Shown one piece after another: positions 1 through 64,000 of a stretch of DNA of 64,000 nt. The first letter of the stretch is position 1, and each line of letters begins with the position of its first letter. Under the pieces are notes generated by a model that was given only the letters and a program-made list of their open reading frames with translations, did no database searches and had not been told where the DNA came from. Made by a program: the position numbers and the translations under genes. The stretch is from Phycisphaerales bacterium. GTDB taxonomy: Bacteria; Planctomycetota; Phycisphaerae; Phycisphaerales; UBA1924. The stretch is from positions 1,138 to 65,137 of the forward strand of contig JAVJRZ010000012.1 of the NCBI GenBank assembly GCA_040219675.1. Direction: 5' to 3'.

Positions 1-1227
1 GGCTTCGACACGGACGACGTCTTCATCGCCGCCATGGACCGCGGAGAGTGCGCGGTCTTCGCGGAAAGCGGCATCATGAACAACGGCCAGACCATCCTCG
101 TGATCCCGCGCAAGTTCGGCACGACGCTCACGGACATCCACGCCGGCGGCCGGCCCGACGAGAGCGACATCACCATCATCCGCATGAACGGGCTGGACGT
201 GCCCGATCCCTGCTTCCAGATGCTCGCCGTGCAGGAGCCCTACGAGCAGTACGACAACGTCACGCTGTTCATCAGCACCGACGGGGCGCAGTGGGTGTTG
301 GGCTCGGCCAACAACATCCAGGCCATCCGCCTCCGCGGTGTGTTCCGCGATGCCAGCGGGACGCTGCAGGTTCGCCAGAGCCTGGAAGAGCCCTCGCCCG
401 CCGTGTTCCGGTTGGACGACGCGGACATCCCCGCGGGCTTCGATGATCTGGTGCCGAGTTTCGGCTTCGCCAACCCGCCGACGATCTATCCCGAAGCACC
501 CAGCTTCGACCCGACGGTCGACAACGGCGCCTTCCACACCGCCCTGCTGACCGAGGACAACCAGGGCAACGCCCGGGTCTTCGCGGCCCACGCCGCGCTC
601 AAGGGTGACCGCTGGGCGGTGCAGTGGTACGTGATCGATCCGAAGCTCAACCAGTTCCATACGACCACGATCCCCTCGGACGACTGGAACCCCGAGATCG
701 TGGCGGTCGGCCGCATCACCACCGATGGCGCGGCCGAGCCGACCACGGGCGACTGCTATCACCCCGTGCTGGGCGTGACGCGCAGCGGGCGGGTGTTCAT
801 CGAGTACACGTTCTCCAACGGCACGACCGACCAGCGCATCCTGCGAGCCCAGATCAGCAACACGTACACGGCCGTGGGCACGACGGCGACCTTGCAGGCA
901 GGCCCCTCCAGCGGCTACGGCGCGCTGGACGACCGCTGGGCGCTGTACGCCGACATGCAGACCGACCCGACCGGCTGCACCCTGTGGTCAACGCACACGC
1001 TGGTGGACAACGCCATGAAGCGCGACGTGTGGCTGTTCTCCAACCCCTTCAACTGCTTCACGACCGATCTGAACGCCAGCGAGAGCACGAACCTCTACGA
1101 CATGGCGATCTATAGCGACCTGTTCCTGCAAGGCCACCGCAGGGCCGACACCGACGCCGACGACGTGGTCGACGCCGGCGACATGGCGACGTTCATCGAC
1201 GCGTACAACGACGCGACCGGGCCGTAA
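1..1227 (+). CDS. Secreted/surface hypothetical protein with a C-terminal tandem dockerin/EF-hand-like Asp-rich module. 5' partial.
   Basis: Frame 1 is open from base 1 (GFDTDDVFIAA precedes the first ATG at 34), so the true start is probably upstream. Third-position GC is coding-like. The C-terminus carries two similar Asp-rich segments, DLNASESTNLYDMAIYSDLF and DTDADDVVDAGDMATFIDAY. Confidence 0.6.
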   Translation, partial: GFDTDDVFIAAMDRGECAVFAESGIMNNGQTILVIPRKFGTTLTDIHAGGRPDESDITIIRMNGLDVPDPCFQMLAVQEPYEQYDNVTLFISTDGAQWVLGSANNIQAIRLRGVFRDASGTLQVRQSLEEPSPAVFRLDDADIPAGFDDLVPSFGFANPPTIYPEAPSFDPTVDNGAFHTALLTEDNQGNARVFAAHAALKGDRWAVQWYVIDPKLNQFHTTTIPSDDWNPEIVAVGRITTDGAAEPTTGDCYHPVLGVTRSGRVFIEYTFSNGTTDQRILRAQISNTYTAVGTTATLQAGPSSGYGALDDRWALYADMQTDPTGCTLWSTHTLVDNAMKRDVWLFSNPFNCFTTDLNASESTNLYDMAIYSDLFLQGHRRADTDADDVVDAGDMATFIDAYNDATGP

Positions 1228-1262
1228 GCCGCTCCGCCATCCGACAGATCGATTGCGCCACC

Positions 1263-1280
1263 GGCCCGCCCTCGCGGGCC
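1263..1280 (+). terminator. GC-rich hairpin in the convergent gap between the first CDS and the MFS gene; possible terminator
   Basis: GGCCCGC-CCTC-GCGGGCC is a perfect 7-bp stem read directly from the sequence. The downstream T-tract is weak (AGTTCTC). Confidence 0.3.
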
Positions 1281-1445
1281 AGTTCTCGCGTGCTCGACGA
1301 CTCAATAGACCACCGCCCAGAGCCCAGACACTCCACCCCCCACCATCGCTACGAACGGGGGCAGCAACCACAGCGCGACCCGGCCCACGCGGCCGATCGC
1401 GTCGTCGGGGTTGGGCGTGCCAACCGCGCGGCGTTGGCCGGGCCC

Positions 1446-2789
1446 CTAGGCCACCCGCTCGGACGGCAACGCCCCCGGCGCGACCGGCCGCTTGAGCGTC
1501 AGGCTCGCCAGCGCGAGGGCCACGGCGAGCGCCGCGCACGCGGCCAGGCCGATCGTGAACGAGCCCGTAAAGTCCAGGCTCACCCCCAGCACAACAGGGC
1601 CCAGCCCCGTGCCCGCCACGCCCAGGAACGTCGTGAAGCCGCGGATCGCCCCGTGGTGGCGGCGGCCGAAGTAGCGGGCGATCGTGGGCACCCCCACCGC
1701 CGAGCCGATGGCCATCGCCACGCCGTACACCGCCATCGCCGAACATAACAAAACCACCGAGTCGGCGAAGACGACGATCGCCGGGCTGGCGGCCATGAGC
1801 AGGCCCGCCAGGCACAACAGGCCGCGCGGCGGCAGGCGGTCGCTCAAGCGCCCGAAGGGCAGCACGAACACGGCGACGGCCAGGGCCCAGCTCGTGCTCA
1901 TCGCCGCCGACATCGTGGGATCGAGCCCGCGGGCGATCAGGATGGGTTGGCTGTGGAAGAGCAGGGCCGTGCCGGTGAAGCCGCTCAGGACCGTGGCGCC
2001 CGCGACGATCCAGAAGGCGCGGGTGGCCAGGGTCTGCTTGAGCGTGAACGCGGGGTCCACGTGGCGGGGAACACCGGTTGCCTCCGATCCGCCCTGACCC
2101 GAAAGGATCGGCCCCTGGCCGTCGCCGTCCTCTGGATCCCCATCGATCTGCTGGCCGAGTTCCTCTGGCCGATCGCGCAGCACGAACGCGGCGAGCGGCA
2201 AGACAACCAGCCACACCAGGACGCCCAGCACCGCGTAGGCGGCGCGCCAGTCGAGCCATCCGATGAGCCAGATCGCCAGCCAGGGCGAGGCCATGAAGCC
2301 CACCTGGGCGAAGACCATCTTCACGCCGTTGACCGTGCCCAGCTTGCGCTCGTACCACAGGGCCAGGACGTGGCCGCTGAGCATGGAAAGGGAACCCTGC
2401 CCCAGGAACCGCAGGCAGAAGAAGCACAGCGTCAGCACCACCAGCGAGCGGGCCTGCCCGGCGGCGATGCACGCCAGGCCGAACAGCAGCGCGACGACGA
2501 ACATGACGCGGCGCGGGCCGAACTTGTCGGCGACCGAGCCCACCAGCGTGAGGGGCATGGCCGCCGTGACGGTGCCGATGAGGTACGCCGTGCTGAGCGC
2601 GGTGGCGCTCAGCCCAAGGGTGCTTGTGAACGACTCGTTGAACTGGCTGACGACGACCGTCTGCCCCGGCGCGCTGGCGATCAGGGCGACGGTGCACGCC
2701 GCGGCGATGATCGGGCCATGAAACCGCGGGCCGCGGGAGGCGCTCGGCCGCTCGGCGTCCAGGCGAGGGTCGTTCGTGTCGGCTGGCAT
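1446..2789 (-). CDS. MFS transporter
   Basis: 447-aa ORF with about 12 hydrophobic segments. It has an MFS-like loop motif after TM2 (GSVADKFGPRRVM) and a central hydrophilic loop. It starts 12 nt after the ftsK stop. Confidence 0.75.
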   Translation of the reverse strand: MPADTNDPRLDAERPSASRGPRFHGPIIAAACTVALIASAPGQTVVVSQFNESFTSTLGLSATALSTAYLIGTVTAAMPLTLVGSVADKFGPRRVMFVVALLFGLACIAAGQARSLVVLTLCFFCLRFLGQGSLSMLSGHVLALWYERKLGTVNGVKMVFAQVGFMASPWLAIWLIGWLDWRAAYAVLGVLVWLVVLPLAAFVLRDRPEELGQQIDGDPEDGDGQGPILSGQGGSEATGVPRHVDPAFTLKQTLATRAFWIVAGATVLSGFTGTALLFHSQPILIARGLDPTMSAAMSTSWALAVAVFVLPFGRLSDRLPPRGLLCLAGLLMAASPAIVVFADSVVLLCSAMAVYGVAMAIGSAVGVPTIARYFGRRHHGAIRGFTTFLGVAGTGLGPVVLGVSLDFTGSFTIGLAACAALAVALALASLTLKRPVAPGALPSERVA

Positions 2790-2801
2790 CAGGCGGGGAG
2801 T

Positions 2802-5800
2802 TTAGCGGCGACGCTTGCCGGCCGCCCGCTTCGAGGCGTTCGCGGGCCGGGTCTCGACCTTGGGCGGGTCGGGCTCGAAGGGCGGTTCTTCGTCTTCGGC
2901 CTCGTCCTCGTCTTCGTCTTCCTCATCGACGCCTTCTTCCTCGTCCTCTTCGGCTTCGTCCTCTTCGGCTTCGTCCTCTTCGTCGTACTCTTGCTCGTCT
3001 ACCTCTTCATCGTCCTCGTATTCTTCGTCCGCGTCTTCCTCGTCGTCGGCGTCTTCGTCTTCCCCGTCCTCGTCTTCGTCGTACTCCTCGTCCTCTTCGC
3101 CTTCCTCGTCGGTCTCGTCGTCGTCGAACTCGTCCTCGTCTTCTTCGTCCTCGTCTTCTTCGTCCGCGTCTTCTTCGCTCTCGTCGTCGGACCCTTCTTC
3201 GACGTCCTCGTCTTGCTCGTCTTGCTCGGGCCCGTCGTCTTCGCGCAGGTCGTCCTCGTGCATGTCGTCGACGTTGCCGACCACCTCAACCTCGACGCTC
3301 GCCTCTTCTTCGAACGGCTCGTCCTCGAATCCGGCCAGATCGTTGTCGTCGGGGTCCCTGGCGGCGTCCTTGGCGGCGATCTCTTTCATCGCCGCCCATT
3401 CTTCGGCGGTGATCTTCACGTCGCGGGCCACGCTGCCCTTGTGGTCGCTGATGACCCCGGCGATGCCCATGAGGTCGATCAATCGGCTGGCGCGCGTGTA
3501 GCCGATGGCAAGCCGACGCTGCAAGAGGCTCACGCTGCCGCGCTTGCTCTCGAGCACGATGTCCACGGCGCGATCGAACAGCGGGTCTTTCAGAGCCCTT
3601 CGCAGGCTCGCGGAATTGTTGTTGGCGCTTTGCAACAAGCGATCGTCGTCGGTGAGCGCCCCCTCGGGCTGGCCGAGCTGCATGATCTGCCGCTCGTACG
3701 TCGGCCCGCTGACTTCTCTGACGAACTTCACGACGCGGCGGATCTCGATGTCGTCGACCAAGGTGCCCTGGCTGCGCATCAGCTTGTGGTTGCTGGGGCT
3801 GAGGAACAGCATGTCGCCCTGGCCCAGCAACAGCTCGCCGCCCTTCTGGTCCAGGATGATGCGGCTGTCCAGCCCGCTGGCGACCTTGAACGTGATCCGG
3901 CAGGGCATGTTGCCCTTGATCAGCCCCGTCACGACATTGGCCTGCGGCCGCTGCGTCGCCAGGATGAGGTGGATGCCCACCGCACGCGCCTTCTGCGCGA
4001 TGCGCACGATGGCGCCCTCGACCTCCTTGTTGGTCATCATCAGGTCGGCCAGCTCGTCGATGATGAAGACCATATACGGCAGCTTGCGCGGCACCCGCGC
4101 GGCCTGCTCGTCGGTCTCGTAGCCCAGCCGCTCCTTGATCTCTTCCCAATCGAGGTCGTTATAACTCGAGATATCCCGGCAGCCGGCCTCGGCCAGCAGC
4201 TCGTACCGCTCGTCCATCTTGGTGACGGCCCACTCCAGGATCGCCGCCGCCTTGTGCATCTCGGTCACCACCGGGCACATCAGGTGTGGGATGTCCTTGA
4301 ACTGGCTCATCTCGACCATCTTGGGGTCGACCAGGACCAAGCGAAGCTCGTTGGGCTTCTTGGTGTACAGGAAGCTCATGATGATCGTGTTCATGCACAC
4401 CGACTTACCGCTGCCCGTCGTGCCGGCGATGAGCACGTGGGGCATCTTGGTCAGGTCGGCGATCAGTGGCTCGCCGCTGGCATCCTTGCCCAGGAACATC
4501 GGCAGCTTCATGCCCTGGAACTTCTCGGGCCGGCCCATGAGCTCCTTCAGCCGCACCTTCTCCTTGGTGGGGTTGGGCACCTCGATGCCCACCGTATCGC
4601 GCCCAACCTGGTTGGCCACGATGCGCACGTTCACCGCCTTGAGCGCACGCGCGATGTCGCTGGCGACCACGTTCAGTTGGTTGACCTTCGTGCCCGGCGC
4701 CAGCCGCACGTCGTACAGCGTGATGACCGGCCCGCTCTCGATGCCCACGACCTCGCCCTTGATGCGGTACTCGTGCAGGGCGCGCTCCAACGCCTCGGCC
4801 CCCTCACGCACCATCTCGTCGAGCTTGTCGTTGAAGTCTTCTTCGGGCTCTTCGAGCAGCTCCAGGCTGGGGAAGCGGTAGCCCTCGATCGACACGCCCT
4901 GCAGGTCGCGCAGGTCCTCTTCCTTGGCCACCGACCGATTCTGGCTGGCGAACAGCACCGGCATCTTGCTGATCTTCTCGCGCAGGCGGTCCTCGTTGAA
5001 CACCTGCGGCGCGCCCACCTCGTCGTCGTCTTCTTCGAGCTGATCATCCTCGGCAACGAGCTCTTGGTCTTCTTCCTCGTCGTCGGTTTCGTCCAGCTCC
5101 TCTTCGTAGTCTTCCTCGTCGGGGTCGACCTCGTCGTAGTCCTCGTCGTACTCCTCTTCCAGGTCTTCCTCGTCTTCGTCCTCACCGGCATCCGTTGGGA
5201 TGTCCTTCTCGATACGCTTGGCCCTCGCCTCGGCCTTCTTGCGTTTCTCGACCTTCGGCTTCATCCGCTCGTCGTCGTCCAGGTCGTTGGCCCGAACCGG
5301 CACGCGCTTCACCGGCTTGAGCCGTTCGGCCAGGTCAACGAACCACGCCCCGATCGCCGGAAGCACGCCACGGATCGAGCTCGCCCCGCCGCCCGCGGTG
5401 CGCCCGAGCCAGCCGGCCTGGCGCAGCAGCCCCGCGCCGGCGGGCACCAGCCAGCGGTCGTACGCGACGATCACGCCGATGGTCGCCGCCACCAGCATCC
5501 ACAGCAGCGTGCCCGCGACGTTGAAGTGCTCGCGCAGCTCCGCCGAGCCCACAAAGCCCACCACCCCACCGGGCAGGTCGGGCAGCCGCGCGGTTCCGGG
5601 CATGAGCAAGGCCTGCACGCCGGCCGCCGCAACGGCAACGACCAGCACGCCGACGATGCGCACCAGCGGGTGATCGACCCGTGCGCCGCCAAAGTGCAGG
5701 CAGATCAGCACCACCAGCCCGGCCAGGAACGCCCACGCCCCCAGCCCCAGCGTGTAGTACGACCAGTACGCCACCAGAGCGCCGATGCCGCCCATCCAAT

Positions 5801-5972
5801 TCGCCGCCGGCTCGTTGGGCGGCCAGGCGGCAAACCCGGGAGGGTCGGCCGCGTCGAAGCCCAGCAGGCTCGCCACGACGAACAGCCACAGCGCGGCGAC
5901 CACCAGCCACGCAATCCAGCGTAACACCGGGGCCATCGAGGCCCCATCGTCATCCGTGACCCGAGATGCCAT
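2802..5972 (-). CDS. ftsK: DNA translocase FtsK/SpoIIIE with an acidic linker and a long polyacidic C-terminal tail
   Basis: N-terminal TM helices; Walker A GTTGSGKSVCMN; Walker B-like FIIDELADLM; gamma winged-helix SLLQRRLAIGYTRASRLIDLMGIAGVIS. About 200 mostly D/E residues follow, ending in KRAAGKRRR. Confidence 0.93.
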   Translation of the reverse strand: MASRVTDDDGASMAPVLRWIAWLVVAALWLFVVASLLGFDAADPPGFAAWPPNEPAANWMGGIGALVAYWSYYTLGLGAWAFLAGLVVLICLHFGGARVDHPLVRIVGVLVVAVAAAGVQALLMPGTARLPDLPGGVVGFVGSAELREHFNVAGTLLWMLVAATIGVIVAYDRWLVPAGAGLLRQAGWLGRTAGGGASSIRGVLPAIGAWFVDLAERLKPVKRVPVRANDLDDDERMKPKVEKRKKAEARAKRIEKDIPTDAGEDEDEEDLEEEYDEDYDEVDPDEEDYEEELDETDDEEEDQELVAEDDQLEEDDDEVGAPQVFNEDRLREKISKMPVLFASQNRSVAKEEDLRDLQGVSIEGYRFPSLELLEEPEEDFNDKLDEMVREGAEALERALHEYRIKGEVVGIESGPVITLYDVRLAPGTKVNQLNVVASDIARALKAVNVRIVANQVGRDTVGIEVPNPTKEKVRLKELMGRPEKFQGMKLPMFLGKDASGEPLIADLTKMPHVLIAGTTGSGKSVCMNTIIMSFLYTKKPNELRLVLVDPKMVEMSQFKDIPHLMCPVVTEMHKAAAILEWAVTKMDERYELLAEAGCRDISSYNDLDWEEIKERLGYETDEQAARVPRKLPYMVFIIDELADLMMTNKEVEGAIVRIAQKARAVGIHLILATQRPQANVVTGLIKGNMPCRITFKVASGLDSRIILDQKGGELLLGQGDMLFLSPSNHKLMRSQGTLVDDIEIRRVVKFVREVSGPTYERQIMQLGQPEGALTDDDRLLQSANNNSASLRRALKDPLFDRAVDIVLESKRGSVSLLQRRLAIGYTRASRLIDLMGIAGVISDHKGSVARDVKITAEEWAAMKEIAAKDAARDPDDNDLAGFEDEPFEEEASVEVEVVGNVDDMHEDDLREDDGPEQDEQDEDVEEGSDDESEEDADEEDEDEEDEDEFDDDETDEEGEEDEEYDEDEDGEDEDADDEEDADEEYEDDEEVDEQEYDEEDEAEEDEAEEDEEEGVDEEDEDEDEAEDEEPPFEPDPPKVETRPANASKRAAGKRRR
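2941..2980. repeat. Tandem 15-nt repeat (CGGCTTCGTCCTCTT, about 2.7 copies) inside the ftsK acidic tail
   Basis: Read directly: tcgtcctctt / cggcttcgtcctctt / cggcttcgtcctctt. It encodes EEDEA-type repeats on the minus strand. Confidence 0.85.
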
Positions 5973-6038
5973 GGACCAACGGTATCGGCTTGCCGGGCCA
6001 AAGCCCGGCAGGAAAGCCCATCATCCAAGAACGGGCCC

Positions 6039-7778
6039 TCAAGCCGCGCGGGTCGGGCCCGCCGGCTTCTGCGAGGGCTGGGCCTTCGAAGGCTGGCCAG
6101 GCCGAGCCGATTGCTGCCCACCCGAGCCGTCGCCCGAGCCCGCCTCAAACTCGGCGGCGGAGTTAGCCTCGGCTTCGGCATCGGCGGCCGGGTCCACCCA
6201 TTGGCCGTTCACCAGCCTGGCCACGCCCAGCGGGTTGCCCAGCCGAAGCTCCTTGGGTAGCACGGCCTCGGGCGCGTTCTGGTACGACACCTCACGCAGC
6301 CACCGCTCGGCGGCGTCGGGCCCCACGGACGTAAACGGATTGCCGACGGCGGCCGGGTAGATGCCCCCGTGCACCAGCGAGGGGCACAGTTCCAGCCCCG
6401 TGGGCGTCGCATTGAACACCAGCCGGCCCACCCGATGCTCCAGCGTGGCCGCCAGGCGGCGACCCACGTTGCCATCGGTCGTCCCCATCCAGATCGACCC
6501 GGTCACCGCCCCGCCGATCGCGGCGGCCGCCCCCAGCATCTGCGCCGGGTCATCGGCCATCACCAGCAGCATGGCCGGCCCGAAGACCTCTTCGTGTAGC
6601 GTTCGGTCGCGCATGAAGACGTCGGCCGAGCATCGCAGCAGGCAGCCGTGCACCGGCGGCGTGGGCCCATCGCCCACCGAAGGCCCGTGGAAGCTCCCAC
6701 CCTCGAGCCGCACGCCCTTGAGGTCAAGGCATCGCTCGACCGACCTCAGGTACCGCGCGCACTGCCCGGCGCTGCGCATCTTCGCCGCGGGCAACTGATC
6801 GAACAGCGACGCCAACTGGCGGGCGAACACCTCGCCCTCGGCCCCGCGCTGCACCACCACCACACTCGGCCTTGTGCACGTCTGGCCCGCCACGTTCGTG
6901 CAAGACTGGAACAACCGCTCGGCGATCGTGTCGCCACCGGCTTCCAGCGCGCCCGGCAGCACGAACACCGGGTTGATCGTGCCCACGTTGGCCGAAAGGC
7001 GTGTCCCCGGCGCGTGCTGGGCGACCATGGCCGCGATCGCATCGGCGCCCTCGCGCGAGCCCGTGAAGGCCACGCCCCGAACGCACGGATGGCCCACCAG
7101 CGCCAGGGCCACCTCCGCCTGCGAGGGCTCATCGGCGTGCAGGAGCGTGATGAACCCATCGGGCGCACCGGCGGCACGCCCCACGTCCAACGCGGCGCGA
7201 GCGAGCGTGGCATCGGTCAGCGGGTGCGACGGATGGCTCTTGCAGATGATCGGGCAACCGGCCGCCAGAGCCGATGCCGCATCGGCCCCAAGCGCCCCTC
7301 CGGTCAGCGGCTGGTTGGCCGGGCCGAAGATCGCCACGGGTCCGATCCCACGCCGCACCCGACGCAGGTCGGGCTTGGGCAGCGGCCGGCGGCTCGGCTC
7401 GGCCGTATCGATGCTCGTCCGATCCAGCCCGCGCGAACGAACCACCCCAGCGAACATCTTGAGCGTTTGGATCAAGCGCTCGCGCTCGGCCACGATGCGG
7501 ACCTTGCTGAAGCCCGTCTCGCTCGCCGCCAGGCTCGTGAGGTCATCCCCAAGATCGCGCACACCCGCGGCGATGCGCTCGAGCAGCGCCGCGCGGTCGT
7601 TGGCGTCCAGGTCCAGCATGCCGTGGTACGCGACCCAGGCGGCCTGCGCGGCGGCGGACACATCAGTAACCGACGCCGACTCGATCGCCGGACCGTACGT
7701 GGAACCAGTCGCAGGATTCACGGAGCGAAACTGTCGGCCAGGCTGGGCATCCGAAGGGCGAAACGCATCGGGCACCAT
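6039..7778 (-). CDS. NAD(P)+ aldehyde dehydrogenase, alpha-ketoglutaric semialdehyde (2,5-dioxovalerate) dehydrogenase-like
   Basis: ALDH motifs are present: AFTGSREGA, catalytic Cys context VAGQTCTRPS, and N-terminal SVNPATG. I chose the ATG at 7778 (MVPDAF) because the longer ORF, which runs to 7913, would run through the terminator of the upstream gene. The C-terminal 50 aa are a low-complexity A/E/G/S/P/Q extension. Confidence 0.85.
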   Translation of the reverse strand: MVPDAFRPSDAQPGRQFRSVNPATGSTYGPAIESASVTDVSAAAQAAWVAYHGMLDLDANDRAALLERIAAGVRDLGDDLTSLAASETGFSKVRIVAERERLIQTLKMFAGVVRSRGLDRTSIDTAEPSRRPLPKPDLRRVRRGIGPVAIFGPANQPLTGGALGADAASALAAGCPIICKSHPSHPLTDATLARAALDVGRAAGAPDGFITLLHADEPSQAEVALALVGHPCVRGVAFTGSREGADAIAAMVAQHAPGTRLSANVGTINPVFVLPGALEAGGDTIAERLFQSCTNVAGQTCTRPSVVVVQRGAEGEVFARQLASLFDQLPAAKMRSAGQCARYLRSVERCLDLKGVRLEGGSFHGPSVGDGPTPPVHGCLLRCSADVFMRDRTLHEEVFGPAMLLVMADDPAQMLGAAAAIGGAVTGSIWMGTTDGNVGRRLAATLEHRVGRLVFNATPTGLELCPSLVHGGIYPAAVGNPFTSVGPDAAERWLREVSYQNAPEAVLPKELRLGNPLGVARLVNGQWVDPAADAEAEANSAAEFEAGSGDGSGGQQSARPGQPSKAQPSQKPAGPTRAA

Positions 7779-7898
7779 CGAGTGAAAGACCGATCCCTTG
7801 GATCCGTTCGCATCGCCATCCCGGTCTGGAGCGTTCGCAGCCACGCCCAGAGCATCGTCGTTCCCGGGCCTGCACTTCAGTTCTTCAGCCCGATAAGC

Positions 7899-7930
7899 AC
7901 AAAACAAAAGCACCCCCGCGCTGTGCGGGG
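7899..7930 (-). terminator. Rho-independent terminator of the PEP-CTERM gene
   Basis: On the minus strand: CCCCGC-acagc-GCGGGG followed by GTGCTTTTGTTTTGT. It lies 34 nt after the stop at 7964. Confidence 0.7.
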
Positions 7931-7963
7931 TTGCTCAGGAGTCGGAGAGCGTGGTGCGAACGC

Positions 7964-8548
7964 TTAGCGGCGGCGGCGGGCGGCAGCCAAGCCACCGAGG
8001 CCCAGCAGGGCCAGGGATGCCGGAGCCGGGATCACCTCAACCTGACCGGCAGCCTCGAGCACCGTGCTGGTGACGTCGCTGCTCAGGCCGGTGTCGTCCA
8101 CATACAGGTTGTACCGCGTGGTCTCGGTCGCCAGATCCACCGTGCGGGCGGTGAAGTCGGTCGTGCTCCACGTGGCCGACCAGATCAGCACCGGGTCGCT
8201 GGTGTCGGCAAAGAGCCCACCGGCGGGGAACTGGAGCTGGCCCGTCACGATGTCGGTGACGTCGCCACCGCTGATCACGCCGTTCTCCTGGCCGGGATCG
8301 GTAAAGGCCGAAGCCGGGCCGGTGAACTCGCCCGTCGCGTCGCCGGTGATGGCCCACTCGGCCGCCGCAAACGCGTAGAACAGGTCAGAATCCCAGGAGG
8401 CCCACACTTCGACCGTGGCCGAGGGGCTGCTGGGGCTCACCGGGTTGCTCACCCGGATCTCATAGGTGTTGGGGCTCACGGTGGCGGAAGCCATCGTGGC
8501 GACCCCCAGAGCAGCGCCCGCGAACGCGGCAATCGTCATCTTGGTCAT
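7964..8548 (-). CDS. PEP-CTERM (PAP variant) sorting-domain surface protein
   Basis: The ATG at 8548 (MTKMTIAAFAGAALGVATMASA signal peptide) is preceded by AGGAGAG. The C-terminus is VIPAPASLALLGLGGLAAARRRR: a Pro motif, a TM helix and an Arg cluster. Confidence 0.8.
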   Translation of the reverse strand: MTKMTIAAFAGAALGVATMASATVSPNTYEIRVSNPVSPSSPSATVEVWASWDSDLFYAFAAAEWAITGDATGEFTGPASAFTDPGQENGVISGGDVTDIVTGQLQFPAGGLFADTSDPVLIWSATWSTTDFTARTVDLATETTRYNLYVDDTGLSSDVTSTVLEAAGQVEVIPAPASLALLGLGGLAAARRRR

Positions 8549-8624
8549 GTCTCGTCTCTCCTGAAGACGGGGTGAACGAATCTCTCCTGAGCAAAGATAC
8601 CACAAACCGGGCAGTTCAATCAAC

Positions 8625-8652
8625 CCTTTTTCCGGGAATGCAAGGAAAAAGG
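8625..8652. promoter_or_regulatory. Perfect 9-bp inverted repeat in a divergent promoter region
   Basis: CCTTTTTCC-N10-GGAAAAAGG sits in the lower-GC gap between the PEP-CTERM gene and comM. Confidence 0.3.
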
Positions 8653-8752
8653 CCAAAAAAATCCGCACTTTCCGGACGACCGGGACGACCCCTACAGAAC
8701 CGACAGCCCCATCAGCCATCCAGCAGGACCTACGCGGCTATCCTCCGCACCG

Positions 8753-10282
8753 ATGCCGTCCAAGATCCGATCATTCCTGATGCACGGTGTGGAAGCCGAC
8801 GCCTGCGAGGTCGAGGTCGACCTCGATGACGCCGCGCTAGCCAAGGAAACCATCGTCGGCCTGCCCGACGCCGCCATCCGCGAATCGATCGAACGGGTTC
8901 GCGCAGCGATGACCAATACCGGCTATCAATTCCCGAACGGACGCCTCGTCATCAACCTCGCCCCGGCCCACGTCCGAAAAGAAGGGCCCATCTACGACCT
9001 GCCCATCGCCGTCGCCCTGCTCAACGCCACCGGCGTGCTTCGCGACCACCGCCCCGACGACACGCCACCGCGGCTGCACAAATGCATGATCGCCGGCGAG
9101 TTGGCCCTCGATGGCCGCGTTCGCCCGGTCCGAGGCGTGATCGCCATGGCCGACCTTGCCCGCCGAGAGGGCCTGGACGCGGTCATCGTGCCGGCGGAGA
9201 ACGCCGCCGAGGCCGCCGTGGCGGGGCCGACCACCTACGGCGTGCGCACGCTGGCCGAGGTCGTCGGGCTGCTCAACGGCGTGCTCGACCTCGAGCCGCA
9301 GACGCCCCCGGACCTGGCCGCCATGCTCCACGCGGCCCAGGCGCCCATCGACTTCGCCGAGGTGCGCGGCCAGGAGGCCGTCAAACGCGCCATTGTCATC
9401 GCCGCCGCCGGCGGGCACAACGTCATCATGCTGGGGCCCGCCGGCACCGGCAAGACCATGATGGCCCGGGCCCTCCCCGGCGTGCTGCCCCCCATGAGCA
9501 GCGCCGAGGCGATCGAGACCACACGCATCCACTCGGCCGCGGGCGAGCTCCCGCCGGGCCAGGGGCTCGTCGCCACCCGCCCGGTTCGCACCCCCCACCA
9601 CACGGCCTCGGCCGCGTCGATCGTCGGCGGCGGTATCGTGCCCAGGCCCGGCGAGGTCTCCCTGGCCACGCATGGCATCCTCTTTATGGACGAGTTGCCC
9701 GAGTTCCCAAGGTCGGTGCTCGAGACGCTGCGCCAGCCCCTCGAAGACCACCAGGTCACCATCTCGCGCTCCCGCGGCACGGTCCGCTTCCCGGCCAACT
9801 TCCTCTTCGTCGCCGCCATGAACCCCGCCCCGGGCGGCTCGGCCGGCCAGTCCGCCTCCAGCCAAAGGGCCGCCGAACGCTACCGCGCACGCATCAGCGG
9901 GCCATTGCTCGACCGCATCGACATCCACGTCGAGGCCCCGGCCGTGCCCTGGAAAGAACTCTCCGACACCGGCGCCAGCAGCACCGACTCGGCGACCATG
10001 CGCGACCGCGTGCTCCGAGCCAGGCAGGTGCAGGCCAAGCGGCAGGGCGACGGGAAGCTCAACGGCCGCCTGCGCGGCAAGGAACTGGACACCCTCGCGC
10101 CCATGAGCGACCCGGCCCGGAGCCTCCTGGGCCAGGCCATCGCCGAGTTGGGCCTCTCGGCCCGGGCGTATGACAAGGTCCGGCGCGTCGCCCGCACGGT
10201 GGCCGACCTCGAAGGGGCCGAGGGCATGGACGTCCAGCACATCGCCGAGGCGGTGCAGTACCGGCTGCTCGATCGGGCCTGA
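8753..10282 (+). CDS. comM: YifB/ComM family Mg-chelatase-like AAA+ ATPase
   Basis: N-terminal Lon-protease-like domain (VEVDLDD..GLPDAAIRESIERV); Walker A GPAGTGKTM; Walker B GILFMDELPEF; C-terminal ChlI-like region (LSARAYDKVRRVARTVADLEG). Confidence 0.92.
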   Translation: MPSKIRSFLMHGVEADACEVEVDLDDAALAKETIVGLPDAAIRESIERVRAAMTNTGYQFPNGRLVINLAPAHVRKEGPIYDLPIAVALLNATGVLRDHRPDDTPPRLHKCMIAGELALDGRVRPVRGVIAMADLARREGLDAVIVPAENAAEAAVAGPTTYGVRTLAEVVGLLNGVLDLEPQTPPDLAAMLHAAQAPIDFAEVRGQEAVKRAIVIAAAGGHNVIMLGPAGTGKTMMARALPGVLPPMSSAEAIETTRIHSAAGELPPGQGLVATRPVRTPHHTASAASIVGGGIVPRPGEVSLATHGILFMDELPEFPRSVLETLRQPLEDHQVTISRSRGTVRFPANFLFVAAMNPAPGGSAGQSASSQRAAERYRARISGPLLDRIDIHVEAPAVPWKELSDTGASSTDSATMRDRVLRARQVQAKRQGDGKLNGRLRGKELDTLAPMSDPARSLLGQAIAELGLSARAYDKVRRVARTVADLEGAEGMDVQHIAEAVQYRLLDRA

Positions 10283-10416
10283 GCCAACCTGCCGCGATGC
10301 CACGGGCGACGGGTCGGCCCGCGGTCGGTATCATCGGGTCTTGTTTTGGGGTCTCGCAGCAGGCCGTTACGCCCTTGCCAAGCCGCGCCCCCCGCTACCT
10401 GTGGAGACAACCGCCC

Positions 10417-10890
10417 ATGATCGACATCGACCGGCTTCGCCAACTCGTGGACCTCATGGTGGAGCACGACCTGACCGAGGTCGACGTGAGCGACGAGGAT
10501 CATTCGATCACCATCAAGAGGGGCTCGGGTGGCGCGTTCCAGATGACGCCCCAGCCCGCGGCCTTCGCCCCGCAGGCGGCCCCGCCCCAGCCCGCCGCCG
10601 CCGCCTCGGAAGCCCCCGGCGCTCCGTCGGCCAACAAGGCCGACGACGGGCTCATCGCCATCGAGTCGCCCATGGTGGGCACGTTCTACTCCGCGCCCGA
10701 TCCCGATTCGCCGCCCTTCGCGGCCGTGGGCTCTTCGATCTCTTCGGACACCGTCGTCTGCCTGGTCGAAGCGATGAAGGTCTTCAACGAGATCAAGGCC
10801 GAGATGAACGGCACCATCGAACGCGTATGCGTCAAGAACGGCGACGCCGTCGAGTTCGGCCAACCGCTCTTCATGGTGAGGCCCGCCTGA
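10417..10890 (+). CDS. accB: Acetyl-CoA carboxylase biotin carboxyl carrier protein
   Basis: Biotinylation motif EAMKVFNEI and a Pro/Ala linker. The ATG at 10417 (MIDIDRLRQLV) follows GGAGAC. The longer ORF from 10297 has a non-coding-looking N-terminus. Confidence 0.92.
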   Translation: MIDIDRLRQLVDLMVEHDLTEVDVSDEDHSITIKRGSGGAFQMTPQPAAFAPQAAPPQPAAAASEAPGAPSANKADDGLIAIESPMVGTFYSAPDPDSPPFAAVGSSISSDTVVCLVEAMKVFNEIKAEMNGTIERVCVKNGDAVEFGQPLFMVRPA

Positions 10891-10893
10891 GGC

Positions 10894-12252
<1,359 letters not shown>

Positions 12253-12480
12253 ACCTGAGCGACCGCCGATAACAGAACTGAACAGAACTCAAAAATGGAC
12301 CTTTGCAACGCGCAGGCCGAAGTTTTTGGCCGTCCACCGCAAAAATCTCTCGCAATCGGCTTGGGATCCTGGTATCGTTTCCCTGGAGAGAGGGTTCGAT
12401 TCGTGCGAATTCTCGACTGTTTCCTCGTGAGGGCCATCTGCAGGTGGCCGATCCGTTCTAGCAAGGATGAGGGATAAGAC

Positions 12481-13098
12481 ATGCGTAACGCGATGACTGT
12501 TCTCGCCCTGGCCGGCGCCGCTTCCGTGGCCGCCGCCCAGAGCACCGTTTACTTCTCCGACTTCGAGGCCGACGGTGGCGGCTGGACCGCCAGCGGCGTC
12601 AACGGCGACTGGGAGCGCGGCATCCCCGTGGGCGCCGATGGCTCGGCCCTCGGTGGCTCGGCCAGCAGCGAGCCCGTCGGCGGCTTCTCGGGCGACTTCG
12701 TCTGGGGCACCGGCATCGGCGCTCTGCACGGCGTCGGTAGCGACGAGCAACTCAGCCAGAACTTCGACTTCACCGGCCTGACCGACATCAGCATGTCGTT
12801 CCAGGAGTGGAGCGACAGCGGTAGCTCGGCCTTCGACATGGCCTCGGTCATCGTCAACGGCGACCAGCTCTACCTGAGCGACGGCAACTCCATGGACGCC
12901 TGGCGCGAGGTCGTCCTCGACCTGAACGCCTACGCCGGCCAGTCCAGCGTCGACATCACCTTCAACTTCACCTCGACGACCGTTGTCGAGCGCACCGGCT
13001 GGTACATCGACGACGTCGAGATCACCGCCGTTCCCGCCCCGGCCAGCCTCGCGCTGCTGGGCCTCGGTGGCCTCGCCGCCGCCCGCCGCCGCCGCTAA
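12481..13098 (+). CDS. PEP-CTERM (PAP variant) sorting-domain protein with a beta-sandwich (MAM / choice-of-anchor-like) domain
   Basis: Signal peptide MRNAMTVLALAGAASVAAAQS. The C-terminus VPAPASLALLGLGGLAAARRRR is identical over 21 aa to the tail of the 7964..8548 protein. Confidence 0.85.
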   Translation: MRNAMTVLALAGAASVAAAQSTVYFSDFEADGGGWTASGVNGDWERGIPVGADGSALGGSASSEPVGGFSGDFVWGTGIGALHGVGSDEQLSQNFDFTGLTDISMSFQEWSDSGSSAFDMASVIVNGDQLYLSDGNSMDAWREVVLDLNAYAGQSSVDITFNFTSTTVVERTGWYIDDVEITAVPAPASLALLGLGGLAAARRRR

Positions 13099-13129
13099 TC
13101 CCGGCCTCGGCTGAGTGACGAACTCAAGA

Positions 13130-13157
13130 AACCCGGCCCTTCGAGGTCGGGTTTTTT
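13130..13157. terminator. Bidirectional rho-independent terminator
   Basis: AACCCGGCC-cttcga-GGTCGGGTT followed by TTTTT on the plus strand and TTTCTT on the minus strand. It lies between convergent stops at 13098 and 13191. Confidence 0.75.
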
Positions 13158-13190
13158 CGTGCGCTCACGAAGCTGGACCGTGGGGCTCGC

Positions 13191-13784
13191 TCAGATGTCG
13201 TCGCGATGCTCGAGCTGCTGCTCGATACGGTGCAGGCTGGCGCGGATGTCGGTGAGCACCCCCACCACGTCTCCGCCGCCCATGCTCGCCGGCGCCGGCT
13301 CCGCCTCGGCAGGCTTCGAGCGCGCCCTGCCCTCGGAGACCGCGTCGCGCTGGTCGAGCACCGCCTCGCGGAAGTCGTGGGCGTTCACGATGCCGATCAT
13401 GCTCACCAGGTGCCCGCCGGGGCCCGAGCTCTGGCCCGCGGTCTCGACCTTGAAGCCGTGCAGGCCCAGGTATCGCATGATCGGGCCCTGGACCATCTGG
13501 AGGTCGGTGATCTTCTCGAGCGGGATCGTGCTCTCGACCCGGTTGAGCAGGCCCTTGCGGATCTCCAGCGTGCGCTCGGTGAGCGTGCAGCTCAGCCGCT
13601 CGATGTACTTGTCGATGATCAGCTTGCCCACGATGTAGTAGATCACCGCCAACGGGATGGTCACGATCAAGACCACCAGCGGGATCAGGCCGCTGAGCAT
13701 GAGGTACGTCGGCAGCTTCGGGTCAAAGCTGGCCTCACGCAGCACCATGTAGCGTCGCGTCGATTCGGTCATGTCACCCCCCAC
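13191..13784 (-). CDS. Membrane protein with a bacterial PH domain (bPH_2 / YdbS-YdbT-like)
   Basis: Two adjacent TM helices, then a pattern typical of bPH_2: YIERLSCTLTERTLEIRKGLLNRVESTIPLEKITDLQMVQGPIMRYLGLHGFKVETAG. Confidence 0.7.
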   Translation of the reverse strand: MGGDMTESTRRYMVLREASFDPKLPTYLMLSGLIPLVVLIVTIPLAVIYYIVGKLIIDKYIERLSCTLTERTLEIRKGLLNRVESTIPLEKITDLQMVQGPIMRYLGLHGFKVETAGQSSGPGGHLVSMIGIVNAHDFREAVLDQRDAVSEGRARSKPAEAEPAPASMGGGDVVGVLTDIRASLHRIEQQLEHRDDI

Positions 13785-13793
13785 GGATTCGTC

Positions 13794-15164
13794 TTAGCCG
13801 GTCTGGACGGTCCCTTGCACGGGCCGGTCCTCGCGGGCCATCGGGTCGATCGGCGCGTGGTCCACGCGCTCGCCCGGCAGCGGGTTGAACCGCGAGCCCA
13901 GCATCGGGATCTTCTTGTTGGGGTTGTACGCCGGCAGGCGCTGCACCACGAACCACAGGGCCGCCAGCAAGACCAGGTTCCCGCCCAGCAGCACGCCGAT
14001 GTGGGCAAAGCCCTGGGGGATGCCGAAGTACACGGCCACGCTGGTCAGCACCAGCACCACCAGCGCCAGGGGGATCAGCCCCTGCCACGCCGTGCTCATG
14101 ACCTGGTCGTACCGCAGTCGGGGCAGCGTCCACCGCACCAGCATGATGATGAACACCAGCACCGCGACCTTGCCGAAGTAGATGCCCAGCTTGGCCAAGA
14201 CAGCCAGCAGGCCCGTCGCCGTGGTGGCCGTCAGCGGATCGCTGACACCCGGCACGAACGAGAGCGTGAACCCACCCATGAACAGCAGCGCGAAGAACGC
14301 CGCCGAGATGCCCACGTGGCTGTACTCGGCCAGGAAGAACAGCGCGAACCGCATCGAGTTGTACTCGGTGTGATAGCCGCCCACCAGCTCGCTCTCGGCC
14401 TCGGCATTATCAAACGGCGCCCGGTTGGCCTCGGCCAGCATCGCGATGAAGAAGATCAGCGCCGCGATGGGCTGGCTGAACAGCAGCCACCCGTTGGTCT
14501 CCTGGTAGGCGATGATGTCCATCGGCAGCAGGCTTCCGACCATCACCAGTACCACCAGCAGGCTGATGCCCAGGGGCAGCTCGTAGGCCAGCATCTGGGC
14601 CGTCGCCCGAAGGCCACCCAGGAACGAGTACTTGTTGTTGCTGGCCCAGCCGCCCAGGGTGATGCCGTACACGCCCAGCGAGGCGATAGCGATCATGTAG
14701 ATGACGCCCGCGTTCACCGGCAACGCGGCGATCTGCACCGGCCCGCCCTCGATGGTCAGGTTCAGCAGCGGGATGGTGAACGTCGGGCAATCCCACACGC
14801 CGCCCCAGGGGATGACCGCGAAGCCGATCAGGGCTGGGATGACCACGATGCCCGGGGCCAGCGTGAACAGGATCTTGTCCACCTTGCCGGGCGTGTAGTC
14901 CTCCTTGAGCATGAACTTGATGCCGTCGGCCAGCGGCTGGCCAAGGCCCCACAAGCCCTTCAGGAAGCCCAGGAACGGCAGCCCCAGATCGAAGCCCGTG
15001 CGATTCGGGCCGATGCGGTCCTGGATGTACGCCGAGATCTTCCGCTCGGCGTAGGTGAAGTAGCCCGCCCCGGCCAGCAGCACGTGGACGATGACCGCGT
15101 ACACCGTGACGCTGACGATGAGCTGGGCGGAAACGAAGCTGAGCAGGTCGGCCATAGGGCCCAT
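13794..15164 (-). CDS. nuoH: NADH-quinone oxidoreductase subunit H
   Basis: YAERKISAYIQDRIGPNR, GWASNNKYSFLGGLRATAQMLAYELPLG, APFDNAEAESELVGGYHTEYNSMRFALFFLAEY and RLRYDQVM. No other nuo genes are adjacent. Confidence 0.93.
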   Translation of the reverse strand: MGPMADLLSFVSAQLIVSVTVYAVIVHVLLAGAGYFTYAERKISAYIQDRIGPNRTGFDLGLPFLGFLKGLWGLGQPLADGIKFMLKEDYTPGKVDKILFTLAPGIVVIPALIGFAVIPWGGVWDCPTFTIPLLNLTIEGGPVQIAALPVNAGVIYMIAIASLGVYGITLGGWASNNKYSFLGGLRATAQMLAYELPLGISLLVVLVMVGSLLPMDIIAYQETNGWLLFSQPIAALIFFIAMLAEANRAPFDNAEAESELVGGYHTEYNSMRFALFFLAEYSHVGISAAFFALLFMGGFTLSFVPGVSDPLTATTATGLLAVLAKLGIYFGKVAVLVFIIMLVRWTLPRLRYDQVMSTAWQGLIPLALVVLVLTSVAVYFGIPQGFAHIGVLLGGNLVLLAALWFVVQRLPAYNPNKKIPMLGSRFNPLPGERVDHAPIDPMAREDRPVQGTVQTG

Positions 15165-15211
15165 CGTAGACGGGCTTCAGCCCCGGGAAACGCCAGCGAG
15201 CCCTGCCAATC

Positions 15212-16090
15212 TCAGCCCGAAGCGACCGCGACCTTCGCCGCGCCGCTGGCCTCGCCCGCGGGCATGTCCTTGCCGATGGCCAGGCCCAGGTCCTGCCGTG
15301 CCACGTGGGTCAGGTGGGACACGTCCGGCCGGGGGCCGGGCCGCTTCATGTGCTGGTACACCGGCGCCAGGGCATTGATCGTGGCCTGGAAAGCCTCTTC
15401 GCTCAGCCCGCGCGGGGCCGTGCCCTGGCACAGGTCCGTCGCCCGCAGCACGGCCGTGTTGTCGCTCACACCAATGAGTTCGTACGCCCCGCGCTCGACC
15501 CACTCGTCGATCGCCGGCCGCACGGGCACGTCCGGGTTCATGTAGTCATGGCACATCACGGCCGTCCCGGGCACGAGCCAGCGGCTGAGATACTCCAGGT
15601 CGGCCCAGACGCCTTCGAACTCGTGGCTGCCATCGACGAACACCATCGTGGGCACGATGGGCACCTCGGCCAGGAACTGCCGCAGGTCGCCGATATACAC
15701 CATCGCCCGGTCCAGCAGGCCCGCGCCCTGGAGCGTCTCGTGCGTACGCCCGTAGGCGTTCAGGTCCGGGTCGACGCCGAAGTACTGCGGCAGCGGCCCG
15801 CCATGGGCCTTGCGGGCCGCCAGGGCCCCGCGGAGCTCGACCACGGCCGATCGCCCGCCGAACACCCCGATCTCGAGGATGACCTGCCCGGAGAAGTACG
15901 CGGCCTCGTACAGCTTCTGGCTGTCGCCTGGGCTCTGCCAGCCCGGCAGGTCCTTGGTGGCCTCGTGGATGCCCTGGTGCTCCTCGCTGATGAAGCCGCT
16001 TGGCCCGGCCAGATCATCGACCCCGGCCCAACTGGGGGCATAGCGGTTGTCGGCGGGGTCACGGGCGATGGTGGGGATCTCGAATCGCAT
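15212..16090 (-). CDS. Class I SAM-dependent methyltransferase (Methyltransf_24 / CmcI-like)
   Basis: Rossmann motif ILEIGVFGGRS, then a VFVDGSHEFEGV acidic loop. The ATG at 16090 is preceded by GGAGAC. Confidence 0.7.
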   Translation of the reverse strand: MRFEIPTIARDPADNRYAPSWAGVDDLAGPSGFISEEHQGIHEATKDLPGWQSPGDSQKLYEAAYFSGQVILEIGVFGGRSAVVELRGALAARKAHGGPLPQYFGVDPDLNAYGRTHETLQGAGLLDRAMVYIGDLRQFLAEVPIVPTMVFVDGSHEFEGVWADLEYLSRWLVPGTAVMCHDYMNPDVPVRPAIDEWVERGAYELIGVSDNTAVLRATDLCQGTAPRGLSEEAFQATINALAPVYQHMKRPGPRPDVSHLTHVARQDLGLAIGKDMPAGEASGAAKVAVASG

Positions 16091-16110
16091 GGCGGGTCTC
16101 CAGGGTCGTA

Positions 16111-16917
16111 CTACTCAGCTATTACCGCGGCACCAGACCGGGAGCGATGGAGTCGCTCTTGGAAGAGCTCTGTGGCGAGCTTGTGCAGGCGAATGTCGTA
16201 CTGGTTTGATCGCACGATGATATCGAGCGTCTCGGGATCGAGGGACTCGGCGCTCGGCCTCCTCGCGGTCGCGTTGGATCGGGTCATCGTGGAGACGTCC
16301 CAGCCCTCATCACGTTCAAGTACTTCGAGGAGCTCTGGCATATGCTCCACCACGCCAACCACGCCATGGTCCGCGATATAGCGCAGGTTTCGCTCCGCGA
16401 TTTCCATCATGCGGTCATCCACCGATCCCATCACCGGATGATGGGTAGGCTGGGGGTTCATCATCCGAACCTGCAGGTTGTCGAGTTCGACGCACCTGGT
16501 CTTCTCATACAACTCACGAAGCGACATCTGCGGCTCGAACCCGTAGCGATAGAGGTAGTGGTCGGGCATGCGCAGAACGTAGTAGTAGAACGAGATAACC
16601 CGCTCAATCGGATCTCTCAAGACCGTGATGTAGGATGCGCCAGGGCGAACAAAGTCGTGGTTGCCGAAGAACTGATGACCGAGCAGCAAGTCCTGGGAGT
16701 GCCGCAGTGTTTCCTGTTGGGCCCGCCACGCTTCTAACTCCGGAATCGCTCCATCCACCTCAACGACATCGGCCTGTGGATACTGATCACGAATCAGTTT
16801 CCGCATCGACGTACCGCCCGCCTTGTACATATGCACAAAAATGATGGGTAGGTGAAGCCGAGACACTGTTTCGCTACGCTTCGTCAATGCAGTTGCTCCG
16901 CCAAGGACTTGCGTCAA
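16111..16917 (-). CDS. Sulfotransferase family protein (Sulfotransfer_2/3-like)
   Basis: PAPS 5'-phosphosulfate loop IFVHMYKAGGTS and the RDPIERVISFYYY motif. GC is visibly lower than in neighbouring genes. The longest ORF starts at TTG 16917; an internal GTG at 16866 (VSRLHLPIIFVH) is an equally plausible start. Confidence 0.75.
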   Translation of the reverse strand: MTQVLGGATALTKRSETVSRLHLPIIFVHMYKAGGTSMRKLIRDQYPQADVVEVDGAIPELEAWRAQQETLRHSQDLLLGHQFFGNHDFVRPGASYITVLRDPIERVISFYYYVLRMPDHYLYRYGFEPQMSLRELYEKTRCVELDNLQVRMMNPQPTHHPVMGSVDDRMMEIAERNLRYIADHGVVGVVEHMPELLEVLERDEGWDVSTMTRSNATARRPSAESLDPETLDIIVRSNQYDIRLHKLATELFQERLHRSRSGAAVIAE

Positions 16918-17027
16918 CTGTTGGCTTGAACATCGGCTGCCCGAACGCCGAGCAGCATCCGTCTACAATAGGCTCGACGAGCAAGAACGCAGGCCCGCAC
17001 ACCAGCCGCCAGCGAGAGGACCCCCTT

Positions 17028-17846
17028 TTGACCGATTCTGTGCAGTGGATCGCCAGCTACCCGAGATCCGGCAATACGTGGCTCCGGTTTCTCGTGATCA
17101 ACTGCCTCGTCGACCACCAGTTCGACTGGGAGACGGCCATGAACTGCTTCGCATTTGAGCTGTACTACTACCTCAGCAAGATGCGAACTGATGGCTGGAC
17201 GGAACACCAAACGCTTGAGGTCCTACGGAGCGTCGTGCGAAACCAACCCACGCGAGAGCACATCGGCGATCGCGTCTACCTCAAGACCCACAACGCTTGG
17301 ACGCCCGAGCATCCATTCGGTCGCTACGCCGATCGCGCTCTGCTCATCGTCCGCGACCCCCGGGACGTCCTGCTCAGCGCCGTCAACTTCCACAAGCTCA
17401 CCCGCGACGCCGACGCCGACCCGGTCGCCTACGCCCACCGCTACATCGAGCACGGGTCCGACCCCGCCTGGATCAACGCCGGATACGGCACGTGGTACGA
17501 CCACTACCGCAGTTGGACCGCCCAGGCCGACTTCCCCGTCCACGTCGTGCGGTACGAGACGCTCAAGACCGACCCGGTTCCGGCCTTGCTTCAACTCTGC
17601 GACTTCCTGGGCTTCGAGGTCTCGCAGGCCGACGCCGAGCGAGCTGTGGAGCGCACCGCGCTCGCCAAGCTCCAGGACGTCGAACGCAAGGCGCGGGCCG
17701 ACGGCTCCTTCGGCGGCCTGAACGAGGGCTACCAGTTCTTCAACAAGGGCCAGTCCGGCCAATCCCTGGACGACCTCGAGCCCGGCCTGGACGACCTCTT
17801 CGAGCAGAAGTTCGCCAGCGAGCTGGCCGAGCTGGGCTACGCGCGA

Positions 17847-17861
<15 letters not shown>
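17028..17861 (+). CDS. PAPS-dependent sulfotransferase (Sulfotransfer_1-like)
   Basis: 5'-PSB loop SYPRSGNTWLRF and 3'-PB motif VRDPRDVLLSAV. I chose the TTG at 17028, preceded by GAGAGGA. The longest ORF, from ATG 16887, would overlap the divergent gene head-to-head. Confidence 0.75.
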
Positions 17862-20292
<2,431 letters not shown>

Positions 20293-20299
20293 ATCGCGC

Positions 20300-20314
20300 G
20301 GGCCAAGCTGGCCC
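20300..20314. terminator. Short hairpin between convergent genes; possible terminator
   Basis: GGGCCA-agc-TGGCCC, read directly. There is no strong T-tract. Confidence 0.25.
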
Positions 20315-20324
20315 TTCGCGAGAC

Positions 20325-20807
20325 TCACAGCTTCGGGGCGTCGTCCTCGTCCTCATCGAAATCAAAGTCCGAGAACAGGTCCTCGTCCTCGTCGTCCATC
20401 AGCGAGCCCTGGCCGACCTGCTTGCTGGCCTTGGGCTGAGCGGCCGACGCGCCCGCGGCATCTGGCGCGGGCGTAGCCCGGGCGGTCGCCTCTTGGGCGT
20501 CGATGCTCGCCGGCTCGCCATCGATGCGGAGCACGAACACCGCCGGCCCGATCTTCAGCACGTCCCCGGCGGTCATCTCGGCCTCTTCGATCTGCAGGCC
20601 ATTGACGAACGTCCCGTTGCTCGAGCCCAGGTCCTCGATGAGCAGGCCGCCCGTGGGCGAGGGCTCCACGCGGCAATGCTCGCGCGACACTTCGGCCACG
20701 GGGATCCGCATGTCGCAGTCTTCCTCGCGACCGATCACCCGAGCCCGCGAGATCGCGTACGAACGCTGGTCCCCGTCGGGCGTCAACAGCACAAGTTCCA
20801 CTGCCAC
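20325..20807 (-). CDS. FHA-domain protein with an acidic C-terminal tail
   Basis: FHA signature: IGREEDCDMRIPVAEVSREHCRVE...LGSSNGTFVNG...GDVLKIG. The tail is DDEDEDLFSDFDFDEDEDD. The start is ambiguous: in-frame GTGs at 20801, 20807, 20816 and 20822, and a longer TTG ORF to 21023 that looks non-coding. Confidence 0.8.
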   Translation of the reverse strand: MAVELVLLTPDGDQRSYAISRARVIGREEDCDMRIPVAEVSREHCRVEPSPTGGLLIEDLGSSNGTFVNGLQIEEAEMTAGDVLKIGPAVFVLRIDGEPASIDAQEATARATPAPDAAGASAAQPKASKQVGQGSLMDDEDEDLFSDFDFDEDEDDAPKL

Positions 20808-20889
20808 GGCGTACACTCCCACTTCTGCGTCGTTCCGGGCCAGACCATCACCCGAGGCCCAGCACCCGGGCCGCCCCTGGATAGCCCGC

Positions 20890-22122
20890 GTGGACCGTAC
20901 CCCGATCACCATCGCCGGGCAACGCGAGACCGCCCAACACCCGCTCCAAAGCCAAGTCAGGCCCGGATCGCTGGCCGAGCCCGCTCGGTCTTTGTACGTA
21001 CACGTCCCCTTCTGCTTCCACAAGTGCCACTACTGCGACTTCTACAGCATCGTCGACACCCGTGACCGTCAGGCCCCATTCACCGACAGGCTCATCGCCG
21101 AACTCGACCACCTCGCCCCCTTCGCCGGCCCGCTGGAGACCGTGTTCATCGGCGGCGGCACCCCCACGCTGCTCCGCCCAGACCTCTGGCGGCGCCTGCT
21201 GGCGGCCTTGTATGATCGATTCGACCTCGCCCGAGCCGAGTTCACCGTCGAGTGCAACCCCGAGACGGCCACCACCGAGCTGTTCGCGATCCTCGCCGGC
21301 GGCGGGGTCAACCGCGTCAGCATCGGGGCCCAGTCCTTCAACCCAACCCATCTCAAGACGCTCGAGCGCTGGCACGACCCCCAGAACGTCGGCCGCGCCG
21401 TCGAGCTCGCCCGCCAGGCCGGCATCGAACGCCAGTCGGTCGACCTGATCTTCGCCATCCCGGGCCAGACGCTCGAGCAGTGGCAGGCCGATCTCGAAAC
21501 GGCCCTGGACCTCGGCGTTACCCACATGTCCTGCTACGCCCTGACCTACGAGCCCAACACCGCCATGACGGCGCGCATGAGCCGCGGCGACTTCGCGCCC
21601 GCTCCCGAAGACCTCGAGGCCGACATGCTCGAACGCACGCTCGAGATGCTCAGGAGCGCCGGCCTGCAGCGATACGAGGTCAGCAACTTTGCCACCCCGG
21701 GCCTCGAGTGCGAGCACAACCTCGCCTACTGGCGCCAGGAGCAATGGCTCGCGGCCGGGCCATCGGCCAGCGGCCACGTCGCCGGCTGGCGTTGGAAGAA
21801 CGTGCCCAGGCTGGACTCCTACCTGGGCGACCTTCCATACCAGGGCGTGCCGCCCGCCATCGACGTCGAACCGCCGGATCCCGCCCGGGCCCTGGCCGAG
21901 CGGCTGATGACCACCCTGCGGCTGCGCGAAGGACTGCCCATCGCCTGCACGCTCGCCCGTGCCGCCCAAGTCCGCCCCGATCTGCCCGAACGCCTCGAAG
22001 CCACGGCGCTGCGATACCAGCGGTCGGGCCACCTCGACATCACCGACACACGCTGGCAACTGACCGACGCGGGCATGATGCTCGCCGACGGCATCGCCGC
22101 CGAGTTCATGTCGCAGATCTAG
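20890..22122 (+). CDS. hemW: Radical SAM heme chaperone HemW / oxygen-independent coproporphyrinogen oxidase-like protein
   Basis: YVHVPFCFHKCHYCDFYS cluster motif, FIGGGTPT and a HemN_C-like C-terminus. The start is uncertain. I chose the GTG at 20890; the longest ORF, from 20503, overlaps the FHA gene antisense. Confidence 0.85.
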   Translation: MDRTPITIAGQRETAQHPLQSQVRPGSLAEPARSLYVHVPFCFHKCHYCDFYSIVDTRDRQAPFTDRLIAELDHLAPFAGPLETVFIGGGTPTLLRPDLWRRLLAALYDRFDLARAEFTVECNPETATTELFAILAGGGVNRVSIGAQSFNPTHLKTLERWHDPQNVGRAVELARQAGIERQSVDLIFAIPGQTLEQWQADLETALDLGVTHMSCYALTYEPNTAMTARMSRGDFAPAPEDLEADMLERTLEMLRSAGLQRYEVSNFATPGLECEHNLAYWRQEQWLAAGPSASGHVAGWRWKNVPRLDSYLGDLPYQGVPPAIDVEPPDPARALAERLMTTLRLREGLPIACTLARAAQVRPDLPERLEATALRYQRSGHLDITDTRWQLTDAGMMLADGIAAEFMSQI

Positions 22123-22859
22123 GCGTCGTCCGATATCTCGGGCTTGCCCAGCCCCGCACGCTTGAGCAACGCGGCAAAGTCCCGCGGCAGCGGGCTGCGG
22201 ACGTCCACCCGCTCGCCCGTCATCGGATGCGTGAACACCAGCCGGTGCGCGTGCAGCATGAGCCGGCCCGCCGCGTCGGCGATCGTCGGGTTCGCGTACA
22301 GATCATCGCCCAAAATCGCGCACCCGATCGAGGCCAGGTGCACGCGGACCTGGTGCAGCCGGCCCGTCACGGCCCGGCACTCCAGCAACGCCGCCGCGGG
22401 GGTCCGCTCCACCAGCCGGTACGCCGTCAGGGCGGGCTTGCCGCTGCTGGCGATGCGCGCCAGCTTCTTGGTCTTCTGCTCCTCGAGAATCGGCCTGTTG
22501 ATCGAGCCCGTCGGCAGCTTGGCCGGCGCCCGCCGCGTGATGGCGTAGTAGAACTTGGCCAGCTCGCGCTTGCGAAACAACTCGGCCAGGGCGTCATAGC
22601 TGGCCGTACTCAGGGCCACCAGCAGCAGGCCGCTGGTGGGCTTATCGAGCCGGTGCATCATGCCGAACTCGCGCTGGCGGCCAACATTCTGGAGCCGTGG
22701 CCCGTACTTCGCGAACAGGCCGTTGAGCAGCGTGTCGTCGGTGTGCGCCTTGCCGGGCACGGTCGCCAGCCGCGCGCGCTTGTCTACCAGGAGCAGGTGC
22801 TCGTCCTCGTACCGCACCTTGAACGTCACGCGCTCGTTGGGCTCAATCGACAGGTTCAT
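22119..22859 (-). CDS. RluA-family pseudouridine synthase
   Basis: Catalytic motif HRLDKPTSGLLLVA and the later GRLHQVRVHL motif. Confidence 0.9.
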   Translation of the reverse strand: MNLSIEPNERVTFKVRYEDEHLLLVDKRARLATVPGKAHTDDTLLNGLFAKYGPRLQNVGRQREFGMMHRLDKPTSGLLLVALSTASYDALAELFRKRELAKFYYAITRRAPAKLPTGSINRPILEEQKTKKLARIASSGKPALTAYRLVERTPAAALLECRAVTGRLHQVRVHLASIGCAILGDDLYANPTIADAAGRLMLHAHRLVFTHPMTGERVDVRSPLPRDFAALLKRAGLGKPEISDDA

Positions 22860-22862
22860 CGC

Positions 22863-23654
22863 TCAGGCACCATCCAATCCGGCGTCGTGATCGACGTACC
22901 ACCGCGTGTGGCCGGCAAGCAGATTGGGCACCGGCCGGATCGCACCGGCCGAAACTTGCTGCAACACCGGCGACACGTCCTTGCCGATCGCGAGCACGCC
23001 CATGAACCGGCTGCCCGCGAGCATCCGGCGCGTCAGCGTCACCGATTGATCCTCGAGCCGGACCGCCAGCCGCTGCGGCTCGTCGGCCCGCTCCTCGGGC
23101 AAGCGTCCGGCCACGCCGTCGGCCCCCAACGCCAGCACCACCATGTCCAGCCGATCGTGCCCCGCCCGCCGCCGGCCGAGTTCACGCTGCAACCGCTTCT
23201 CGTACTCGGTGTCCGCCGCCGGCCGGAACGCCGACATCCCGTGCACCTGCTCCCTTGGGATGCCCGAGTGCCCGATGATCAGGTCGCGGAGCACGCCGTA
23301 GACGCTCTTGGGGTCTTGCAAGGCCACGGGCGCCTCGTCCACGGTCCACACGTGCGTATCGCGCCAGGGCAACATGCGGTACGCCGGATCGGTCATCAAC
23401 TCGCGGCACAATCGCTCGAGCAGGCCCAGCCCCATCCCCACCCCGCCCGAGACCGCGAGATGGAAGCTGCCAAACTCCCGCACGCAGGCGGTCGCCTGGA
23501 GCGTCAGATCCTGCGCCACCGAAGCCAGCACCTCTTCGACCGTCGGCTGGAACGCCACCGAGTCTTTCAGCGGCGGCGGGGCAGGATCCTTCTCAAGCTC
23601 GATCGGCGGCAGGTCCACGGCTGCATTGTGTCCGCGCCACCACCAGAAAGCCAC
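22863..23654 (-). CDS. 6-phosphogluconolactonase / glucosamine-6-phosphate isomerase family protein
   Basis: FHLAVSGGVGMG..., WRDTHVWTVDEAPV and VVLALGADGVAGRLPE are typical of the Pgl/NagB fold. Ends 3 nt before the rluA-family start. Confidence 0.75.
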   Translation of the reverse strand: MAFWWWRGHNAAVDLPPIELEKDPAPPPLKDSVAFQPTVEEVLASVAQDLTLQATACVREFGSFHLAVSGGVGMGLGLLERLCRELMTDPAYRMLPWRDTHVWTVDEAPVALQDPKSVYGVLRDLIIGHSGIPREQVHGMSAFRPAADTEYEKRLQRELGRRRAGHDRLDMVVLALGADGVAGRLPEERADEPQRLAVRLEDQSVTLTRRMLAGSRFMGVLAIGKDVSPVLQQVSAGAIRPVPNLLAGHTRWYVDHDAGLDGA

Positions 23655-23805
23655 AATGGGCCCAACCAGTCACGCCAGCAACCCGCGGCACGTATACCGG
23701 TAGGATTGGCACCCTGCCCCCGAACAGCCAGACGGCGGCCAACCCCGGCAATCCACCCCCATCACGCCCCAACACGGCGGCCGCTCGCCAGGAAGCCCAC
23801 GAAGC

Positions 23806-25530
23806 ATGTCCGAAGACCTGCCAACCCTGCTCCTGCGGCCCCTGGGCTGGCAAGGCCGAACCCACCCCCTCGACGGGCGGGAGATCACCATCGGTCGCCA
23901 CCCGACCAACACCGTCCGCCTCACCGATGAAAAGGCCAGCCGGCACCACTGCGCGGTCCGCCCCGATGAGTCCGGCCGGTATGTCGTGGTCGACCTGGGA
24001 TCCCGCAACGGCACACGCGTCAACGAGGTCAAGGTCCGCCAGGCGCACCTCGACGACGGCGACGTCCTGCGCATCGGCGGCCACGAGTTCGCCGTCGAGG
24101 CCCGCCAGCCCGACGACGACCACGCCGAAGCGGACAGCGGCGACTCGTCCACCGCCACGGCCGTCCGCGCCACCGAGCGCAAGCGCGCCACCAGGCGATC
24201 CTCCAAGACCGCCGCCACCGAAGCGCGCTGGGCCAAAGAGATCCGCCGAACCATCGAGAGCCTGCCGCCCGCGGGCGCTCTGGCCGACGACATCACGATC
24301 CTCAACGCCTCGGGCCAGCGCACCAGCGCGCTCTCGGGCCAGAGCCCGGGGCCGGTCGCCGTCCGCCTGCTGCTGGGCAGCGCCGACAAGAGCCGCGCGA
24401 CCGACATCCACCTCGAACCACGCGGCGAGAGCTACAACGCCCGCCTGCGCGTCGACGGGCAGATGGTGCCGCTGGCCGAGCTGCCCGCCAGCGTCGGCAC
24501 GCTGGCCTGCAACCTGATCAAGACCGCGTGCGAGCTCGAAGTCTCCGGCAAGCAGGCCATCCACGACGGCACCATGTCGGCCCTGTTCACCGTCGACGAC
24601 GCCGACCGCAGGGTCGAGTACCGCGTCAGCTTCACGCCGGCCGTCGGCGGGCAGAAGCTCGTCATGCGCGTGCTCGACGGGCGCGGCGTGCCCAATAGCG
24701 TCGATGACCTGGGCCTGGCCCCCTACATGCTCCCGCGCATCAAACGCGTGCTCACCAAGGACCAGGGCATGCTGCTGGTCTGCGGCCCCACCGGCAGCGG
24801 CAAGACGACCACCCTGCACAACTGCGTCCGCGAGATCGACCGCGAACGCAAGAATGTCGTCACCATCGAAGACCCCGTCGAGTACAAGCTCGAGGGCGTC
24901 ACGCAGATCCCCGTCGACGATCGCCAGGGACTGGGCTTCCACGGTCTGCTCCGCAGTGTGCTGCGCCAAGACCCCGACGTCATCCTCGTGGGCGAGATCC
25001 GCGACGAAGAGACCGCGCGCACCGCCATGCAGGCCGCCATGACCGGGCACCTGGTCTTTTCCACCGTGCACGCCAAGGACACCGTCGCCGCCATCTTCCG
25101 CCTGCTGGACCTGGGCGTCGAGCCCTACCTCGTCGCCAATGCGCTCGACCTCGTGCTCGCCCAGCGCCTCGTCCGCGTGCTGTGCACGAACTGCCGCCGC
25201 GAGGTGCCGCTGACCCCGGGCGAATCCAGCAAGATCGGCGCCACCCTCAGCAAGCACGCCGGCGCCGCGAGCAAGGCCAACCATGTCTACGCCGCCGTCG
25301 GCTGCGCCCGCTGCCTGCGCACCGGCTACGTCGGCCGCCGCGCCATCTTCGAGTTGCTCGAGTTCAATGACGCGCTCCGCGATATCGTGCTCCAGGAGCC
25401 CTCCATCCAGGCCATCAAGCGCGTCATCGAGGCCGACCTGTTCACCAACCTGCGAACCTTCGGCCTGCGCCTGGCCGCCCAGGGCGTCACCAGCCTCGAA
25501 GAGGTCAACCAGGTGGCCGGTGGGCAGTAG
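23806..25530 (+). CDS. FHA domain fused to a GspE/PilB-type (T2SS/T4P) secretion ATPase
   Basis: N-terminal FHA: ITIGRHPTNTVRLTDEKASRHHCAV...LGSRNGTRVNE. ATPase core: Walker A GPTGSGKTTT, Walker B DPDVILVGEIRD, His box TGHLVFSTVHA, and a tetra-Cys motif CTNC...CARC. Confidence 0.9.
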   Translation: MSEDLPTLLLRPLGWQGRTHPLDGREITIGRHPTNTVRLTDEKASRHHCAVRPDESGRYVVVDLGSRNGTRVNEVKVRQAHLDDGDVLRIGGHEFAVEARQPDDDHAEADSGDSSTATAVRATERKRATRRSSKTAATEARWAKEIRRTIESLPPAGALADDITILNASGQRTSALSGQSPGPVAVRLLLGSADKSRATDIHLEPRGESYNARLRVDGQMVPLAELPASVGTLACNLIKTACELEVSGKQAIHDGTMSALFTVDDADRRVEYRVSFTPAVGGQKLVMRVLDGRGVPNSVDDLGLAPYMLPRIKRVLTKDQGMLLVCGPTGSGKTTTLHNCVREIDRERKNVVTIEDPVEYKLEGVTQIPVDDRQGLGFHGLLRSVLRQDPDVILVGEIRDEETARTAMQAAMTGHLVFSTVHAKDTVAAIFRLLDLGVEPYLVANALDLVLAQRLVRVLCTNCRREVPLTPGESSKIGATLSKHAGAASKANHVYAAVGCARCLRTGYVGRRAIFELLEFNDALRDIVLQEPSIQAIKRVIEADLFTNLRTFGLRLAAQGVTSLEEVNQVAGGQ

Positions 25531-25587
25531 CGGCCCACACCATCGCCGGCCGGCTCGCTCCGACCACGACCCCATTGGACACTCGCC

Positions 25588-27531
25588 TTGACGATCCGAC
25601 AACGCCTGCTGATCTGGATGGTGGGGTCCATCTCGCTGGTGTACGTCGCCGTGCTGGGCTTCGAGTTCTTCAACCTCAAAGAAACGGCCAACCAGCAGGC
25701 CGACGCCCGATACCGCGAGTCGCTCGAGTCGCGCGCGAGCGTGCTGGCCGACGAGCTCAGCCGGTCGGCCCTGGCAGCGCAGGAGTTCGCCGAGTCGGTG
25801 TCCCTCGCCGCGGCCCCCGAGACCGCCGCCGTCACCCAGGCCGAGCGGCTGCTGGTCCGTTCTTCCATCATCACCGCCGTCGAATGGAAGCTGCAAGAGG
25901 GCAGCGACACGATCGCCCGCGGTCGCTTTCCGGCCCTCAAGGACGGCGGCGCTACCCAGGCCCTGCCCTACGCCGAAGACATCGCCCCACAGGCGTGGTT
26001 CAGCTTTCGGCCCGACGACACCTGGCGACGCGCGGTGTGGATGACCAACCCCGTCGACCAGGGCGAACGCTCCACGCGTGCGCTCGTGGAGATCTCGGCC
26101 AACGCCTTCGCAGAGCGCCTGGCCGAGCCCATCGTCGACCGAAGCCTGCTGCTGCTGCTCGACGACAAGGGCCGCTACCTGTGGCACTACAACTCCGACG
26201 TCATGGACAGCGACGTGGACATCTTCTCCTTCGCCCGCGATACGCAGCGGCCGTCCATCGCCGAAGCCGCCCGCACGGCCCTCTCGGGCGAGGGCGGCAA
26301 GTCCCGCATGCCCCGCGGCTTCGTCACGCCCGAGCCCTACCTCATTTACTTCCACCCCGTCGGACAAACGCGCTGGACGCTGGTGACGGCCGTCCCCGAG
26401 GCCGAACTGCTCGCGCCCGTCTACGCCCAGCTTCTTCGTTCGATGACGGTGCTGGTCGTCGGCTTGCTCCTCATCGTCGCGGCGGTCTGGCTGACCGCCC
26501 GGCGGATCACCGCGCCCATCGAGCGCATCTCCGAAGCGGCCCGCCATCTGGGCGAGGGCCGACCATACGAGTCGGCCGCGAAGGGCGCACCCCGAGAACT
26601 CCGCCTGCTCGACAACGTGCTGTCGCACACCAGCGAACAGCTCAAGGCCCTCACCCAGCAGCAGATCGAGGAGGTCGCCCGCCGCGAGTTCGCCGAGGGC
26701 GAGCTGCGCACCGCCCGCACCGTGCAGGAATCGCTCCTGCCCGAGCCGCTGCCCGCGACCCAACTCGAGCCCTTCGCCGTGGCGCTCTCGGGCAAGAACC
26801 TGCCGGCCTCGGGCGTCGCCGGAGACTTCTTTGACTACCTCATCGACGCGCGCGGCAGGCTGGTGGTCTGCATCGCCGATGTCTCGGGCAAGGGCGCCCG
26901 CGCGGCCATGCTCATGGCCGTCGCCCGCACGGCGTTCCGAACCGCCGCCGACACCAGCGACCATCCCGGCCAGGTCATCGCATCGATCAACGACGTCGTG
27001 CTCGGCACCACGCACGACATCGATGGCAGCTTCATCACCATGCAGGTGGTCTTCATCGAGCCCGACGGCCGCATCACGTACGCCAACGCCGGGCACCCGA
27101 GCGCGACACTGGTTCTGCCCAACGGCTCGACGCGCGCGATCCTGAACACGACCGGCACCGTCGTCGGGGCCTTCGCCGATGCCCACGCGAACGCCCCTTG
27201 CGAGAAACTGGTCCTCGAAGACGATTGGCACGCCGTGGTCTTGGTAACCGACGGCGTGCTCGAGGCCACCTGCGCAGACCAGGACGCGGGCGGGCCCCGG
27301 CAGATGTTCTCCGAGGCAAGGCTCCAACAGACGCTCGAAACACTGGCCAACCACGATGCCCAGCAGATCGTCGACGAGCTCATCCAGGTCGTCCGAGACT
27401 TCGAGGGCGACACCCAGACCGACGACATCACCGTCGTCGCCATCGTGCGCCAGTCCAAGGCCGCCGAACTTCACGCAGACGACGCGGGCGGGCCGATAGC
27501 CATCCGAGAAACCGGAATGGACACACCATGA
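25588..27531 (+). CDS. Membrane sensor PP2C phosphatase: 2 TM + extracytoplasmic domain + HAMP + SpoIIE/PP2C
   Basis: TM1 LLIWMVGSISLVYVAVLGF, an extracytoplasmic region of about 270 aa, and TM2 LLRSMTVLVVGLLLIVAAVWL. These are followed by a HAMP-like ARRITAPIERISEAARHLGEG and the PP2C motifs GVAGDFFDY and CIADVSGKGARAAMLMA. TTG start at 25588. Confidence 0.88.
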   Translation: MTIRQRLLIWMVGSISLVYVAVLGFEFFNLKETANQQADARYRESLESRASVLADELSRSALAAQEFAESVSLAAAPETAAVTQAERLLVRSSIITAVEWKLQEGSDTIARGRFPALKDGGATQALPYAEDIAPQAWFSFRPDDTWRRAVWMTNPVDQGERSTRALVEISANAFAERLAEPIVDRSLLLLLDDKGRYLWHYNSDVMDSDVDIFSFARDTQRPSIAEAARTALSGEGGKSRMPRGFVTPEPYLIYFHPVGQTRWTLVTAVPEAELLAPVYAQLLRSMTVLVVGLLLIVAAVWLTARRITAPIERISEAARHLGEGRPYESAAKGAPRELRLLDNVLSHTSEQLKALTQQQIEEVARREFAEGELRTARTVQESLLPEPLPATQLEPFAVALSGKNLPASGVAGDFFDYLIDARGRLVVCIADVSGKGARAAMLMAVARTAFRTAADTSDHPGQVIASINDVVLGTTHDIDGSFITMQVVFIEPDGRITYANAGHPSATLVLPNGSTRAILNTTGTVVGAFADAHANAPCEKLVLEDDWHAVVLVTDGVLEATCADQDAGGPRQMFSEARLQQTLETLANHDAQQIVDELIQVVRDFEGDTQTDDITVVAIVRQSKAAELHADDAGGPIAIRETGMDTP

Positions 27532-28136
27532 CCCAAACCGCTCTCCAGCCCAGCTACGCAGAGATCTATGACCGCGTGATCGCCACCAACCCGGGGTACC
27601 ACGGCGCCCACGGCTCGCCGGGCTACCACGCCTGCCTCATGCACGCCGAAAGGCTGCGTGGGTTTTCGGGCAGATCCCTCGACGTCGGCTGCGGCGCGGG
27701 CTTCGTCGTGGCCTTGCTGAACATGCCCACGTTCGGTTTCGAGGCCCACGGCGTCGACGTCAGCGCCGAGGGTGTCGCCCGGGCCCGCAAGATCAACCCC
27801 GCCGATCGGATCGCGATCATGCAGCCGGGCAAGATCCCCCACGACCATGATTCCTTCGCCCTGGTCACGTGCTTCGACGTGATGGAACACCTCGACGAGC
27901 CGGACATTCTTGCTCTGCGCGACGAACTCCACCGCGTCCTTAAACCCGGTGGGCTGCTCTTCTGCTCGGCAAGCTGCCGGCCATCGGCCTCCAACGACCA
28001 CAACGGCGAGAATCTGCACCGCACCATCCAGCCCCCCCACTGGTGGGCCAACCTCTTTGACCCAGACGAGTACCTCGCGCGCAAGCCGACGGCCGACTTG
28101 CTGATGTGGTGGCGCAAGCCCGACGCGACCAGCTAG
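27528..28136 (+). CDS. Class I SAM-dependent methyltransferase
   Basis: Motif I LDVGCGAGF and post-motifs DSFALVTCFDVMEHL and LKPGGLLF. The ATG at 27528 overlaps the phosphatase stop (ATGA). Confidence 0.8.
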   Translation: MTQTALQPSYAEIYDRVIATNPGYHGAHGSPGYHACLMHAERLRGFSGRSLDVGCGAGFVVALLNMPTFGFEAHGVDVSAEGVARARKINPADRIAIMQPGKIPHDHDSFALVTCFDVMEHLDEPDILALRDELHRVLKPGGLLFCSASCRPSASNDHNGENLHRTIQPPHWWANLFDPDEYLARKPTADLLMWWRKPDATS

Positions 28137-28159
28137 CACGCCGCGTACCGTCCGCCATC

Positions 28160-28867
28160 ATGCGGCCACCTCAACAGACCACGCCCATGCCCCTGCTCCT
28201 CTGGCCCGGCCTGGCGGCCGATGCCCGGCTCTTTGCGCCCATCCGGGAGCGCCTCGAGAACGTCCAGACGCCCCGATTCATGGAACCCAGCGCAGGCGAG
28301 TCCCTGCGAGACTACGCCCAGCGCTACGCACCGACGCTCGCACCCCAACTGCCGCACGATGGCCGATACGCCGTTGGCGGCTTCAGCTTCGGCGGGCAAC
28401 TCGCCCTCGAACTCGCCGCGGTCCTTCAGCCCCGACCGAAGGGCGTCGTCCTCATCTGCGGCGTGCGCGGGACGCACCAGATCCTGCCCGCCTTCGGTCG
28501 CCAGCAGCGCCTGGGCGCCGCCATCCCCGGCGCCGTCGCACGCCGTCTCTACAAGCCCGTCGCCCGCCGGTTCGCCCAGCGCAACAGGCTCGACGACGCA
28601 TCGACCCGCCTTCTCCTCGACATGGCCCAGGACATCGATCCGAGGTTCCTCCGATGGTCGGCAGCCGCCTGCGCACGCTGGCCCGGACCGCCCGAACTCG
28701 ACCTGCCGATCCGCCACATCCACGGCCAGCTCGACACCATCATCCCCGATGTCCGCCACGAGGCCGATCGCACCATCGCCGGGGCGAGGCACCTGATCAC
28801 GCTGACCCACCCGCAAGAGGTCGCCGAATTCATCATGGCCAGCCTGGCCGACTTCGACAACGCGTGA
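28160..28867 (+). CDS. Alpha/beta hydrolase fold protein
   Basis: Nucleophile elbow GGFSFGG and a C-terminal GARHLITLTHPQEV (His) region. The ATG at 28160 is chosen over the longer ORF. Confidence 0.7.
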   Translation: MRPPQQTTPMPLLLWPGLAADARLFAPIRERLENVQTPRFMEPSAGESLRDYAQRYAPTLAPQLPHDGRYAVGGFSFGGQLALELAAVLQPRPKGVVLICGVRGTHQILPAFGRQQRLGAAIPGAVARRLYKPVARRFAQRNRLDDASTRLLLDMAQDIDPRFLRWSAAACARWPGPPELDLPIRHIHGQLDTIIPDVRHEADRTIAGARHLITLTHPQEVAEFIMASLADFDNA

Positions 28868-29025
28868 ACGAGCGCGACTGGAACGCGAGGCCCGAAACAC
28901 CGGCACTCTGGCTCCAGCACCCGCGCCGCGTTCGCGAGCACGGAGGACCAATCCACGAAGTACCATGATCGGGCGATGCCCCACGCCTGCCTTGCGGATA
29001 GCCCAAGCCTCACGAGGAGCCCTTC

Positions 29026-30333
29026 ATGATCGGAAGCAACGCCGCGGCCAGCACGACCGCGCTCCCCGCAGACCCCGCCGTGATCCTGCCGATGCGTCAA
29101 CGCGCCGAGGTCATCGATGCCCTGCTCCGCCGGCGCCTCGACCAAATCGTACCAAAGCTCATGCGCCGGCACGACATCGACATGTGGATCGTGATCGGCC
29201 GCGAGTACAACGAAGACCCCGTCCTCAAGACCATGCTGCCCGCCACGTGGCACGCCGCGCGCCGACGGACGATCCTTGTCTTCCATGATCCCGGCGCCCC
29301 GGCCGAGATCGAGCGGCTCGCCGTCTCGCGGTACCCGGTCGCAGACTTCTTCGCCTCGTCCTGGGATCCCAACGCACAGCCAAGCCAGTGGGCACGGCTC
29401 GCCGAGATCATCCAGGCCCGCAACCCCAAGCGCATCGGGCTGAACATCTCCGAGACCTGGGCCCACGCCGACGGCCTCGCACACTCGCAGTTCGAGGCCC
29501 TCCAGCAAGCCCTGCCAGGCCAACTCCGCCAGCGCGTCGCCTCGGCCGAGCCCCTCGCCGTCGGCTGGCTCGAGACGCGCCTGCCCGAGGAGATGGACAT
29601 CTACGCCTCAGCCTGCCGCATCGCCCACGAGATCATGGCCCAGGCCCTGTCCGAACGGGCCATCCAGCCGGGCGTGACGACCACCGACGACGTCAAGTGG
29701 TGGTGCCGAGAGCGGGTGAACCAGCTCGGGCTCCAGGACTGGTTCCACCCCATCGTCTCGCTCCAGCGCGAGGCGGGCGAAGCGAACTTCCTCGAGATGA
29801 TGGCGGGCGGCGAACAGATCATCCAGCGCGGGGACCTCATCCACCTCGATATGGGCATCGAGTACCTGCGCCTCCACACCGACACGCAGCAGATGGCCTA
29901 CGTCCTCAAGCCAGGCGAGTCCGAACCACCAGCCGGGCTCCAGCAGGCCTTCCGGCGAGGCAACCAGATGCAGGACATCCTCACCGCCCACCTGAAAGAG
30001 GGCCGCACCGGCAACGACGTGCTCGGCCTTGCCCTGGCGGAGGCCAAGTCACGCGGCATCAACGCCATGGTCTACGCCCACCCCGTAGGCTCCCACGGGC
30101 ACGCCGCGGGCCCGGCCATCGGCATGTGGGACCAGCAGGGCGGCGTGCCGGGAACCGGCGAATACCCGATCCACGACAACACCGCCTACGCGATCGAGCT
30201 CAGCATCCTCGAGCCCATCCCCGAATGGGGCGGCAAAGAGGTACGCATCATGCTCGAAGAAGACGCGGTGCTCCAAGACGGTCGCGTAACCTACCTCGAC
30301 GGACGCCAGACCGAGTTGCATGTGATCAAGTAG
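29026..30333 (+). CDS. M24-family metallopeptidase (Xaa-Pro aminopeptidase-like)
   Basis: N-terminal creatinase/prolidase-like domain. Pita-bread motifs GDLIHLDMG, HPVGSHGHAAGP and IELSI. RBS GAGGAG lies upstream of the ATG. Confidence 0.8.
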   Translation: MIGSNAAASTTALPADPAVILPMRQRAEVIDALLRRRLDQIVPKLMRRHDIDMWIVIGREYNEDPVLKTMLPATWHAARRRTILVFHDPGAPAEIERLAVSRYPVADFFASSWDPNAQPSQWARLAEIIQARNPKRIGLNISETWAHADGLAHSQFEALQQALPGQLRQRVASAEPLAVGWLETRLPEEMDIYASACRIAHEIMAQALSERAIQPGVTTTDDVKWWCRERVNQLGLQDWFHPIVSLQREAGEANFLEMMAGGEQIIQRGDLIHLDMGIEYLRLHTDTQQMAYVLKPGESEPPAGLQQAFRRGNQMQDILTAHLKEGRTGNDVLGLALAEAKSRGINAMVYAHPVGSHGHAAGPAIGMWDQQGGVPGTGEYPIHDNTAYAIELSILEPIPEWGGKEVRIMLEEDAVLQDGRVTYLDGRQTELHVIK

Positions 30334-30411
30334 GCCAGCCGCAGGCCGGAGCTAACCGGCGGGCCCGGGACTCTTGACCGCACAAGGGGGGCGGTCGCCG
30401 ATACTGTGTCG

Positions 30412-31491
30412 ATGCCGCGATACGCGATAGGCTGCATGACCGGGACCAGCCTCGATGGGCTGGACGCCGTCCTTGTGGAGGCAGAGGGAACGGGGCTGGA
30501 CCTGCGCGTGCGCCCGGTCCGCCACGCGGAATCGGGGCTGGGCGAACTCGCCGAAGGGCTGCGCGCTGCCGCGGGCGGAACGCCGATGGCCGCCGGGGAC
30601 CTCGCGCGCCTCGCCCTGGAACTCGGCAAGCTGCACGCCGCCGTGGCCGGGAACCTGATCGATGCCGCCGGCGTCGAGCCCGCGGTCTGCGCGGTGCCAG
30701 GCCAGACCATCTTCCACGCGCCCCCCGTCTCGATGCAGCTCGTCAATCCGTGGCCCATCGCGCAGCGGCTGGGCTGCCCGGTGCTCCACGACCTCCGCGG
30801 CGCCGACCTGGCGGCAGGCGGCCAGGGCGCCCCCATCACCCCGATCGCCGACTGGATCCTCTTCCGATCCGACGACGAGGACCGCGCGATCGTGAACCTC
30901 GGCGGGTTCTGCAACGTCACGACGCTGGCCGCGGGCTCGGGGCCCGAAGGCGTGCGAGGGTTCGACGTGTGCGCCTGCAACCAGGTCCTTGACGCCTGCG
31001 CCAGGCGGGCATTGGGCAAGCCCTACGACGAAAACGGCCAACGTGCCCTCACCGGCACGCCCGACGCCGAAGCGGTGGCCTCGCTCCTGGGCATCCTCGG
31101 CGCGCAATCTTCCGGCCATCGCTCGCTCGGCACGGGCGACGAGTGCCAGGCCTGGGTCGACACGCACGCCTCGCTCCACGCACGCGACCTGATGGCCAGC
31201 GCCGCCCACGCCGTCGGCGCCGCGATCGGCGAGCGGGTCCGAGGCTCTGGCGCAGCGGTCCTCTCGGGCGGCGGCGTGCAGAACGCCGCGCTCGTGCGCG
31301 CGATCGAGGATATCGCCGGCCCGTGCCGGACCACCGATGCCTTTGGCGTCGGCCCGCAGGAGCGAGAGGCGACCTGCATCGCCGTGCTGGGCCTGCTCGC
31401 GCTCGACGGCGTCGTCTACACCCAGGGACCAATCACAGGGCGCACCGCGCAACTGGCTACCGAAGGGGCCTGGATCGGGGTGCGCCCATGA
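30412..31491 (+). CDS. anmK: Anhydro-N-acetylmuramic acid kinase
   Basis: GCMTGTSLDGLDAVLVE N-terminal motif, NLGGFCNVT and LSGGGVQNAAL. Start is ATG 30412, or GTG 30406. Confidence 0.9.
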   Translation: MPRYAIGCMTGTSLDGLDAVLVEAEGTGLDLRVRPVRHAESGLGELAEGLRAAAGGTPMAAGDLARLALELGKLHAAVAGNLIDAAGVEPAVCAVPGQTIFHAPPVSMQLVNPWPIAQRLGCPVLHDLRGADLAAGGQGAPITPIADWILFRSDDEDRAIVNLGGFCNVTTLAAGSGPEGVRGFDVCACNQVLDACARRALGKPYDENGQRALTGTPDAEAVASLLGILGAQSSGHRSLGTGDECQAWVDTHASLHARDLMASAAHAVGAAIGERVRGSGAAVLSGGGVQNAALVRAIEDIAGPCRTTDAFGVGPQEREATCIAVLGLLALDGVVYTQGPITGRTAQLATEGAWIGVRP

Positions 31492-32402
31492 CAACGCCGC
31501 CCGATCGCTCGACCGTACCAACCGAGGCCGTGCACCAGCGCAGCGCGGGGCTGGACGCGCTGCCGACGTCCGATCTGCTCGCGCTGATGTCCGAAGAAGA
31601 CGAACGCGCCGTGCGCGCCGTGCGTGCCCAAGCGGATCGCATCGAGGCCCTCATCGAGGCCCTCGTGCCGCGCTTCCGGGCGGGCGGCCGCCTGATCTAC
31701 ATCGGCGCCGGCACATCCGGGCGCCTGGGCGTGCTCGACGCGTCGGAGTGCCCCCCCACGTTCCTGGTCGACCCGTCACGAGTCGTCGGCATCATCGCGG
31801 GCGGCGAAGCCGCGCTCCGCCGATCGAGCGAATCGCTCGAAGACGACCCCCACGGCGCAAGAGCCGAGTTGGAACGCCTCGACGTGGGCAGGCTCGACAA
31901 CGTCGTCGGGCTTACCGCCGGCGGGACCACCCCCTACCCACTGGGCGCGCTGCGGATCGCACGCTCGCGCGGAGCCCTGACGGCCCTGGTGACCTGCGGG
32001 AGCCTGCCGCAAGACCACGCCGCGGACCACGTCATCAGGCTCGAAACAGGGCCCGAAGTGCTGGCCGGATCGACACGCCTCAAAGCCGGGACCGCGACCA
32101 AGCTCGTGCTCAACATGATCTCCACCACCCTCATGGTGCGCCTGGGCAAGGTGCACGACGGGCTGATGGTCGACGTCAGCGCCACGAACGACAAGCTGCG
32201 CGACCGCGCGGCCCGGATCGTCGCACGCCTCGTCGGCGGCTCGCGCGACGAAGCCCTCGCACTGCTCGACGACGCCGGCGGTCGCGTCAAGACCGCGGTC
32301 GTCATGCGCTCGCTGGATGTTCCGCGGGACAAGGCCGAGGCGCTGCTCGAAGCCTCGGGCGGGTTGCTCCGCAACGCGCTGGAACGGGGTGCGGCGTGCT
32401 GA
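31488..32402 (+). CDS. murQ: N-acetylmuramic acid 6-phosphate etherase
   Basis: SIS domain GGRLIYIGAGTSGRLGVLDASECPPTF, STRLKAGTATKLVLN. The ATG overlaps the anmK stop (ATGA). Confidence 0.93.
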   Translation: MTTPPDRSTVPTEAVHQRSAGLDALPTSDLLALMSEEDERAVRAVRAQADRIEALIEALVPRFRAGGRLIYIGAGTSGRLGVLDASECPPTFLVDPSRVVGIIAGGEAALRRSSESLEDDPHGARAELERLDVGRLDNVVGLTAGGTTPYPLGALRIARSRGALTALVTCGSLPQDHAADHVIRLETGPEVLAGSTRLKAGTATKLVLNMISTTLMVRLGKVHDGLMVDVSATNDKLRDRAARIVARLVGGSRDEALALLDDAGGRVKTAVVMRSLDVPRDKAEALLEASGGLLRNALERGAAC

Positions 32403-33847
32403 CGGCGCTCGATGGCCTGGTCTTCGCGTCCTACGCCCTGGCCGTGCTGGGGATCGGATGGCTCGCCGCCCGTCGGGTCCAGAGCGCCGAGGCGCTGTAC
32501 ACCGGCGATCGACGCGTGCCGGCCTGGGCCATCGCGGTCTCGGTCGTCGCCACGTCGGTCTCGGGCGCAACCTTCATCGGCGGGCCCCAGCAGGCGTACG
32601 CCTCCAACCTCACCTACCTGTCGGCATCGATCGCCTCGGTGCTCGGGGCGGTGCTGGTCGCCTGGCTGCTGCTGCCAAAGTTCTACGCCGCCCGAGCGAC
32701 AACCGTGTACGAGCCGATCGGCGCACGGCACGGCCCCTTCGCACAGAAGTCCTGCGCCGCGGCGTTCCTGCTCGGCCGACTGCTCGCCAGCGGGTCGAGG
32801 CTCTACATCGCGGCCGTGCCGTGCAGCCTCATCGTGTTCGGCGACCTGGAAACGGCCCACCTGCTGGGCTGCGTGGCGGCCCTGGGGACGCTGGCCCTCA
32901 TCTACACCTCCTGGGGTGGCATCCGGGCTGTCATCTGGACCGACGCGCTCCAGGCCCTCGTGATGGTCGTCGCGGTGGTCGCGAGCATCTGGGTGCTGGT
33001 CGGGCAGATCGGCGTCGCCCCGAGCGACCTGCCCGCCGCCATCGCCAATGCCGACCCCACGGGCGACAAGCTCGTGCTGATCGACCTGTCGTGGGACCTG
33101 GGCTCGCCCTTCACGCTCTGGGCGGTGCTGCTGGGTCTGACGCTCTTCAATGCCGCGGCGTTCGGCACCGACCAGGATCTCGCCCAGCGCCTGCTGACTT
33201 CCCGCAGCGCTCCACGCGCAGCGTGGTCGCTCATCGCCTCGAGCCTGCTGGGAACGCTCGTCGTCGGGCTGTTCCTCTGCGTGGGCCTGCTGCTCTTCGT
33301 ACGCGACGCTGCGGACGGCGCGGTCGTCCAGGGCGATACACGCGGCGTGTACCTCGCCTTCATCCTCGACGATCTGCCCACGGGCCTGCGCGGCCTGCTG
33401 GTCGCGGGCCTGTTCGCCGCCGCCATGAGCAGCACCGACTCGGCGCTCAACGCGATGTCCAGCTCGGTCGTCGTCGACCTGGGCTTCGGCAAGAAGGACG
33501 CCGGCGCAGGCACCGGCCGGCTCGTCAACGCAGCCTGCGGCACCGCCTTGATCGTCATGGCGTGCGTCTTCGTGCTCGCAGAAGGCGGCAAGAGCGAGGG
33601 CCTCATCCCCTTCGCGCTGGGCGTGATGATCTACGCCTACGCGGGCCTGCTGGGCGTCTTCGTATCCACCCTGCTGCTCGGACGCGGAAGCGCCACAACG
33701 GTCCTCTGCGCGCTCATCTACGCGGCGACCACCGTCGCCGTGCTGCAATTCGCGATCGATCCGGCGCCATCGCTGGGCTGGCGCATGCTCGCCGGCTTCC
33801 TCGTCAGCCTCGTGGTCTGCTCGATAGCAAAGGGCCCGCAAAGATGA
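32396..33847 (+). CDS. Sodium:solute symporter (SSS) family transporter
   Basis: About 13 TM segments. SSS-like N-terminus: YTGDRRVPAWAIAVSVVATSVSGATFIGGP. The GTG at 32396 overlaps the murQ stop, and its own stop overlaps the nagZ ATG. Confidence 0.8.
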   Translation: MLTALDGLVFASYALAVLGIGWLAARRVQSAEALYTGDRRVPAWAIAVSVVATSVSGATFIGGPQQAYASNLTYLSASIASVLGAVLVAWLLLPKFYAARATTVYEPIGARHGPFAQKSCAAAFLLGRLLASGSRLYIAAVPCSLIVFGDLETAHLLGCVAALGTLALIYTSWGGIRAVIWTDALQALVMVVAVVASIWVLVGQIGVAPSDLPAAIANADPTGDKLVLIDLSWDLGSPFTLWAVLLGLTLFNAAAFGTDQDLAQRLLTSRSAPRAAWSLIASSLLGTLVVGLFLCVGLLLFVRDAADGAVVQGDTRGVYLAFILDDLPTGLRGLLVAGLFAAAMSSTDSALNAMSSSVVVDLGFGKKDAGAGTGRLVNAACGTALIVMACVFVLAEGGKSEGLIPFALGVMIYAYAGLLGVFVSTLLLGRGSATTVLCALIYAATTVAVLQFAIDPAPSLGWRMLAGFLVSLVVCSIAKGPQR

Positions 33848-34860
33848 TCGCCGCGCTCCGCGAACTGGGGGCCATGACCATGCTCGGCATCCGCGGCGCG
33901 ACCCCGGGCGATCCGGAACTGGAAGAAGACCTCGACGCCTGCCTCCATGCCGGCGTGCGCATGGTGATCCTCTTCGATCGTGACCTCGCCACCGGCGGGC
34001 GGCGGAACGTGCGATCGCCCGAACAGGTCCGGGCGCTGACGGATCACGTGCGGGCGCGTCTCGGCAAAGACGCCCTGATCGCCATCGACCAGGAGGGCGG
34101 GCGCGTGCAACGCCTCTCGCAAGCGCACGGCTTCGCCGGCTGGCCCTCGGCACTCGCGTACGCATCACTCGCAGAAGATCAGCAATGGACTCATGCACGC
34201 ACGATGGCGCGCGCCCTGCGCGACGCCGGCATCACCCTGAACTTCGCCCCGTGCGTGGACGTGAACATCAACCCCGCGTCGCCAGTGATCGGGGCCCTGG
34301 AGCGGCCCTTCTCCGGTGAGCCCGCAGTGGTCGCCGCATGCGCCGCACGCGTGGTCATAGCGCATCGGGAGGCTGGCATCGCCTGCGTGCTCAAGCACTT
34401 CCCAGGACACGGCTCGGCATCGGCCGACTCGCACCACGACCTCGTCGACATCTCCAACACCTGGCAGCGCGAACACGAACTGGAGCCCTACCGCTCGCTC
34501 ATGGGCGAGCCTGTCGGCGTGATGACCGGCCACCTCGTGCTGGACGCGTTCGATGCCGAACGCCCGGCGTCGCTGTCGCACGCCGTGACGACAGGCCTGC
34601 TCCGCGACGAACTCGGGTTCGACGGCCCCGTGTTCACCGACGCGCTGGACATGGAGGGCGTGCGGGCTCGCTGGTCGCTCCAGCAGACGATCCAACTCGC
34701 CGTGCAGGCCGGCGCCGACGTGCTCGTACACGCCTGCAACTCCGCCCGGGCCGAACACGCGCCGGGCGTCGTCCGGGCGATGGAGCAAGCCGCCTCGCAG
34801 ATCGAAGGCCTCCCCGCCCGCGCAAGCCGGTCGTGCGAACGGGTACGGTCGATCACATGA
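33844..34860 (+). CDS. nagZ: Beta-N-acetylhexosaminidase (GH3)
   Basis: IAIDQEGGRVQRL and KHFPGHGSASADSHHDL, the GH3 NagZ catalytic region. ATGA overlap with the upstream symporter. Confidence 0.9.
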   Translation: MIAALRELGAMTMLGIRGATPGDPELEEDLDACLHAGVRMVILFDRDLATGGRRNVRSPEQVRALTDHVRARLGKDALIAIDQEGGRVQRLSQAHGFAGWPSALAYASLAEDQQWTHARTMARALRDAGITLNFAPCVDVNINPASPVIGALERPFSGEPAVVAACAARVVIAHREAGIACVLKHFPGHGSASADSHHDLVDISNTWQREHELEPYRSLMGEPVGVMTGHLVLDAFDAERPASLSHAVTTGLLRDELGFDGPVFTDALDMEGVRARWSLQQTIQLAVQAGADVLVHACNSARAEHAPGVVRAMEQAASQIEGLPARASRSCERVRSIT

Positions 34861-34932
34861 TCGCTCCCAGCACGGCTCCCGCGAAAGCCACACTCGCCGA
34901 CGAGAGCAGCGTTTCCAGCGCTTCAGACCCAA

Positions 34933-35005
34933 TGGAGCGGAGGCGACTCGAACGCCCAACTTCCAGCTTGCAAAGCTGGCACTCTACCAATTGAGTTACC
35001 GCCCC
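34933..35005 (-). tRNA. tRNA-Ala (anticodon TGC)
   Basis: Hand-folded cloverleaf: acceptor GGGGCGG/CCGCTCC with a G3:U70 pair, D arm ACTC-AATTGGTA-GAGT, anticodon stem CCAGC/GCTGG with loop TTTGCAA, and T loop TTCGAGT. CCA is not encoded. Confidence 0.9.
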
Positions 35006-35137
35006 CTCACGGCCACCAGTCTATGCCTTCTCGGACGGCAGCCGCACCAACCGGTAGCGGCAGGCCCCGACCCGCCCACGCCACCTCCCCGCCGCCCCCA
35101 CACGCACCGATAGTGGCCGGCGAAGGGAGATGCCCCG

Positions 35138-36436
35138 ATGCCCACCCCAGCGTCCACCGCGATCGCCGTCCTGGCCCTGGCCGCCGTCGCCCTCGGACCC
35201 GCACAGGCCACCCAAGAGACCGCTCAGCAAGCCGTACAGGCCTTCGAACGAGCCCGCCAGGCCGAGATCGAAGGCCGGCACCGCGAAGCCTTCGACGCCT
35301 ACCTCGACGCCTGGCACGATCCGGCCCTGCGAGCAGAAGCCGCCCGGCGGGCCCACGACCTTGAACGCATCGCCCGCTTCAACACCAAGGACGACCTCTC
35401 CGCCCTCCAGCCGCTCCAGCAACGCCTGGGCGACCGCTTCACGACCTACCGCTCCCGCTCCTTCCTCGTGCTGTCCGACGCCGACGACGCATGGACCCGC
35501 TCACGCATCGCCCTGCTCGAGCGCGCCCGCGACCAGTACTTCCGAGACCTCGATCGCCTCGGCGTCCCGGTGCATCCCCACCCCAAGCGCCTCATCTGCG
35601 TCTTCTTCAAAGAGCACGGCCACTACCTCGAGTTCGCCCAGAACCACGACGGCTTCAACGCCGGCTGGACAGCCGGCTACTACAGCATGGCCCACAACGC
35701 CATCATCATCCACGACGACCGGTCCTCGCCCAGCCTCACCCGCGCCATGCGAACCCTCGAACAGCAGCAGGCACGCATCGACGAGCTTCGCGAACGCGCC
35801 CAGCAGGCCCAGCGAGCGCGGCAGACCCAACAGGCCGCACTCCTCTTCGACGCCGCCACCGACCTCGAGACCAACGCCAACAAGGAACGCCAGCGCATCG
35901 AGGACCAGGTCCTCCGCTTCGGCATCGCCAAGGTCCTGCACGAGGCCATCCACCTCCTCGCCTTCAACACGGGCCTGCAACACAAGGACGTCGGCTACCC
36001 CCTCTGGGTCAGCGAGGGCCTCGCCGCCAGCTTCGAGGCCGAGAGCACGACCGGCCGCTTCGGCTTCGCCTTCGCCTACGAGCCTCGCCAGAGCCAACTG
36101 GACGAGCTCGTGCTCGCCGGCCAGCTCCCGCCGCTGGCCGACCTGCTCACCCTCGACGACAACACCAACCTCCAAGCCCACACCGCCCGGCCCATCTACG
36201 CCGCCGCCTACGGGCTCTTCAAGGAACTGCACCGCACCCAGCGCGACAGCCTCGCGGCCTATCTCCGAGAACTCGCCGACCTGCCCAAGGGCCGCCAGAC
36301 CCCCGCCGATCACCTCGCCCGATTCGAGACGCACTTCGGCGACGTGCAGGCCCTCGAACGCCGGATCACCCGCCGCTGGACGGCCGCCGCTCGCGAACGC
36401 CAAGGCGACCCCGCCTGGCGTGCCGCGGGCCTGTAG
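35138..36436 (+). CDS. Secreted DUF1570-family putative zinc metalloprotease
   Basis: Signal peptide MPTPASTAIAVLALAAVALGPAQA. HExxH in VLHEAIHLLAFNTGL, followed by PLWVSEGLAASFE, the DUF1570 hallmark. RBS GAAGGGAGA. Confidence 0.8.
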   Translation: MPTPASTAIAVLALAAVALGPAQATQETAQQAVQAFERARQAEIEGRHREAFDAYLDAWHDPALRAEAARRAHDLERIARFNTKDDLSALQPLQQRLGDRFTTYRSRSFLVLSDADDAWTRSRIALLERARDQYFRDLDRLGVPVHPHPKRLICVFFKEHGHYLEFAQNHDGFNAGWTAGYYSMAHNAIIIHDDRSSPSLTRAMRTLEQQQARIDELRERAQQAQRARQTQQAALLFDAATDLETNANKERQRIEDQVLRFGIAKVLHEAIHLLAFNTGLQHKDVGYPLWVSEGLAASFEAESTTGRFGFAFAYEPRQSQLDELVLAGQLPPLADLLTLDDNTNLQAHTARPIYAAAYGLFKELHRTQRDSLAAYLRELADLPKGRQTPADHLARFETHFGDVQALERRITRRWTAAARERQGDPAWRAAGL

Positions 36437-36639
36437 CCCGGCGTGGCGGCCTGTTCGGGCACCCCCCGGCCAGGCCTCAGCCACGCGGGCAACCCCTCGC
36501 CCCGCGGACGGGCCGCTAGACCCAGCGCATCACCCTCGGTAGTCTGTACCGGTTCCACACCGCCCGAACCCCGAGCGGCCGGCGTTGCTGTTGGCGCCTC
36601 ATGCCCTGGGAACGGACCGCAGACATCAGGAGATACGCC

Positions 36640-39600
36640 ATGCCCAACCAACCACGCCTGGCCCACCGTCGCGTCTCGGCCGCCTTCCTCATGGCCGTAG
36701 CCGCAGGAACGGCTTCGCTGAACATGGCCTGCGCCAGCGATGCCTCGACCCTGCCCGAGGCCGCCCGCGCCGCCGATGCCACGCTCTCGGCCATGGGCAC
36801 ACACAGCGACGAGCCCGCCGCCGCAACCTGGATCAACACCCAGGCCCGCGTCGGCTACCCGCGCATGCCCAGCCTGAGCCCCAACGGCGACCTCATCGCC
36901 TTCACCTGGGCGGGCGATCTCTGGGCGGTCCCCAGCGGCGGCGGCATCGCCTCCCAGCTCACCACCCACCCCGCGGACGACCTCGCCTCGGCCTTCAGCC
37001 CCGACGGCTCCACCATCGTCTTCGAGTCCAACCGCGACGGCAGCCAGAACCTCTACGCCGTGCCCGTCTCGGTCGAGAACGGCCGCGTCGTCGCCGGCGC
37101 CGTCCGCAGGCTCACGCTCAGCGATCGCAGCCTCTCGCTTACCGGCTTCCACCCCGATGGCGACCACGTGCTGGTCCACGCCCGGCTCGATCCGGCCATG
37201 TACCGCGGCACGAACATGTACAGCGTGCCCATCGAGGGAGGCGCCATCACGCCGCTGACCGACGCCTACGGCCTGGCCCCGCGGATGGCCGCCGACGGCT
37301 CGCGCGTCCTCTTCACACGCCAGCGCGACATCAACGATCGCCCGGCCTATCGCGGCCCCGCCGCCGGCGACCTCTGGCAGATGGACTCCGAAACGGGCCG
37401 CTTCACCCAACTCACCACCTTCGACGGCAACGACGCCCACGGCTTCGCCCTTCCCGACGGCTCGACCATCTACGTCTCCAGCCGCCACGGCCAGAACAAC
37501 ATCTGGCGCATCCCCGCCGGCCGCACCGACGCCGACGGCCCACGCCGCCTCACCGACTTCAAGCCCGACGAGGGCGAGTTGACCATCGGCCACGGCGTGC
37601 TCGACCTGAACGTCTCCTTCGACGGCTCCACCGCCGCCTTCCTCGTGTGGGACACGCTCTACACCCTCGACCTCACCCAGCCGGGCGCCCAACCCCAGCC
37701 CGTCGAGATCTACGCCTCGGGCGACACCCAGATGCTCGACACGCGCCTCGAAACGCTCGACCGCCAGGTCAGCGAGGCCGCCCTCAGCCCCGATGGCAAG
37801 ACCCTCGCCGTCGTCGCGCGGGGCGAGGTCTTCGTCCGCAGCACCGAGGAAGACCGCCCCACCCGGCGCGTCACCTTCACCGCCGGCCGCGAGCAGGACA
37901 TCGCCTGGAGCCCCGACAACCAGTACCTCTACTTCGCCAGCGACGAGACCGGCGAGTTCGCCATCTACCGCGCCACCGTCAGCCTCGCCCGTGAAGACCT
38001 CAAGCCCGAGCAAGCCGAGCAAGAGCAGCCGGCCGAAGAACCGGTCGAGGAACCAGCCGAAGAGCCAGCCGAAGAACCAGCCGCCGCCGATGATGGCGAC
38101 ACCGAAGCGGCCGACCAGGACGCCACCGAAGAACAAGCCGCGCAAGAACAAGGCACCGAAGAAGAGCCCGCCAAGGAAGACAAGGTCGACCAAGGCAAGC
38201 GCTGGGCCGAGTCACTCCGCTTCGACGTCCAGCCCCTCGTCATGACGGACGTCCGCGAGGTCTCGCCCATGCCGGCGCCCGACGGCCGCTCCATGCTCTT
38301 CATGCGCGAGCGCGGCGACCTCTGGCACCACGACTTCGCCACCGGCCAGGAACGCCTGGTCCTGGAAAGCTGGAACACCCCCGACGTCCAGTGGGCCAGC
38401 GACAGCCGGCACATCGTCTACAGCGTCGCCGACCTCGACTTCAACAGCGACGTCTGGCTCATGGACCTCGGCGACGACGCGGACGAGCCCATCAACCTCA
38501 CCCGCCACCCCGACATCGACACCTCGCCGCGCCTGAGCGCCGATGGCAAGATGCTCGTCTTCCTCAGCGACCGCGCGGGCAACAACTGGTCCTACGACGT
38601 CTACGCCGTCCTGCTCGACCGCTCGCTCGAAGGCCTGACCGACTACGAACTCGAGCAGCACTTCACCGAGGCCGCCAAGGCCGTCAGCAAGAAGGGCGCC
38701 ATCGACACGCCCAACTTCGACGAAGAACACGAAGCCGGCGAACCGCTCGAGTTCGACGCTGAGGACGCCTGGCAACGCGTTCGCCGCCTCACCAGCGTCA
38801 ACGGCGCCAGCGACCTGGCCCTGACGCCCGGCGGAGACCGCGTCCTCTACTCCACCAGCATCGACGGCAGCACCAGCCTCTTCTCGGTCAACTATCGAGG
38901 CCAGGACCGCAAGACCGTTCAGAGCGGCGGCGTCTCGCAGGTGCGCGTCACGCCCAACGGCTCCAAGGTCCTCTTCATCCGCGGCGGCCAGGCCTCCACC
39001 GCCCGCCCCTCGGGCGGCGGCGCAGAGACCATGGGCATCAACGCCCGTGTCCGCATCGACGTCGCCGCCGAACAGGCCCAGAAGTTCCGCGACGCCGCCA
39101 ACATGCTCGGCCGCGAGTTCTACCACCCCACCATGAAGGGCCTCGACTGGGAAGGCCTGACCCAGCGATACCTTGAACTCGCCCGCGTCACGCGCACGCC
39201 CAGCGAGTTCTACCAGGTCGGTCGCCTGCTCATGGGCGAGCTCAACGGTTCGCACCTGGGCATCTGGGGCGGAGAGCAGCTCTACAGCCCGCCGAGCATC
39301 AGCACGGGCTACCTCGGCATCAACGCCAACCCCCTCGCCGGCGGCTACGAAGTCACCTACGTCCTGCCCGAAGGGCCAGCATGGCGCGACGCCAGCAAGC
39401 TGCACGAGGGCGACATCATCACCGCCATCAACGGCAACCCCCTCGCCGAAGAGGGCGGCATGCCCATGATGGATCTCAGCGAGGCCATGGCCGGCACCGC
39501 GGGCCAGGAAACCCTGCTCGACATCATTCCCGCCGACCCCGAGCGATCGCAGTACGTCCTCATCGTCCCCACGTCCTCGGGCGGCGACAGCAACCTCCGC

Positions 39601-40233
39601 TACGAAGACGGCGTCCGCCAGCGCCGCGCCAAGGTCGAGGAACTCTCCGGTGGCCGCGTCGGCTACCTCCACATCCGCGGCATGAACGAGCCCTCGCTGC
39701 GAGACTTCGAGCGAGACCTCTTCGCCGCAGCCAACGGCAAGGACGGCCTGCTCATCGACGTCCGAGACAACGGCGGCGGCTGGACCACCGACATCCTCCT
39801 CAGCTCCCTCACCGCACCGCGACACGCCTACACCATCCCCCGCGGCGCCAACCCCGATGACGTCCCCACCGACGCCTACCCGCGAGACCGCCGACTCATC
39901 TACGGCTACTCGCGACGCATCGCCGTCCTCTGCAACGAGAACTCCTACTCCAACGCCGAGATCTTCTCCCACGCCATCAAGACCACCGGCCGCGGCCCGC
40001 TCGTCGGCCAGCAGACCTACGGCGCCGTCATCTCCACCGGCTCCTACCGCCTCATCGATGGCACCACCGTCCGCCGCCCCTTCCGCGGCTGGTACCTGCC
40101 CGATGGCACCGACATGGAGAACAACGGCGCCATGCCCGACATCCTCGTCCTGAAGAACCCCCAGCACGAAGTCGAGGGCGTCGACCCGCAACTCCAGGCC
40201 GCCGTCAACGCCATCATGGGCAACCTGCCCTGA
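36640..40233 (+). CDS. Tricorn-like protease homolog: TolB-type beta-propellers + PDZ + S41 peptidase
   Basis: Repeated PD40-like SPDG/SPNG blades, a PDZ region (GDIITAINGNPL) and the S41 core IDVRDNGGGW, NENSYSNAEIFS. The ATG at 36640 is preceded by AGGAGA. An acidic insert separates the propellers. Confidence 0.88.
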   Translation: MPNQPRLAHRRVSAAFLMAVAAGTASLNMACASDASTLPEAARAADATLSAMGTHSDEPAAATWINTQARVGYPRMPSLSPNGDLIAFTWAGDLWAVPSGGGIASQLTTHPADDLASAFSPDGSTIVFESNRDGSQNLYAVPVSVENGRVVAGAVRRLTLSDRSLSLTGFHPDGDHVLVHARLDPAMYRGTNMYSVPIEGGAITPLTDAYGLAPRMAADGSRVLFTRQRDINDRPAYRGPAAGDLWQMDSETGRFTQLTTFDGNDAHGFALPDGSTIYVSSRHGQNNIWRIPAGRTDADGPRRLTDFKPDEGELTIGHGVLDLNVSFDGSTAAFLVWDTLYTLDLTQPGAQPQPVEIYASGDTQMLDTRLETLDRQVSEAALSPDGKTLAVVARGEVFVRSTEEDRPTRRVTFTAGREQDIAWSPDNQYLYFASDETGEFAIYRATVSLAREDLKPEQAEQEQPAEEPVEEPAEEPAEEPAAADDGDTEAADQDATEEQAAQEQGTEEEPAKEDKVDQGKRWAESLRFDVQPLVMTDVREVSPMPAPDGRSMLFMRERGDLWHHDFATGQERLVLESWNTPDVQWASDSRHIVYSVADLDFNSDVWLMDLGDDADEPINLTRHPDIDTSPRLSADGKMLVFLSDRAGNNWSYDVYAVLLDRSLEGLTDYELEQHFTEAAKAVSKKGAIDTPNFDEEHEAGEPLEFDAEDAWQRVRRLTSVNGASDLALTPGGDRVLYSTSIDGSTSLFSVNYRGQDRKTVQSGGVSQVRVTPNGSKVLFIRGGQASTARPSGGGAETMGINARVRIDVAAEQAQKFRDAANMLGREFYHPTMKGLDWEGLTQRYLELARVTRTPSEFYQVGRLLMGELNGSHLGIWGGEQLYSPPSISTGYLGINANPLAGGYEVTYVLPEGPAWRDASKLHEGDIITAINGNPLAEEGGMPMMDLSEAMAGTAGQETLLDIIPADPERSQYVLIVPTSSGGDSNLRYEDGVRQRRAKVEELSGGRVGYLHIRGMNEPSLRDFERDLFAAANGKDGLLIDVRDNGGGWTTDILLSSLTAPRHAYTIPRGANPDDVPTDAYPRDRRLIYGYSRRIAVLCNENSYSNAEIFSHAIKTTGRGPLVGQQTYGAVISTGSYRLIDGTTVRRPFRGWYLPDGTDMENNGAMPDILVLKNPQHEVEGVDPQLQAAVNAIMGNLP
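38030..38077 (+). repeat. Tandem 12-nt coding repeat (P-A/V-E-E x4) inside the tricorn-like gene
   Basis: ccggccgaagaa ccggtcgaggaa ccagccgaagag ccagccgaagaa, read directly. Confidence 0.85.
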
Positions 40234-40291
40234 CCGTGCCGCACGGTTACCGGGCCACGACTCGCCCGCGATCGACAACCTAAACCACACA

Positions 40292-40324
40292 GGCGGACGC
40301 GTCCCTCGCGTCCGCCTCTTTTCT
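40292..40324 (+). terminator. Rho-independent terminator of the tricorn-like gene
   Basis: GGCGGACGC-gtccctc-GCGTCCGCC is a perfect 9-bp stem followed by TCTTTTCT. Confidence 0.85.
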
Positions 40325-40377
40325 GCGCCAACACGCACCCCGTTCCGGCCGACATCCAAACCGAGGAGTGGCGGAGC

Positions 40378-41085
40378 ATGGCGGGATCTTCAACTGTCGT
40401 CCGACCGGCAATCGGCATCTGGCTGCTGGGCGTGCTGGGCGCAGCCGCCGTCGCACACTGGCTCTTGCCCGATGACCCCCAGGCCGGCCTCTTCGCCATG
40501 GGCCTGCTGTGCATGGGCTACACGCTGGCCGCCTTCGCCCTGGCCCGGCGCGAGACCGGCATCACCGCCCTGCTGCCCCTCGCATGGACCGCCGCCTTCG
40601 GCATGTGGCTACCCATCGGCCAGGACTTCGGCCAGGACACCATCGCACCCGCGCTCGCCGGCAGCGGCGTCGCCCAAGCCATGATCGAGCCGCTGGCCAA
40701 CGCCATCGTCCTGGCCGTCGGCGGCGTCGCCACCGGCGCCATGCTCTACCTGGGCACCGCCTCGGCCGCCGTCTTCTGGCACGCGCTCCTGCTGACCGCC
40801 CTCGTCGCTGGCGCGTCCCTCTCCCACCACGACACGCCCACCACCACCTTCGCCGCAGCCATCGCCTGGCACGCCGGCGTCGCCGGTTCGCTCATGCGCT
40901 GGGCGTCCCATGCCTACTGGGCCGCGCGCCAGGGCGTCTGCCCCCGATGCAGCGAAGACATCCGCGGCGTCGGCTCGGGCAGTTGCCCCTCGTGCAAGCT
41001 CACGCTGGTCTGCCATTCCGCCGCGCGCAGCGCCGTGCCCTCGCCGCCAAAGCGCCCATCCACACCCAACAACCGCGCCGCCTAG
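40378..41085 (+). CDS. Polytopic membrane protein with a C-terminal zinc-ribbon
   Basis: About 6 hydrophobic helices, then CPRCSEDIRGVGSGSCPSC. RBS GAGGAG lies 9 nt upstream. Confidence 0.6.
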   Translation: MAGSSTVVRPAIGIWLLGVLGAAAVAHWLLPDDPQAGLFAMGLLCMGYTLAAFALARRETGITALLPLAWTAAFGMWLPIGQDFGQDTIAPALAGSGVAQAMIEPLANAIVLAVGGVATGAMLYLGTASAAVFWHALLLTALVAGASLSHHDTPTTTFAAAIAWHAGVAGSLMRWASHAYWAARQGVCPRCSEDIRGVGSGSCPSCKLTLVCHSAARSAVPSPPKRPSTPNNRAA

Positions 41086-41630
41086 CCCGATCGATACGGC
41101 AGCACAGCCACCGGCCCGGGCCCATCAAAGGGCGCAAGCTCCACCGGCAAGGCCCGCAGCCCGCGGCGCCGCGCCTTGGCCACCGCGTACCGCAGCGCCA
41201 TGTCCACGCGCTCGTGCACCCGGGGCGTGATGTTCAAGCCGTGCGCGTCCATCGCTCGCAGCGAGAACAACCACGCGTGGTACTCCTCCAGGCATCGCGG
41301 CTTGTACACCCCTAGGCCGATCGCATGGTGCCCCACCTCGTGCAGGAACACCGCCGCAGAGATCGGCCCCCGCGGCCGCGGCGCCTCGATCAACCGAGCA
41401 ATCGTGCCGTCGGCATACGTCACCTGCCACGCCACGCCGCTCGTGTTGCTCCGCCACTTCCGCACGCGGATGCCGTACTCGGACAGCATCTGCCGGGCCA
41501 CCGCCTCGTACCGCTCGGCCGACGCGCTTCGCCGAGCCGGCACCGCGGACTTCGCAGCGCGCTTCGGCTCGGGCTTCGCCACGGGAGCTTCACGCCGCAC
41601 CCGCGGGATCAGGTCCCACAGCGTCAGCAC
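41082..41630 (-). CDS. Small HExxH-motif protein (putative zinc metallopeptidase-like)
   Basis: AVFLHEVGHHAIG motif and a basic N-terminal region. The start overlaps the fmt stop by 7 nt. Confidence 0.55.
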   Translation of the reverse strand: MLTLWDLIPRVRREAPVAKPEPKRAAKSAVPARRSASAERYEAVARQMLSEYGIRVRKWRSNTSGVAWQVTYADGTIARLIEAPRPRGPISAAVFLHEVGHHAIGLGVYKPRCLEEYHAWLFSLRAMDAHGLNITPRVHERVDMALRYAVAKARRRGLRALPVELAPFDGPGPVAVLPYRSG

Positions 41631-42559
41631 GGCTCACGCTCCGAACGAACGACCTCGCCCGCCGCAACCGAGTGCCCCCGCGCAAACGCCGAGAACGCCA
41701 TCGCTTTCTTCCCCGCAGGCTGCACCTCCAGCAGCCGAAGCGCCCCATCACCGCACGCCACCAGCCCGTCGCCGTCCACCAGCGTGCCCGGCGCCGCGTC
41801 GGCACCGCACGACTCGGCCGCCACACGCAGCAGCTTCAGCGGCCGCCCGCCGAGCGTCACCCCCACGCCAGGCCAGGGCGTCAGCCCATGCACCCGATTC
41901 CGGCACGCCTCGGCGCTCTGCGAGAAGTCCACCCAGCCATCGGCCTTCGACAGCTTCGGCGCCAGCGTCACGCTGCCCGCGTCCTGCTCCACGCCCTCCA
42001 GCGTCCCCAGAGATCGACGCTCCAAGACCGAAGCCACAAGCGCCGGCCCATCGCCCGCCAGCAGATCGTGCAGCTCGCCCGCCGTGACATGCGGCTCGAT
42101 CGAACGCGCCGACTGCCCAAGCACCAGACCCGCGTCCATCTCCTCGGCCAGCGTGATCACCGTGTTGCCCGTCTGTGCATCGCCCGCCATGATCGCCACG
42201 TTGATCGGCGCCGCCCCGCGCCACCGAGGCAGCAGCGAGGCGTGCAGGTTCATCGCGAACCGATCGGCCAGCAACGAACGACCCAGCTTCTGCCCGAACG
42301 CGATCACCACCCACACGTCCGCATCGAACGCCCGGATCCGATCGCGCACCTCCGCCTCGTTCACACGCTCGGGCTTGAGCACCGGCAACCCCGGAATCCG
42401 CGAAGCCGCCTCGCTCGCAATCGGCGTCGGGCTCACCGCCTTGCCACGCCCCGCGCGCCGGTCGGGCTGGGTCACCACCGCCAGCAGCTCGTGCTCGCGC
42501 GCCAGCATCCGAAACGTCGGCACGCCAAACGCCCCAGAGCCAAAGTACACCACTCGCAT
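41624..42559 (-). CDS. fmt: Methionyl-tRNA formyltransferase
   Basis: MRVVYFGSGAFGVPTF..VVTQPDRRAGRGK, NLHASLLPRWRGAAPI. Confidence 0.95.
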   Translation of the reverse strand: MRVVYFGSGAFGVPTFRMLAREHELLAVVTQPDRRAGRGKAVSPTPIASEAASRIPGLPVLKPERVNEAEVRDRIRAFDADVWVVIAFGQKLGRSLLADRFAMNLHASLLPRWRGAAPINVAIMAGDAQTGNTVITLAEEMDAGLVLGQSARSIEPHVTAGELHDLLAGDGPALVASVLERRSLGTLEGVEQDAGSVTLAPKLSKADGWVDFSQSAEACRNRVHGLTPWPGVGVTLGGRPLKLLRVAAESCGADAAPGTLVDGDGLVACGDGALRLLEVQPAGKKAMAFSAFARGHSVAAGEVVRSEREPC

Positions 42560-42604
42560 GCCCGGGCCTCCCTGCCCCCAAGTATTGGGCGTTTCCCGTC
42601 GAGC

Positions 42605-43222
42605 CTACCGCGCCTGGCGCTCCAGCCGCCGCACCGCCGACCGCGTCCGCAACCGATCGATCTGCCCGAACTTGTCGATGATCAGCACCCCGTCCAGGTG
42701 GTCCGTCTCGTGCTGGATGCACCGAGCCAGAAGCCCCGCCGCCCGCACCACGAACCGCTCGCCGTCCAGCCCCGTCGCCTCCATCTCCACCGCCTCGGGC
42801 CGGTTCACCTGCCCGCGGATGTCCGGCAGGCTCAGGCACCCCTCCTCCACCGAGGCCAGGGCCCCGCCCGGACGCAGCACCGGATCGATGCACACCAGCG
42901 GCCGCCCACCCGTGTCGAGGGCAAACTCCCCCCCCACAGCCCCCTCCGACGGATCCGCCGGCACCACACACACGAACATCCGCCAAGGCAGCCCCACCTG
43001 CGGGGCCGCCAAGCCGATTCCCTCCTCCTCGGACATGATCCGAAGCATCCGCTCGGCGACCTCTCGGACGTTCTCCGTCACCGTACCGACCGGGCGGGCC
43101 TTCGTTCGAAGGATCGTGTCGGGGAAGAAACGAAGATGAAGCCCGGACGGATCAACCGATTCCGGCGATCCGGCGGGCCTGGCTGCATCGGTGCTCTGGG
43201 CGTCCTGGGGCATCACGGGCAT
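42605..43222 (-). CDS. def: Peptide deformylase
   Basis: GIGLAAPQVG, EGCLSLP and QHETDHLDG motifs. Only the last 205 codons of the 776-aa ORF look genuine. Start is ATG 43222 or 43213. Confidence 0.93.
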   Translation of the reverse strand: MPVMPQDAQSTDAARPAGSPESVDPSGLHLRFFPDTILRTKARPVGTVTENVREVAERMLRIMSEEEGIGLAAPQVGLPWRMFVCVVPADPSEGAVGGEFALDTGGRPLVCIDPVLRPGGALASVEEGCLSLPDIRGQVNRPEAVEMEATGLDGERFVVRAAGLLARCIQHETDHLDGVLIIDKFGQIDRLRTRSAVRRLERQAR

Positions 43223-43321
43223 GATACTGTGCCCAGTCACGGCACGGCTGCCCCCAGACCCTAGAATCGCGGCCAACCACGCACCAAACCGCTCTCTCAG
43301 TACAAGACTGGAGCCCAAACC

Positions 43322-44929
43322 TTGGCATTGTTCGGCGGCAAGAAGAAGAAGGACGCCCAGACCACGCCCGAGACCAACGGCGAGGCCGCGCCCGAGCCCA
43401 AGGCCAACGCGGCAAACGCCGCCGATGCCGGCGCCGGCAAAGACGCCGGCAAGGCCAGCGGCAAGGACAAAGACAAAGCCAAGGACAAAGCCAAGGACAA
43501 GGGCGGCGCCGAGCCCGGCCCCACCTTCAACCCCGAGGCCGCCGCACGCTTCTTCGAGCACGCCCGCACCGCCCACGAGACCACCAACTACGAATACGCC
43601 ATGAACCTCTGGCTCAGCGGCCTCCGCCTCGACGCCAGCAGCATCACCGCCCTGGAGAGCTTCTTCCGCTCGGCCCAGGCCTTCCACGCCGCCAACCCCA
43701 AGAAGAAGCCCAAGGTCGACCTCCAGGTCAAGACGCCCGTCGACAAGTTCCTCGCCGCCCTGCTCAACTGGGCCGGCAAGCTCTCCGACGGCGACGCCGC
43801 CATGCGCGCCGGCGACGCCGCCGCCAACGCCGCCCTCGAAGAACCCGCCTACTGGTGCCTCGAGCGCGCCATGAACCTGGCCAAGGGCGCCAAGCGCCCC
43901 AGCCCCCTCACCTTCAAGAAGCTCATGCAGCTCTTCGCCAAGGTCGGCGCATACAACGAAGCCGTCGAGGCCGGCTCCATCGCCGTCCAGCTCAACCCCG
44001 CAGACTCCGACCTCGCCAACGCCGTCAAGAACTTCTCCGCTCAGGCCACCATGAGCCAGGGCGGCTACGACCAGGTCGGCGAGGAAGGCGGCTTCCGCAA
44101 GAACATCCGAAACGCCGCCAAGCAGCAGCAACTCCAGGACGAAGAGGCCATCTCCAAGGACGAGGGCACCATCGAGCGCCTCATCGAGCGAGCCCGAGCC
44201 GACTACGCCGACCGCCCCGAAGACCCGCCCACCATCAACGCCCTGGCCAAACGACTCATCGAGCGCGGCACCCCCAAGGACGAAAAAGAGGCCTACGAAC
44301 TCTACAAGAGGGCCTACCAGCTCACCAAGGAGTTCCGTTTCCGCCAGTCCGCCGACGACATCAAGATGCGCGCCTGGCAACGCAAGCTCATGGCGCTCGA
44401 GAAGAAGGCCAAGGATTCTCCGGAAGATCAGAACGCACAGCAGGAACTCGCAGACGCGCGCAAGGACGTGCTCGAGGCCGAGACCAAGGTCTACGCCGCA
44501 CGCGCCGAGGCCTACCCAACGGACAACCTGATCAAGTTCGAGCTCGGCAGACGCTACTTCCAGCAGGGCATGTACGACGAGGCCATCGCCAACCTCCAGC
44601 AGGCCCAGGGCGAACCCAAGATGCGGGTGCGCACGTTGAACATGCTGGCCCAGTCCTTCCTGGCCATGGGCTGGGGCGACGAAGCCGTAACCACCTTCCG
44701 CCAGGCCCTCGATGCCCACGGGCGCGACAGCGACCCCACCGGCATGGAGATCAGCTACGGCCTCATGGACGCCCTGCTCACCAAGGCCACCGACCACCGA
44801 GACCTCGAGGCCGCCATCGAGGCCGACAAGATCGCCTCGGGCATCGCCATCAAGGACATCTCCTTCAAGGAGATCCGCCAGAAACGCGACGCCCTCAAGA
44901 AGCTCCTGGCCGACCTCCGCCAAGGCTGA
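43322..44929 (+). CDS. TPR-repeat protein with a Lys/Asp-rich N-terminal region
   Basis: The TTG at 43322 is preceded by GGAG. The N-terminus is MALFGGKKKKD...KDKDKAKDKAKDKG. Multiple TPR-like helical repeats follow, for example YELYKRAYQL and GMYDEAIANLQQA. Confidence 0.7.
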   Translation: MALFGGKKKKDAQTTPETNGEAAPEPKANAANAADAGAGKDAGKASGKDKDKAKDKAKDKGGAEPGPTFNPEAAARFFEHARTAHETTNYEYAMNLWLSGLRLDASSITALESFFRSAQAFHAANPKKKPKVDLQVKTPVDKFLAALLNWAGKLSDGDAAMRAGDAAANAALEEPAYWCLERAMNLAKGAKRPSPLTFKKLMQLFAKVGAYNEAVEAGSIAVQLNPADSDLANAVKNFSAQATMSQGGYDQVGEEGGFRKNIRNAAKQQQLQDEEAISKDEGTIERLIERARADYADRPEDPPTINALAKRLIERGTPKDEKEAYELYKRAYQLTKEFRFRQSADDIKMRAWQRKLMALEKKAKDSPEDQNAQQELADARKDVLEAETKVYAARAEAYPTDNLIKFELGRRYFQQGMYDEAIANLQQAQGEPKMRVRTLNMLAQSFLAMGWGDEAVTTFRQALDAHGRDSDPTGMEISYGLMDALLTKATDHRDLEAAIEADKIASGIAIKDISFKEIRQKRDALKKLLADLRQG

Positions 44930-44934
44930 TCCCA

Positions 44935-45741
44935 ATGGCCAAACCCAAGGCCATCGCCATCATCCCCGCCCGCCTGGGCTCCACCCGCTTTCCAGGCAAG
45001 GCCCTGGCAAGCGACACCGGCAAGCCCATGGTCGTCCACGTCTGCGAACGGGCCAAGATGGCCGCCGCCGTCGCCAACGTCGTCGTCGCCACCGACAGCA
45101 TGGACATCGTCAGAGCCGTCGAATCCCACGGCTTCGACGCCGTCATGACCAGTGCCGAGCACGAGAACGGCACCAGCCGCCTGGCCGAAGCCGCCAAGAC
45201 CATGGGCCTCAAGAACCAGCAGCCCATCGTCAACGTGCAGGGCGACGAGCCCGAGATCGAGCCCGACATCATCGACGCGGCGCTCGTCGCGGTGGGCCAG
45301 CACCTGCTGCCCGGCAAACTCAACACGATGTATCGCGTCGCACAACTCGGCACCGTCGCCACACCCTTGGACAACGACGAAGACCTTGCCAACCCCAACC
45401 TCGTCAAGGCCGCGCTCGGCCTCGTCGAGCCCGACCTCGGTGTCGCTCGCGCCCTGTACTTCTCTCGCGCCCCGATCCCCCACAACCGTGACGGCGCCTC
45501 CGCGGCCCCCGCCTTCCGACATGTCGGCATCTACGCGTACGACGTATTCTCGCTTGATCGCTACGTCTCGCTGCCCCCCACTCCCCTCGAACAGTGCGAG
45601 AAGCTCGAGCAACTCCGCTGGCTCGAGCACGGCCTGCCCATCGCCGTCGCCGTTCGCCGCTGCTCGCACCAGGGCATCGACACCCCCGAGCAGTACGCCG
45701 CCTTCGTCGAGCGCTTCAAAGCGAACCAGGCCACCGCGTGA
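44935..45741 (+). CDS. kdsB: 3-deoxy-manno-octulosonate cytidylyltransferase (CMP-Kdo synthetase)
   Basis: AIAIIPARLGSTRFPGKAL, VNVQGDEPEI and EQLRWLEHG. Confidence 0.93.
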   Translation: MAKPKAIAIIPARLGSTRFPGKALASDTGKPMVVHVCERAKMAAAVANVVVATDSMDIVRAVESHGFDAVMTSAEHENGTSRLAEAAKTMGLKNQQPIVNVQGDEPEIEPDIIDAALVAVGQHLLPGKLNTMYRVAQLGTVATPLDNDEDLANPNLVKAALGLVEPDLGVARALYFSRAPIPHNRDGASAAPAFRHVGIYAYDVFSLDRYVSLPPTPLEQCEKLEQLRWLEHGLPIAVAVRRCSHQGIDTPEQYAAFVERFKANQATA

Positions 45742-45829
45742 CCAACCGCCCGAACTCGGCCTATCCTCTCTGGTGCCCGACCAACGAATCTCGAAGCACG
45801 CCCACGACCCATCCCCCGACGACTGGCCC

Positions 45830-47770
45830 ATGCCGGTGGGTGCCTCCACCCCCCAGCCCGGCACGCCATTGGGTGAGGACGCACGCCGCCGCCGAGCGGA
45901 CGAGCTGCTCGTCCAGGCCGCCGAGGGCTCGCTGACCACCGAGTTCTACTCGCCCGTGCCCCCCGGCTACCGCCGAGGCCGCACCAAGTACGTCGCCGTC
46001 CTGGGCACCGTCATGAGCGGGCTGGGCAAGGGCATCTTCGCCGCCAGCGCCGCCAAGCTGCTCAAGGACAAGAACCTCACCGTCGCCCCCATCAAGATGG
46101 AGGGCTACCTCAACATCGACTCGGGCACGCTCAACCCCTACCGCCACGGCGAGGTCTTCGTCCTCGACGACGGCACCGAATGCGACATGGACCTGGGGAC
46201 GTACGAGCGCATGCTCGCCCAGAACCTCAGCCGCCGGAACTTCACCACCTCGGGCCGCATCTTCAGCGAGGTCCTCGAACGCGAACGCCTGGGCGACTAC
46301 CTGGGCCGAGACGTGCAGATGATCCCCCACGTCACCGGCGAGGTGAAACGCAAGCTCCGCGAACTGGCCATGTACGGCGACGGCTCGGGCCGCCCAGCAG
46401 ACGTCGTCTTCGTCGAGGTTGGCGGCACCGTCGGCGACTACGAGAACGGCTTCTACATCGAGGCCCTCCGCGAGCTGGCCTTCGAGGAAGGCCCACGCTC
46501 GGTTTGCTTCGTCGCCCTCACCTACGTCATCGAGGCCAAGGTCCTCGGCGAGCAGAAGTCCAAGGCCGCCCAGCTCGGCATCCAACGCCTCATGGAAGCG
46601 GGCATCCAGCCCCACATGATCGCCTGCCGATGCGACAACCCCGTCACCGGCCAGGCCATGCAGAAGATCGCCATGTACTCCAACGTGCCCCTGCGGCGCG
46701 TCTTCAGCATGCACGACCGCGAGAGCATCTACCTCATCCCCGAAGAGATGCGACGCGACGGGCTCGATCGCGAGATCCTCTCCGTCCTCGACCTCCACGA
46801 CCGCGTCGACATGGCCCAGGAAGACCGCCAGCGCGAACGCTGGCGCACCTTCGTCCGAAACCTCACTGGCACGCCCGAGCACACCATCCGCATCGGCCTG
46901 GCCGGCAAGTACACCGACCTGGGCGACGCCTACGCCTCCATCGACAAGACCATCGAGCACTGCGCTGCCAACCTCAACGCACGCATCGAGGTCCAACGCT
47001 TCGACACCACCGACCTCACCGGCCAGCGCATCGCCGAAGAACTCGCCGACGTCGACGCCATCATCGTCCCAGGCGGCTTCGGCGCCCGTGGCGTCGAGGG
47101 CAAGCTCGCCGTCGTCAAGCACTGCCGCGAGACCGGCCTGCCATACCTGGGCATCTGCCTGGGCTTCCAGGTCGCCGTCATCGAGTTCGCCCGCAACGTT
47201 CTGGGCCTCGCCGACGCCGCCTCCACCGAGTTCGACCCCGACTCGCCCCACCCGGTCATCAGCGAGTTGCCCGAGCAGAAGAAGATCGAGGGCCTGGGCG
47301 GCTCCATGCGACTGGGCGCCCAGGACGTCGCCCTCTCACCCGAAACCTTGGCCAGCTTCCTCTTCGCCGGCCGCCAGACCGTCCGCGAGCGCTTCCGCCA
47401 CCGATACGAGGTCGACCCCGGCTACATCGACCAGCTCACCGAGGCCGGCCTGATCTTCAGCGGCCGCCACCCGGAGCAGCCCATCATGCAGGTGCTCGAG
47501 CTCGCCCAGCCCGGCTTCACCGACGAAGACGACGATGCCAAGGGTGATCACGCCCAGACCCACCCCTTCTTCCTGGCCGCCCAGTTCCACCCCGAACTGA
47601 CCAGCCACCCCCTCGAGCCCCAGCCCATGTTCATGGGCCTCTGCGCCGCCGCCATCGCGCGCCGCGTCGCGCTCGGCCCGCGCGAGGGCCAGCAGCCCAC
47701 CGCCAAGGAAGTCTCACCCCTGGTCAAACGCTGGCTGCGCACCCCACGCAAGCGCACTCAGCCCGCCTGA
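45830..47770 (+). CDS. pyrG: CTP synthase, with N-terminal and C-terminal extensions
   Basis: [39 protein letters not shown]-type region, the glutaminase GICLGFQ and HRYEV. The start is uncertain: ATG 45830, or GTG 45956, which is closer to the canonical N-terminus. Confidence 0.9.
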   Translation: [646 protein letters not shown]

Positions 47771-48381
47771 TCGCCCGCGAACGCCTCGAGCGAACGCAGC
47801 GAAGCCAGCAGCACCAGGTTCGCAAACCGCCCCGGCCGACCAAGCCCCACCTGCGCATTGTGCAGCAGCGTCTGCGCGTACAGGTCCGCCTCGAAGTCCC
47901 CGCCAGCCGCCAGGGCCGCGAACGCGTTCACGCCCCAGGGGTGCCCCGTCGCGTTGTCCGGCTGCAACTCCTCAACGCACCACCGCGCCGCCGCCTCGGC
48001 ACGCTCACGCCAGCCCGCGTTGCCACGCTCCACGCCCAGGGCCCACAAAGCCTGAATCGCCGACAGCTCCCGCTCCGTCCACACCTCGATGCTCACCTCA
48101 CCCCGCCCCGGCGCACGCGGATCCTGCAGAGCCCCGCCCGAGCACCACACCCCCGCATCCACCGGCCCGCCCCCGGCGAGCGCATCCCACAGCTCCAGGT
48201 CCACCCCGAAGCCACGCGCTCCCTCGGGCCGGACGCCACGCAGCCAGGCGATAAGCAGCCCATCGACCGACCGCCGATGCCCACGCTCGTCAGCGAACGA
48301 CCCGGCGTCGAGCCCGTCGAGCGCGCCCGCATCCACCGTCGCCTCCAGCCGCTTGATCCACGCTCCCAGCCCCACCTGCAT
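47758..48381 (-). CDS. Hypothetical protein
   Basis: The ATG at 48381 (MQVGLGAWIKRLE) has coding-like composition after it. The upstream part of the 387-aa ORF is antisense to the neighbouring plus-strand gene and looks non-coding. Confidence 0.45.
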   Translation of the reverse strand: MQVGLGAWIKRLEATVDAGALDGLDAGSFADERGHRRSVDGLLIAWLRGVRPEGARGFGVDLELWDALAGGGPVDAGVWCSGGALQDPRAPGRGEVSIEVWTERELSAIQALWALGVERGNAGWRERAEAAARWCVEELQPDNATGHPWGVNAFAALAAGGDFEADLYAQTLLHNAQVGLGRPGRFANLVLLASLRSLEAFAGDQAG

Positions 48382-48459
48382 TCGTTCAGCACCCCATAAC
48401 CACACAAAGCCGGCCGCGAACGACCGAAAACCACACCCGGGGTGGCGCACCGCCCCCCA

Positions 48460-49062
48460 ATGGCCGATGCTCCCTGCATGCCGGACCAGTCCACCCATCG
48501 CGCAGACCATCGACCGGAGGAGCGGGACCGGTTCGCCTGGATCGACCCGGGCGTGAGCGTATGGGACCAGTGGGGCGCCGTGCCCCCGCCGCCCAAAATC
48601 CCCCCAACGACCGCCGGCAAGCCCCAGCCCCCGGCCCCTGCGATCAACCAGGCCGCCCCTCCAGCGCCCAAGGCCGATCCAGAGCCCCTCCCCGAGCCGG
48701 CTTCGGACTTCGACCCACCCCCAGCCGACGGGGGCAGCGACGACCCCGCGCCGCCCACCTTCCACGAGTTCAGCGCCGAACTCGACGTCGCCGAGCTCGA
48801 CGATCGCCTCCGCCCCGTCACAACATGGTCGGCCAGGGCGACCTCGGTCAACCGCTCCAGCCTGAGCTTCCGCTCCCGGCGCATGTGCTACGCCAAGAAG
48901 ATCGTGCTCTTCGCGATCCACCTCATCGACGACAAGCCCATCATCCTCGCCGGCCGCGTCACAAGCTGCGAGTACGCCGGCGAAGGCCTCTACAACGTCG
49001 ACGTCGAGCTCATGCCCAAGCCGCAGAGCCAGGAAATCCGAGACTGGGAAGTCCAGCGCTGA
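48460..49062 (+). CDS. Proline-rich hypothetical protein with a possible degenerate PilZ-like C-terminal beta-barrel
   Basis: The Pro-rich middle section is PPPPKIPPTTAGKPQPPAPAINQAAPPAPKADPEP. The C-terminus, RATSVNRSSLSFRSRRMCYAKKIVLFAIHLIDDKPIILAGRVTSCEY, loosely resembles PilZ. Start is ATG 48460, or GTG 48442. Confidence 0.5.
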   Translation: MADAPCMPDQSTHRADHRPEERDRFAWIDPGVSVWDQWGAVPPPPKIPPTTAGKPQPPAPAINQAAPPAPKADPEPLPEPASDFDPPPADGGSDDPAPPTFHEFSAELDVAELDDRLRPVTTWSARATSVNRSSLSFRSRRMCYAKKIVLFAIHLIDDKPIILAGRVTSCEYAGEGLYNVDVELMPKPQSQEIRDWEVQR

Positions 49063-49100
49063 TCGCTTGACTGTGCGCCGCGGCCGCCGAACGCTGCGCC

Positions 49101-49985
49101 ATGCGGCTCATCACCACGGCTGAGCAACTCCGCGAGCACCTCCAGGCACACCAGCCCCACCCCGGCGGCGTGCTCGTGCCCACCATGGGCGCGCTCCACT
49201 CGGGCCACGAGGCCCTCATCCGCCAAGCCGCAAAAGAAGCCGCCGCACGCCGCCTGGCCGCCGGCGCCGTCGTCACCGTCTTCGTCAACCCCACCCAGTT
49301 CGACGAGGCCCACGACTTCGAGCGCTACCCACGCGTCCTCGACGACGACGCCGCCAAGTGCAAGGCCGCCGGCGCCACCACCGTTCTCGCCCCCACCGTC
49401 GACATGGTCTACCCCCAAGGCACCGACGCGCCCGGCCCGAGCGTCCCCGACGTCGCCGTGCGCAAGGGCCTCGAAGACCGCTTCCGCCCCGGTCACTTCG
49501 CCGGCGTCGCCAAGGTCCTCCTTCGCCTGTTCGCCCTCGCCCCGCCCGCCGCGGCCATCTTCGGCGAGAAAGACTGGCAGCAACTCCAACTCGCCCGCGC
49601 ACTGGTCGCCCAGGAAGGCCTCGGCATCGACATCATCCCCGGCCCAACCGTCCGAGACGACGACGGCCTGGCCCTGAGCAGCCGTAACCGCTTCCTCGAC
49701 CCCGCCCAGCGAGCCGCAGCCCGAGCCATCCCACGCGCACTGGCCGCGGCCTCGACCGAACCAACCGTCGCCCGGGCCGAGCAGGCCATGCGCGAGCAAC
49801 TCGAAGGCCTCGACATCGAGTACGCCACCATCCGCCACGCCACCACGCTCCAGGAACCCGCCGCCCAAACCGCCCGCCACGACTCGCCCATGCGCGCCCT
49901 CATCGCCTGCCGCCTGGGCCAGACCCGCCTGCTCGACAACGCGCCGTGGCCCCTCCCTGCCGATTCCCCCCTCCTGCGCTCCTAG
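49101..49985 (+). CDS. panC: Pantoate--beta-alanine ligase
   Basis: VPTMGALHSGHEALI, FVNPTQF, FGEKDWQQL. Confidence 0.93.
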   Translation: MRLITTAEQLREHLQAHQPHPGGVLVPTMGALHSGHEALIRQAAKEAAARRLAAGAVVTVFVNPTQFDEAHDFERYPRVLDDDAAKCKAAGATTVLAPTVDMVYPQGTDAPGPSVPDVAVRKGLEDRFRPGHFAGVAKVLLRLFALAPPAAAIFGEKDWQQLQLARALVAQEGLGIDIIPGPTVRDDDGLALSSRNRFLDPAQRAAARAIPRALAAASTEPTVARAEQAMREQLEGLDIEYATIRHATTLQEPAAQTARHDSPMRALIACRLGQTRLLDNAPWPLPADSPLLRS

Positions 49986-50067
49986 GCCCACCCCTCGCCC
50001 GCTATCCTTGCCACCACGCGTGCGGCCCTGGGCCCGCCACTTCATCCACACGCTCCGGAGGCACACC

Positions 50068-51195
50068 GTGCTCAAGACCCCCCTCCACAAGATCCACCTC
50101 GAAAGCGGCGGCAAGATGGTCGACTTCGCCGGCTGGGAAATGCCCATCAGCTACGGCTCCATCCAGACCGAGCACAACCAGGTCCGCACCTCCGGCGGCC
50201 TGTTCGACGTCTCCCACATGGGCCGACTCAAGATCACCGGCCGCCACGCCCGACGCCTCCTCGGCCGCGTCTGCACACGCCGCATCAGCGACATGCAGCA
50301 GGGCCAGTGCCGCTACGCCCTCATCTGCAACGAGCAGGGCGGCGTCAAGGACGACGTCCTGGTCTACCGCATGGACGACACCGACTTCCTCCTCGTCGTC
50401 AACGCATCCAACCGCGAGAAGATCGTCGAACACCTCAACAAGGTCGTCGCCGACGAAGACATGGTCGTCAAGCTCGATGATCAGACCGCCAAGACCGCCA
50501 TGGTCGCCATCCAGGGCCCGAAGGTCATGGAGCTCATCGGCCGCGTCAGCAGCGAGGTGCCCACCCTCAAGCGATACCGCTTCACCGTCAAGAACCTCCT
50601 CATCGCCAAGCTCATCGTCTCGCGCACCGGCTACACCGGCGAAGACGGCGTCGAGGTCATCCTCCCCGCCAGCTTCACCGACATGGCCCTCAAGATGCTC
50701 TTCAAGGACATCGACCTCAAGGCCGAGCAGAGCGACATCAAGCTCATCGGCCTGGGCGCGCGAGACACCCTCCGACTCGAAGCCGGCATGCCCCTCTACG
50801 GCCACGAACTCGGCGAAGACATCAACGCCCTGGCCTGCGGCGTCGACTTCGCCATCAAGCTCGACAAGGACGAGGGCGACATGCCCGAGCCCTTCATCGG
50901 CCAGGAAGCCCTCAAACGCTCCCATGAGCAGGGCGGCCCGCCACAGACCCTCGCCGCGTTCGTCGTCGAAGGCAAGCGCACCCCGCGCCAAGGCATGATC
51001 GTCAAGCACGACGGCAAGCAGGTCGGCATCATCACCAGCGGCTGCGCCAGCCCAACCCTGGGCGTGCCCATCGCCATGGGCTTCATCGATCGCGAACTCA
51101 ACCAGCCCGGCGCCAAAGTCACCATCGACACCGGCCGCAACGACCTCCAAGCCGAGGTCCGCGCCAACCCGCTCTACAAGAAGCCCAAGGCCTAA
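50068..51195 (+). CDS. gcvT: Glycine cleavage system aminomethyltransferase
   Basis: LKTPLHKIHLESGGKMVDFAGWEMPISY, LFDVSHMG, SRTGYTGEDGVE. The GTG at 50068 is preceded by GGAGG. The longest ORF starts at TTG 50008. Confidence 0.93.
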   Translation: MLKTPLHKIHLESGGKMVDFAGWEMPISYGSIQTEHNQVRTSGGLFDVSHMGRLKITGRHARRLLGRVCTRRISDMQQGQCRYALICNEQGGVKDDVLVYRMDDTDFLLVVNASNREKIVEHLNKVVADEDMVVKLDDQTAKTAMVAIQGPKVMELIGRVSSEVPTLKRYRFTVKNLLIAKLIVSRTGYTGEDGVEVILPASFTDMALKMLFKDIDLKAEQSDIKLIGLGARDTLRLEAGMPLYGHELGEDINALACGVDFAIKLDKDEGDMPEPFIGQEALKRSHEQGGPPQTLAAFVVEGKRTPRQGMIVKHDGKQVGIITSGCASPTLGVPIAMGFIDRELNQPGAKVTIDTGRNDLQAEVRANPLYKKPKA

Positions 51196-51587
51196 GCGAC
51201 CAACCGCTCGCCAATCGCAAAACCCAGCGCCACCGCGGCAAAGCCCAGCACCAGGTGCAGCCCCACCGAGGCGAGCGCCACGCCCACCTTCCCCTCGCGC
51301 CACAGCACAAACGTCTCCACACCGAACGTGCTGTACGTCGTAAAGGCCCCCAGCGCCCCGACAACCACAAGCAGCCGGACGTGCCCCGCCGATCCACCCG
51401 CCTCGCGGGCCAGCAGCCAAGGCAGCACCAGACCGATGAGCAGGCATCCGGCAACATTCACCCCCAGCGTCGCGAGCGGCAGCGCCAGCGGGTGCTCCTT
51501 GAACAGCGCGATCGCCCCGCGCGCCACGCCATACCGCGCCGACGCGCCAACGGCGCCGCCCACCGCAACCGCAAGGATGTCCAGCAT
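51192..51587 (-). CDS. crcB: Fluoride ion channel CrcB/FluC
   Basis: GGAVGASARY, LATLGVNVAGCLLIG and FTTYSTF motifs. ATG 51587; an alternative GTG is at 51614. Confidence 0.88.
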   Translation of the reverse strand: MLDILAVAVGGAVGASARYGVARGAIALFKEHPLALPLATLGVNVAGCLLIGLVLPWLLAREAGGSAGHVRLLVVVGALGAFTTYSTFGVETFVLWREGKVGVALASVGLHLVLGFAAVALGFAIGERLVA

Positions 51588-51620
51588 GGCCTTCACCCGC
51601 TCGCCGTCAACCACGCGCCA

Positions 51621-52466
51621 CTAGCGCGGCTGCCGACCGGGCTCAACGCCACCCGAACCGGCGCCCGCCCCACCGCTTGCGCCAGCGCCCGGCGCCACCA
51701 GTTCATCCTCGCCCGGCAGCGGCGGGAAGAACCCATCAGGAACCTCCGCAGGCTCAAAGCGCACCCAGTCCACGCCCACCCGCGCCTCAACCTCGGGTGC
51801 CAGGAACGGCGGAAAATCGAACGGCCCACGCTCCAGACGATCCGGATTGTGCCGAACCATCGGCTCCAGCACCACGTGCGCTGTCCACCCCTGATCGCTG
51901 CCCGCCTCGGCCATGCGCCGGCCAACACGGCTCGGCACCGCGACCTCGATGGGCATCGACAACGCCGAGCCCGTCGCCGCATCGAACAACTGCACCCGCG
52001 CCGCCGCCCGCGCCGCCGAAGACCCGCTCGTGGGCATCTCCACCGACAGCACACGCACAAGCCACCGGCGCTCGCCCGCCAGCCCCTCGTTCATGCGATC
52101 CACCCAGACCTGCGCAGCACGCCGATACGCCGCCCGGTCCGCCTCGCTCTCGCGAGGCAGCGAGCCAAGCTCCAACCGCGCCCGACGCCGAAGCGTCTGC
52201 ATCGCCGCCAGCGGAGACGCCAGCGGGTCGTTCGGCTCGGCCAAGACCGGGTCCGGCGCCGAATACCCGAGATTCCGCAGCATCTCGATCGCCTCGGCCA
52301 GCCGCACCCGCAGCGCATCGCGCTCCCGCACCAGCTCGGCAACCCGCGCCTCGAGCGCCGCGATGCGGTCCTGCTCCGACTGCCCGGAATCGACAGGCCC
52401 GCCATCCTGCGCACACGTTACAGCGGCAAGCCCCACGCACGCCAGGACGGCAAGCCCGCGCCTCAC
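51621..52466 (-). CDS. Secreted hypothetical protein with an N-terminal coiled coil
   Basis: The GTG at 52466 gives the signal peptide VRRGLAVLACVGLAAVTCAQ and overlaps the hmgA stop (GTGA). Coiled-coil segment: RIAALEARVAELVRERDALRVRLAEAIEML. Confidence 0.55.
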   Translation of the reverse strand: MRRGLAVLACVGLAAVTCAQDGGPVDSGQSEQDRIAALEARVAELVRERDALRVRLAEAIEMLRNLGYSAPDPVLAEPNDPLASPLAAMQTLRRRARLELGSLPRESEADRAAYRRAAQVWVDRMNEGLAGERRWLVRVLSVEMPTSGSSAARAAARVQLFDAATGSALSMPIEVAVPSRVGRRMAEAGSDQGWTAHVVLEPMVRHNPDRLERGPFDFPPFLAPEVEARVGVDWVRFEPAEVPDGFFPPLPGEDELVAPGAGASGGAGAGSGGVEPGRQPR

Positions 52467-53794
52467 TTGTCCAGCCTCGCGCCGGCCGCCGGCGAGCCAG
52501 ACGCCGCGCCATGGGCGGCGCCGTTCGCGTGCCCGTTCGCGTGCGCATTGGGCGCCGGCGCATCGATCCACGAAGCCGGGTACTCATGATCGTCGATCGC
52601 CAGCGCCGCCTTCGTCGGATACATCGGGCGGAACGTATCGCACATCACCGCCAGCTCGTCCGTCCACTTCGCGCCCAGGCTCTTCTCGACGGTGCCGGGG
52701 TGCGGCCCGTGCGGAATGCCCTGCGGATGCAGCGTGATCGAGCCCTGCTCGATGCCACGACGCGCCTTGTAGTTGCCCTCGACGTAGTACAGGATCTCAT
52801 CGCTGTCCAGGTTGCTGTGGTTGTACGGCACCGGGATCGCCTCGGGGTGGAAGTCCAGCGCCCGCGGGCAGAACGAGCAGATCACGAAGTTGTGACCCTC
52901 GAACGTCTGGTGGATCGGCGGGGGCATATGCAACTGCCCCGTGATGGGCGCAAAATCATCGATGTTGAAGATGTACGGGTAATAGCAGCCGTCCCAGCCC
53001 ACGATGTCGCACGGGTGGTAGCTGTACACGTACGAGTGCACCGTGTCGCGCGCCTTGATCCGCACCTCGTACTCGCCAAGCTCATCGGTGAACAGCGGAT
53101 GCTCGTCGTCGGCAACCGGCAGCACCAGGTCGCGCTCGCAATACGGCGCGTGCTCCAGGAACTGGCTCGTCTGCTTGCTGAGGTACCGCGGCGGCGGCAG
53201 GATATGGCTCGCGTTGGCCGTCTCGAACAGCACGAACTTGCCAAACGGCATCTCGGCCTTGCTGTGCCCGCCGAACCGCTCCTCGTCCCCACTCTCGGGC
53301 CGCTCGTCCCATTCCATGTGGTAGATGATGCCCTTGGGGATCACGATGTAGTCCTTGGGGCCAAACTTCAGCGTGCCCATGAACGTCCGAACCGTGCCCG
53401 AGCCGAAGTGCACGAAGAAGCACTCGTCGCCCTGGCCGTTCTTGAAGTGGTACCCCATCCGCTCGGCCGGGTTGCACACCGCCATCTCGACGTCGCCGTT
53501 GCCAAACAGCACCACACGCCCCGTCACGCTGTCGCCCTTGGGCGGCGTGTGCTGGCCCCCGGTCTTCAGGTGCCGCATCCGCATCGTGTCCATCTCGACG
53601 TACTCGGGCTTGGTGCCATACAGGCTCTTCCACCCCGTCACCTGCGTCGGCGGGTGGATGTGGTACATCGTGCTGGTCGGCCCCACGAAGCCCTCGGTCC
53701 CGAAGAGCTCCTCAGAATAAAGCTTCCCATCAGGCCGGCGGAACTGCGTGTGCCGCTTCTTGGGCAGGTGTCCGAGCTTGGTGTAATAAGGCAT
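52463..53794 (-). CDS. hmgA: Homogentisate 1,2-dioxygenase family protein
   Basis: N-terminus MPYYTKLGHLPKKRHTQFRRPDGKLYSEELFGTEGF, and the cupin core NGQGDECFFVHFGSGT, YNHSNLDSDEILYYV. The ATG at 53794 is chosen over the 516-aa ORF. The C-terminal tail is His/Ala/Gly-rich. Confidence 0.85.
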   Translation of the reverse strand: MPYYTKLGHLPKKRHTQFRRPDGKLYSEELFGTEGFVGPTSTMYHIHPPTQVTGWKSLYGTKPEYVEMDTMRMRHLKTGGQHTPPKGDSVTGRVVLFGNGDVEMAVCNPAERMGYHFKNGQGDECFFVHFGSGTVRTFMGTLKFGPKDYIVIPKGIIYHMEWDERPESGDEERFGGHSKAEMPFGKFVLFETANASHILPPPRYLSKQTSQFLEHAPYCERDLVLPVADDEHPLFTDELGEYEVRIKARDTVHSYVYSYHPCDIVGWDGCYYPYIFNIDDFAPITGQLHMPPPIHQTFEGHNFVICSFCPRALDFHPEAIPVPYNHSNLDSDEILYYVEGNYKARRGIEQGSITLHPQGIPHGPHPGTVEKSLGAKWTDELAVMCDTFRPMYPTKAALAIDDHEYPASWIDAPAPNAHANGHANGAAHGAASGSPAAGARLDK

Positions 53795-54065
53795 AGGTTC
53801 GGGTTCCCTTCGGAGGCGCGCGACCACCCGCACGCCGCAATGGGGTGGCCACCACCCGCCAAATGGCCGCAAAAGCCCGGCGGGCTGCGTCTGCACCCAC
53901 ACCATTGTATACGAAGCCCGCGGATCGTCGGTTGGGGACCACCCACCACGCAGGCACACCGCTCGGACGCTCCGTTCGGACCACCGCCACGCCGCCCCAG
54001 AGGCCAAAGACACCTCGGAACAACCAACCGGCTATACTATTGCGATCGATTTATCACTTTCTCAA

Positions 54066-54296
54066 ATGGGGCCCCAAATGACCACCAACTGCCCGCACTG
54101 CGCCACCAGTTCCATCGGGACCGACGCCGCCTCGATCTGCACCCACTGCGGAGCCACAACCGTGGCCGGCGCCAGCGTCGCCCTGCAAGCCGTGCTGCTC
54201 ACGGTGTTCCTCGCGGCCGGCGCGGTCGCCGCCGCACGCTTCGCATCCAAGCGCGCGGGCATCACGCTGCCGGTGCGCCGCCCCGCTTCGCTGTAG
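54066..54296 (+). CDS. Small zinc-ribbon plus single-TM protein
   Basis: CPHC...CTHC, then the hydrophobic helix VALQAVLLTVFLAAGAVAAA. An unusually AT-rich stretch lies upstream. An alternative ATG is at 54078. Confidence 0.5.
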   Translation: MGPQMTTNCPHCATSSIGTDAASICTHCGATTVAGASVALQAVLLTVFLAAGAVAAARFASKRAGITLPVRRPASL

Positions 54297-54300
54297 CGCG

Positions 54301-55242
54301 ATGCCCACGTCGCATGCCAGGGTTCGGCGATCCGCACGCCGCCAAGTCACCATCCGCATCGCAGCTTGCGTGCTGGCGGCCGGCGGCATGTTCGCCGGCG
54401 CCTGCACCGCCACGAACACGCAACACACCAATACAGCATCGGTCGCTGGAACCGAATCCAGCATCCACTCGTCGTCCCTGCTGCGTGCGGCGACCGACCA
54501 TGAAGCGCTCTACACACTCGCGGGTGGCCTCAAGCCCATGAGCACCGGAATCTGGAGCAGCAGCTTCCGCGTCGATGAGCCCGACCTGACCGAGCTGCGC
54601 CACGCCCGAGCCGCGCTCGCCCCGCTGCGCAACCAACTCTGGTATGCCGACATCCAAGTCTTCGACAACATCCACGACGGCTCGCGCTCGGCCCATGCCT
54701 TCATCGTCCATCGAGCGGCATTGTCACGCATGATGGAACGCTACAACGAGTTCTGGAGCGCCTGGGGCATCACGCCCTGCACCCACCCCGCAGAGATCGT
54801 TGCCGTGGTCGATCGCATGCCCAGGCCCGACCGCTGGCGGGCCTACGGCTACCTCTTCGGCTACCCCGCCTACGCAGTCGACTTCTTCGTCCAAGCCGGC
54901 CTCGCCGCCCAGGACGGCCGCGACGTCGGCCCGGGCAAGGACCGCCAGTTCATCCATATCCCAACGTACGCGGCCGACACCGGACGCTTCACATACGCCG
55001 TCCCGCTCGATCACACCCAGTCGGCGGCAGACGAAGCGATCGCGCACGAAGCGGCACGCATCCTCGCGGCGTACACCGAGCAAAGGGACCGCATGGGCGA
55101 CGCGAGGGGCATGATCCGCGAACTCGAGAGAATGAACCGCCGATTCAAACCCTCGGCGGCACGGGCCGCAGAGGCCGCGAGCAAGGCCGAACCCGAGGCA
55201 GCCCTGGGAGGAACCACCGATGCAGTTCTGGACGCTCGATGA
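54301..55242 (+). CDS. Putative lipoprotein, function unknown
   Basis: Lipobox-like AAGGMFAGAC after a basic N-region. No family recognised. Confidence 0.55.
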   Translation: MPTSHARVRRSARRQVTIRIAACVLAAGGMFAGACTATNTQHTNTASVAGTESSIHSSSLLRAATDHEALYTLAGGLKPMSTGIWSSSFRVDEPDLTELRHARAALAPLRNQLWYADIQVFDNIHDGSRSAHAFIVHRAALSRMMERYNEFWSAWGITPCTHPAEIVAVVDRMPRPDRWRAYGYLFGYPAYAVDFFVQAGLAAQDGRDVGPGKDRQFIHIPTYAADTGRFTYAVPLDHTQSAADEAIAHEAARILAAYTEQRDRMGDARGMIRELERMNRRFKPSAARAAEAASKAEPEAALGGTTDAVLDAR

Positions 55243-56044
55243 GATCGAACAGCACGCCATAGCCGACCACGAGGTCGGCGAAGAGATCGCCCCCGGCGTG
55301 ACCATCACCCGCCGACGCATCCTCCAGGTCGGCCTCGCCGGCGCTATCGGCCTGAGCGCCGCGGGCGTGCTCGCGGGCTGCGCATCAAGGGCAAAGCCCG
55401 TCGCCACCAGCGAATCCGACGCGGCGCCCCTGACCATCGACCAGCTCATGGCCGATCTGCGACCTCGCGCCCAGAAGATGATCGCTTCGGACAATCCCGA
55501 CGAGACGTCCTACCTCGCCGCCGTTTCGATGCTCCTCTCCCGCTACCAGCCCGAGGAGCCATGGCGCCTCCGCGACCCCGGCGAGCGCGGCTTCAGCATC
55601 AACACGCTGGGCTGGATGCCGCCGGTGGTCGTCTTCGACATCCGCATGGAGCCGGGCTCGACAATCCACCTGCACGATCACCGCCACTACAACGGCGTGC
55701 TCCAGTGCCTGGAGGGCGAGGTGCGGTGCCGCAACTTCGATATCGTTACCGAAGCAACCCAGCCCGGTGCGCCGGCCCTCGACATCGCCGCGGGCGAAGT
55801 ACCACCCGTGGGCGAGGACTTCCTCATCCGCCAGACCGCAGACGCCGTGCTCAAACGCGGGCAGCTCTCGACGCTCTCCCGAGACCGCGACAACATCCAC
55901 CACGTCGAGGCCGGCCCCGACGGCTGCAAACTGGCCGACGTGTTCACATACTTCCGGCGAGAAGCCCGCTCCTACGAACTCGCCTGGGACGCCAAACCCA
56001 CCACGCGCAACGGCGATACTTATCAGGTCGCCTGGAAGGCCTGA
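55220..56044 (+). CDS. Tat-signal, lipobox-bearing cupin protein (cysteine-dioxygenase-type fold)
   Basis: Twin-arginine motif TRRRILQVGLAGA, then LAGC. Cupin His cluster: TIHLHDHRHYNGVLQCLEGE. Confidence 0.6.
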   Translation: MQFWTLDEIEQHAIADHEVGEEIAPGVTITRRRILQVGLAGAIGLSAAGVLAGCASRAKPVATSESDAAPLTIDQLMADLRPRAQKMIASDNPDETSYLAAVSMLLSRYQPEEPWRLRDPGERGFSINTLGWMPPVVVFDIRMEPGSTIHLHDHRHYNGVLQCLEGEVRCRNFDIVTEATQPGAPALDIAAGEVPPVGEDFLIRQTADAVLKRGQLSTLSRDRDNIHHVEAGPDGCKLADVFTYFRREARSYELAWDAKPTTRNGDTYQVAWKA

Positions 56045-56108
56045 AACCAGAACAGCCCGGCCTGCCCGCCCAGCAGGAATCTGACCGGCGTGCGAACCCA
56101 AGCCGCCT

Positions 56109-56570
56109 TCACCCCGCCCCAGTGAGCATCGCCTCAACGTCAGCCACGCTCTCCAGCACCAGCCCCCGCTCGTCCTCCCCGGGCATACGGCAGGCCTCCC
56201 GCTTCCCAAACAGCCGGTAGCGGTGCCGCGCGAACAGCCGGTAGGCCCAGTCCCGCAGCGGCCTGGGCACAACCCACAGCACCAACGCCACCGACCATGG
56301 AAGCCCCAGCACCCGCGCGATCCCGAGCGCCGCGTCGCTGTGCACCCGCGCCAGGTCGCCATCGATCAGCACCACCGAGTCCACGTCGTCGGGCACGCCA
56401 AAGGCCCGAACCAACGCTTGCCCAGCCTCGCTCTGCAACGCCGCAAACCGCAGCCGTCCGCGCCGGTCCAGCCGCATCAACAGCCCCACCGTGCCATCAC
56501 AAAAAGCGCACAGCCCATCGAAGAGCACGATGGGCCGCTCGGCAACAAGTTGCGCTCCAGGCTCGGGCAT
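56109..56570 (-). CDS. DCC-family thiol-disulfide oxidoreductase (DUF393)
   Basis: VLFDGLCAFCDGTV CxxC motif near the N-terminus. ATG at 56570. The longer ORF runs through the tRNA. Confidence 0.8.
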   Translation of the reverse strand: MPEPGAQLVAERPIVLFDGLCAFCDGTVGLLMRLDRRGRLRFAALQSEAGQALVRAFGVPDDVDSVVLIDGDLARVHSDAALGIARVLGLPWSVALVLWVVPRPLRDWAYRLFARHRYRLFGKREACRMPGEDERGLVLESVADVEAMLTGAG

Positions 56571-56614
56571 CCGCGCAATCGCTGCGCCGGCTCGCGCAGC
56601 CAAGTCCCCCAAAA

Positions 56615-56687
56615 AGCCGCCTGTCGGACTCGAACCGACGACCTGCGGTTTACAAAACCGCTGCTCTACCAACTGAGCTAAGGCGGC
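56615..56687 (-). tRNA. tRNA-Thr (anticodon TGT)
   Basis: Hand-folded: acceptor GCCGCCT/AGGCGGC, D arm GCTC-AGTTGGTA-GAGC, anticodon stem GCGGT/ACCGC with loop TTTGTAA, T arm GTCGG-TTCGAGT-CCGAC. Confidence 0.9.
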
Positions 56688-56723
56688 AAACCTTCGCGCC
56701 CGAACAAAAACAAGGCTTTTCCC

Positions 56724-56741
56724 TTGGCACGCCGCTTGAGT
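56724..56741 (+). promoter_or_regulatory. Sigma-54-like -24/-12 element upstream of the flgF unit
   Basis: TTGGCACGCCGCTTGAG is compared with the consensus TGGCACG-N4-TTGC. A near-identical copy lies at 58704. Confidence 0.45.
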
Positions 56742-56817
56742 GTATCCGCCCCGCCAACACCCCGAGCACCACCCGTGCGCACGAAGCACGCCCCGCCACC
56801 AACCGGAGACGCAGAAC

Positions 56818-57039
56818 ATGCGCCAGGCCTTACCCCAACGCCGCACGCAGCACACCCAGGCCACCCGACCGAGCGGCGCAGCCAACCTCTCCGGGCTCGA
56901 CCTCGAGCGCATGCTCCGATCGGGCCAGATCGCCGGCCAGGCCCTGGGCCTGCTCCAACTCGTCGCCGCCAGCCAGCAGCAAACCCCCGCCGGCCAGCCG
57001 AGCCCGAGCCCCTGCCGCACCATGCCGGAGGCCAACTGA
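56818..57039 (+). CDS. Candidate small protein (73 aa) abutting flgF
   Basis: The ATG is preceded by GGAGAC. G/C dominates the third codon position. The stop TGA is immediately followed by the flgF ATG (TGAATG). No family recognised. Confidence 0.4.
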   Translation: MRQALPQRRTQHTQATRPSGAANLSGLDLERMLRSGQIAGQALGLLQLVAASQQQTPAGQPSPSPCRTMPEAN

Positions 57040-57828
57040 ATGCAGCACGGCATGCGGATCGCCGCCTCGGGCGCCATGGTCTCGCTCTACCGCACCGACG
57101 TCCTGGCGGCCAACCTGGCCAACGTCAACACCGTCGCCTTCAAGCCCGACAGCGCCACAACCCAGAGCCGCCTGGTCGCCCGCGAAGAAGACAACATCCC
57201 CTTCATGCCCAGCAACCCGCTGCTCGAGCAACTCGGCGCCGGAGTCCTCGCCGGCCCGCGGCGGACCTCCTTCGAGCAGGGACCCCTCCAGACCACCGGC
57301 AACGACCTCGACCTCGCCATCGAGGGCGACGGCTTCTTCCTCGTCGCCGTCCAGACGCCCCAGGGCGAGCAAACCCGCCTCACCCGCGACGGCCGGTTCA
57401 CCCGCGACGACATGGGCCGACTCGTCCAGAGCGCCACCGGTATGCCCGTGCTCGGCCCGGGCGGAGCCCCCATCACCCTGCCCGAGGGGCCCGTCACCAT
57501 CGACCACTTCGGCGTGATGCACGACGCCGAGGGCAACCCCCTCGCCCAACTCGCCATCGCCGCCCCAGCCGACACCAGCCAGCTCCGCAAGCTGGGCGAA
57601 GGCCTCTACGACGCCCCGCCCCAGGTCCTCGCCGCCGCCAACAGCCAGCCGCTGACCACCAGCATCCGCGTCCACCAGGGCATGCTCGAGGGCTCGGCCG
57701 TCGACCCCGTCCGGGCCATGATGGACATCACCCAGGCGGGCCGATCCGTCGGCAGCAACTCCCGCATGATCGGCTACCACGACCAGCTCCTCGACCAGGC
57801 CATCAACACCTTCGCCCGCGTCGGCTAA
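57040..57828 (+). CDS. flgF: Flagellar basal-body rod protein FlgF
   Basis: N-terminal rod motif RTDVLAANLANVNTVAFK and the C-terminal Flg_bbr_C-like LEGSAVDPVRAMMDITQAGRS. Confidence 0.88.
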   Translation: MQHGMRIAASGAMVSLYRTDVLAANLANVNTVAFKPDSATTQSRLVAREEDNIPFMPSNPLLEQLGAGVLAGPRRTSFEQGPLQTTGNDLDLAIEGDGFFLVAVQTPQGEQTRLTRDGRFTRDDMGRLVQSATGMPVLGPGGAPITLPEGPVTIDHFGVMHDAEGNPLAQLAIAAPADTSQLRKLGEGLYDAPPQVLAAANSQPLTTSIRVHQGMLEGSAVDPVRAMMDITQAGRSVGSNSRMIGYHDQLLDQAINTFARVG

Positions 57829-57864
57829 GCCCACCCACGCCAGCACTCCGGAGACCTCCACACC

Positions 57865-58677
57865 ATGGCCGCCATCGCACTCCAATCCGCCGCCTCGGGC
57901 CTCAGCGCCCTCTCCACCAAGCTCGACGTCGTCGCCAACAATCTGGCCAACGTCAACACCGAGGGCTTCAAGGCCAGCCGAGCAAACTTCCAGGACCTCC
58001 TCTACGTCGAACGCGAGCAGCCCGGCGTCGAGACCGCCACCGGCGACCAACGACCCACCGGCCTCTACGTCGGCCTGGGCGTCAAGGTCAGCGGCACCCA
58101 GGTCAACTTCGAGCAGGGCGCCCCCATCACCACCGGCAACGACCTGGACTTCTTCATCGAAGGCGACGGCTTCTTCAAGGTCTCCGTCGAAGACAGCGTC
58201 GCCCCCGGCGGCGTCGCCTACACCCGCGCCGGCAACTTCGCCCTCAACGCCGACGGCGAAATCGTCCTGGCCAACAGCGAGGGCCGACGCCTCGAGCCAG
58301 TCATCTCCATCCCCGACGACGCCATCCGACCCATCCAGGTCTCCGCCGACGGCCGCGTCCTCGTCCGACAGGCCGGCAGCGAGGCCCTCACCGAGGTCGG
58401 CCAGCTCGACCTGGCCACCTTCATCAACCCCGCCGGCCTCAAGCAACTGGGCGCCAACCTCTTCGCCGAAACCGTCGCCAGCGGCGCACCCCAGGAGGGC
58501 GCACCCCTCGAAGACAACCGCGGCGGCATCCGCCAGAACATGCTCGAGTCCAGCAACGTCGACCCCACGCGCGAGCTCATCGAGCTCATCCGAACCCAGC
58601 GTGCCTTCGAGATGAACAGCCAGTCCATCCGCACCGCCGACGAGGCCCTCTCCACCATCTCCCAGCTCCGCCGCTAA
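57865..58677 (+). CDS. flgG: Flagellar distal rod protein FlgG
   Basis: LDVVANNLANVNTEGFK ... LESSNVDPTRELIELIRTQRAFEMNSQSIRTADE. Confidence 0.93.
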   Translation: MAAIALQSAASGLSALSTKLDVVANNLANVNTEGFKASRANFQDLLYVEREQPGVETATGDQRPTGLYVGLGVKVSGTQVNFEQGAPITTGNDLDFFIEGDGFFKVSVEDSVAPGGVAYTRAGNFALNADGEIVLANSEGRRLEPVISIPDDAIRPIQVSADGRVLVRQAGSEALTEVGQLDLATFINPAGLKQLGANLFAETVASGAPQEGAPLEDNRGGIRQNMLESSNVDPTRELIELIRTQRAFEMNSQSIRTADEALSTISQLRR

Positions 58678-58703
58678 CGCGCAACCAACGCCGGGCAACC
58701 CGC

Positions 58704-58721
58704 TTGGCACGCCAGTTGAGG
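58704..58721 (+). promoter_or_regulatory. Sigma-54-like -24/-12 element upstream of flgA
   Basis: TTGGCACGCCAGTTGAG lies about 25 nt before the flgA ATG, with GGAGG between them. It matches the 56724 element at 15 of 17 positions. Confidence 0.45.
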
Positions 58722-58742
58722 ATGGTTCACCGGAGGCCATCC

Positions 58743-59789
58743 ATGCGCACCTTCGAAACCATCCTCGCTTCGCTCGTCTGGGCCACCGTCGCCCTCGCCG
58801 CCGTCGATTCCGACGCGAGCGCCGACACAAGCACCATCACGCTGCGCTCCACAGTCCTCTTGCAGCAAGGCCAGCCCGCCACCCTCGCCGACATCGCCCA
58901 CCTCGCCGGCGAAGAGGCCCTCCGCCTCGCCCAGACCCCCATCGACACCACCACCCTCCGCCCCGATCCCGCCGGCTGGCGCAAGATCGACGCGCAGGCC
59001 CTGCGCACCATCCTCGAACCCCACGACCCCATGTGGGGCGCCATCCAGCTCCGCGCAGGCCCCACCTACATCCGCACCTTCGCCGCGCCAACCCAAAGCC
59101 CCGACCAGGCCCCAGAGCCGCCCACCGCCAACAGCCCGGCCGCTCCCGGCACCGTCCGCCAACTCGCCGAGCACCACATCGCCCGCGTCTTCAAGACCGA
59201 TCCCAAGGACCTCCAGGTCCTCTGGGTCGAGGCCACCGAGGGCCTGCTGGACCACAGCACCAAGGACCTGCTGCCACACATCGACGACGCCGGCCGCTCC
59301 GACCGCATGGCCCTGCGCATCACCCTCTACGACCGAGAGGCCAACGTCATCGCCGAAGGCAGCGCCCGCGCCCAGGTCCGCATCCGCCGAGACGTCGCCG
59401 TCCTGAGCAACGACGTCCCGCGCCGACGCATCATCACCCCCACCGACTTCCGCATCGAACGACGCTGGACCGACGCCACCGAGAGTCCCGCCGACACCAC
59501 CACCGTCGCCGGCCGAGAGGCCGCCTCGAACCTCAAGGCCGGCCAGCCCATCCGAGAGTCCGACGTCCACACCCGCGTCGCCGTCAAGCGCGGCGACCGC
59601 GTCCAGATCCGCATCATCACACCCACCGTCACCGCCTCGCTGCTCGCGCGAGCCCTGCGCGACGCACGCATCGGCGAGACCATCGAGTTTGAGTCCATCG
59701 CACCCAGCCGCGCCGACCGCCTCCGCTTCGAGGCGCGCGTCGACAGCGCAGGCTCGGCGGTGGCCGTCGCCGGAGGCCTTTCGCGATGA
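58743..59789 (+). CDS. flgA: Flagellar P-ring assembly chaperone FlgA (long form)
   Basis: Signal peptide, then the C-terminal SAF/FlgA region: AGQPIRESDVHTRVAVKRGDRVQIRI...RIGETIEFES. At 348 aa it is longer than typical FlgA proteins. Confidence 0.8.
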   Translation: MRTFETILASLVWATVALAAVDSDASADTSTITLRSTVLLQQGQPATLADIAHLAGEEALRLAQTPIDTTTLRPDPAGWRKIDAQALRTILEPHDPMWGAIQLRAGPTYIRTFAAPTQSPDQAPEPPTANSPAAPGTVRQLAEHHIARVFKTDPKDLQVLWVEATEGLLDHSTKDLLPHIDDAGRSDRMALRITLYDREANVIAEGSARAQVRIRRDVAVLSNDVPRRRIITPTDFRIERRWTDATESPADTTTVAGREAASNLKAGQPIRESDVHTRVAVKRGDRVQIRIITPTVTASLLARALRDARIGETIEFESIAPSRADRLRFEARVDSAGSAVAVAGGLSR

Positions 59790-60463
59790 AGCAAGCAACA
59801 GCCCTCACCATCGCCGCCGCCCTGGCCATCTCTTCGGCCATCCCCGCTACCGCGCAGCTCGCCCGGCAACCCAACCCCGCGCCCACCACCGACGATCCCG
59901 CCGAACCGCTCTACGGCATCTCCCTCTTCGCCGTGCGCCCGCCCGAGCCGCGGACCTTCCAGCGCCACGACCTCATCTCCATCATCGTCAACGAGAGCTC
60001 CACCCAGGAAAGCGAGCAAACCCTCGAAACCACCAAGGAAGCCGAAGGCTCCGCCAACCTGGGCGCCACGCTGAGCATCGAAGAGCTGCTCAACCTCCGC
60101 CTGGAGAACAGCAGCATCAGCGACCTCGAGCTCCTCCGATACGCCGCCGAACGCGAGTTCTCCGGCGAGGGCGAGTACGAGCGCACCGATCGCATCACCG
60201 ACCGCCTCACCGCCACCGTCATCGACGTCAAGCCCAACGGCGTCCTCGTCCTCGAGGCCCGCCGCTTCACCGCCACCGACGAGGAAACCAAGACCCTCAT
60301 CCTCAGCGGCATGTGCCGCACCGAAGACGTCACCGAGCAGAACACCATCCAGAGCAACCAACTCGCCGACCTGCGCATCGTCGTCGAGCACACCGGCGAC
60401 GTGAACCGGGCCGCAACCAAGGGCCCCCTCACCCGCTTCGTCGAGTGGATCCTGCCCTTCTAA
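59786..60463 (+). CDS. flgH: Flagellar L-ring protein FlgH
   Basis: LTATVIDVKPNGVLVLEARR...ILSGMCRTEDV...NQLADLRI. ATGA overlap with flgA. There is no Cys in the signal peptide. Confidence 0.88.
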   Translation: MKQATALTIAAALAISSAIPATAQLARQPNPAPTTDDPAEPLYGISLFAVRPPEPRTFQRHDLISIIVNESSTQESEQTLETTKEAEGSANLGATLSIEELLNLRLENSSISDLELLRYAAEREFSGEGEYERTDRITDRLTATVIDVKPNGVLVLEARRFTATDEETKTLILSGMCRTEDVTEQNTIQSNQLADLRIVVEHTGDVNRAATKGPLTRFVEWILPF

Positions 60464-60491
60464 CCAACGCCCAAGCACGCGCGCAAACACC

Positions 60492-61622
60492 ATGCGATAC
60501 ACCACCCTTGCCATCCTCGCCCTGCTCGTCACCGCCGCGCACACCCTCGCGCAGCTCGAGTCGCCCGGCGTGCGCACCCTCCAGCGCCGAGCCGAGCTCG
60601 ACATCCGAGAGATGGTCGAGTTCGCCAACGCCACCACCGCAAGGCTCGTGGGCATCGGCCTGGTCACCGGCCTGAACGGCACCGGAGACGAGGCCGGCCT
60701 GAGCGCCACCACCGAGCCGCTCATCGCCGCCCTGCGAAACCAGGGCATCCCCGTCAGCGATCCCGCGCAGCTCGAGCAGTCCCGCAGCGCCGCCCTCGTC
60801 TGGATCACCGCCGAGATCCCCAACACCGGCGGCCGCGTCGGAGATCGCTTTGATGTCGCATTGACACCCGCTCTGGGCGCCTCCAGCCTCGAGGGCGGCC
60901 GCCTGCTCATCTCCGCCATCCGAGGCCACCTGCCCGCAGACCCCGTCGTCGCCTTCGCCGACGGCGCCATCGTCATCGACGATCCCGCGGCGCCCCAGAC
61001 CGGCCGTGTCCCCTCGGGCCTCGAACTCGTTTCCGACATCATCACCTACGACGTCGGCCCGGTCTTCGACCTGAAGGTCCGCGCTCGCTACGCCGGCCAC
61101 GCCGCCACCGACCTCATCGCCTCCACGCTCAACGAATCGTACTACAACACCGACCAGCCCGACCTCCCACCCATCGCCCAGCCCATCGACGACCGCATCG
61201 TCCGCATCACGGTGCCCGAAGCCGACCAGGGCGCCCTGGTCTCCTTCGTCAAGTTCATCCTCTCGCGCCGCGTGCGAGACCCCGCGCTGCTCAACCTGCC
61301 CGCCCGCGTCATCGTCAACCGGCGTACGGGCGCCATCGTCGCCACCGCCGACGTCGACATCAGCCCCGTGGGCGTCTCGCACGAACGCCTCCAGTTCACC
61401 GTCACCCAGCCGCCCATCCCAGCCACCCCAGAAAACCCGCTCACCACGCAGGAGCGCTGGGCCGACGTCGCCTCATCCATCTCCGCCAACGAGCAGGCCA
61501 AGCTCACCGACCTGCTCGCCGCACTCCGCGCCCTGGACGTCCCCGTCCGAGACCAGATCGACCTGCTCGCCATGATGCACAAGACCGGCTCGCTCCACGC
61601 CGAGTTCATCGAAGAGCAGTAA
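60492..61622 (+). CDS. flgI: Flagellar P-ring protein FlgI
   Basis: LVGIGLVTGLNGTGD ... VIVNRRTGAIV ... LDVPVRDQIDLLAMMHKTGSLHAEF. Confidence 0.93.
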   Translation: MRYTTLAILALLVTAAHTLAQLESPGVRTLQRRAELDIREMVEFANATTARLVGIGLVTGLNGTGDEAGLSATTEPLIAALRNQGIPVSDPAQLEQSRSAALVWITAEIPNTGGRVGDRFDVALTPALGASSLEGGRLLISAIRGHLPADPVVAFADGAIVIDDPAAPQTGRVPSGLELVSDIITYDVGPVFDLKVRARYAGHAATDLIASTLNESYYNTDQPDLPPIAQPIDDRIVRITVPEADQGALVSFVKFILSRRVRDPALLNLPARVIVNRRTGAIVATADVDISPVGVSHERLQFTVTQPPIPATPENPLTTQERWADVASSISANEQAKLTDLLAALRALDVPVRDQIDLLAMMHKTGSLHAEFIEEQ

Positions 61623-61642
61623 GCACCCCCAGCCAACCACAC

Positions 61643-62074
61643 ATGAACCTCGCACCACCAACAACCCAAGCGCCCCCGCCCAGCGCCATGATCGAGCGCC
61701 AGCGCGACTTCGCCGCCGTCATCGCGCGAGACCAGGCCGGCGCGAACGCCGCCAACGCGCCAAGGCAGGCCGCCGAAGACTTCGTCTCCATGGCCTTCGT
61801 CCAGCCCCTGCTCGCCCAGCTCCGCGAAAACAACGACGCAGCCCCGCCCTTCGCGCCAGGCCCCGCCGAGCGCCAGTTCGGCGAGATCATGGACCAGGTC
61901 CTCAGCAAGCAGATCGTCCGCGCCTCCAGCTTCCCCCTGGTCGACCGCATCGAGCAGGACCTCGCGCAGCGATCCCAGGCCCTCCAGGCCCTGCGCGCAC
62001 GCGCCACCGCGGCATCAGCGGCATCGCCGGCATCACCAGCGACAACCGCCTTCGACCAAGGACGCCTCGCATGA
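61643..62074 (+). CDS. flgJ: Rod-binding protein (FlgJ N-terminal domain only, no muramidase)
   Basis: Rod_binding-like MAFVQPLLAQLRE...FGEIMDQVLSKQI. At 143 aa it is too short to include a hydrolase domain. Confidence 0.7.
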   Translation: MNLAPPTTQAPPPSAMIERQRDFAAVIARDQAGANAANAPRQAAEDFVSMAFVQPLLAQLRENNDAAPPFAPGPAERQFGEIMDQVLSKQIVRASSFPLVDRIEQDLAQRSQALQALRARATAASAASPASPATTAFDQGRLA

Positions 62075-62598
62075 ACAAGCCCACGCCCAAGAACCCTGCC
62101 GCCGCCGCCAGCACCCTGATCGAAGCCATCCGCGCCATCGCTCAAGCCAACCAACAACTGGCCATCCTCGCCGGAGAGCAACGCCAGGCCATCGCGCGCA
62201 TGGCCGCCGATCGCGTCCAGGCCGTGACCGAACAGCAACGCCAGGTCGGCCGCGAACTCGCCCAGGCCGAAGAAGACCGCCGCGCCCACGCCGCCGCCCT
62301 CGCCGCAGCGCTCGCCCTGCCCAAGTCAGCCTCGATCCAGGACCTCGCCAAGGCCCTCGGCCGCTTCGACGCCCAACTCGCACAAGACCTGACCAACGCC
62401 GCCAAGGCCGCGCGCACCGCCATCCTCGCCTGCCAGGGCCAGCAGCGCGTCGTCCACGCCGCCGCCAACGGCATCGTCGCCCACATCGACGGCCTCGCCC
62501 GCCAGGTCATGGCCAAGCTCAACAGCGCCGGCATCTACGCCGCTACCGGCGCGCTCAACACCGCACAAACCACCCGGGGCGTCGACCTTGTCTCCTGA
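62071..62598 (+). CDS. flgN: FlgN-family flagellar export chaperone
   Basis: Helical, Q/A-rich sequence with a FlgN-like pattern (LIEAIRAIAQANQQLAILAGEQRQAI). It sits directly before flgK. ATGA overlap with the upstream gene. Confidence 0.6.
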   Translation: MNKPTPKNPAAAASTLIEAIRAIAQANQQLAILAGEQRQAIARMAADRVQAVTEQQRQVGRELAQAEEDRRAHAAALAAALALPKSASIQDLAKALGRFDAQLAQDLTNAAKAARTAILACQGQQRVVHAAANGIVAHIDGLARQVMAKLNSAGIYAATGALNTAQTTRGVDLVS

Positions 62599-62625
62599 GC
62601 GAGCACACCACCAAAGGAGCATGCC

Positions 62626-64000
62626 ATGGGACTGACCAGCGCCCTACGCATCGGCCAGAGCGCCCTGACCGCCAGCCAGCTCGGCGTCCAGGTCACCGGC
62701 AACAACATGGCCAACGTCGCCACGCCCGGCTACGCGCGCCGCTCGCTGCTCCTCAGCCCGCTCGAGAGCGCCGACCCCAACGCGCGCTTCCAGCCCGGCA
62801 ACGGCGTCGGCCCCGAGTCCCTCTCCCGCGTCATCGACGAGGCCGTCGTCGCGCGCCTCCGAGGCCAGATCGCCCGCGAACGCGAGACCAACCAGACACT
62901 CCAGTCCCTCAGCGCGCTCGAGGCCGCGCTCGGCGAGCTCTCCGAGACCGGCCTCACCAGCCAGCTCACCAGCTTCTTCGGCGCCTGGAGCGATCGCTCC
63001 ACCCTCGTCGCCAACGACGGCGTCGTCGTCCAGCAGGCACAGACGCTCGTCAGCTCCGTCAAGCGCATACGCGACGATCTCGTCCAGCAGAAGGTCCAGA
63101 CCGAGGCCCTCCTGGACGACCTCGTCCCCCGCGTCGACGACCTGCTCACCCAGGTCGCCTCCATCAACCAGAACGTCGCGCGCGCCAAGGTCGCCGGCGG
63201 AGACACCGCCAGCCTGCAAGACCAGCGCGACCGCGTCCTCGACGAGCTCGCCGCCCTCATCGACATCGACACCGTCACCAGAGAGTCCGGCGCCACCGAC
63301 GTCTACGTCGGCAGCACGCCACTCGTCCTCGCCGGCCAGAGCCGCGGCATCGAGCTCCGCCGCCAGTCCGTCGAAGGCCAGGTCGAGATCACCCTCCGCG
63401 CCCGTGCCGACGGCTCGCAGCTCCCCGTGCGCTCGGGCCAGGTCGGCGCACTCCTCGAAGCGCGCGACAACGCCGTGGGCGACACCATCGAACAGCTCGA
63501 CCGCCTCGCCGCCGAGCTCATCTACCAGACCAATAAGATCCACGCCACCGCCACCGGCCCCGACGGCCTGCGCCGCGCCACAAGCCAGCTCCGCATGCCG
63601 CCCGAAGACCGGCTGCTGCCCATCAACGGCCCCACCAACCCCAGCACCGCAGACCTGCCCTTCGAGATCGCCAACGGCTCCTTCCTCGTCCACGTGCAAA
63701 CCCCCGGCGCATCAACCACCGAGGCCACCCGCATCACCGTCGACCTCGACAGCCTCGCCGACGACGGCTCTTCCTCCACCATCGACGACGCCTCGCTCGA
63801 ATCCATCCGCCTCGCGCTCGACAGCGTCCCGGGCCTCAACGCCACCTTCACCCCCGACGGCCGCCTCCAGGTCGACGGCGAGAACGGCGCCACCTTCTCC
63901 TTCAGCGAAGACTCCAGCGGCCTGCTCGGCGCCATCGGCATGAACGCCTTCTTCCAGGGAACCAACGCCGAAGATATCGCCGTCCGCACCGACATCGCCC
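62626..64000 (+). CDS. flgK: Flagellar hook-associated protein 1 FlgK (3' partial, runs off the window)
   Basis: My own translation from ATG 62626 (RBS AAAGGAG) gives MGLTSALRIGQSALTASQLGVQVTGNNMANVATPGYARRS. The frame stays open to base 64000. It is absent from the ORF track because there is no stop within the window. Confidence 0.88.
   Translation, partial: MGLTSALRIGQSALTASQLGVQVTGNNMANVATPGYARRSLLLSPLESADPNARFQPGNGVGPESLSRVIDEAVVARLRGQIARERETNQTLQSLSALEAALGELSETGLTSQLTSFFGAWSDRSTLVANDGVVVQQAQTLVSSVKRIRDDLVQQKVQTEALLDDLVPRVDDLLTQVASINQNVARAKVAGGDTASLQDQRDRVLDELAALIDIDTVTRESGATDVYVGSTPLVLAGQSRGIELRRQSVEGQVEITLRARADGSQLPVRSGQVGALLEARDNAVGDTIEQLDRLAAELIYQTNKIHATATGPDGLRRATSQLRMPPEDRLLPINGPTNPSTADLPFEIANGSFLVHVQTPGASTTEATRITVDLDSLADDGSSSTIDDASLESIRLALDSVPGLNATFTPDGRLQVDGENGATFSFSEDSSGLLGAIGMNAFFQGTNAEDIAVRTDIA

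Follow-up and report, generated by a model that had tools for sequence, protein, structure and literature searches.

The locus analyzed here raises two linked questions, namely, what a PilB/GspE-type ATPase does with an FHA domain at its N-terminus and whether the sensor phosphatase encoded directly downstream takes part in it. The ATPase gene occupies positions 23806 to 25530 on the + strand of the window, by which we mean the whole stretch of 64,000 nucleotides under analysis, and encodes a protein of 574 aa. Our preferred answer, to which we give a probability of about 60%, is that this protein is a phosphothreonine (pThr)-recruited or pThr-gated extension ATPase serving a machine encoded elsewhere, and that the cassette beside it is a local feature.

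An FHA domain on a PilB/GspE-type ATPase

An earlier note on this DNA had read the gene as a fusion of an FHA domain to a full secretion-ATPase core, which was borne out by Pfam searches giving 66.6 bits for FHA (residues 27-91, profile positions 1-67 of 67) and 342 bits for T2SSE (residues 187-568, profile positions 13-369 of 370). The first score stands against a gathering cut-off of 20.7 bits, a check that had been named beforehand. Searches with phmmer against the PDB, Foldseek, and a motif scan delimited N2 and the C-terminal ATPase domain (24364 to 25509, + strand), with Walker A (G327PTGSGKT), an Asp box (IEDPVE at 354), Walker B with its catalytic Glu (DPDVILVGEIRD at 389), a His box (TGHL at 413), and a CxxC...CxxC zinc motif (C460xxC463 and C500xxC503). 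All of these motifs are invariant in an alignment of 118 orthologs, and the tetracysteine zinc motif is typical of GspE/PilB and absent from PilT. The PilF, PilB, and GspE cores in the PDB were matched at E values of about 1e-79 to 1e-81 with identities of 36-40%, and the AF2 model of the protein (mean pLDDT 83) was matched by Foldseek to 5oiu, 5it5, 5tsh, and 4pht. The protein scores below the NCBIfam equivalog cut-offs for both GspE (TIGR02533, 382.5 versus 630.25 bits) and PilB (TIGR02538, 366 versus 675.65 bits). A Phycisphaerales MAG protein (P0001) is 100% identical to the window ATPase.

It had also been claimed that the FHA domain takes the place of both N1 and N2, and on this point the alignments give a different picture, with N1 alone gone and N2 present. 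Pfam returned no T2SSE_N (N1) match in the protein at E <= 0.01, residues 1-99 being FHA instead, and the GspE model aligns only from model position 96. The PilF, PilB, and GspE structures start to align at residue ~157-187, and N2 is seen at residues 181-290 of the AF2 model. It is through N1 (GSPII/T2SSE_N, MshEN-like) that such motors dock to GspL/PilM or bind c-di-GMP.

The FHA domain itself spans residues 8-99 (23827 to 24102, + strand), is modeled by AF2 with a pLDDT above 90, and finds its PDB sequence matches in the FHA domains of Mycobacterium tuberculosis FhaA (Rv0020c, 3po8), GarA, and EmbR. Its pThr-binding residues, GR30-31, SRHH45-48, and NGT68-70, align one-to-one with the canonical pThr-contact residues of FhaA; G30, R31, S45, R46, H48, N68, and G69 are invariant across the 118 orthologs, and T70 is found in at least 90% of them. 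We infer from these alignments that the domain is pThr-competent, and the conservation of the canonical pThr-binding residues makes phospho-dependent control of the motor a reasonable expectation.

Between the FHA domain and N2 lie a disordered linker (residues 100-140; 24103 to 24225, + strand), for which AF2 gives a pLDDT below 50 at residues 104-134, and a conserved pre-N2 segment (residues 141-186; 24226 to 24363, + strand) delimited by alignments and AF2. The latter comprises a helix at 141-152 (pLDDT ~94) with an invariant W142, followed by an LPP154-155 motif, G170, and GP182-183. The linker of the window protein carries a clade-specific Thr cluster at 114-138 (SSTATAVRATERKRATRRSSKTAAT), whose motif, D-S-[AS]-T-x-T-x-T-[RK]-T-[ST]-R-K-K, is confined to orthologs at least 81% identical. 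Self-binding of a phosphorylated linker was considered as a family-wide mechanism and rejected, because 37 of the 118 family members have a linker without any Thr.

Extent and genomic context of the fusion family

The FHA+T2SSE fusion was present in all 120 of the best homologs listed (54-100% identity), and among the top representatives of clusters at 50% identity, several dozen were aligned with their N-terminus included. In a neighbor-joining tree of 117 ATPase cores, the 43 with an FHA domain group together in one clade, within which the sole additional tip is a copy truncated by a contig end; median core identity is 58% inside this clade and 40% to canonical GspE/PilB. These comparisons indicate that the fusion is a single-origin family of Phycisphaerae reaching other Planctomycetota and not a local oddity. 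A genome scan with the full-length alignment recovered mostly canonical GspE/PilB through conserved Walker-region peptides, along with seven full-length fusion loci; the 72 other loci served as controls in the comparison of gene neighborhoods. No prior description of an FHA-GspE or FHA-PilB protein was found in the literature searched, and a 2024 review of PilB does not mention FHA.

The genomic surroundings of the family were compared with those of canonical motors using 50 fusion loci (the window and 49 others) and, as a control, 72 canonical GspE/PilB loci obtained by the same retrieval. Pfam applied to 59 pooled neighbor proteins gave the top 25 families, from which single T2SSF matches could escape, so neighbors were detected instead with HMMs built from control-locus clusters of T2SSF, secretin, pilin, PilN, and T2SSM. 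T2SSF (GspF/PilC) was found in 0 of 50 fusion loci versus 55 of 72 canonical loci and a prepilin motif in 0 of 50 versus 40 of 72, a contrast that marks the family as a consistent genomic orphan. Pilin HMMs matched at none of the 50 fusion loci, Tad genes were absent from every family locus examined, and neither a match to the T2SSF, secretin, pilin, PilN, or T2SSM HMMs nor a prepilin motif occurred anywhere across the 64-kb window. The lack of a pilus or T2SS partner nearby, as the earlier note had described it, thus holds for the window and the 49 other loci, and at none of the 50 are T2SSF or pilin genes the constant neighbors that it had envisaged as a contrary outcome. A secretin lies near the fusion at one of the 50 loci (L120, 1184 aa) and a PilM_2-like protein at two (L112 and L106), all of them remote members, and these pilus-related genes support a link to filaments, if sparsely.

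The neighbors of the fusion are housekeeping genes that vary by clade: one clade has serS, CN_hydrolase, maf, and lpxK, a second has RRM and CNNM genes, and that of the window has uppS-purA-FHA-hemN-rluA-6PGL. The FHA gene in this last series is the second, stand-alone one that had been reported upstream of the ATPase; it is present on the - strand (20325 to 20807, FHA 65.6 bits) and encodes ~160 aa with an acidic C-terminal tail, its start being set from L084, rather than the 232 aa of the maximal ORF. It is syntenic in relatives at least 74% identical (L001, L084, L085, L087, and L170), and hemN, rluA, and the 6PGL-like gene stand between it and the ATPase. A Hanks kinase was found at a single family locus (L005), and jackhmmer and a motif scan detected none in the 64-kb window.

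The phosphatase, methyltransferase, and hydrolase genes

The ATPase gene opens a run of four co-directional ORFs whose spacing agrees with the original description. After a gap of 57 nt comes the phosphatase gene (25588 to 27531, + strand, 647 aa), which starts with TTG at 25588, the first ATG lying 30 nt further in. Its stop overlaps, as ATGA (27528-27531), the start of a gene for a class I SAM methyltransferase (27528 to 28136, + strand, 202 aa; Methyltransf_11/23/25 matches), and 23 nt separate the latter from the ATG at 28160 of an alpha/beta hydrolase or thioesterase-like protein (28160 to 28867, + strand, 235 aa; Abhydrolase_6 34 bits, Thioesterase 31 bits). Coding signal is strong in all four ORFs, with GC3 values of 0.84-0.93. 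A promoter and terminator scan found no sigma-70-like site in the four-gene block and terminator-like sites on the minus strand only, at the level expected by chance.

The phosphatase was assigned by Pfam, AF2, and Foldseek as a dCache-like/2TM/HAMP-like/PP2C (SpoIIE/RsbU-type) sensor. Of the two-TM HAMP-SpoIIE/PP2C architecture proposed earlier, the TM segments (residues 5-30 and 277-311) and the SpoIIE domain (131.5 bits) were recovered, whereas HAMP stays at 20.4 bits against a Pfam cut-off of 25, covering 23 residues only, and draws indirect support from the AF2 model, in which TM2 continues into a long helix pair (helices 271-322 and 336-382), and from remote homologs carrying dCache_1+HAMP+SpoIIE. 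Pfam detected no Cache domain in the sequence; the best Foldseek matches were dCache sensor domains and the phosphatase domains of RssB, SiaA, Rv1364c-RsbU, and SpoIIE. Residues D413, D431, D555, D612, and D613, which belong to the catalytic Asp motifs, are invariant in the alignment of orthologs, of which only ~12 full-length representatives were found. Phosphatases of the RsbU/SiaA/SpoIIE type normally act on partner-switching proteins, not on Hanks-kinase substrates. Using the STAS and RsbW sequences of L120 as queries, jackhmmer found neither partner in the window, and SiaB/C partners are likewise absent from it. Partner switching was rejected as a general link, since among the 50 loci, the window included, STAS and RsbW genes were found only near the remote members L120 and L121.

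The loci at which a phosphatase ortholog adjoins the ATPase are the window, L084, and L170-172; at L175 the same methyltransferase comes directly after the ATPase, followed by the contig end. The ATPases of L084, L170-172, and L175 are 81-83% identical to that of the window. Gene order inside the cassette differs among these loci: the methyltransferase directly follows the ATPase in L084, as it does in L175, and is absent from L170; hydrolase orthologs accompany the phosphatase in L084 and L170; and L084 has an additional DUF2515 gene. No cassette is present at L085 (81% identity), L087 and L001 (74%), L089 (64%), or L003 (56%), nor at any remoter family locus for which 2.5 kb or more of downstream sequence is available. 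A DUF1570 gene (35138-36436) and a Tricorn-like protease gene (36601-40233), identified by Pfam and tblastn, served as synteny anchors (35138 to 40233, + strand). In the tblastn synteny map, the ATPase directly meets DUF1570-Tricorn in L085, is separated from it by SpoIIE-hydrolase in L170, and is separated from it in the window by SpoIIE-MTase-hydrolase and then M24-AnmK-SSF-GH3. Where genomes share 81-86% identity in the flanking genes, their phosphatases share 63-64%; orthologs of the phosphatase at 37-42% identity adjoin gcvT and a small zinc-ribbon membrane ORF, not the ATPase. A 2TM zinc-ribbon ORF follows the phosphatase in L173, L174, and L177, and L089 has ORFs of weak similarity after its ATPase gene; this candidate link was discarded, the similarity (28%, E = 3e-4) coming from TM segments and CxxC motifs and being too weak. 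The persistence of the cassette beside the ATPase through internal rearrangement in four lineages of the clade could exceed chance synteny.

Judging from synteny, the phosphatase, methyltransferase, and hydrolase genes make up a variable cassette that entered one shallow clade at a synteny breakpoint, and the phosphatase cassette is a recent, local addition without the standing of a family-wide motor partner. As a conserved module, the four-gene block largely failed the conservation test proposed for it, given its absence from L085, L087, L001, and remoter loci.

We nevertheless weighed whether the FHA::ATPase, sensor PP2C, methyltransferase, and hydrolase form one unit, in which phospho-Thr, for example in the motor's own linker cluster, would be read by the FHA domain and erased by a ligand-gated phosphatase, thereby switching the motor. 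We consider this unlikely. The genes are co-directional, with a 57-nt gap and no + strand terminator-like site between them, and in spite of reshuffling the cassette remains next to the ATPase in the window, L084, L170-172, and L175 (where the methyltransferase is seen), but its absence from the other loci named above, the location of distant phosphatase orthologs beside gcvT, and the lower identity of the phosphatase relative to its flanking genes all speak against a unit. Although the Thr-cluster motif is restricted to the same clade of at least 81% identity, the co-gain of cassette and cluster is one evolutionary event and therefore counts as N = 1, and L085 keeps the cluster without the cassette. 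Single-chain FHA::SpoIIE fusions occur in other bacteria, showing that a phosphatase of this type is able to cooperate with FHA, and the best PDB matches to the FHA domain include GarA-type proteins, which recognize a phosphorylated Thr motif of their own; set against this are the RsbU/SiaA class of the PP2C domain in a window devoid of STAS, RsbW, and Hanks kinase and the missing linker Thr in 37 of 118 members. Coupling of the ATPase to the adjacent phosphatase is thus possible in this clade only. The idea of a motor switched by Ser/Thr phosphorylation, as originally put forward, stands in part: the pThr-binding residues are conserved, whereas the coupling to the phosphatase lacks conservation across the family.

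Candidate roles and comparison with known systems

In the reading that we prefer, a pThr-competent FHA domain on a disordered tether stands in place of the N1 docking and regulatory domain, and the ATPase would power a type IV filament or T2SS-like machine whose genes lie elsewhere in the genome. Substituting for N1, the FHA domain may dock the motor onto, or release it from, a Thr-phosphorylated partner, so that assembly would become phosphorylation-dependent, much as under Fha-pThr control in the T6SS. Candidates for this partner are platform and scaffold proteins as well as regulators that serve as substrates of any of the many Ser/Thr kinases that planctomycetes carry.

It appears less probable still than the four-gene unit that the FHA domain is a phospho-independent structural adaptor linking the motor to some membrane component, in the manner of T3SS YscD or of T7SS EssC, whose FHA-like domains are reportedly structural (PMC4925161). 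The Yop-YscD_cpl model of Pfam also matches the N-terminus (49 bits) and no kinase is nearby, but the FHA model scores higher, and the pThr-contact residues, corresponding one-to-one to those of the phosphopeptide-binding FhaA and GarA, have stayed invariant though the family cores diverge to 45% identity. We attach similarly little credence to a more elaborate proposal, in which the whole family would consist of N1-less, pThr-docked filament motors and the motor of the window's genus-level clade would have gained a self-contained phospho-switch. In such a switch, the Thr cluster on the motor's own disordered tether would be phosphorylated, the fused FHA domain would read it in cis or between hexamer subunits in a GarA/Rv1747-like manner, and the adjacent dCache-HAMP-PP2C protein would erase the phosphate upon binding of an extracytoplasmic ligand. 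Were this true, a PilB/GspE-class ATPase would be gated directly by a chemical signal from outside the cell, and the family would define pThr-docked, N1-less type IV filament motors for an unrecognized planctomycete machine. Finally, we regard it as highly improbable that the gene represents an orphan paralog of canonical GspE/PilB that is decaying or has no function, since the orphan position in 50 of 50 loci, an in-frame TAG separating the FHA domain from the ATPase core in the L170-172 lineage, and the scores under both NCBIfam cut-offs are outweighed by fully intact catalytic and zinc motifs, more than 100 invariant columns in 118 orthologs, a strong coding bias (GC3 0.93), and retention of the family across Phycisphaerae and in other Planctomycetota.

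The interest of a pThr-recruited motor lies in the role commonly ascribed to N1, namely, the positioning and regulation of PilB/GspE motors through GspL/PilM docking, c-di-GMP, or PilZ/FimX. With N1 swapped for a pThr reader across an entire bacterial class and the gene unlinked from its machine, the family offers a natural test of motor recruitment, and it would extend Ser/Thr-phosphorylation control, known in the T6SS and suspected in Tad/Kil systems, to the PilB/GspE branch. It also represents a conserved, uncharacterized planctomycete ATPase with a likely connection to surface filaments or secretion. The four-gene module is of less importance, being a local arrangement with weak comparative support.

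Among known systems, PilB, PilF, and GspE (EpsE) have in common with the FHA::ATPase the N2 domain and an ASCE core complete with Walker A/B, Asp box, His box, and tetracysteine zinc motif. They differ in carrying N1/GSPII (MshEN-type) where the fusion has an FHA domain on a disordered linker and in the proximity of T2SSF in canonical GspE/PilB loci (55/72), compared with 0/50 for gspF/pilC in the fusion family, whose ATPase gene never directly adjoins gspF/pilC, pilin, or pilMNO genes. A similar design is found in Tad motors: CpaF class III, mainly from betaproteobacteria, is an FHA-IDR-ATPase motor (PMC12019362), as is Myxococcus KilF, which belongs to a Tad-like cluster rich in FHA proteins (PMC8460266). 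Both share with the window protein the succession of N-terminal FHA, disordered region, short helical element, NTD, and ATPase. However, the core of the latter is of the PilB/GspE type with a zinc motif, unlike the CpaF/TadA type (CpaF structures are matched at E ~1e-8, versus 1e-81 for PilF/PilB), and KilF sits in its Tad-like cluster, whereas the present family is a genomic orphan. Since core type and context differ, the FHA fusions of Tad ATPases and of the PilB/GspE branch look like independent acquisitions.

In the T6SS, the Thr-phosphorylation pathway consists of the PpkA kinase, the PppA phosphatase, Fha1, and pThr-TssL. There, FHA is a separate protein with kinase and phosphatase encoded in the cluster, while here it is fused to the motor, in a window without a Hanks kinase and beside a phosphatase that is RsbU/SiaA-type and lineage-specific. 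The parallel lies in an FHA reader that couples Ser/Thr phosphorylation to assembly or activation of the secretion nanomachine (PMC3953482), with a PP2C-fold phosphatase as eraser. The likeness to RsbU, SiaA, and chlamydial RsbU concerns the neighboring gene only, which combines a Cache-like periplasmic sensor, TM segments, a HAMP-like linker, and a SpoIIE PP2C domain; it differs from them in the lack of STAS, RsbW, or SiaB/C in the window and in its SiaA equivalog score (48 versus a cut-off of 700). GarA/OdhI and Rv1747-type FHA proteins, in which a phosphorylated Thr motif or linker is self-recognized, offer a parallel for the linker, GarA having an ETTS motif and Rv1747 a phospho-acceptor linker: although the Thr cluster of the FHA::ATPase is limited to the clade of at least 81% identity and 37 of 118 members have no linker Thr, the window's clade likewise carries its Thr cluster in a disordered segment beside an FHA domain that counts GarA among its closest PDB matches.

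Architecture and origin of the FHA::GspE ATPase

In the window, which is ~69% G+C and in which third-position GC marks out the real genes, the ATPase ORF occupies 23806-25530 (+ strand) and encodes 574 aa. Pfam assigned it an FHA domain (66.6 bits against a cut-off of 20.7, residues 27-91) and a T2SSE domain (342 bits, residues 187-568) with no match to T2SSE_N, and a motif scan recovered Walker A, Asp box, Walker B, His box and two CxxC pairs, confirming the fusion described in the earlier note. PilF, PilB and GspE cores from the PDB matched from residue ~157-187 onward (E ~1e-79 to 1e-81), and alignment to the NCBIfam GspE model began only at model position 96. An AF2 model built from 118 orthologues (pLDDT 83), for which Foldseek returned PilF, PilB and GspE, predicts an FHA domain at residues 8-99 (pLDDT >90), a disordered tether at 104-134 (pLDDT <50), a conserved helix at 141-152 (invariant W142, LPP motif), N2 at 181-290 and the ATPase domain at 300-571. 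The proposal that FHA had replaced N1 and N2 thus holds for N1 but not for N2, which the PDB core alignments and Foldseek show to be retained; otherwise the description was accurate, since ORFs, Pfam domains, motifs and spacings all agree. The FHA domain aligns with M. tuberculosis FhaA (3po8), GarA and EmbR, with agreement at GR, SRxH and NGT, which are invariant or almost so family-wide. These results show that the protein is an intact PilB/GspE-class motor, with a flexible tether carrying, in N1's place, an FHA domain whose residues indicate pThr competence.

The ATPase is 100% identical to one Phycisphaerales MAG protein, and FHA and T2SSE occurred together in all 120 best database matches listed (54-100% identity), whose source names, where given, were nearly all Phycisphaerales, Phycisphaerae or Planctomycetota. 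Several dozen 50%-identity cluster representatives among the top matches also aligned from the N-terminus. Genome and metagenome scans plus contig look-ups yielded 50 loci where a single ORF encodes both FHA and core. An orthologue at 43% identity is carried by a Planctomycetaceae MAG (L009). When 117 cores were placed in a neighbour-joining tree, the 43 with an FHA domain grouped in one clade, the sole other tip inside it being a copy truncated by a contig end; members of the clade have a median core identity of 58% to each other and of 40% to canonical GspE/PilB. The fusion therefore arose once and was then retained and strongly conserved.

Two further protein forms were observed. Database proteins P0243-P0251 and P0254-P0257 (~1000 aa) match the GspE core in two stretches (35-39% identity) and appear to be tandem double secretion ATPases. 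At L170 (5146-6873; L-numbers denote homologous loci), and likewise at L171 and L172, the orthologue has an in-frame TAG immediately after FHA (HEFLV*, 5437-5439), concordant in three assemblies. The remainder can be called from a GTG at 5551, with the Thr cluster left in the untranslated gap; the gene has either split naturally or recently become a pseudogene.

Genomic surroundings of the fusion

As a control, we used 72 canonical GspE/PilB loci returned by the same genome scan, where a T2SSF gene lay within 10 kb in 55 of 72 and prepilin-type ORFs were present in 40. HMMs built from the T2SSF, secretin, pilin, PilN and T2SSM clusters of these loci were run on the 50 family loci, a count that includes the entire 64-kb window. 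With these HMMs and a motif search, no T2SSF, pilin or prepilin motif was found in any of the 50, a secretin was found in one (L120) and PilM-like proteins in two (L112 and L106). For the window this bears out the earlier claim that pilus and secretion partners are missing nearby, and across its loci the family is consistently a genomic orphan. Its flanks are housekeeping genes, and the set varies by clade. Relatives at 74% identity or more have uppS-purA-FHA-hemN-rluA-6PGL upstream, a clade ~45-64% identical to the window protein has serS, CN_hydrolase, maf and lpxK, and the clade that is most remote has RRM and CNNM genes.

The sole hints of a partner machine or partner-switching input came from four neighbourhoods of remote family members: a STAS protein, an RsbW-like kinase and an 1184-aa secretin (L120, 12595-17195), STAS and RsbW (L121, 10073-11047), and PilM_2-like proteins of 685 aa (L112, 58-2115) and 622 aa (L106, 2-1870), each ~8 kb from the ATPase.

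Elsewhere in the window, the second, stand-alone FHA protein reported upstream was recovered at 20325-20807 (minus strand, ~160 aa). It has a strongly acidic C-terminal tail (DDEDEDLFSDFDFDEDEDD) and canonical pThr-binding residues, and every relative at 74% identity or more keeps it in place between purA and hemN. The window also encodes FtsK (2802-5972), CTP synthase (45152-47770; ORF over-extended at its 5' end) and, close to its end, a FlgN-like flagellar chaperone (62071-62598), so the source organism probably has a flagellum.

The downstream cassette

The phosphatase ORF (25588-27531; SpoIIE 131.5 bits) starts 57 nt past the ATPase, its stop codon and the start of the methyltransferase (27528-28136) share an ATGA, and 23 nt separate the methyltransferase from the alpha/beta hydrolase (28160-28867), an arrangement that ORFs and Pfam bore out as first described. 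HAMP scored below threshold in the phosphatase (20.4 bits, Pfam cut-off 25). Its AF2 model predicts a long stalk helix, two PAS-like modules, a TM2 continuing into a long helical pair, and PP2C; Foldseek matched it to the phosphatase domains of RssB, SiaA, RsbU and SpoIIE and to dCache sensor domains, and remote homologues are dCache_1+HAMP+SpoIIE. The model thus places it as an RsbU/SiaA-type ligand-sensor phosphatase.

After the ATPase, orthologues of the three genes were limited to the window (SpoIIE-MTase-hydrolase), L084 (ATPase 83% identical; MTase-SpoIIE-DUF2515-hydrolase), L170-172 (81%; SpoIIE-hydrolase) and L175 (81%; MTase, then contig end). DUF1570 and Tricorn adjoin the ATPase in L085 (81%), come after the cassette in L170, and in the window lie 6 kb further downstream, beyond four extra genes; given this variable distance, the region 3' of the ATPase is a variable junction. 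The four genes (28900-36436: M24 peptidase, AnmK, sodium:solute symporter, GH3 glycosidase) are missing from L170 and L085, and look like an insert related to peptidoglycan or amino-sugar recycling. The symporter/GH3 boundaries (31337-34860) overlap and are uncertain.

A minority hypothesis is that a clade-specific, GarA-like switch links cassette and motor. A conserved Thr cluster in the tether (residues 114-138) occurs in the clade with the cassette and nowhere else, 37 of 118 family members having no tether Thr at all, and the close spacing between ATPase and cassette contains no terminator-like site. Single-chain FHA::SpoIIE fusions are moreover common in metagenomes, Acidobacteria included (L132 318-1937, L155 7491-9116, L148 131-1810, L133 9833-11599; proteins P0176, P0185, P0226), so the pairing of an FHA reader with this kind of phosphatase is seen elsewhere. 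The association reflects a single evolutionary event, and L085 carries the Thr cluster without the cassette. Conservation of the four-gene block as a module was not supported: the cassette was not found in L085, in L087 and L001 (both 74%), in L089 (64%), in L003 (56%) or in any remoter locus with sufficient downstream sequence; the phosphatase has only ~12 full-length orthologues, and those at 37-42% identity have gcvT on one side and a small zinc-ribbon membrane ORF on the other; identity of the phosphatase is 63-64% between genomes that share 81-86% identity in the flanking genes; and no STAS, RsbW or Hanks kinase was found in the window. The block is largely a local synteny feature.

Other ORFs were seen around these genes. 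In the remoter orthologues, the zinc-ribbon ORF (97 aa, two TM helices, CxxC...CPECG) and the stop codon of the phosphatase gene overlap (L173 8885-9178, L174 5098-5391, L177 3885-4178). ORFs with weak similarity to it (28% identity; E = 3e-4 in a pairwise comparison) lie directly 3' of FHA::GspE in L089 (9708-10181, 10188-10778), and L175 has a second, unrelated GAF-SpoIIE phosphatase ~5 kb upstream of FHA::GspE (1830-3191, minus strand).

Role of the FHA domain and comparison with known systems

N1 docks GspE to GspL and receives regulatory input in PilB (PMC11656802). Most likely, FHA stands in for it and recruits or gates the motor by binding a Thr-phosphorylated protein, which would be a partner of a filament or secretion machine whose genes lie elsewhere. 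Scattering of functionally related genes is known in Planctomycetes. In Planctopirus limnophila, Plim_0409-0402 form a large putative operon, and the four adjacent genes Plim_0410-0407 are annotated as type II secretion proteins (PMC10632474). At two acidobacterial canonical pilB loci (L014 3246-5950, L016 4910-7687), genes for a Hanks-type kinase and for a separate FHA protein are found 2-4 kb upstream of pilB, which suggests kinase/FHA input in trans to PilB systems of another phylum.

Literature searches found no paper describing an FHA-fused GspE/PilB-type ATPase; the architecture is already annotated in databases, for example under the JGI name 'GspE ... / pSer/pThr/pTyr-binding FHA protein'. 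Fha-pThr control is established in T6SS (PMC3953482). The ATPase has all core features of canonical GspE/PilB but departs from them in N1 domain, operon context and equivalog score. In the Tad branch, CpaF class III (PMC12019362) and KilF (PMC8460266) share the FHA-IDR-ATPase design with this family; the two sets of motors are alike in design but differ in core type.
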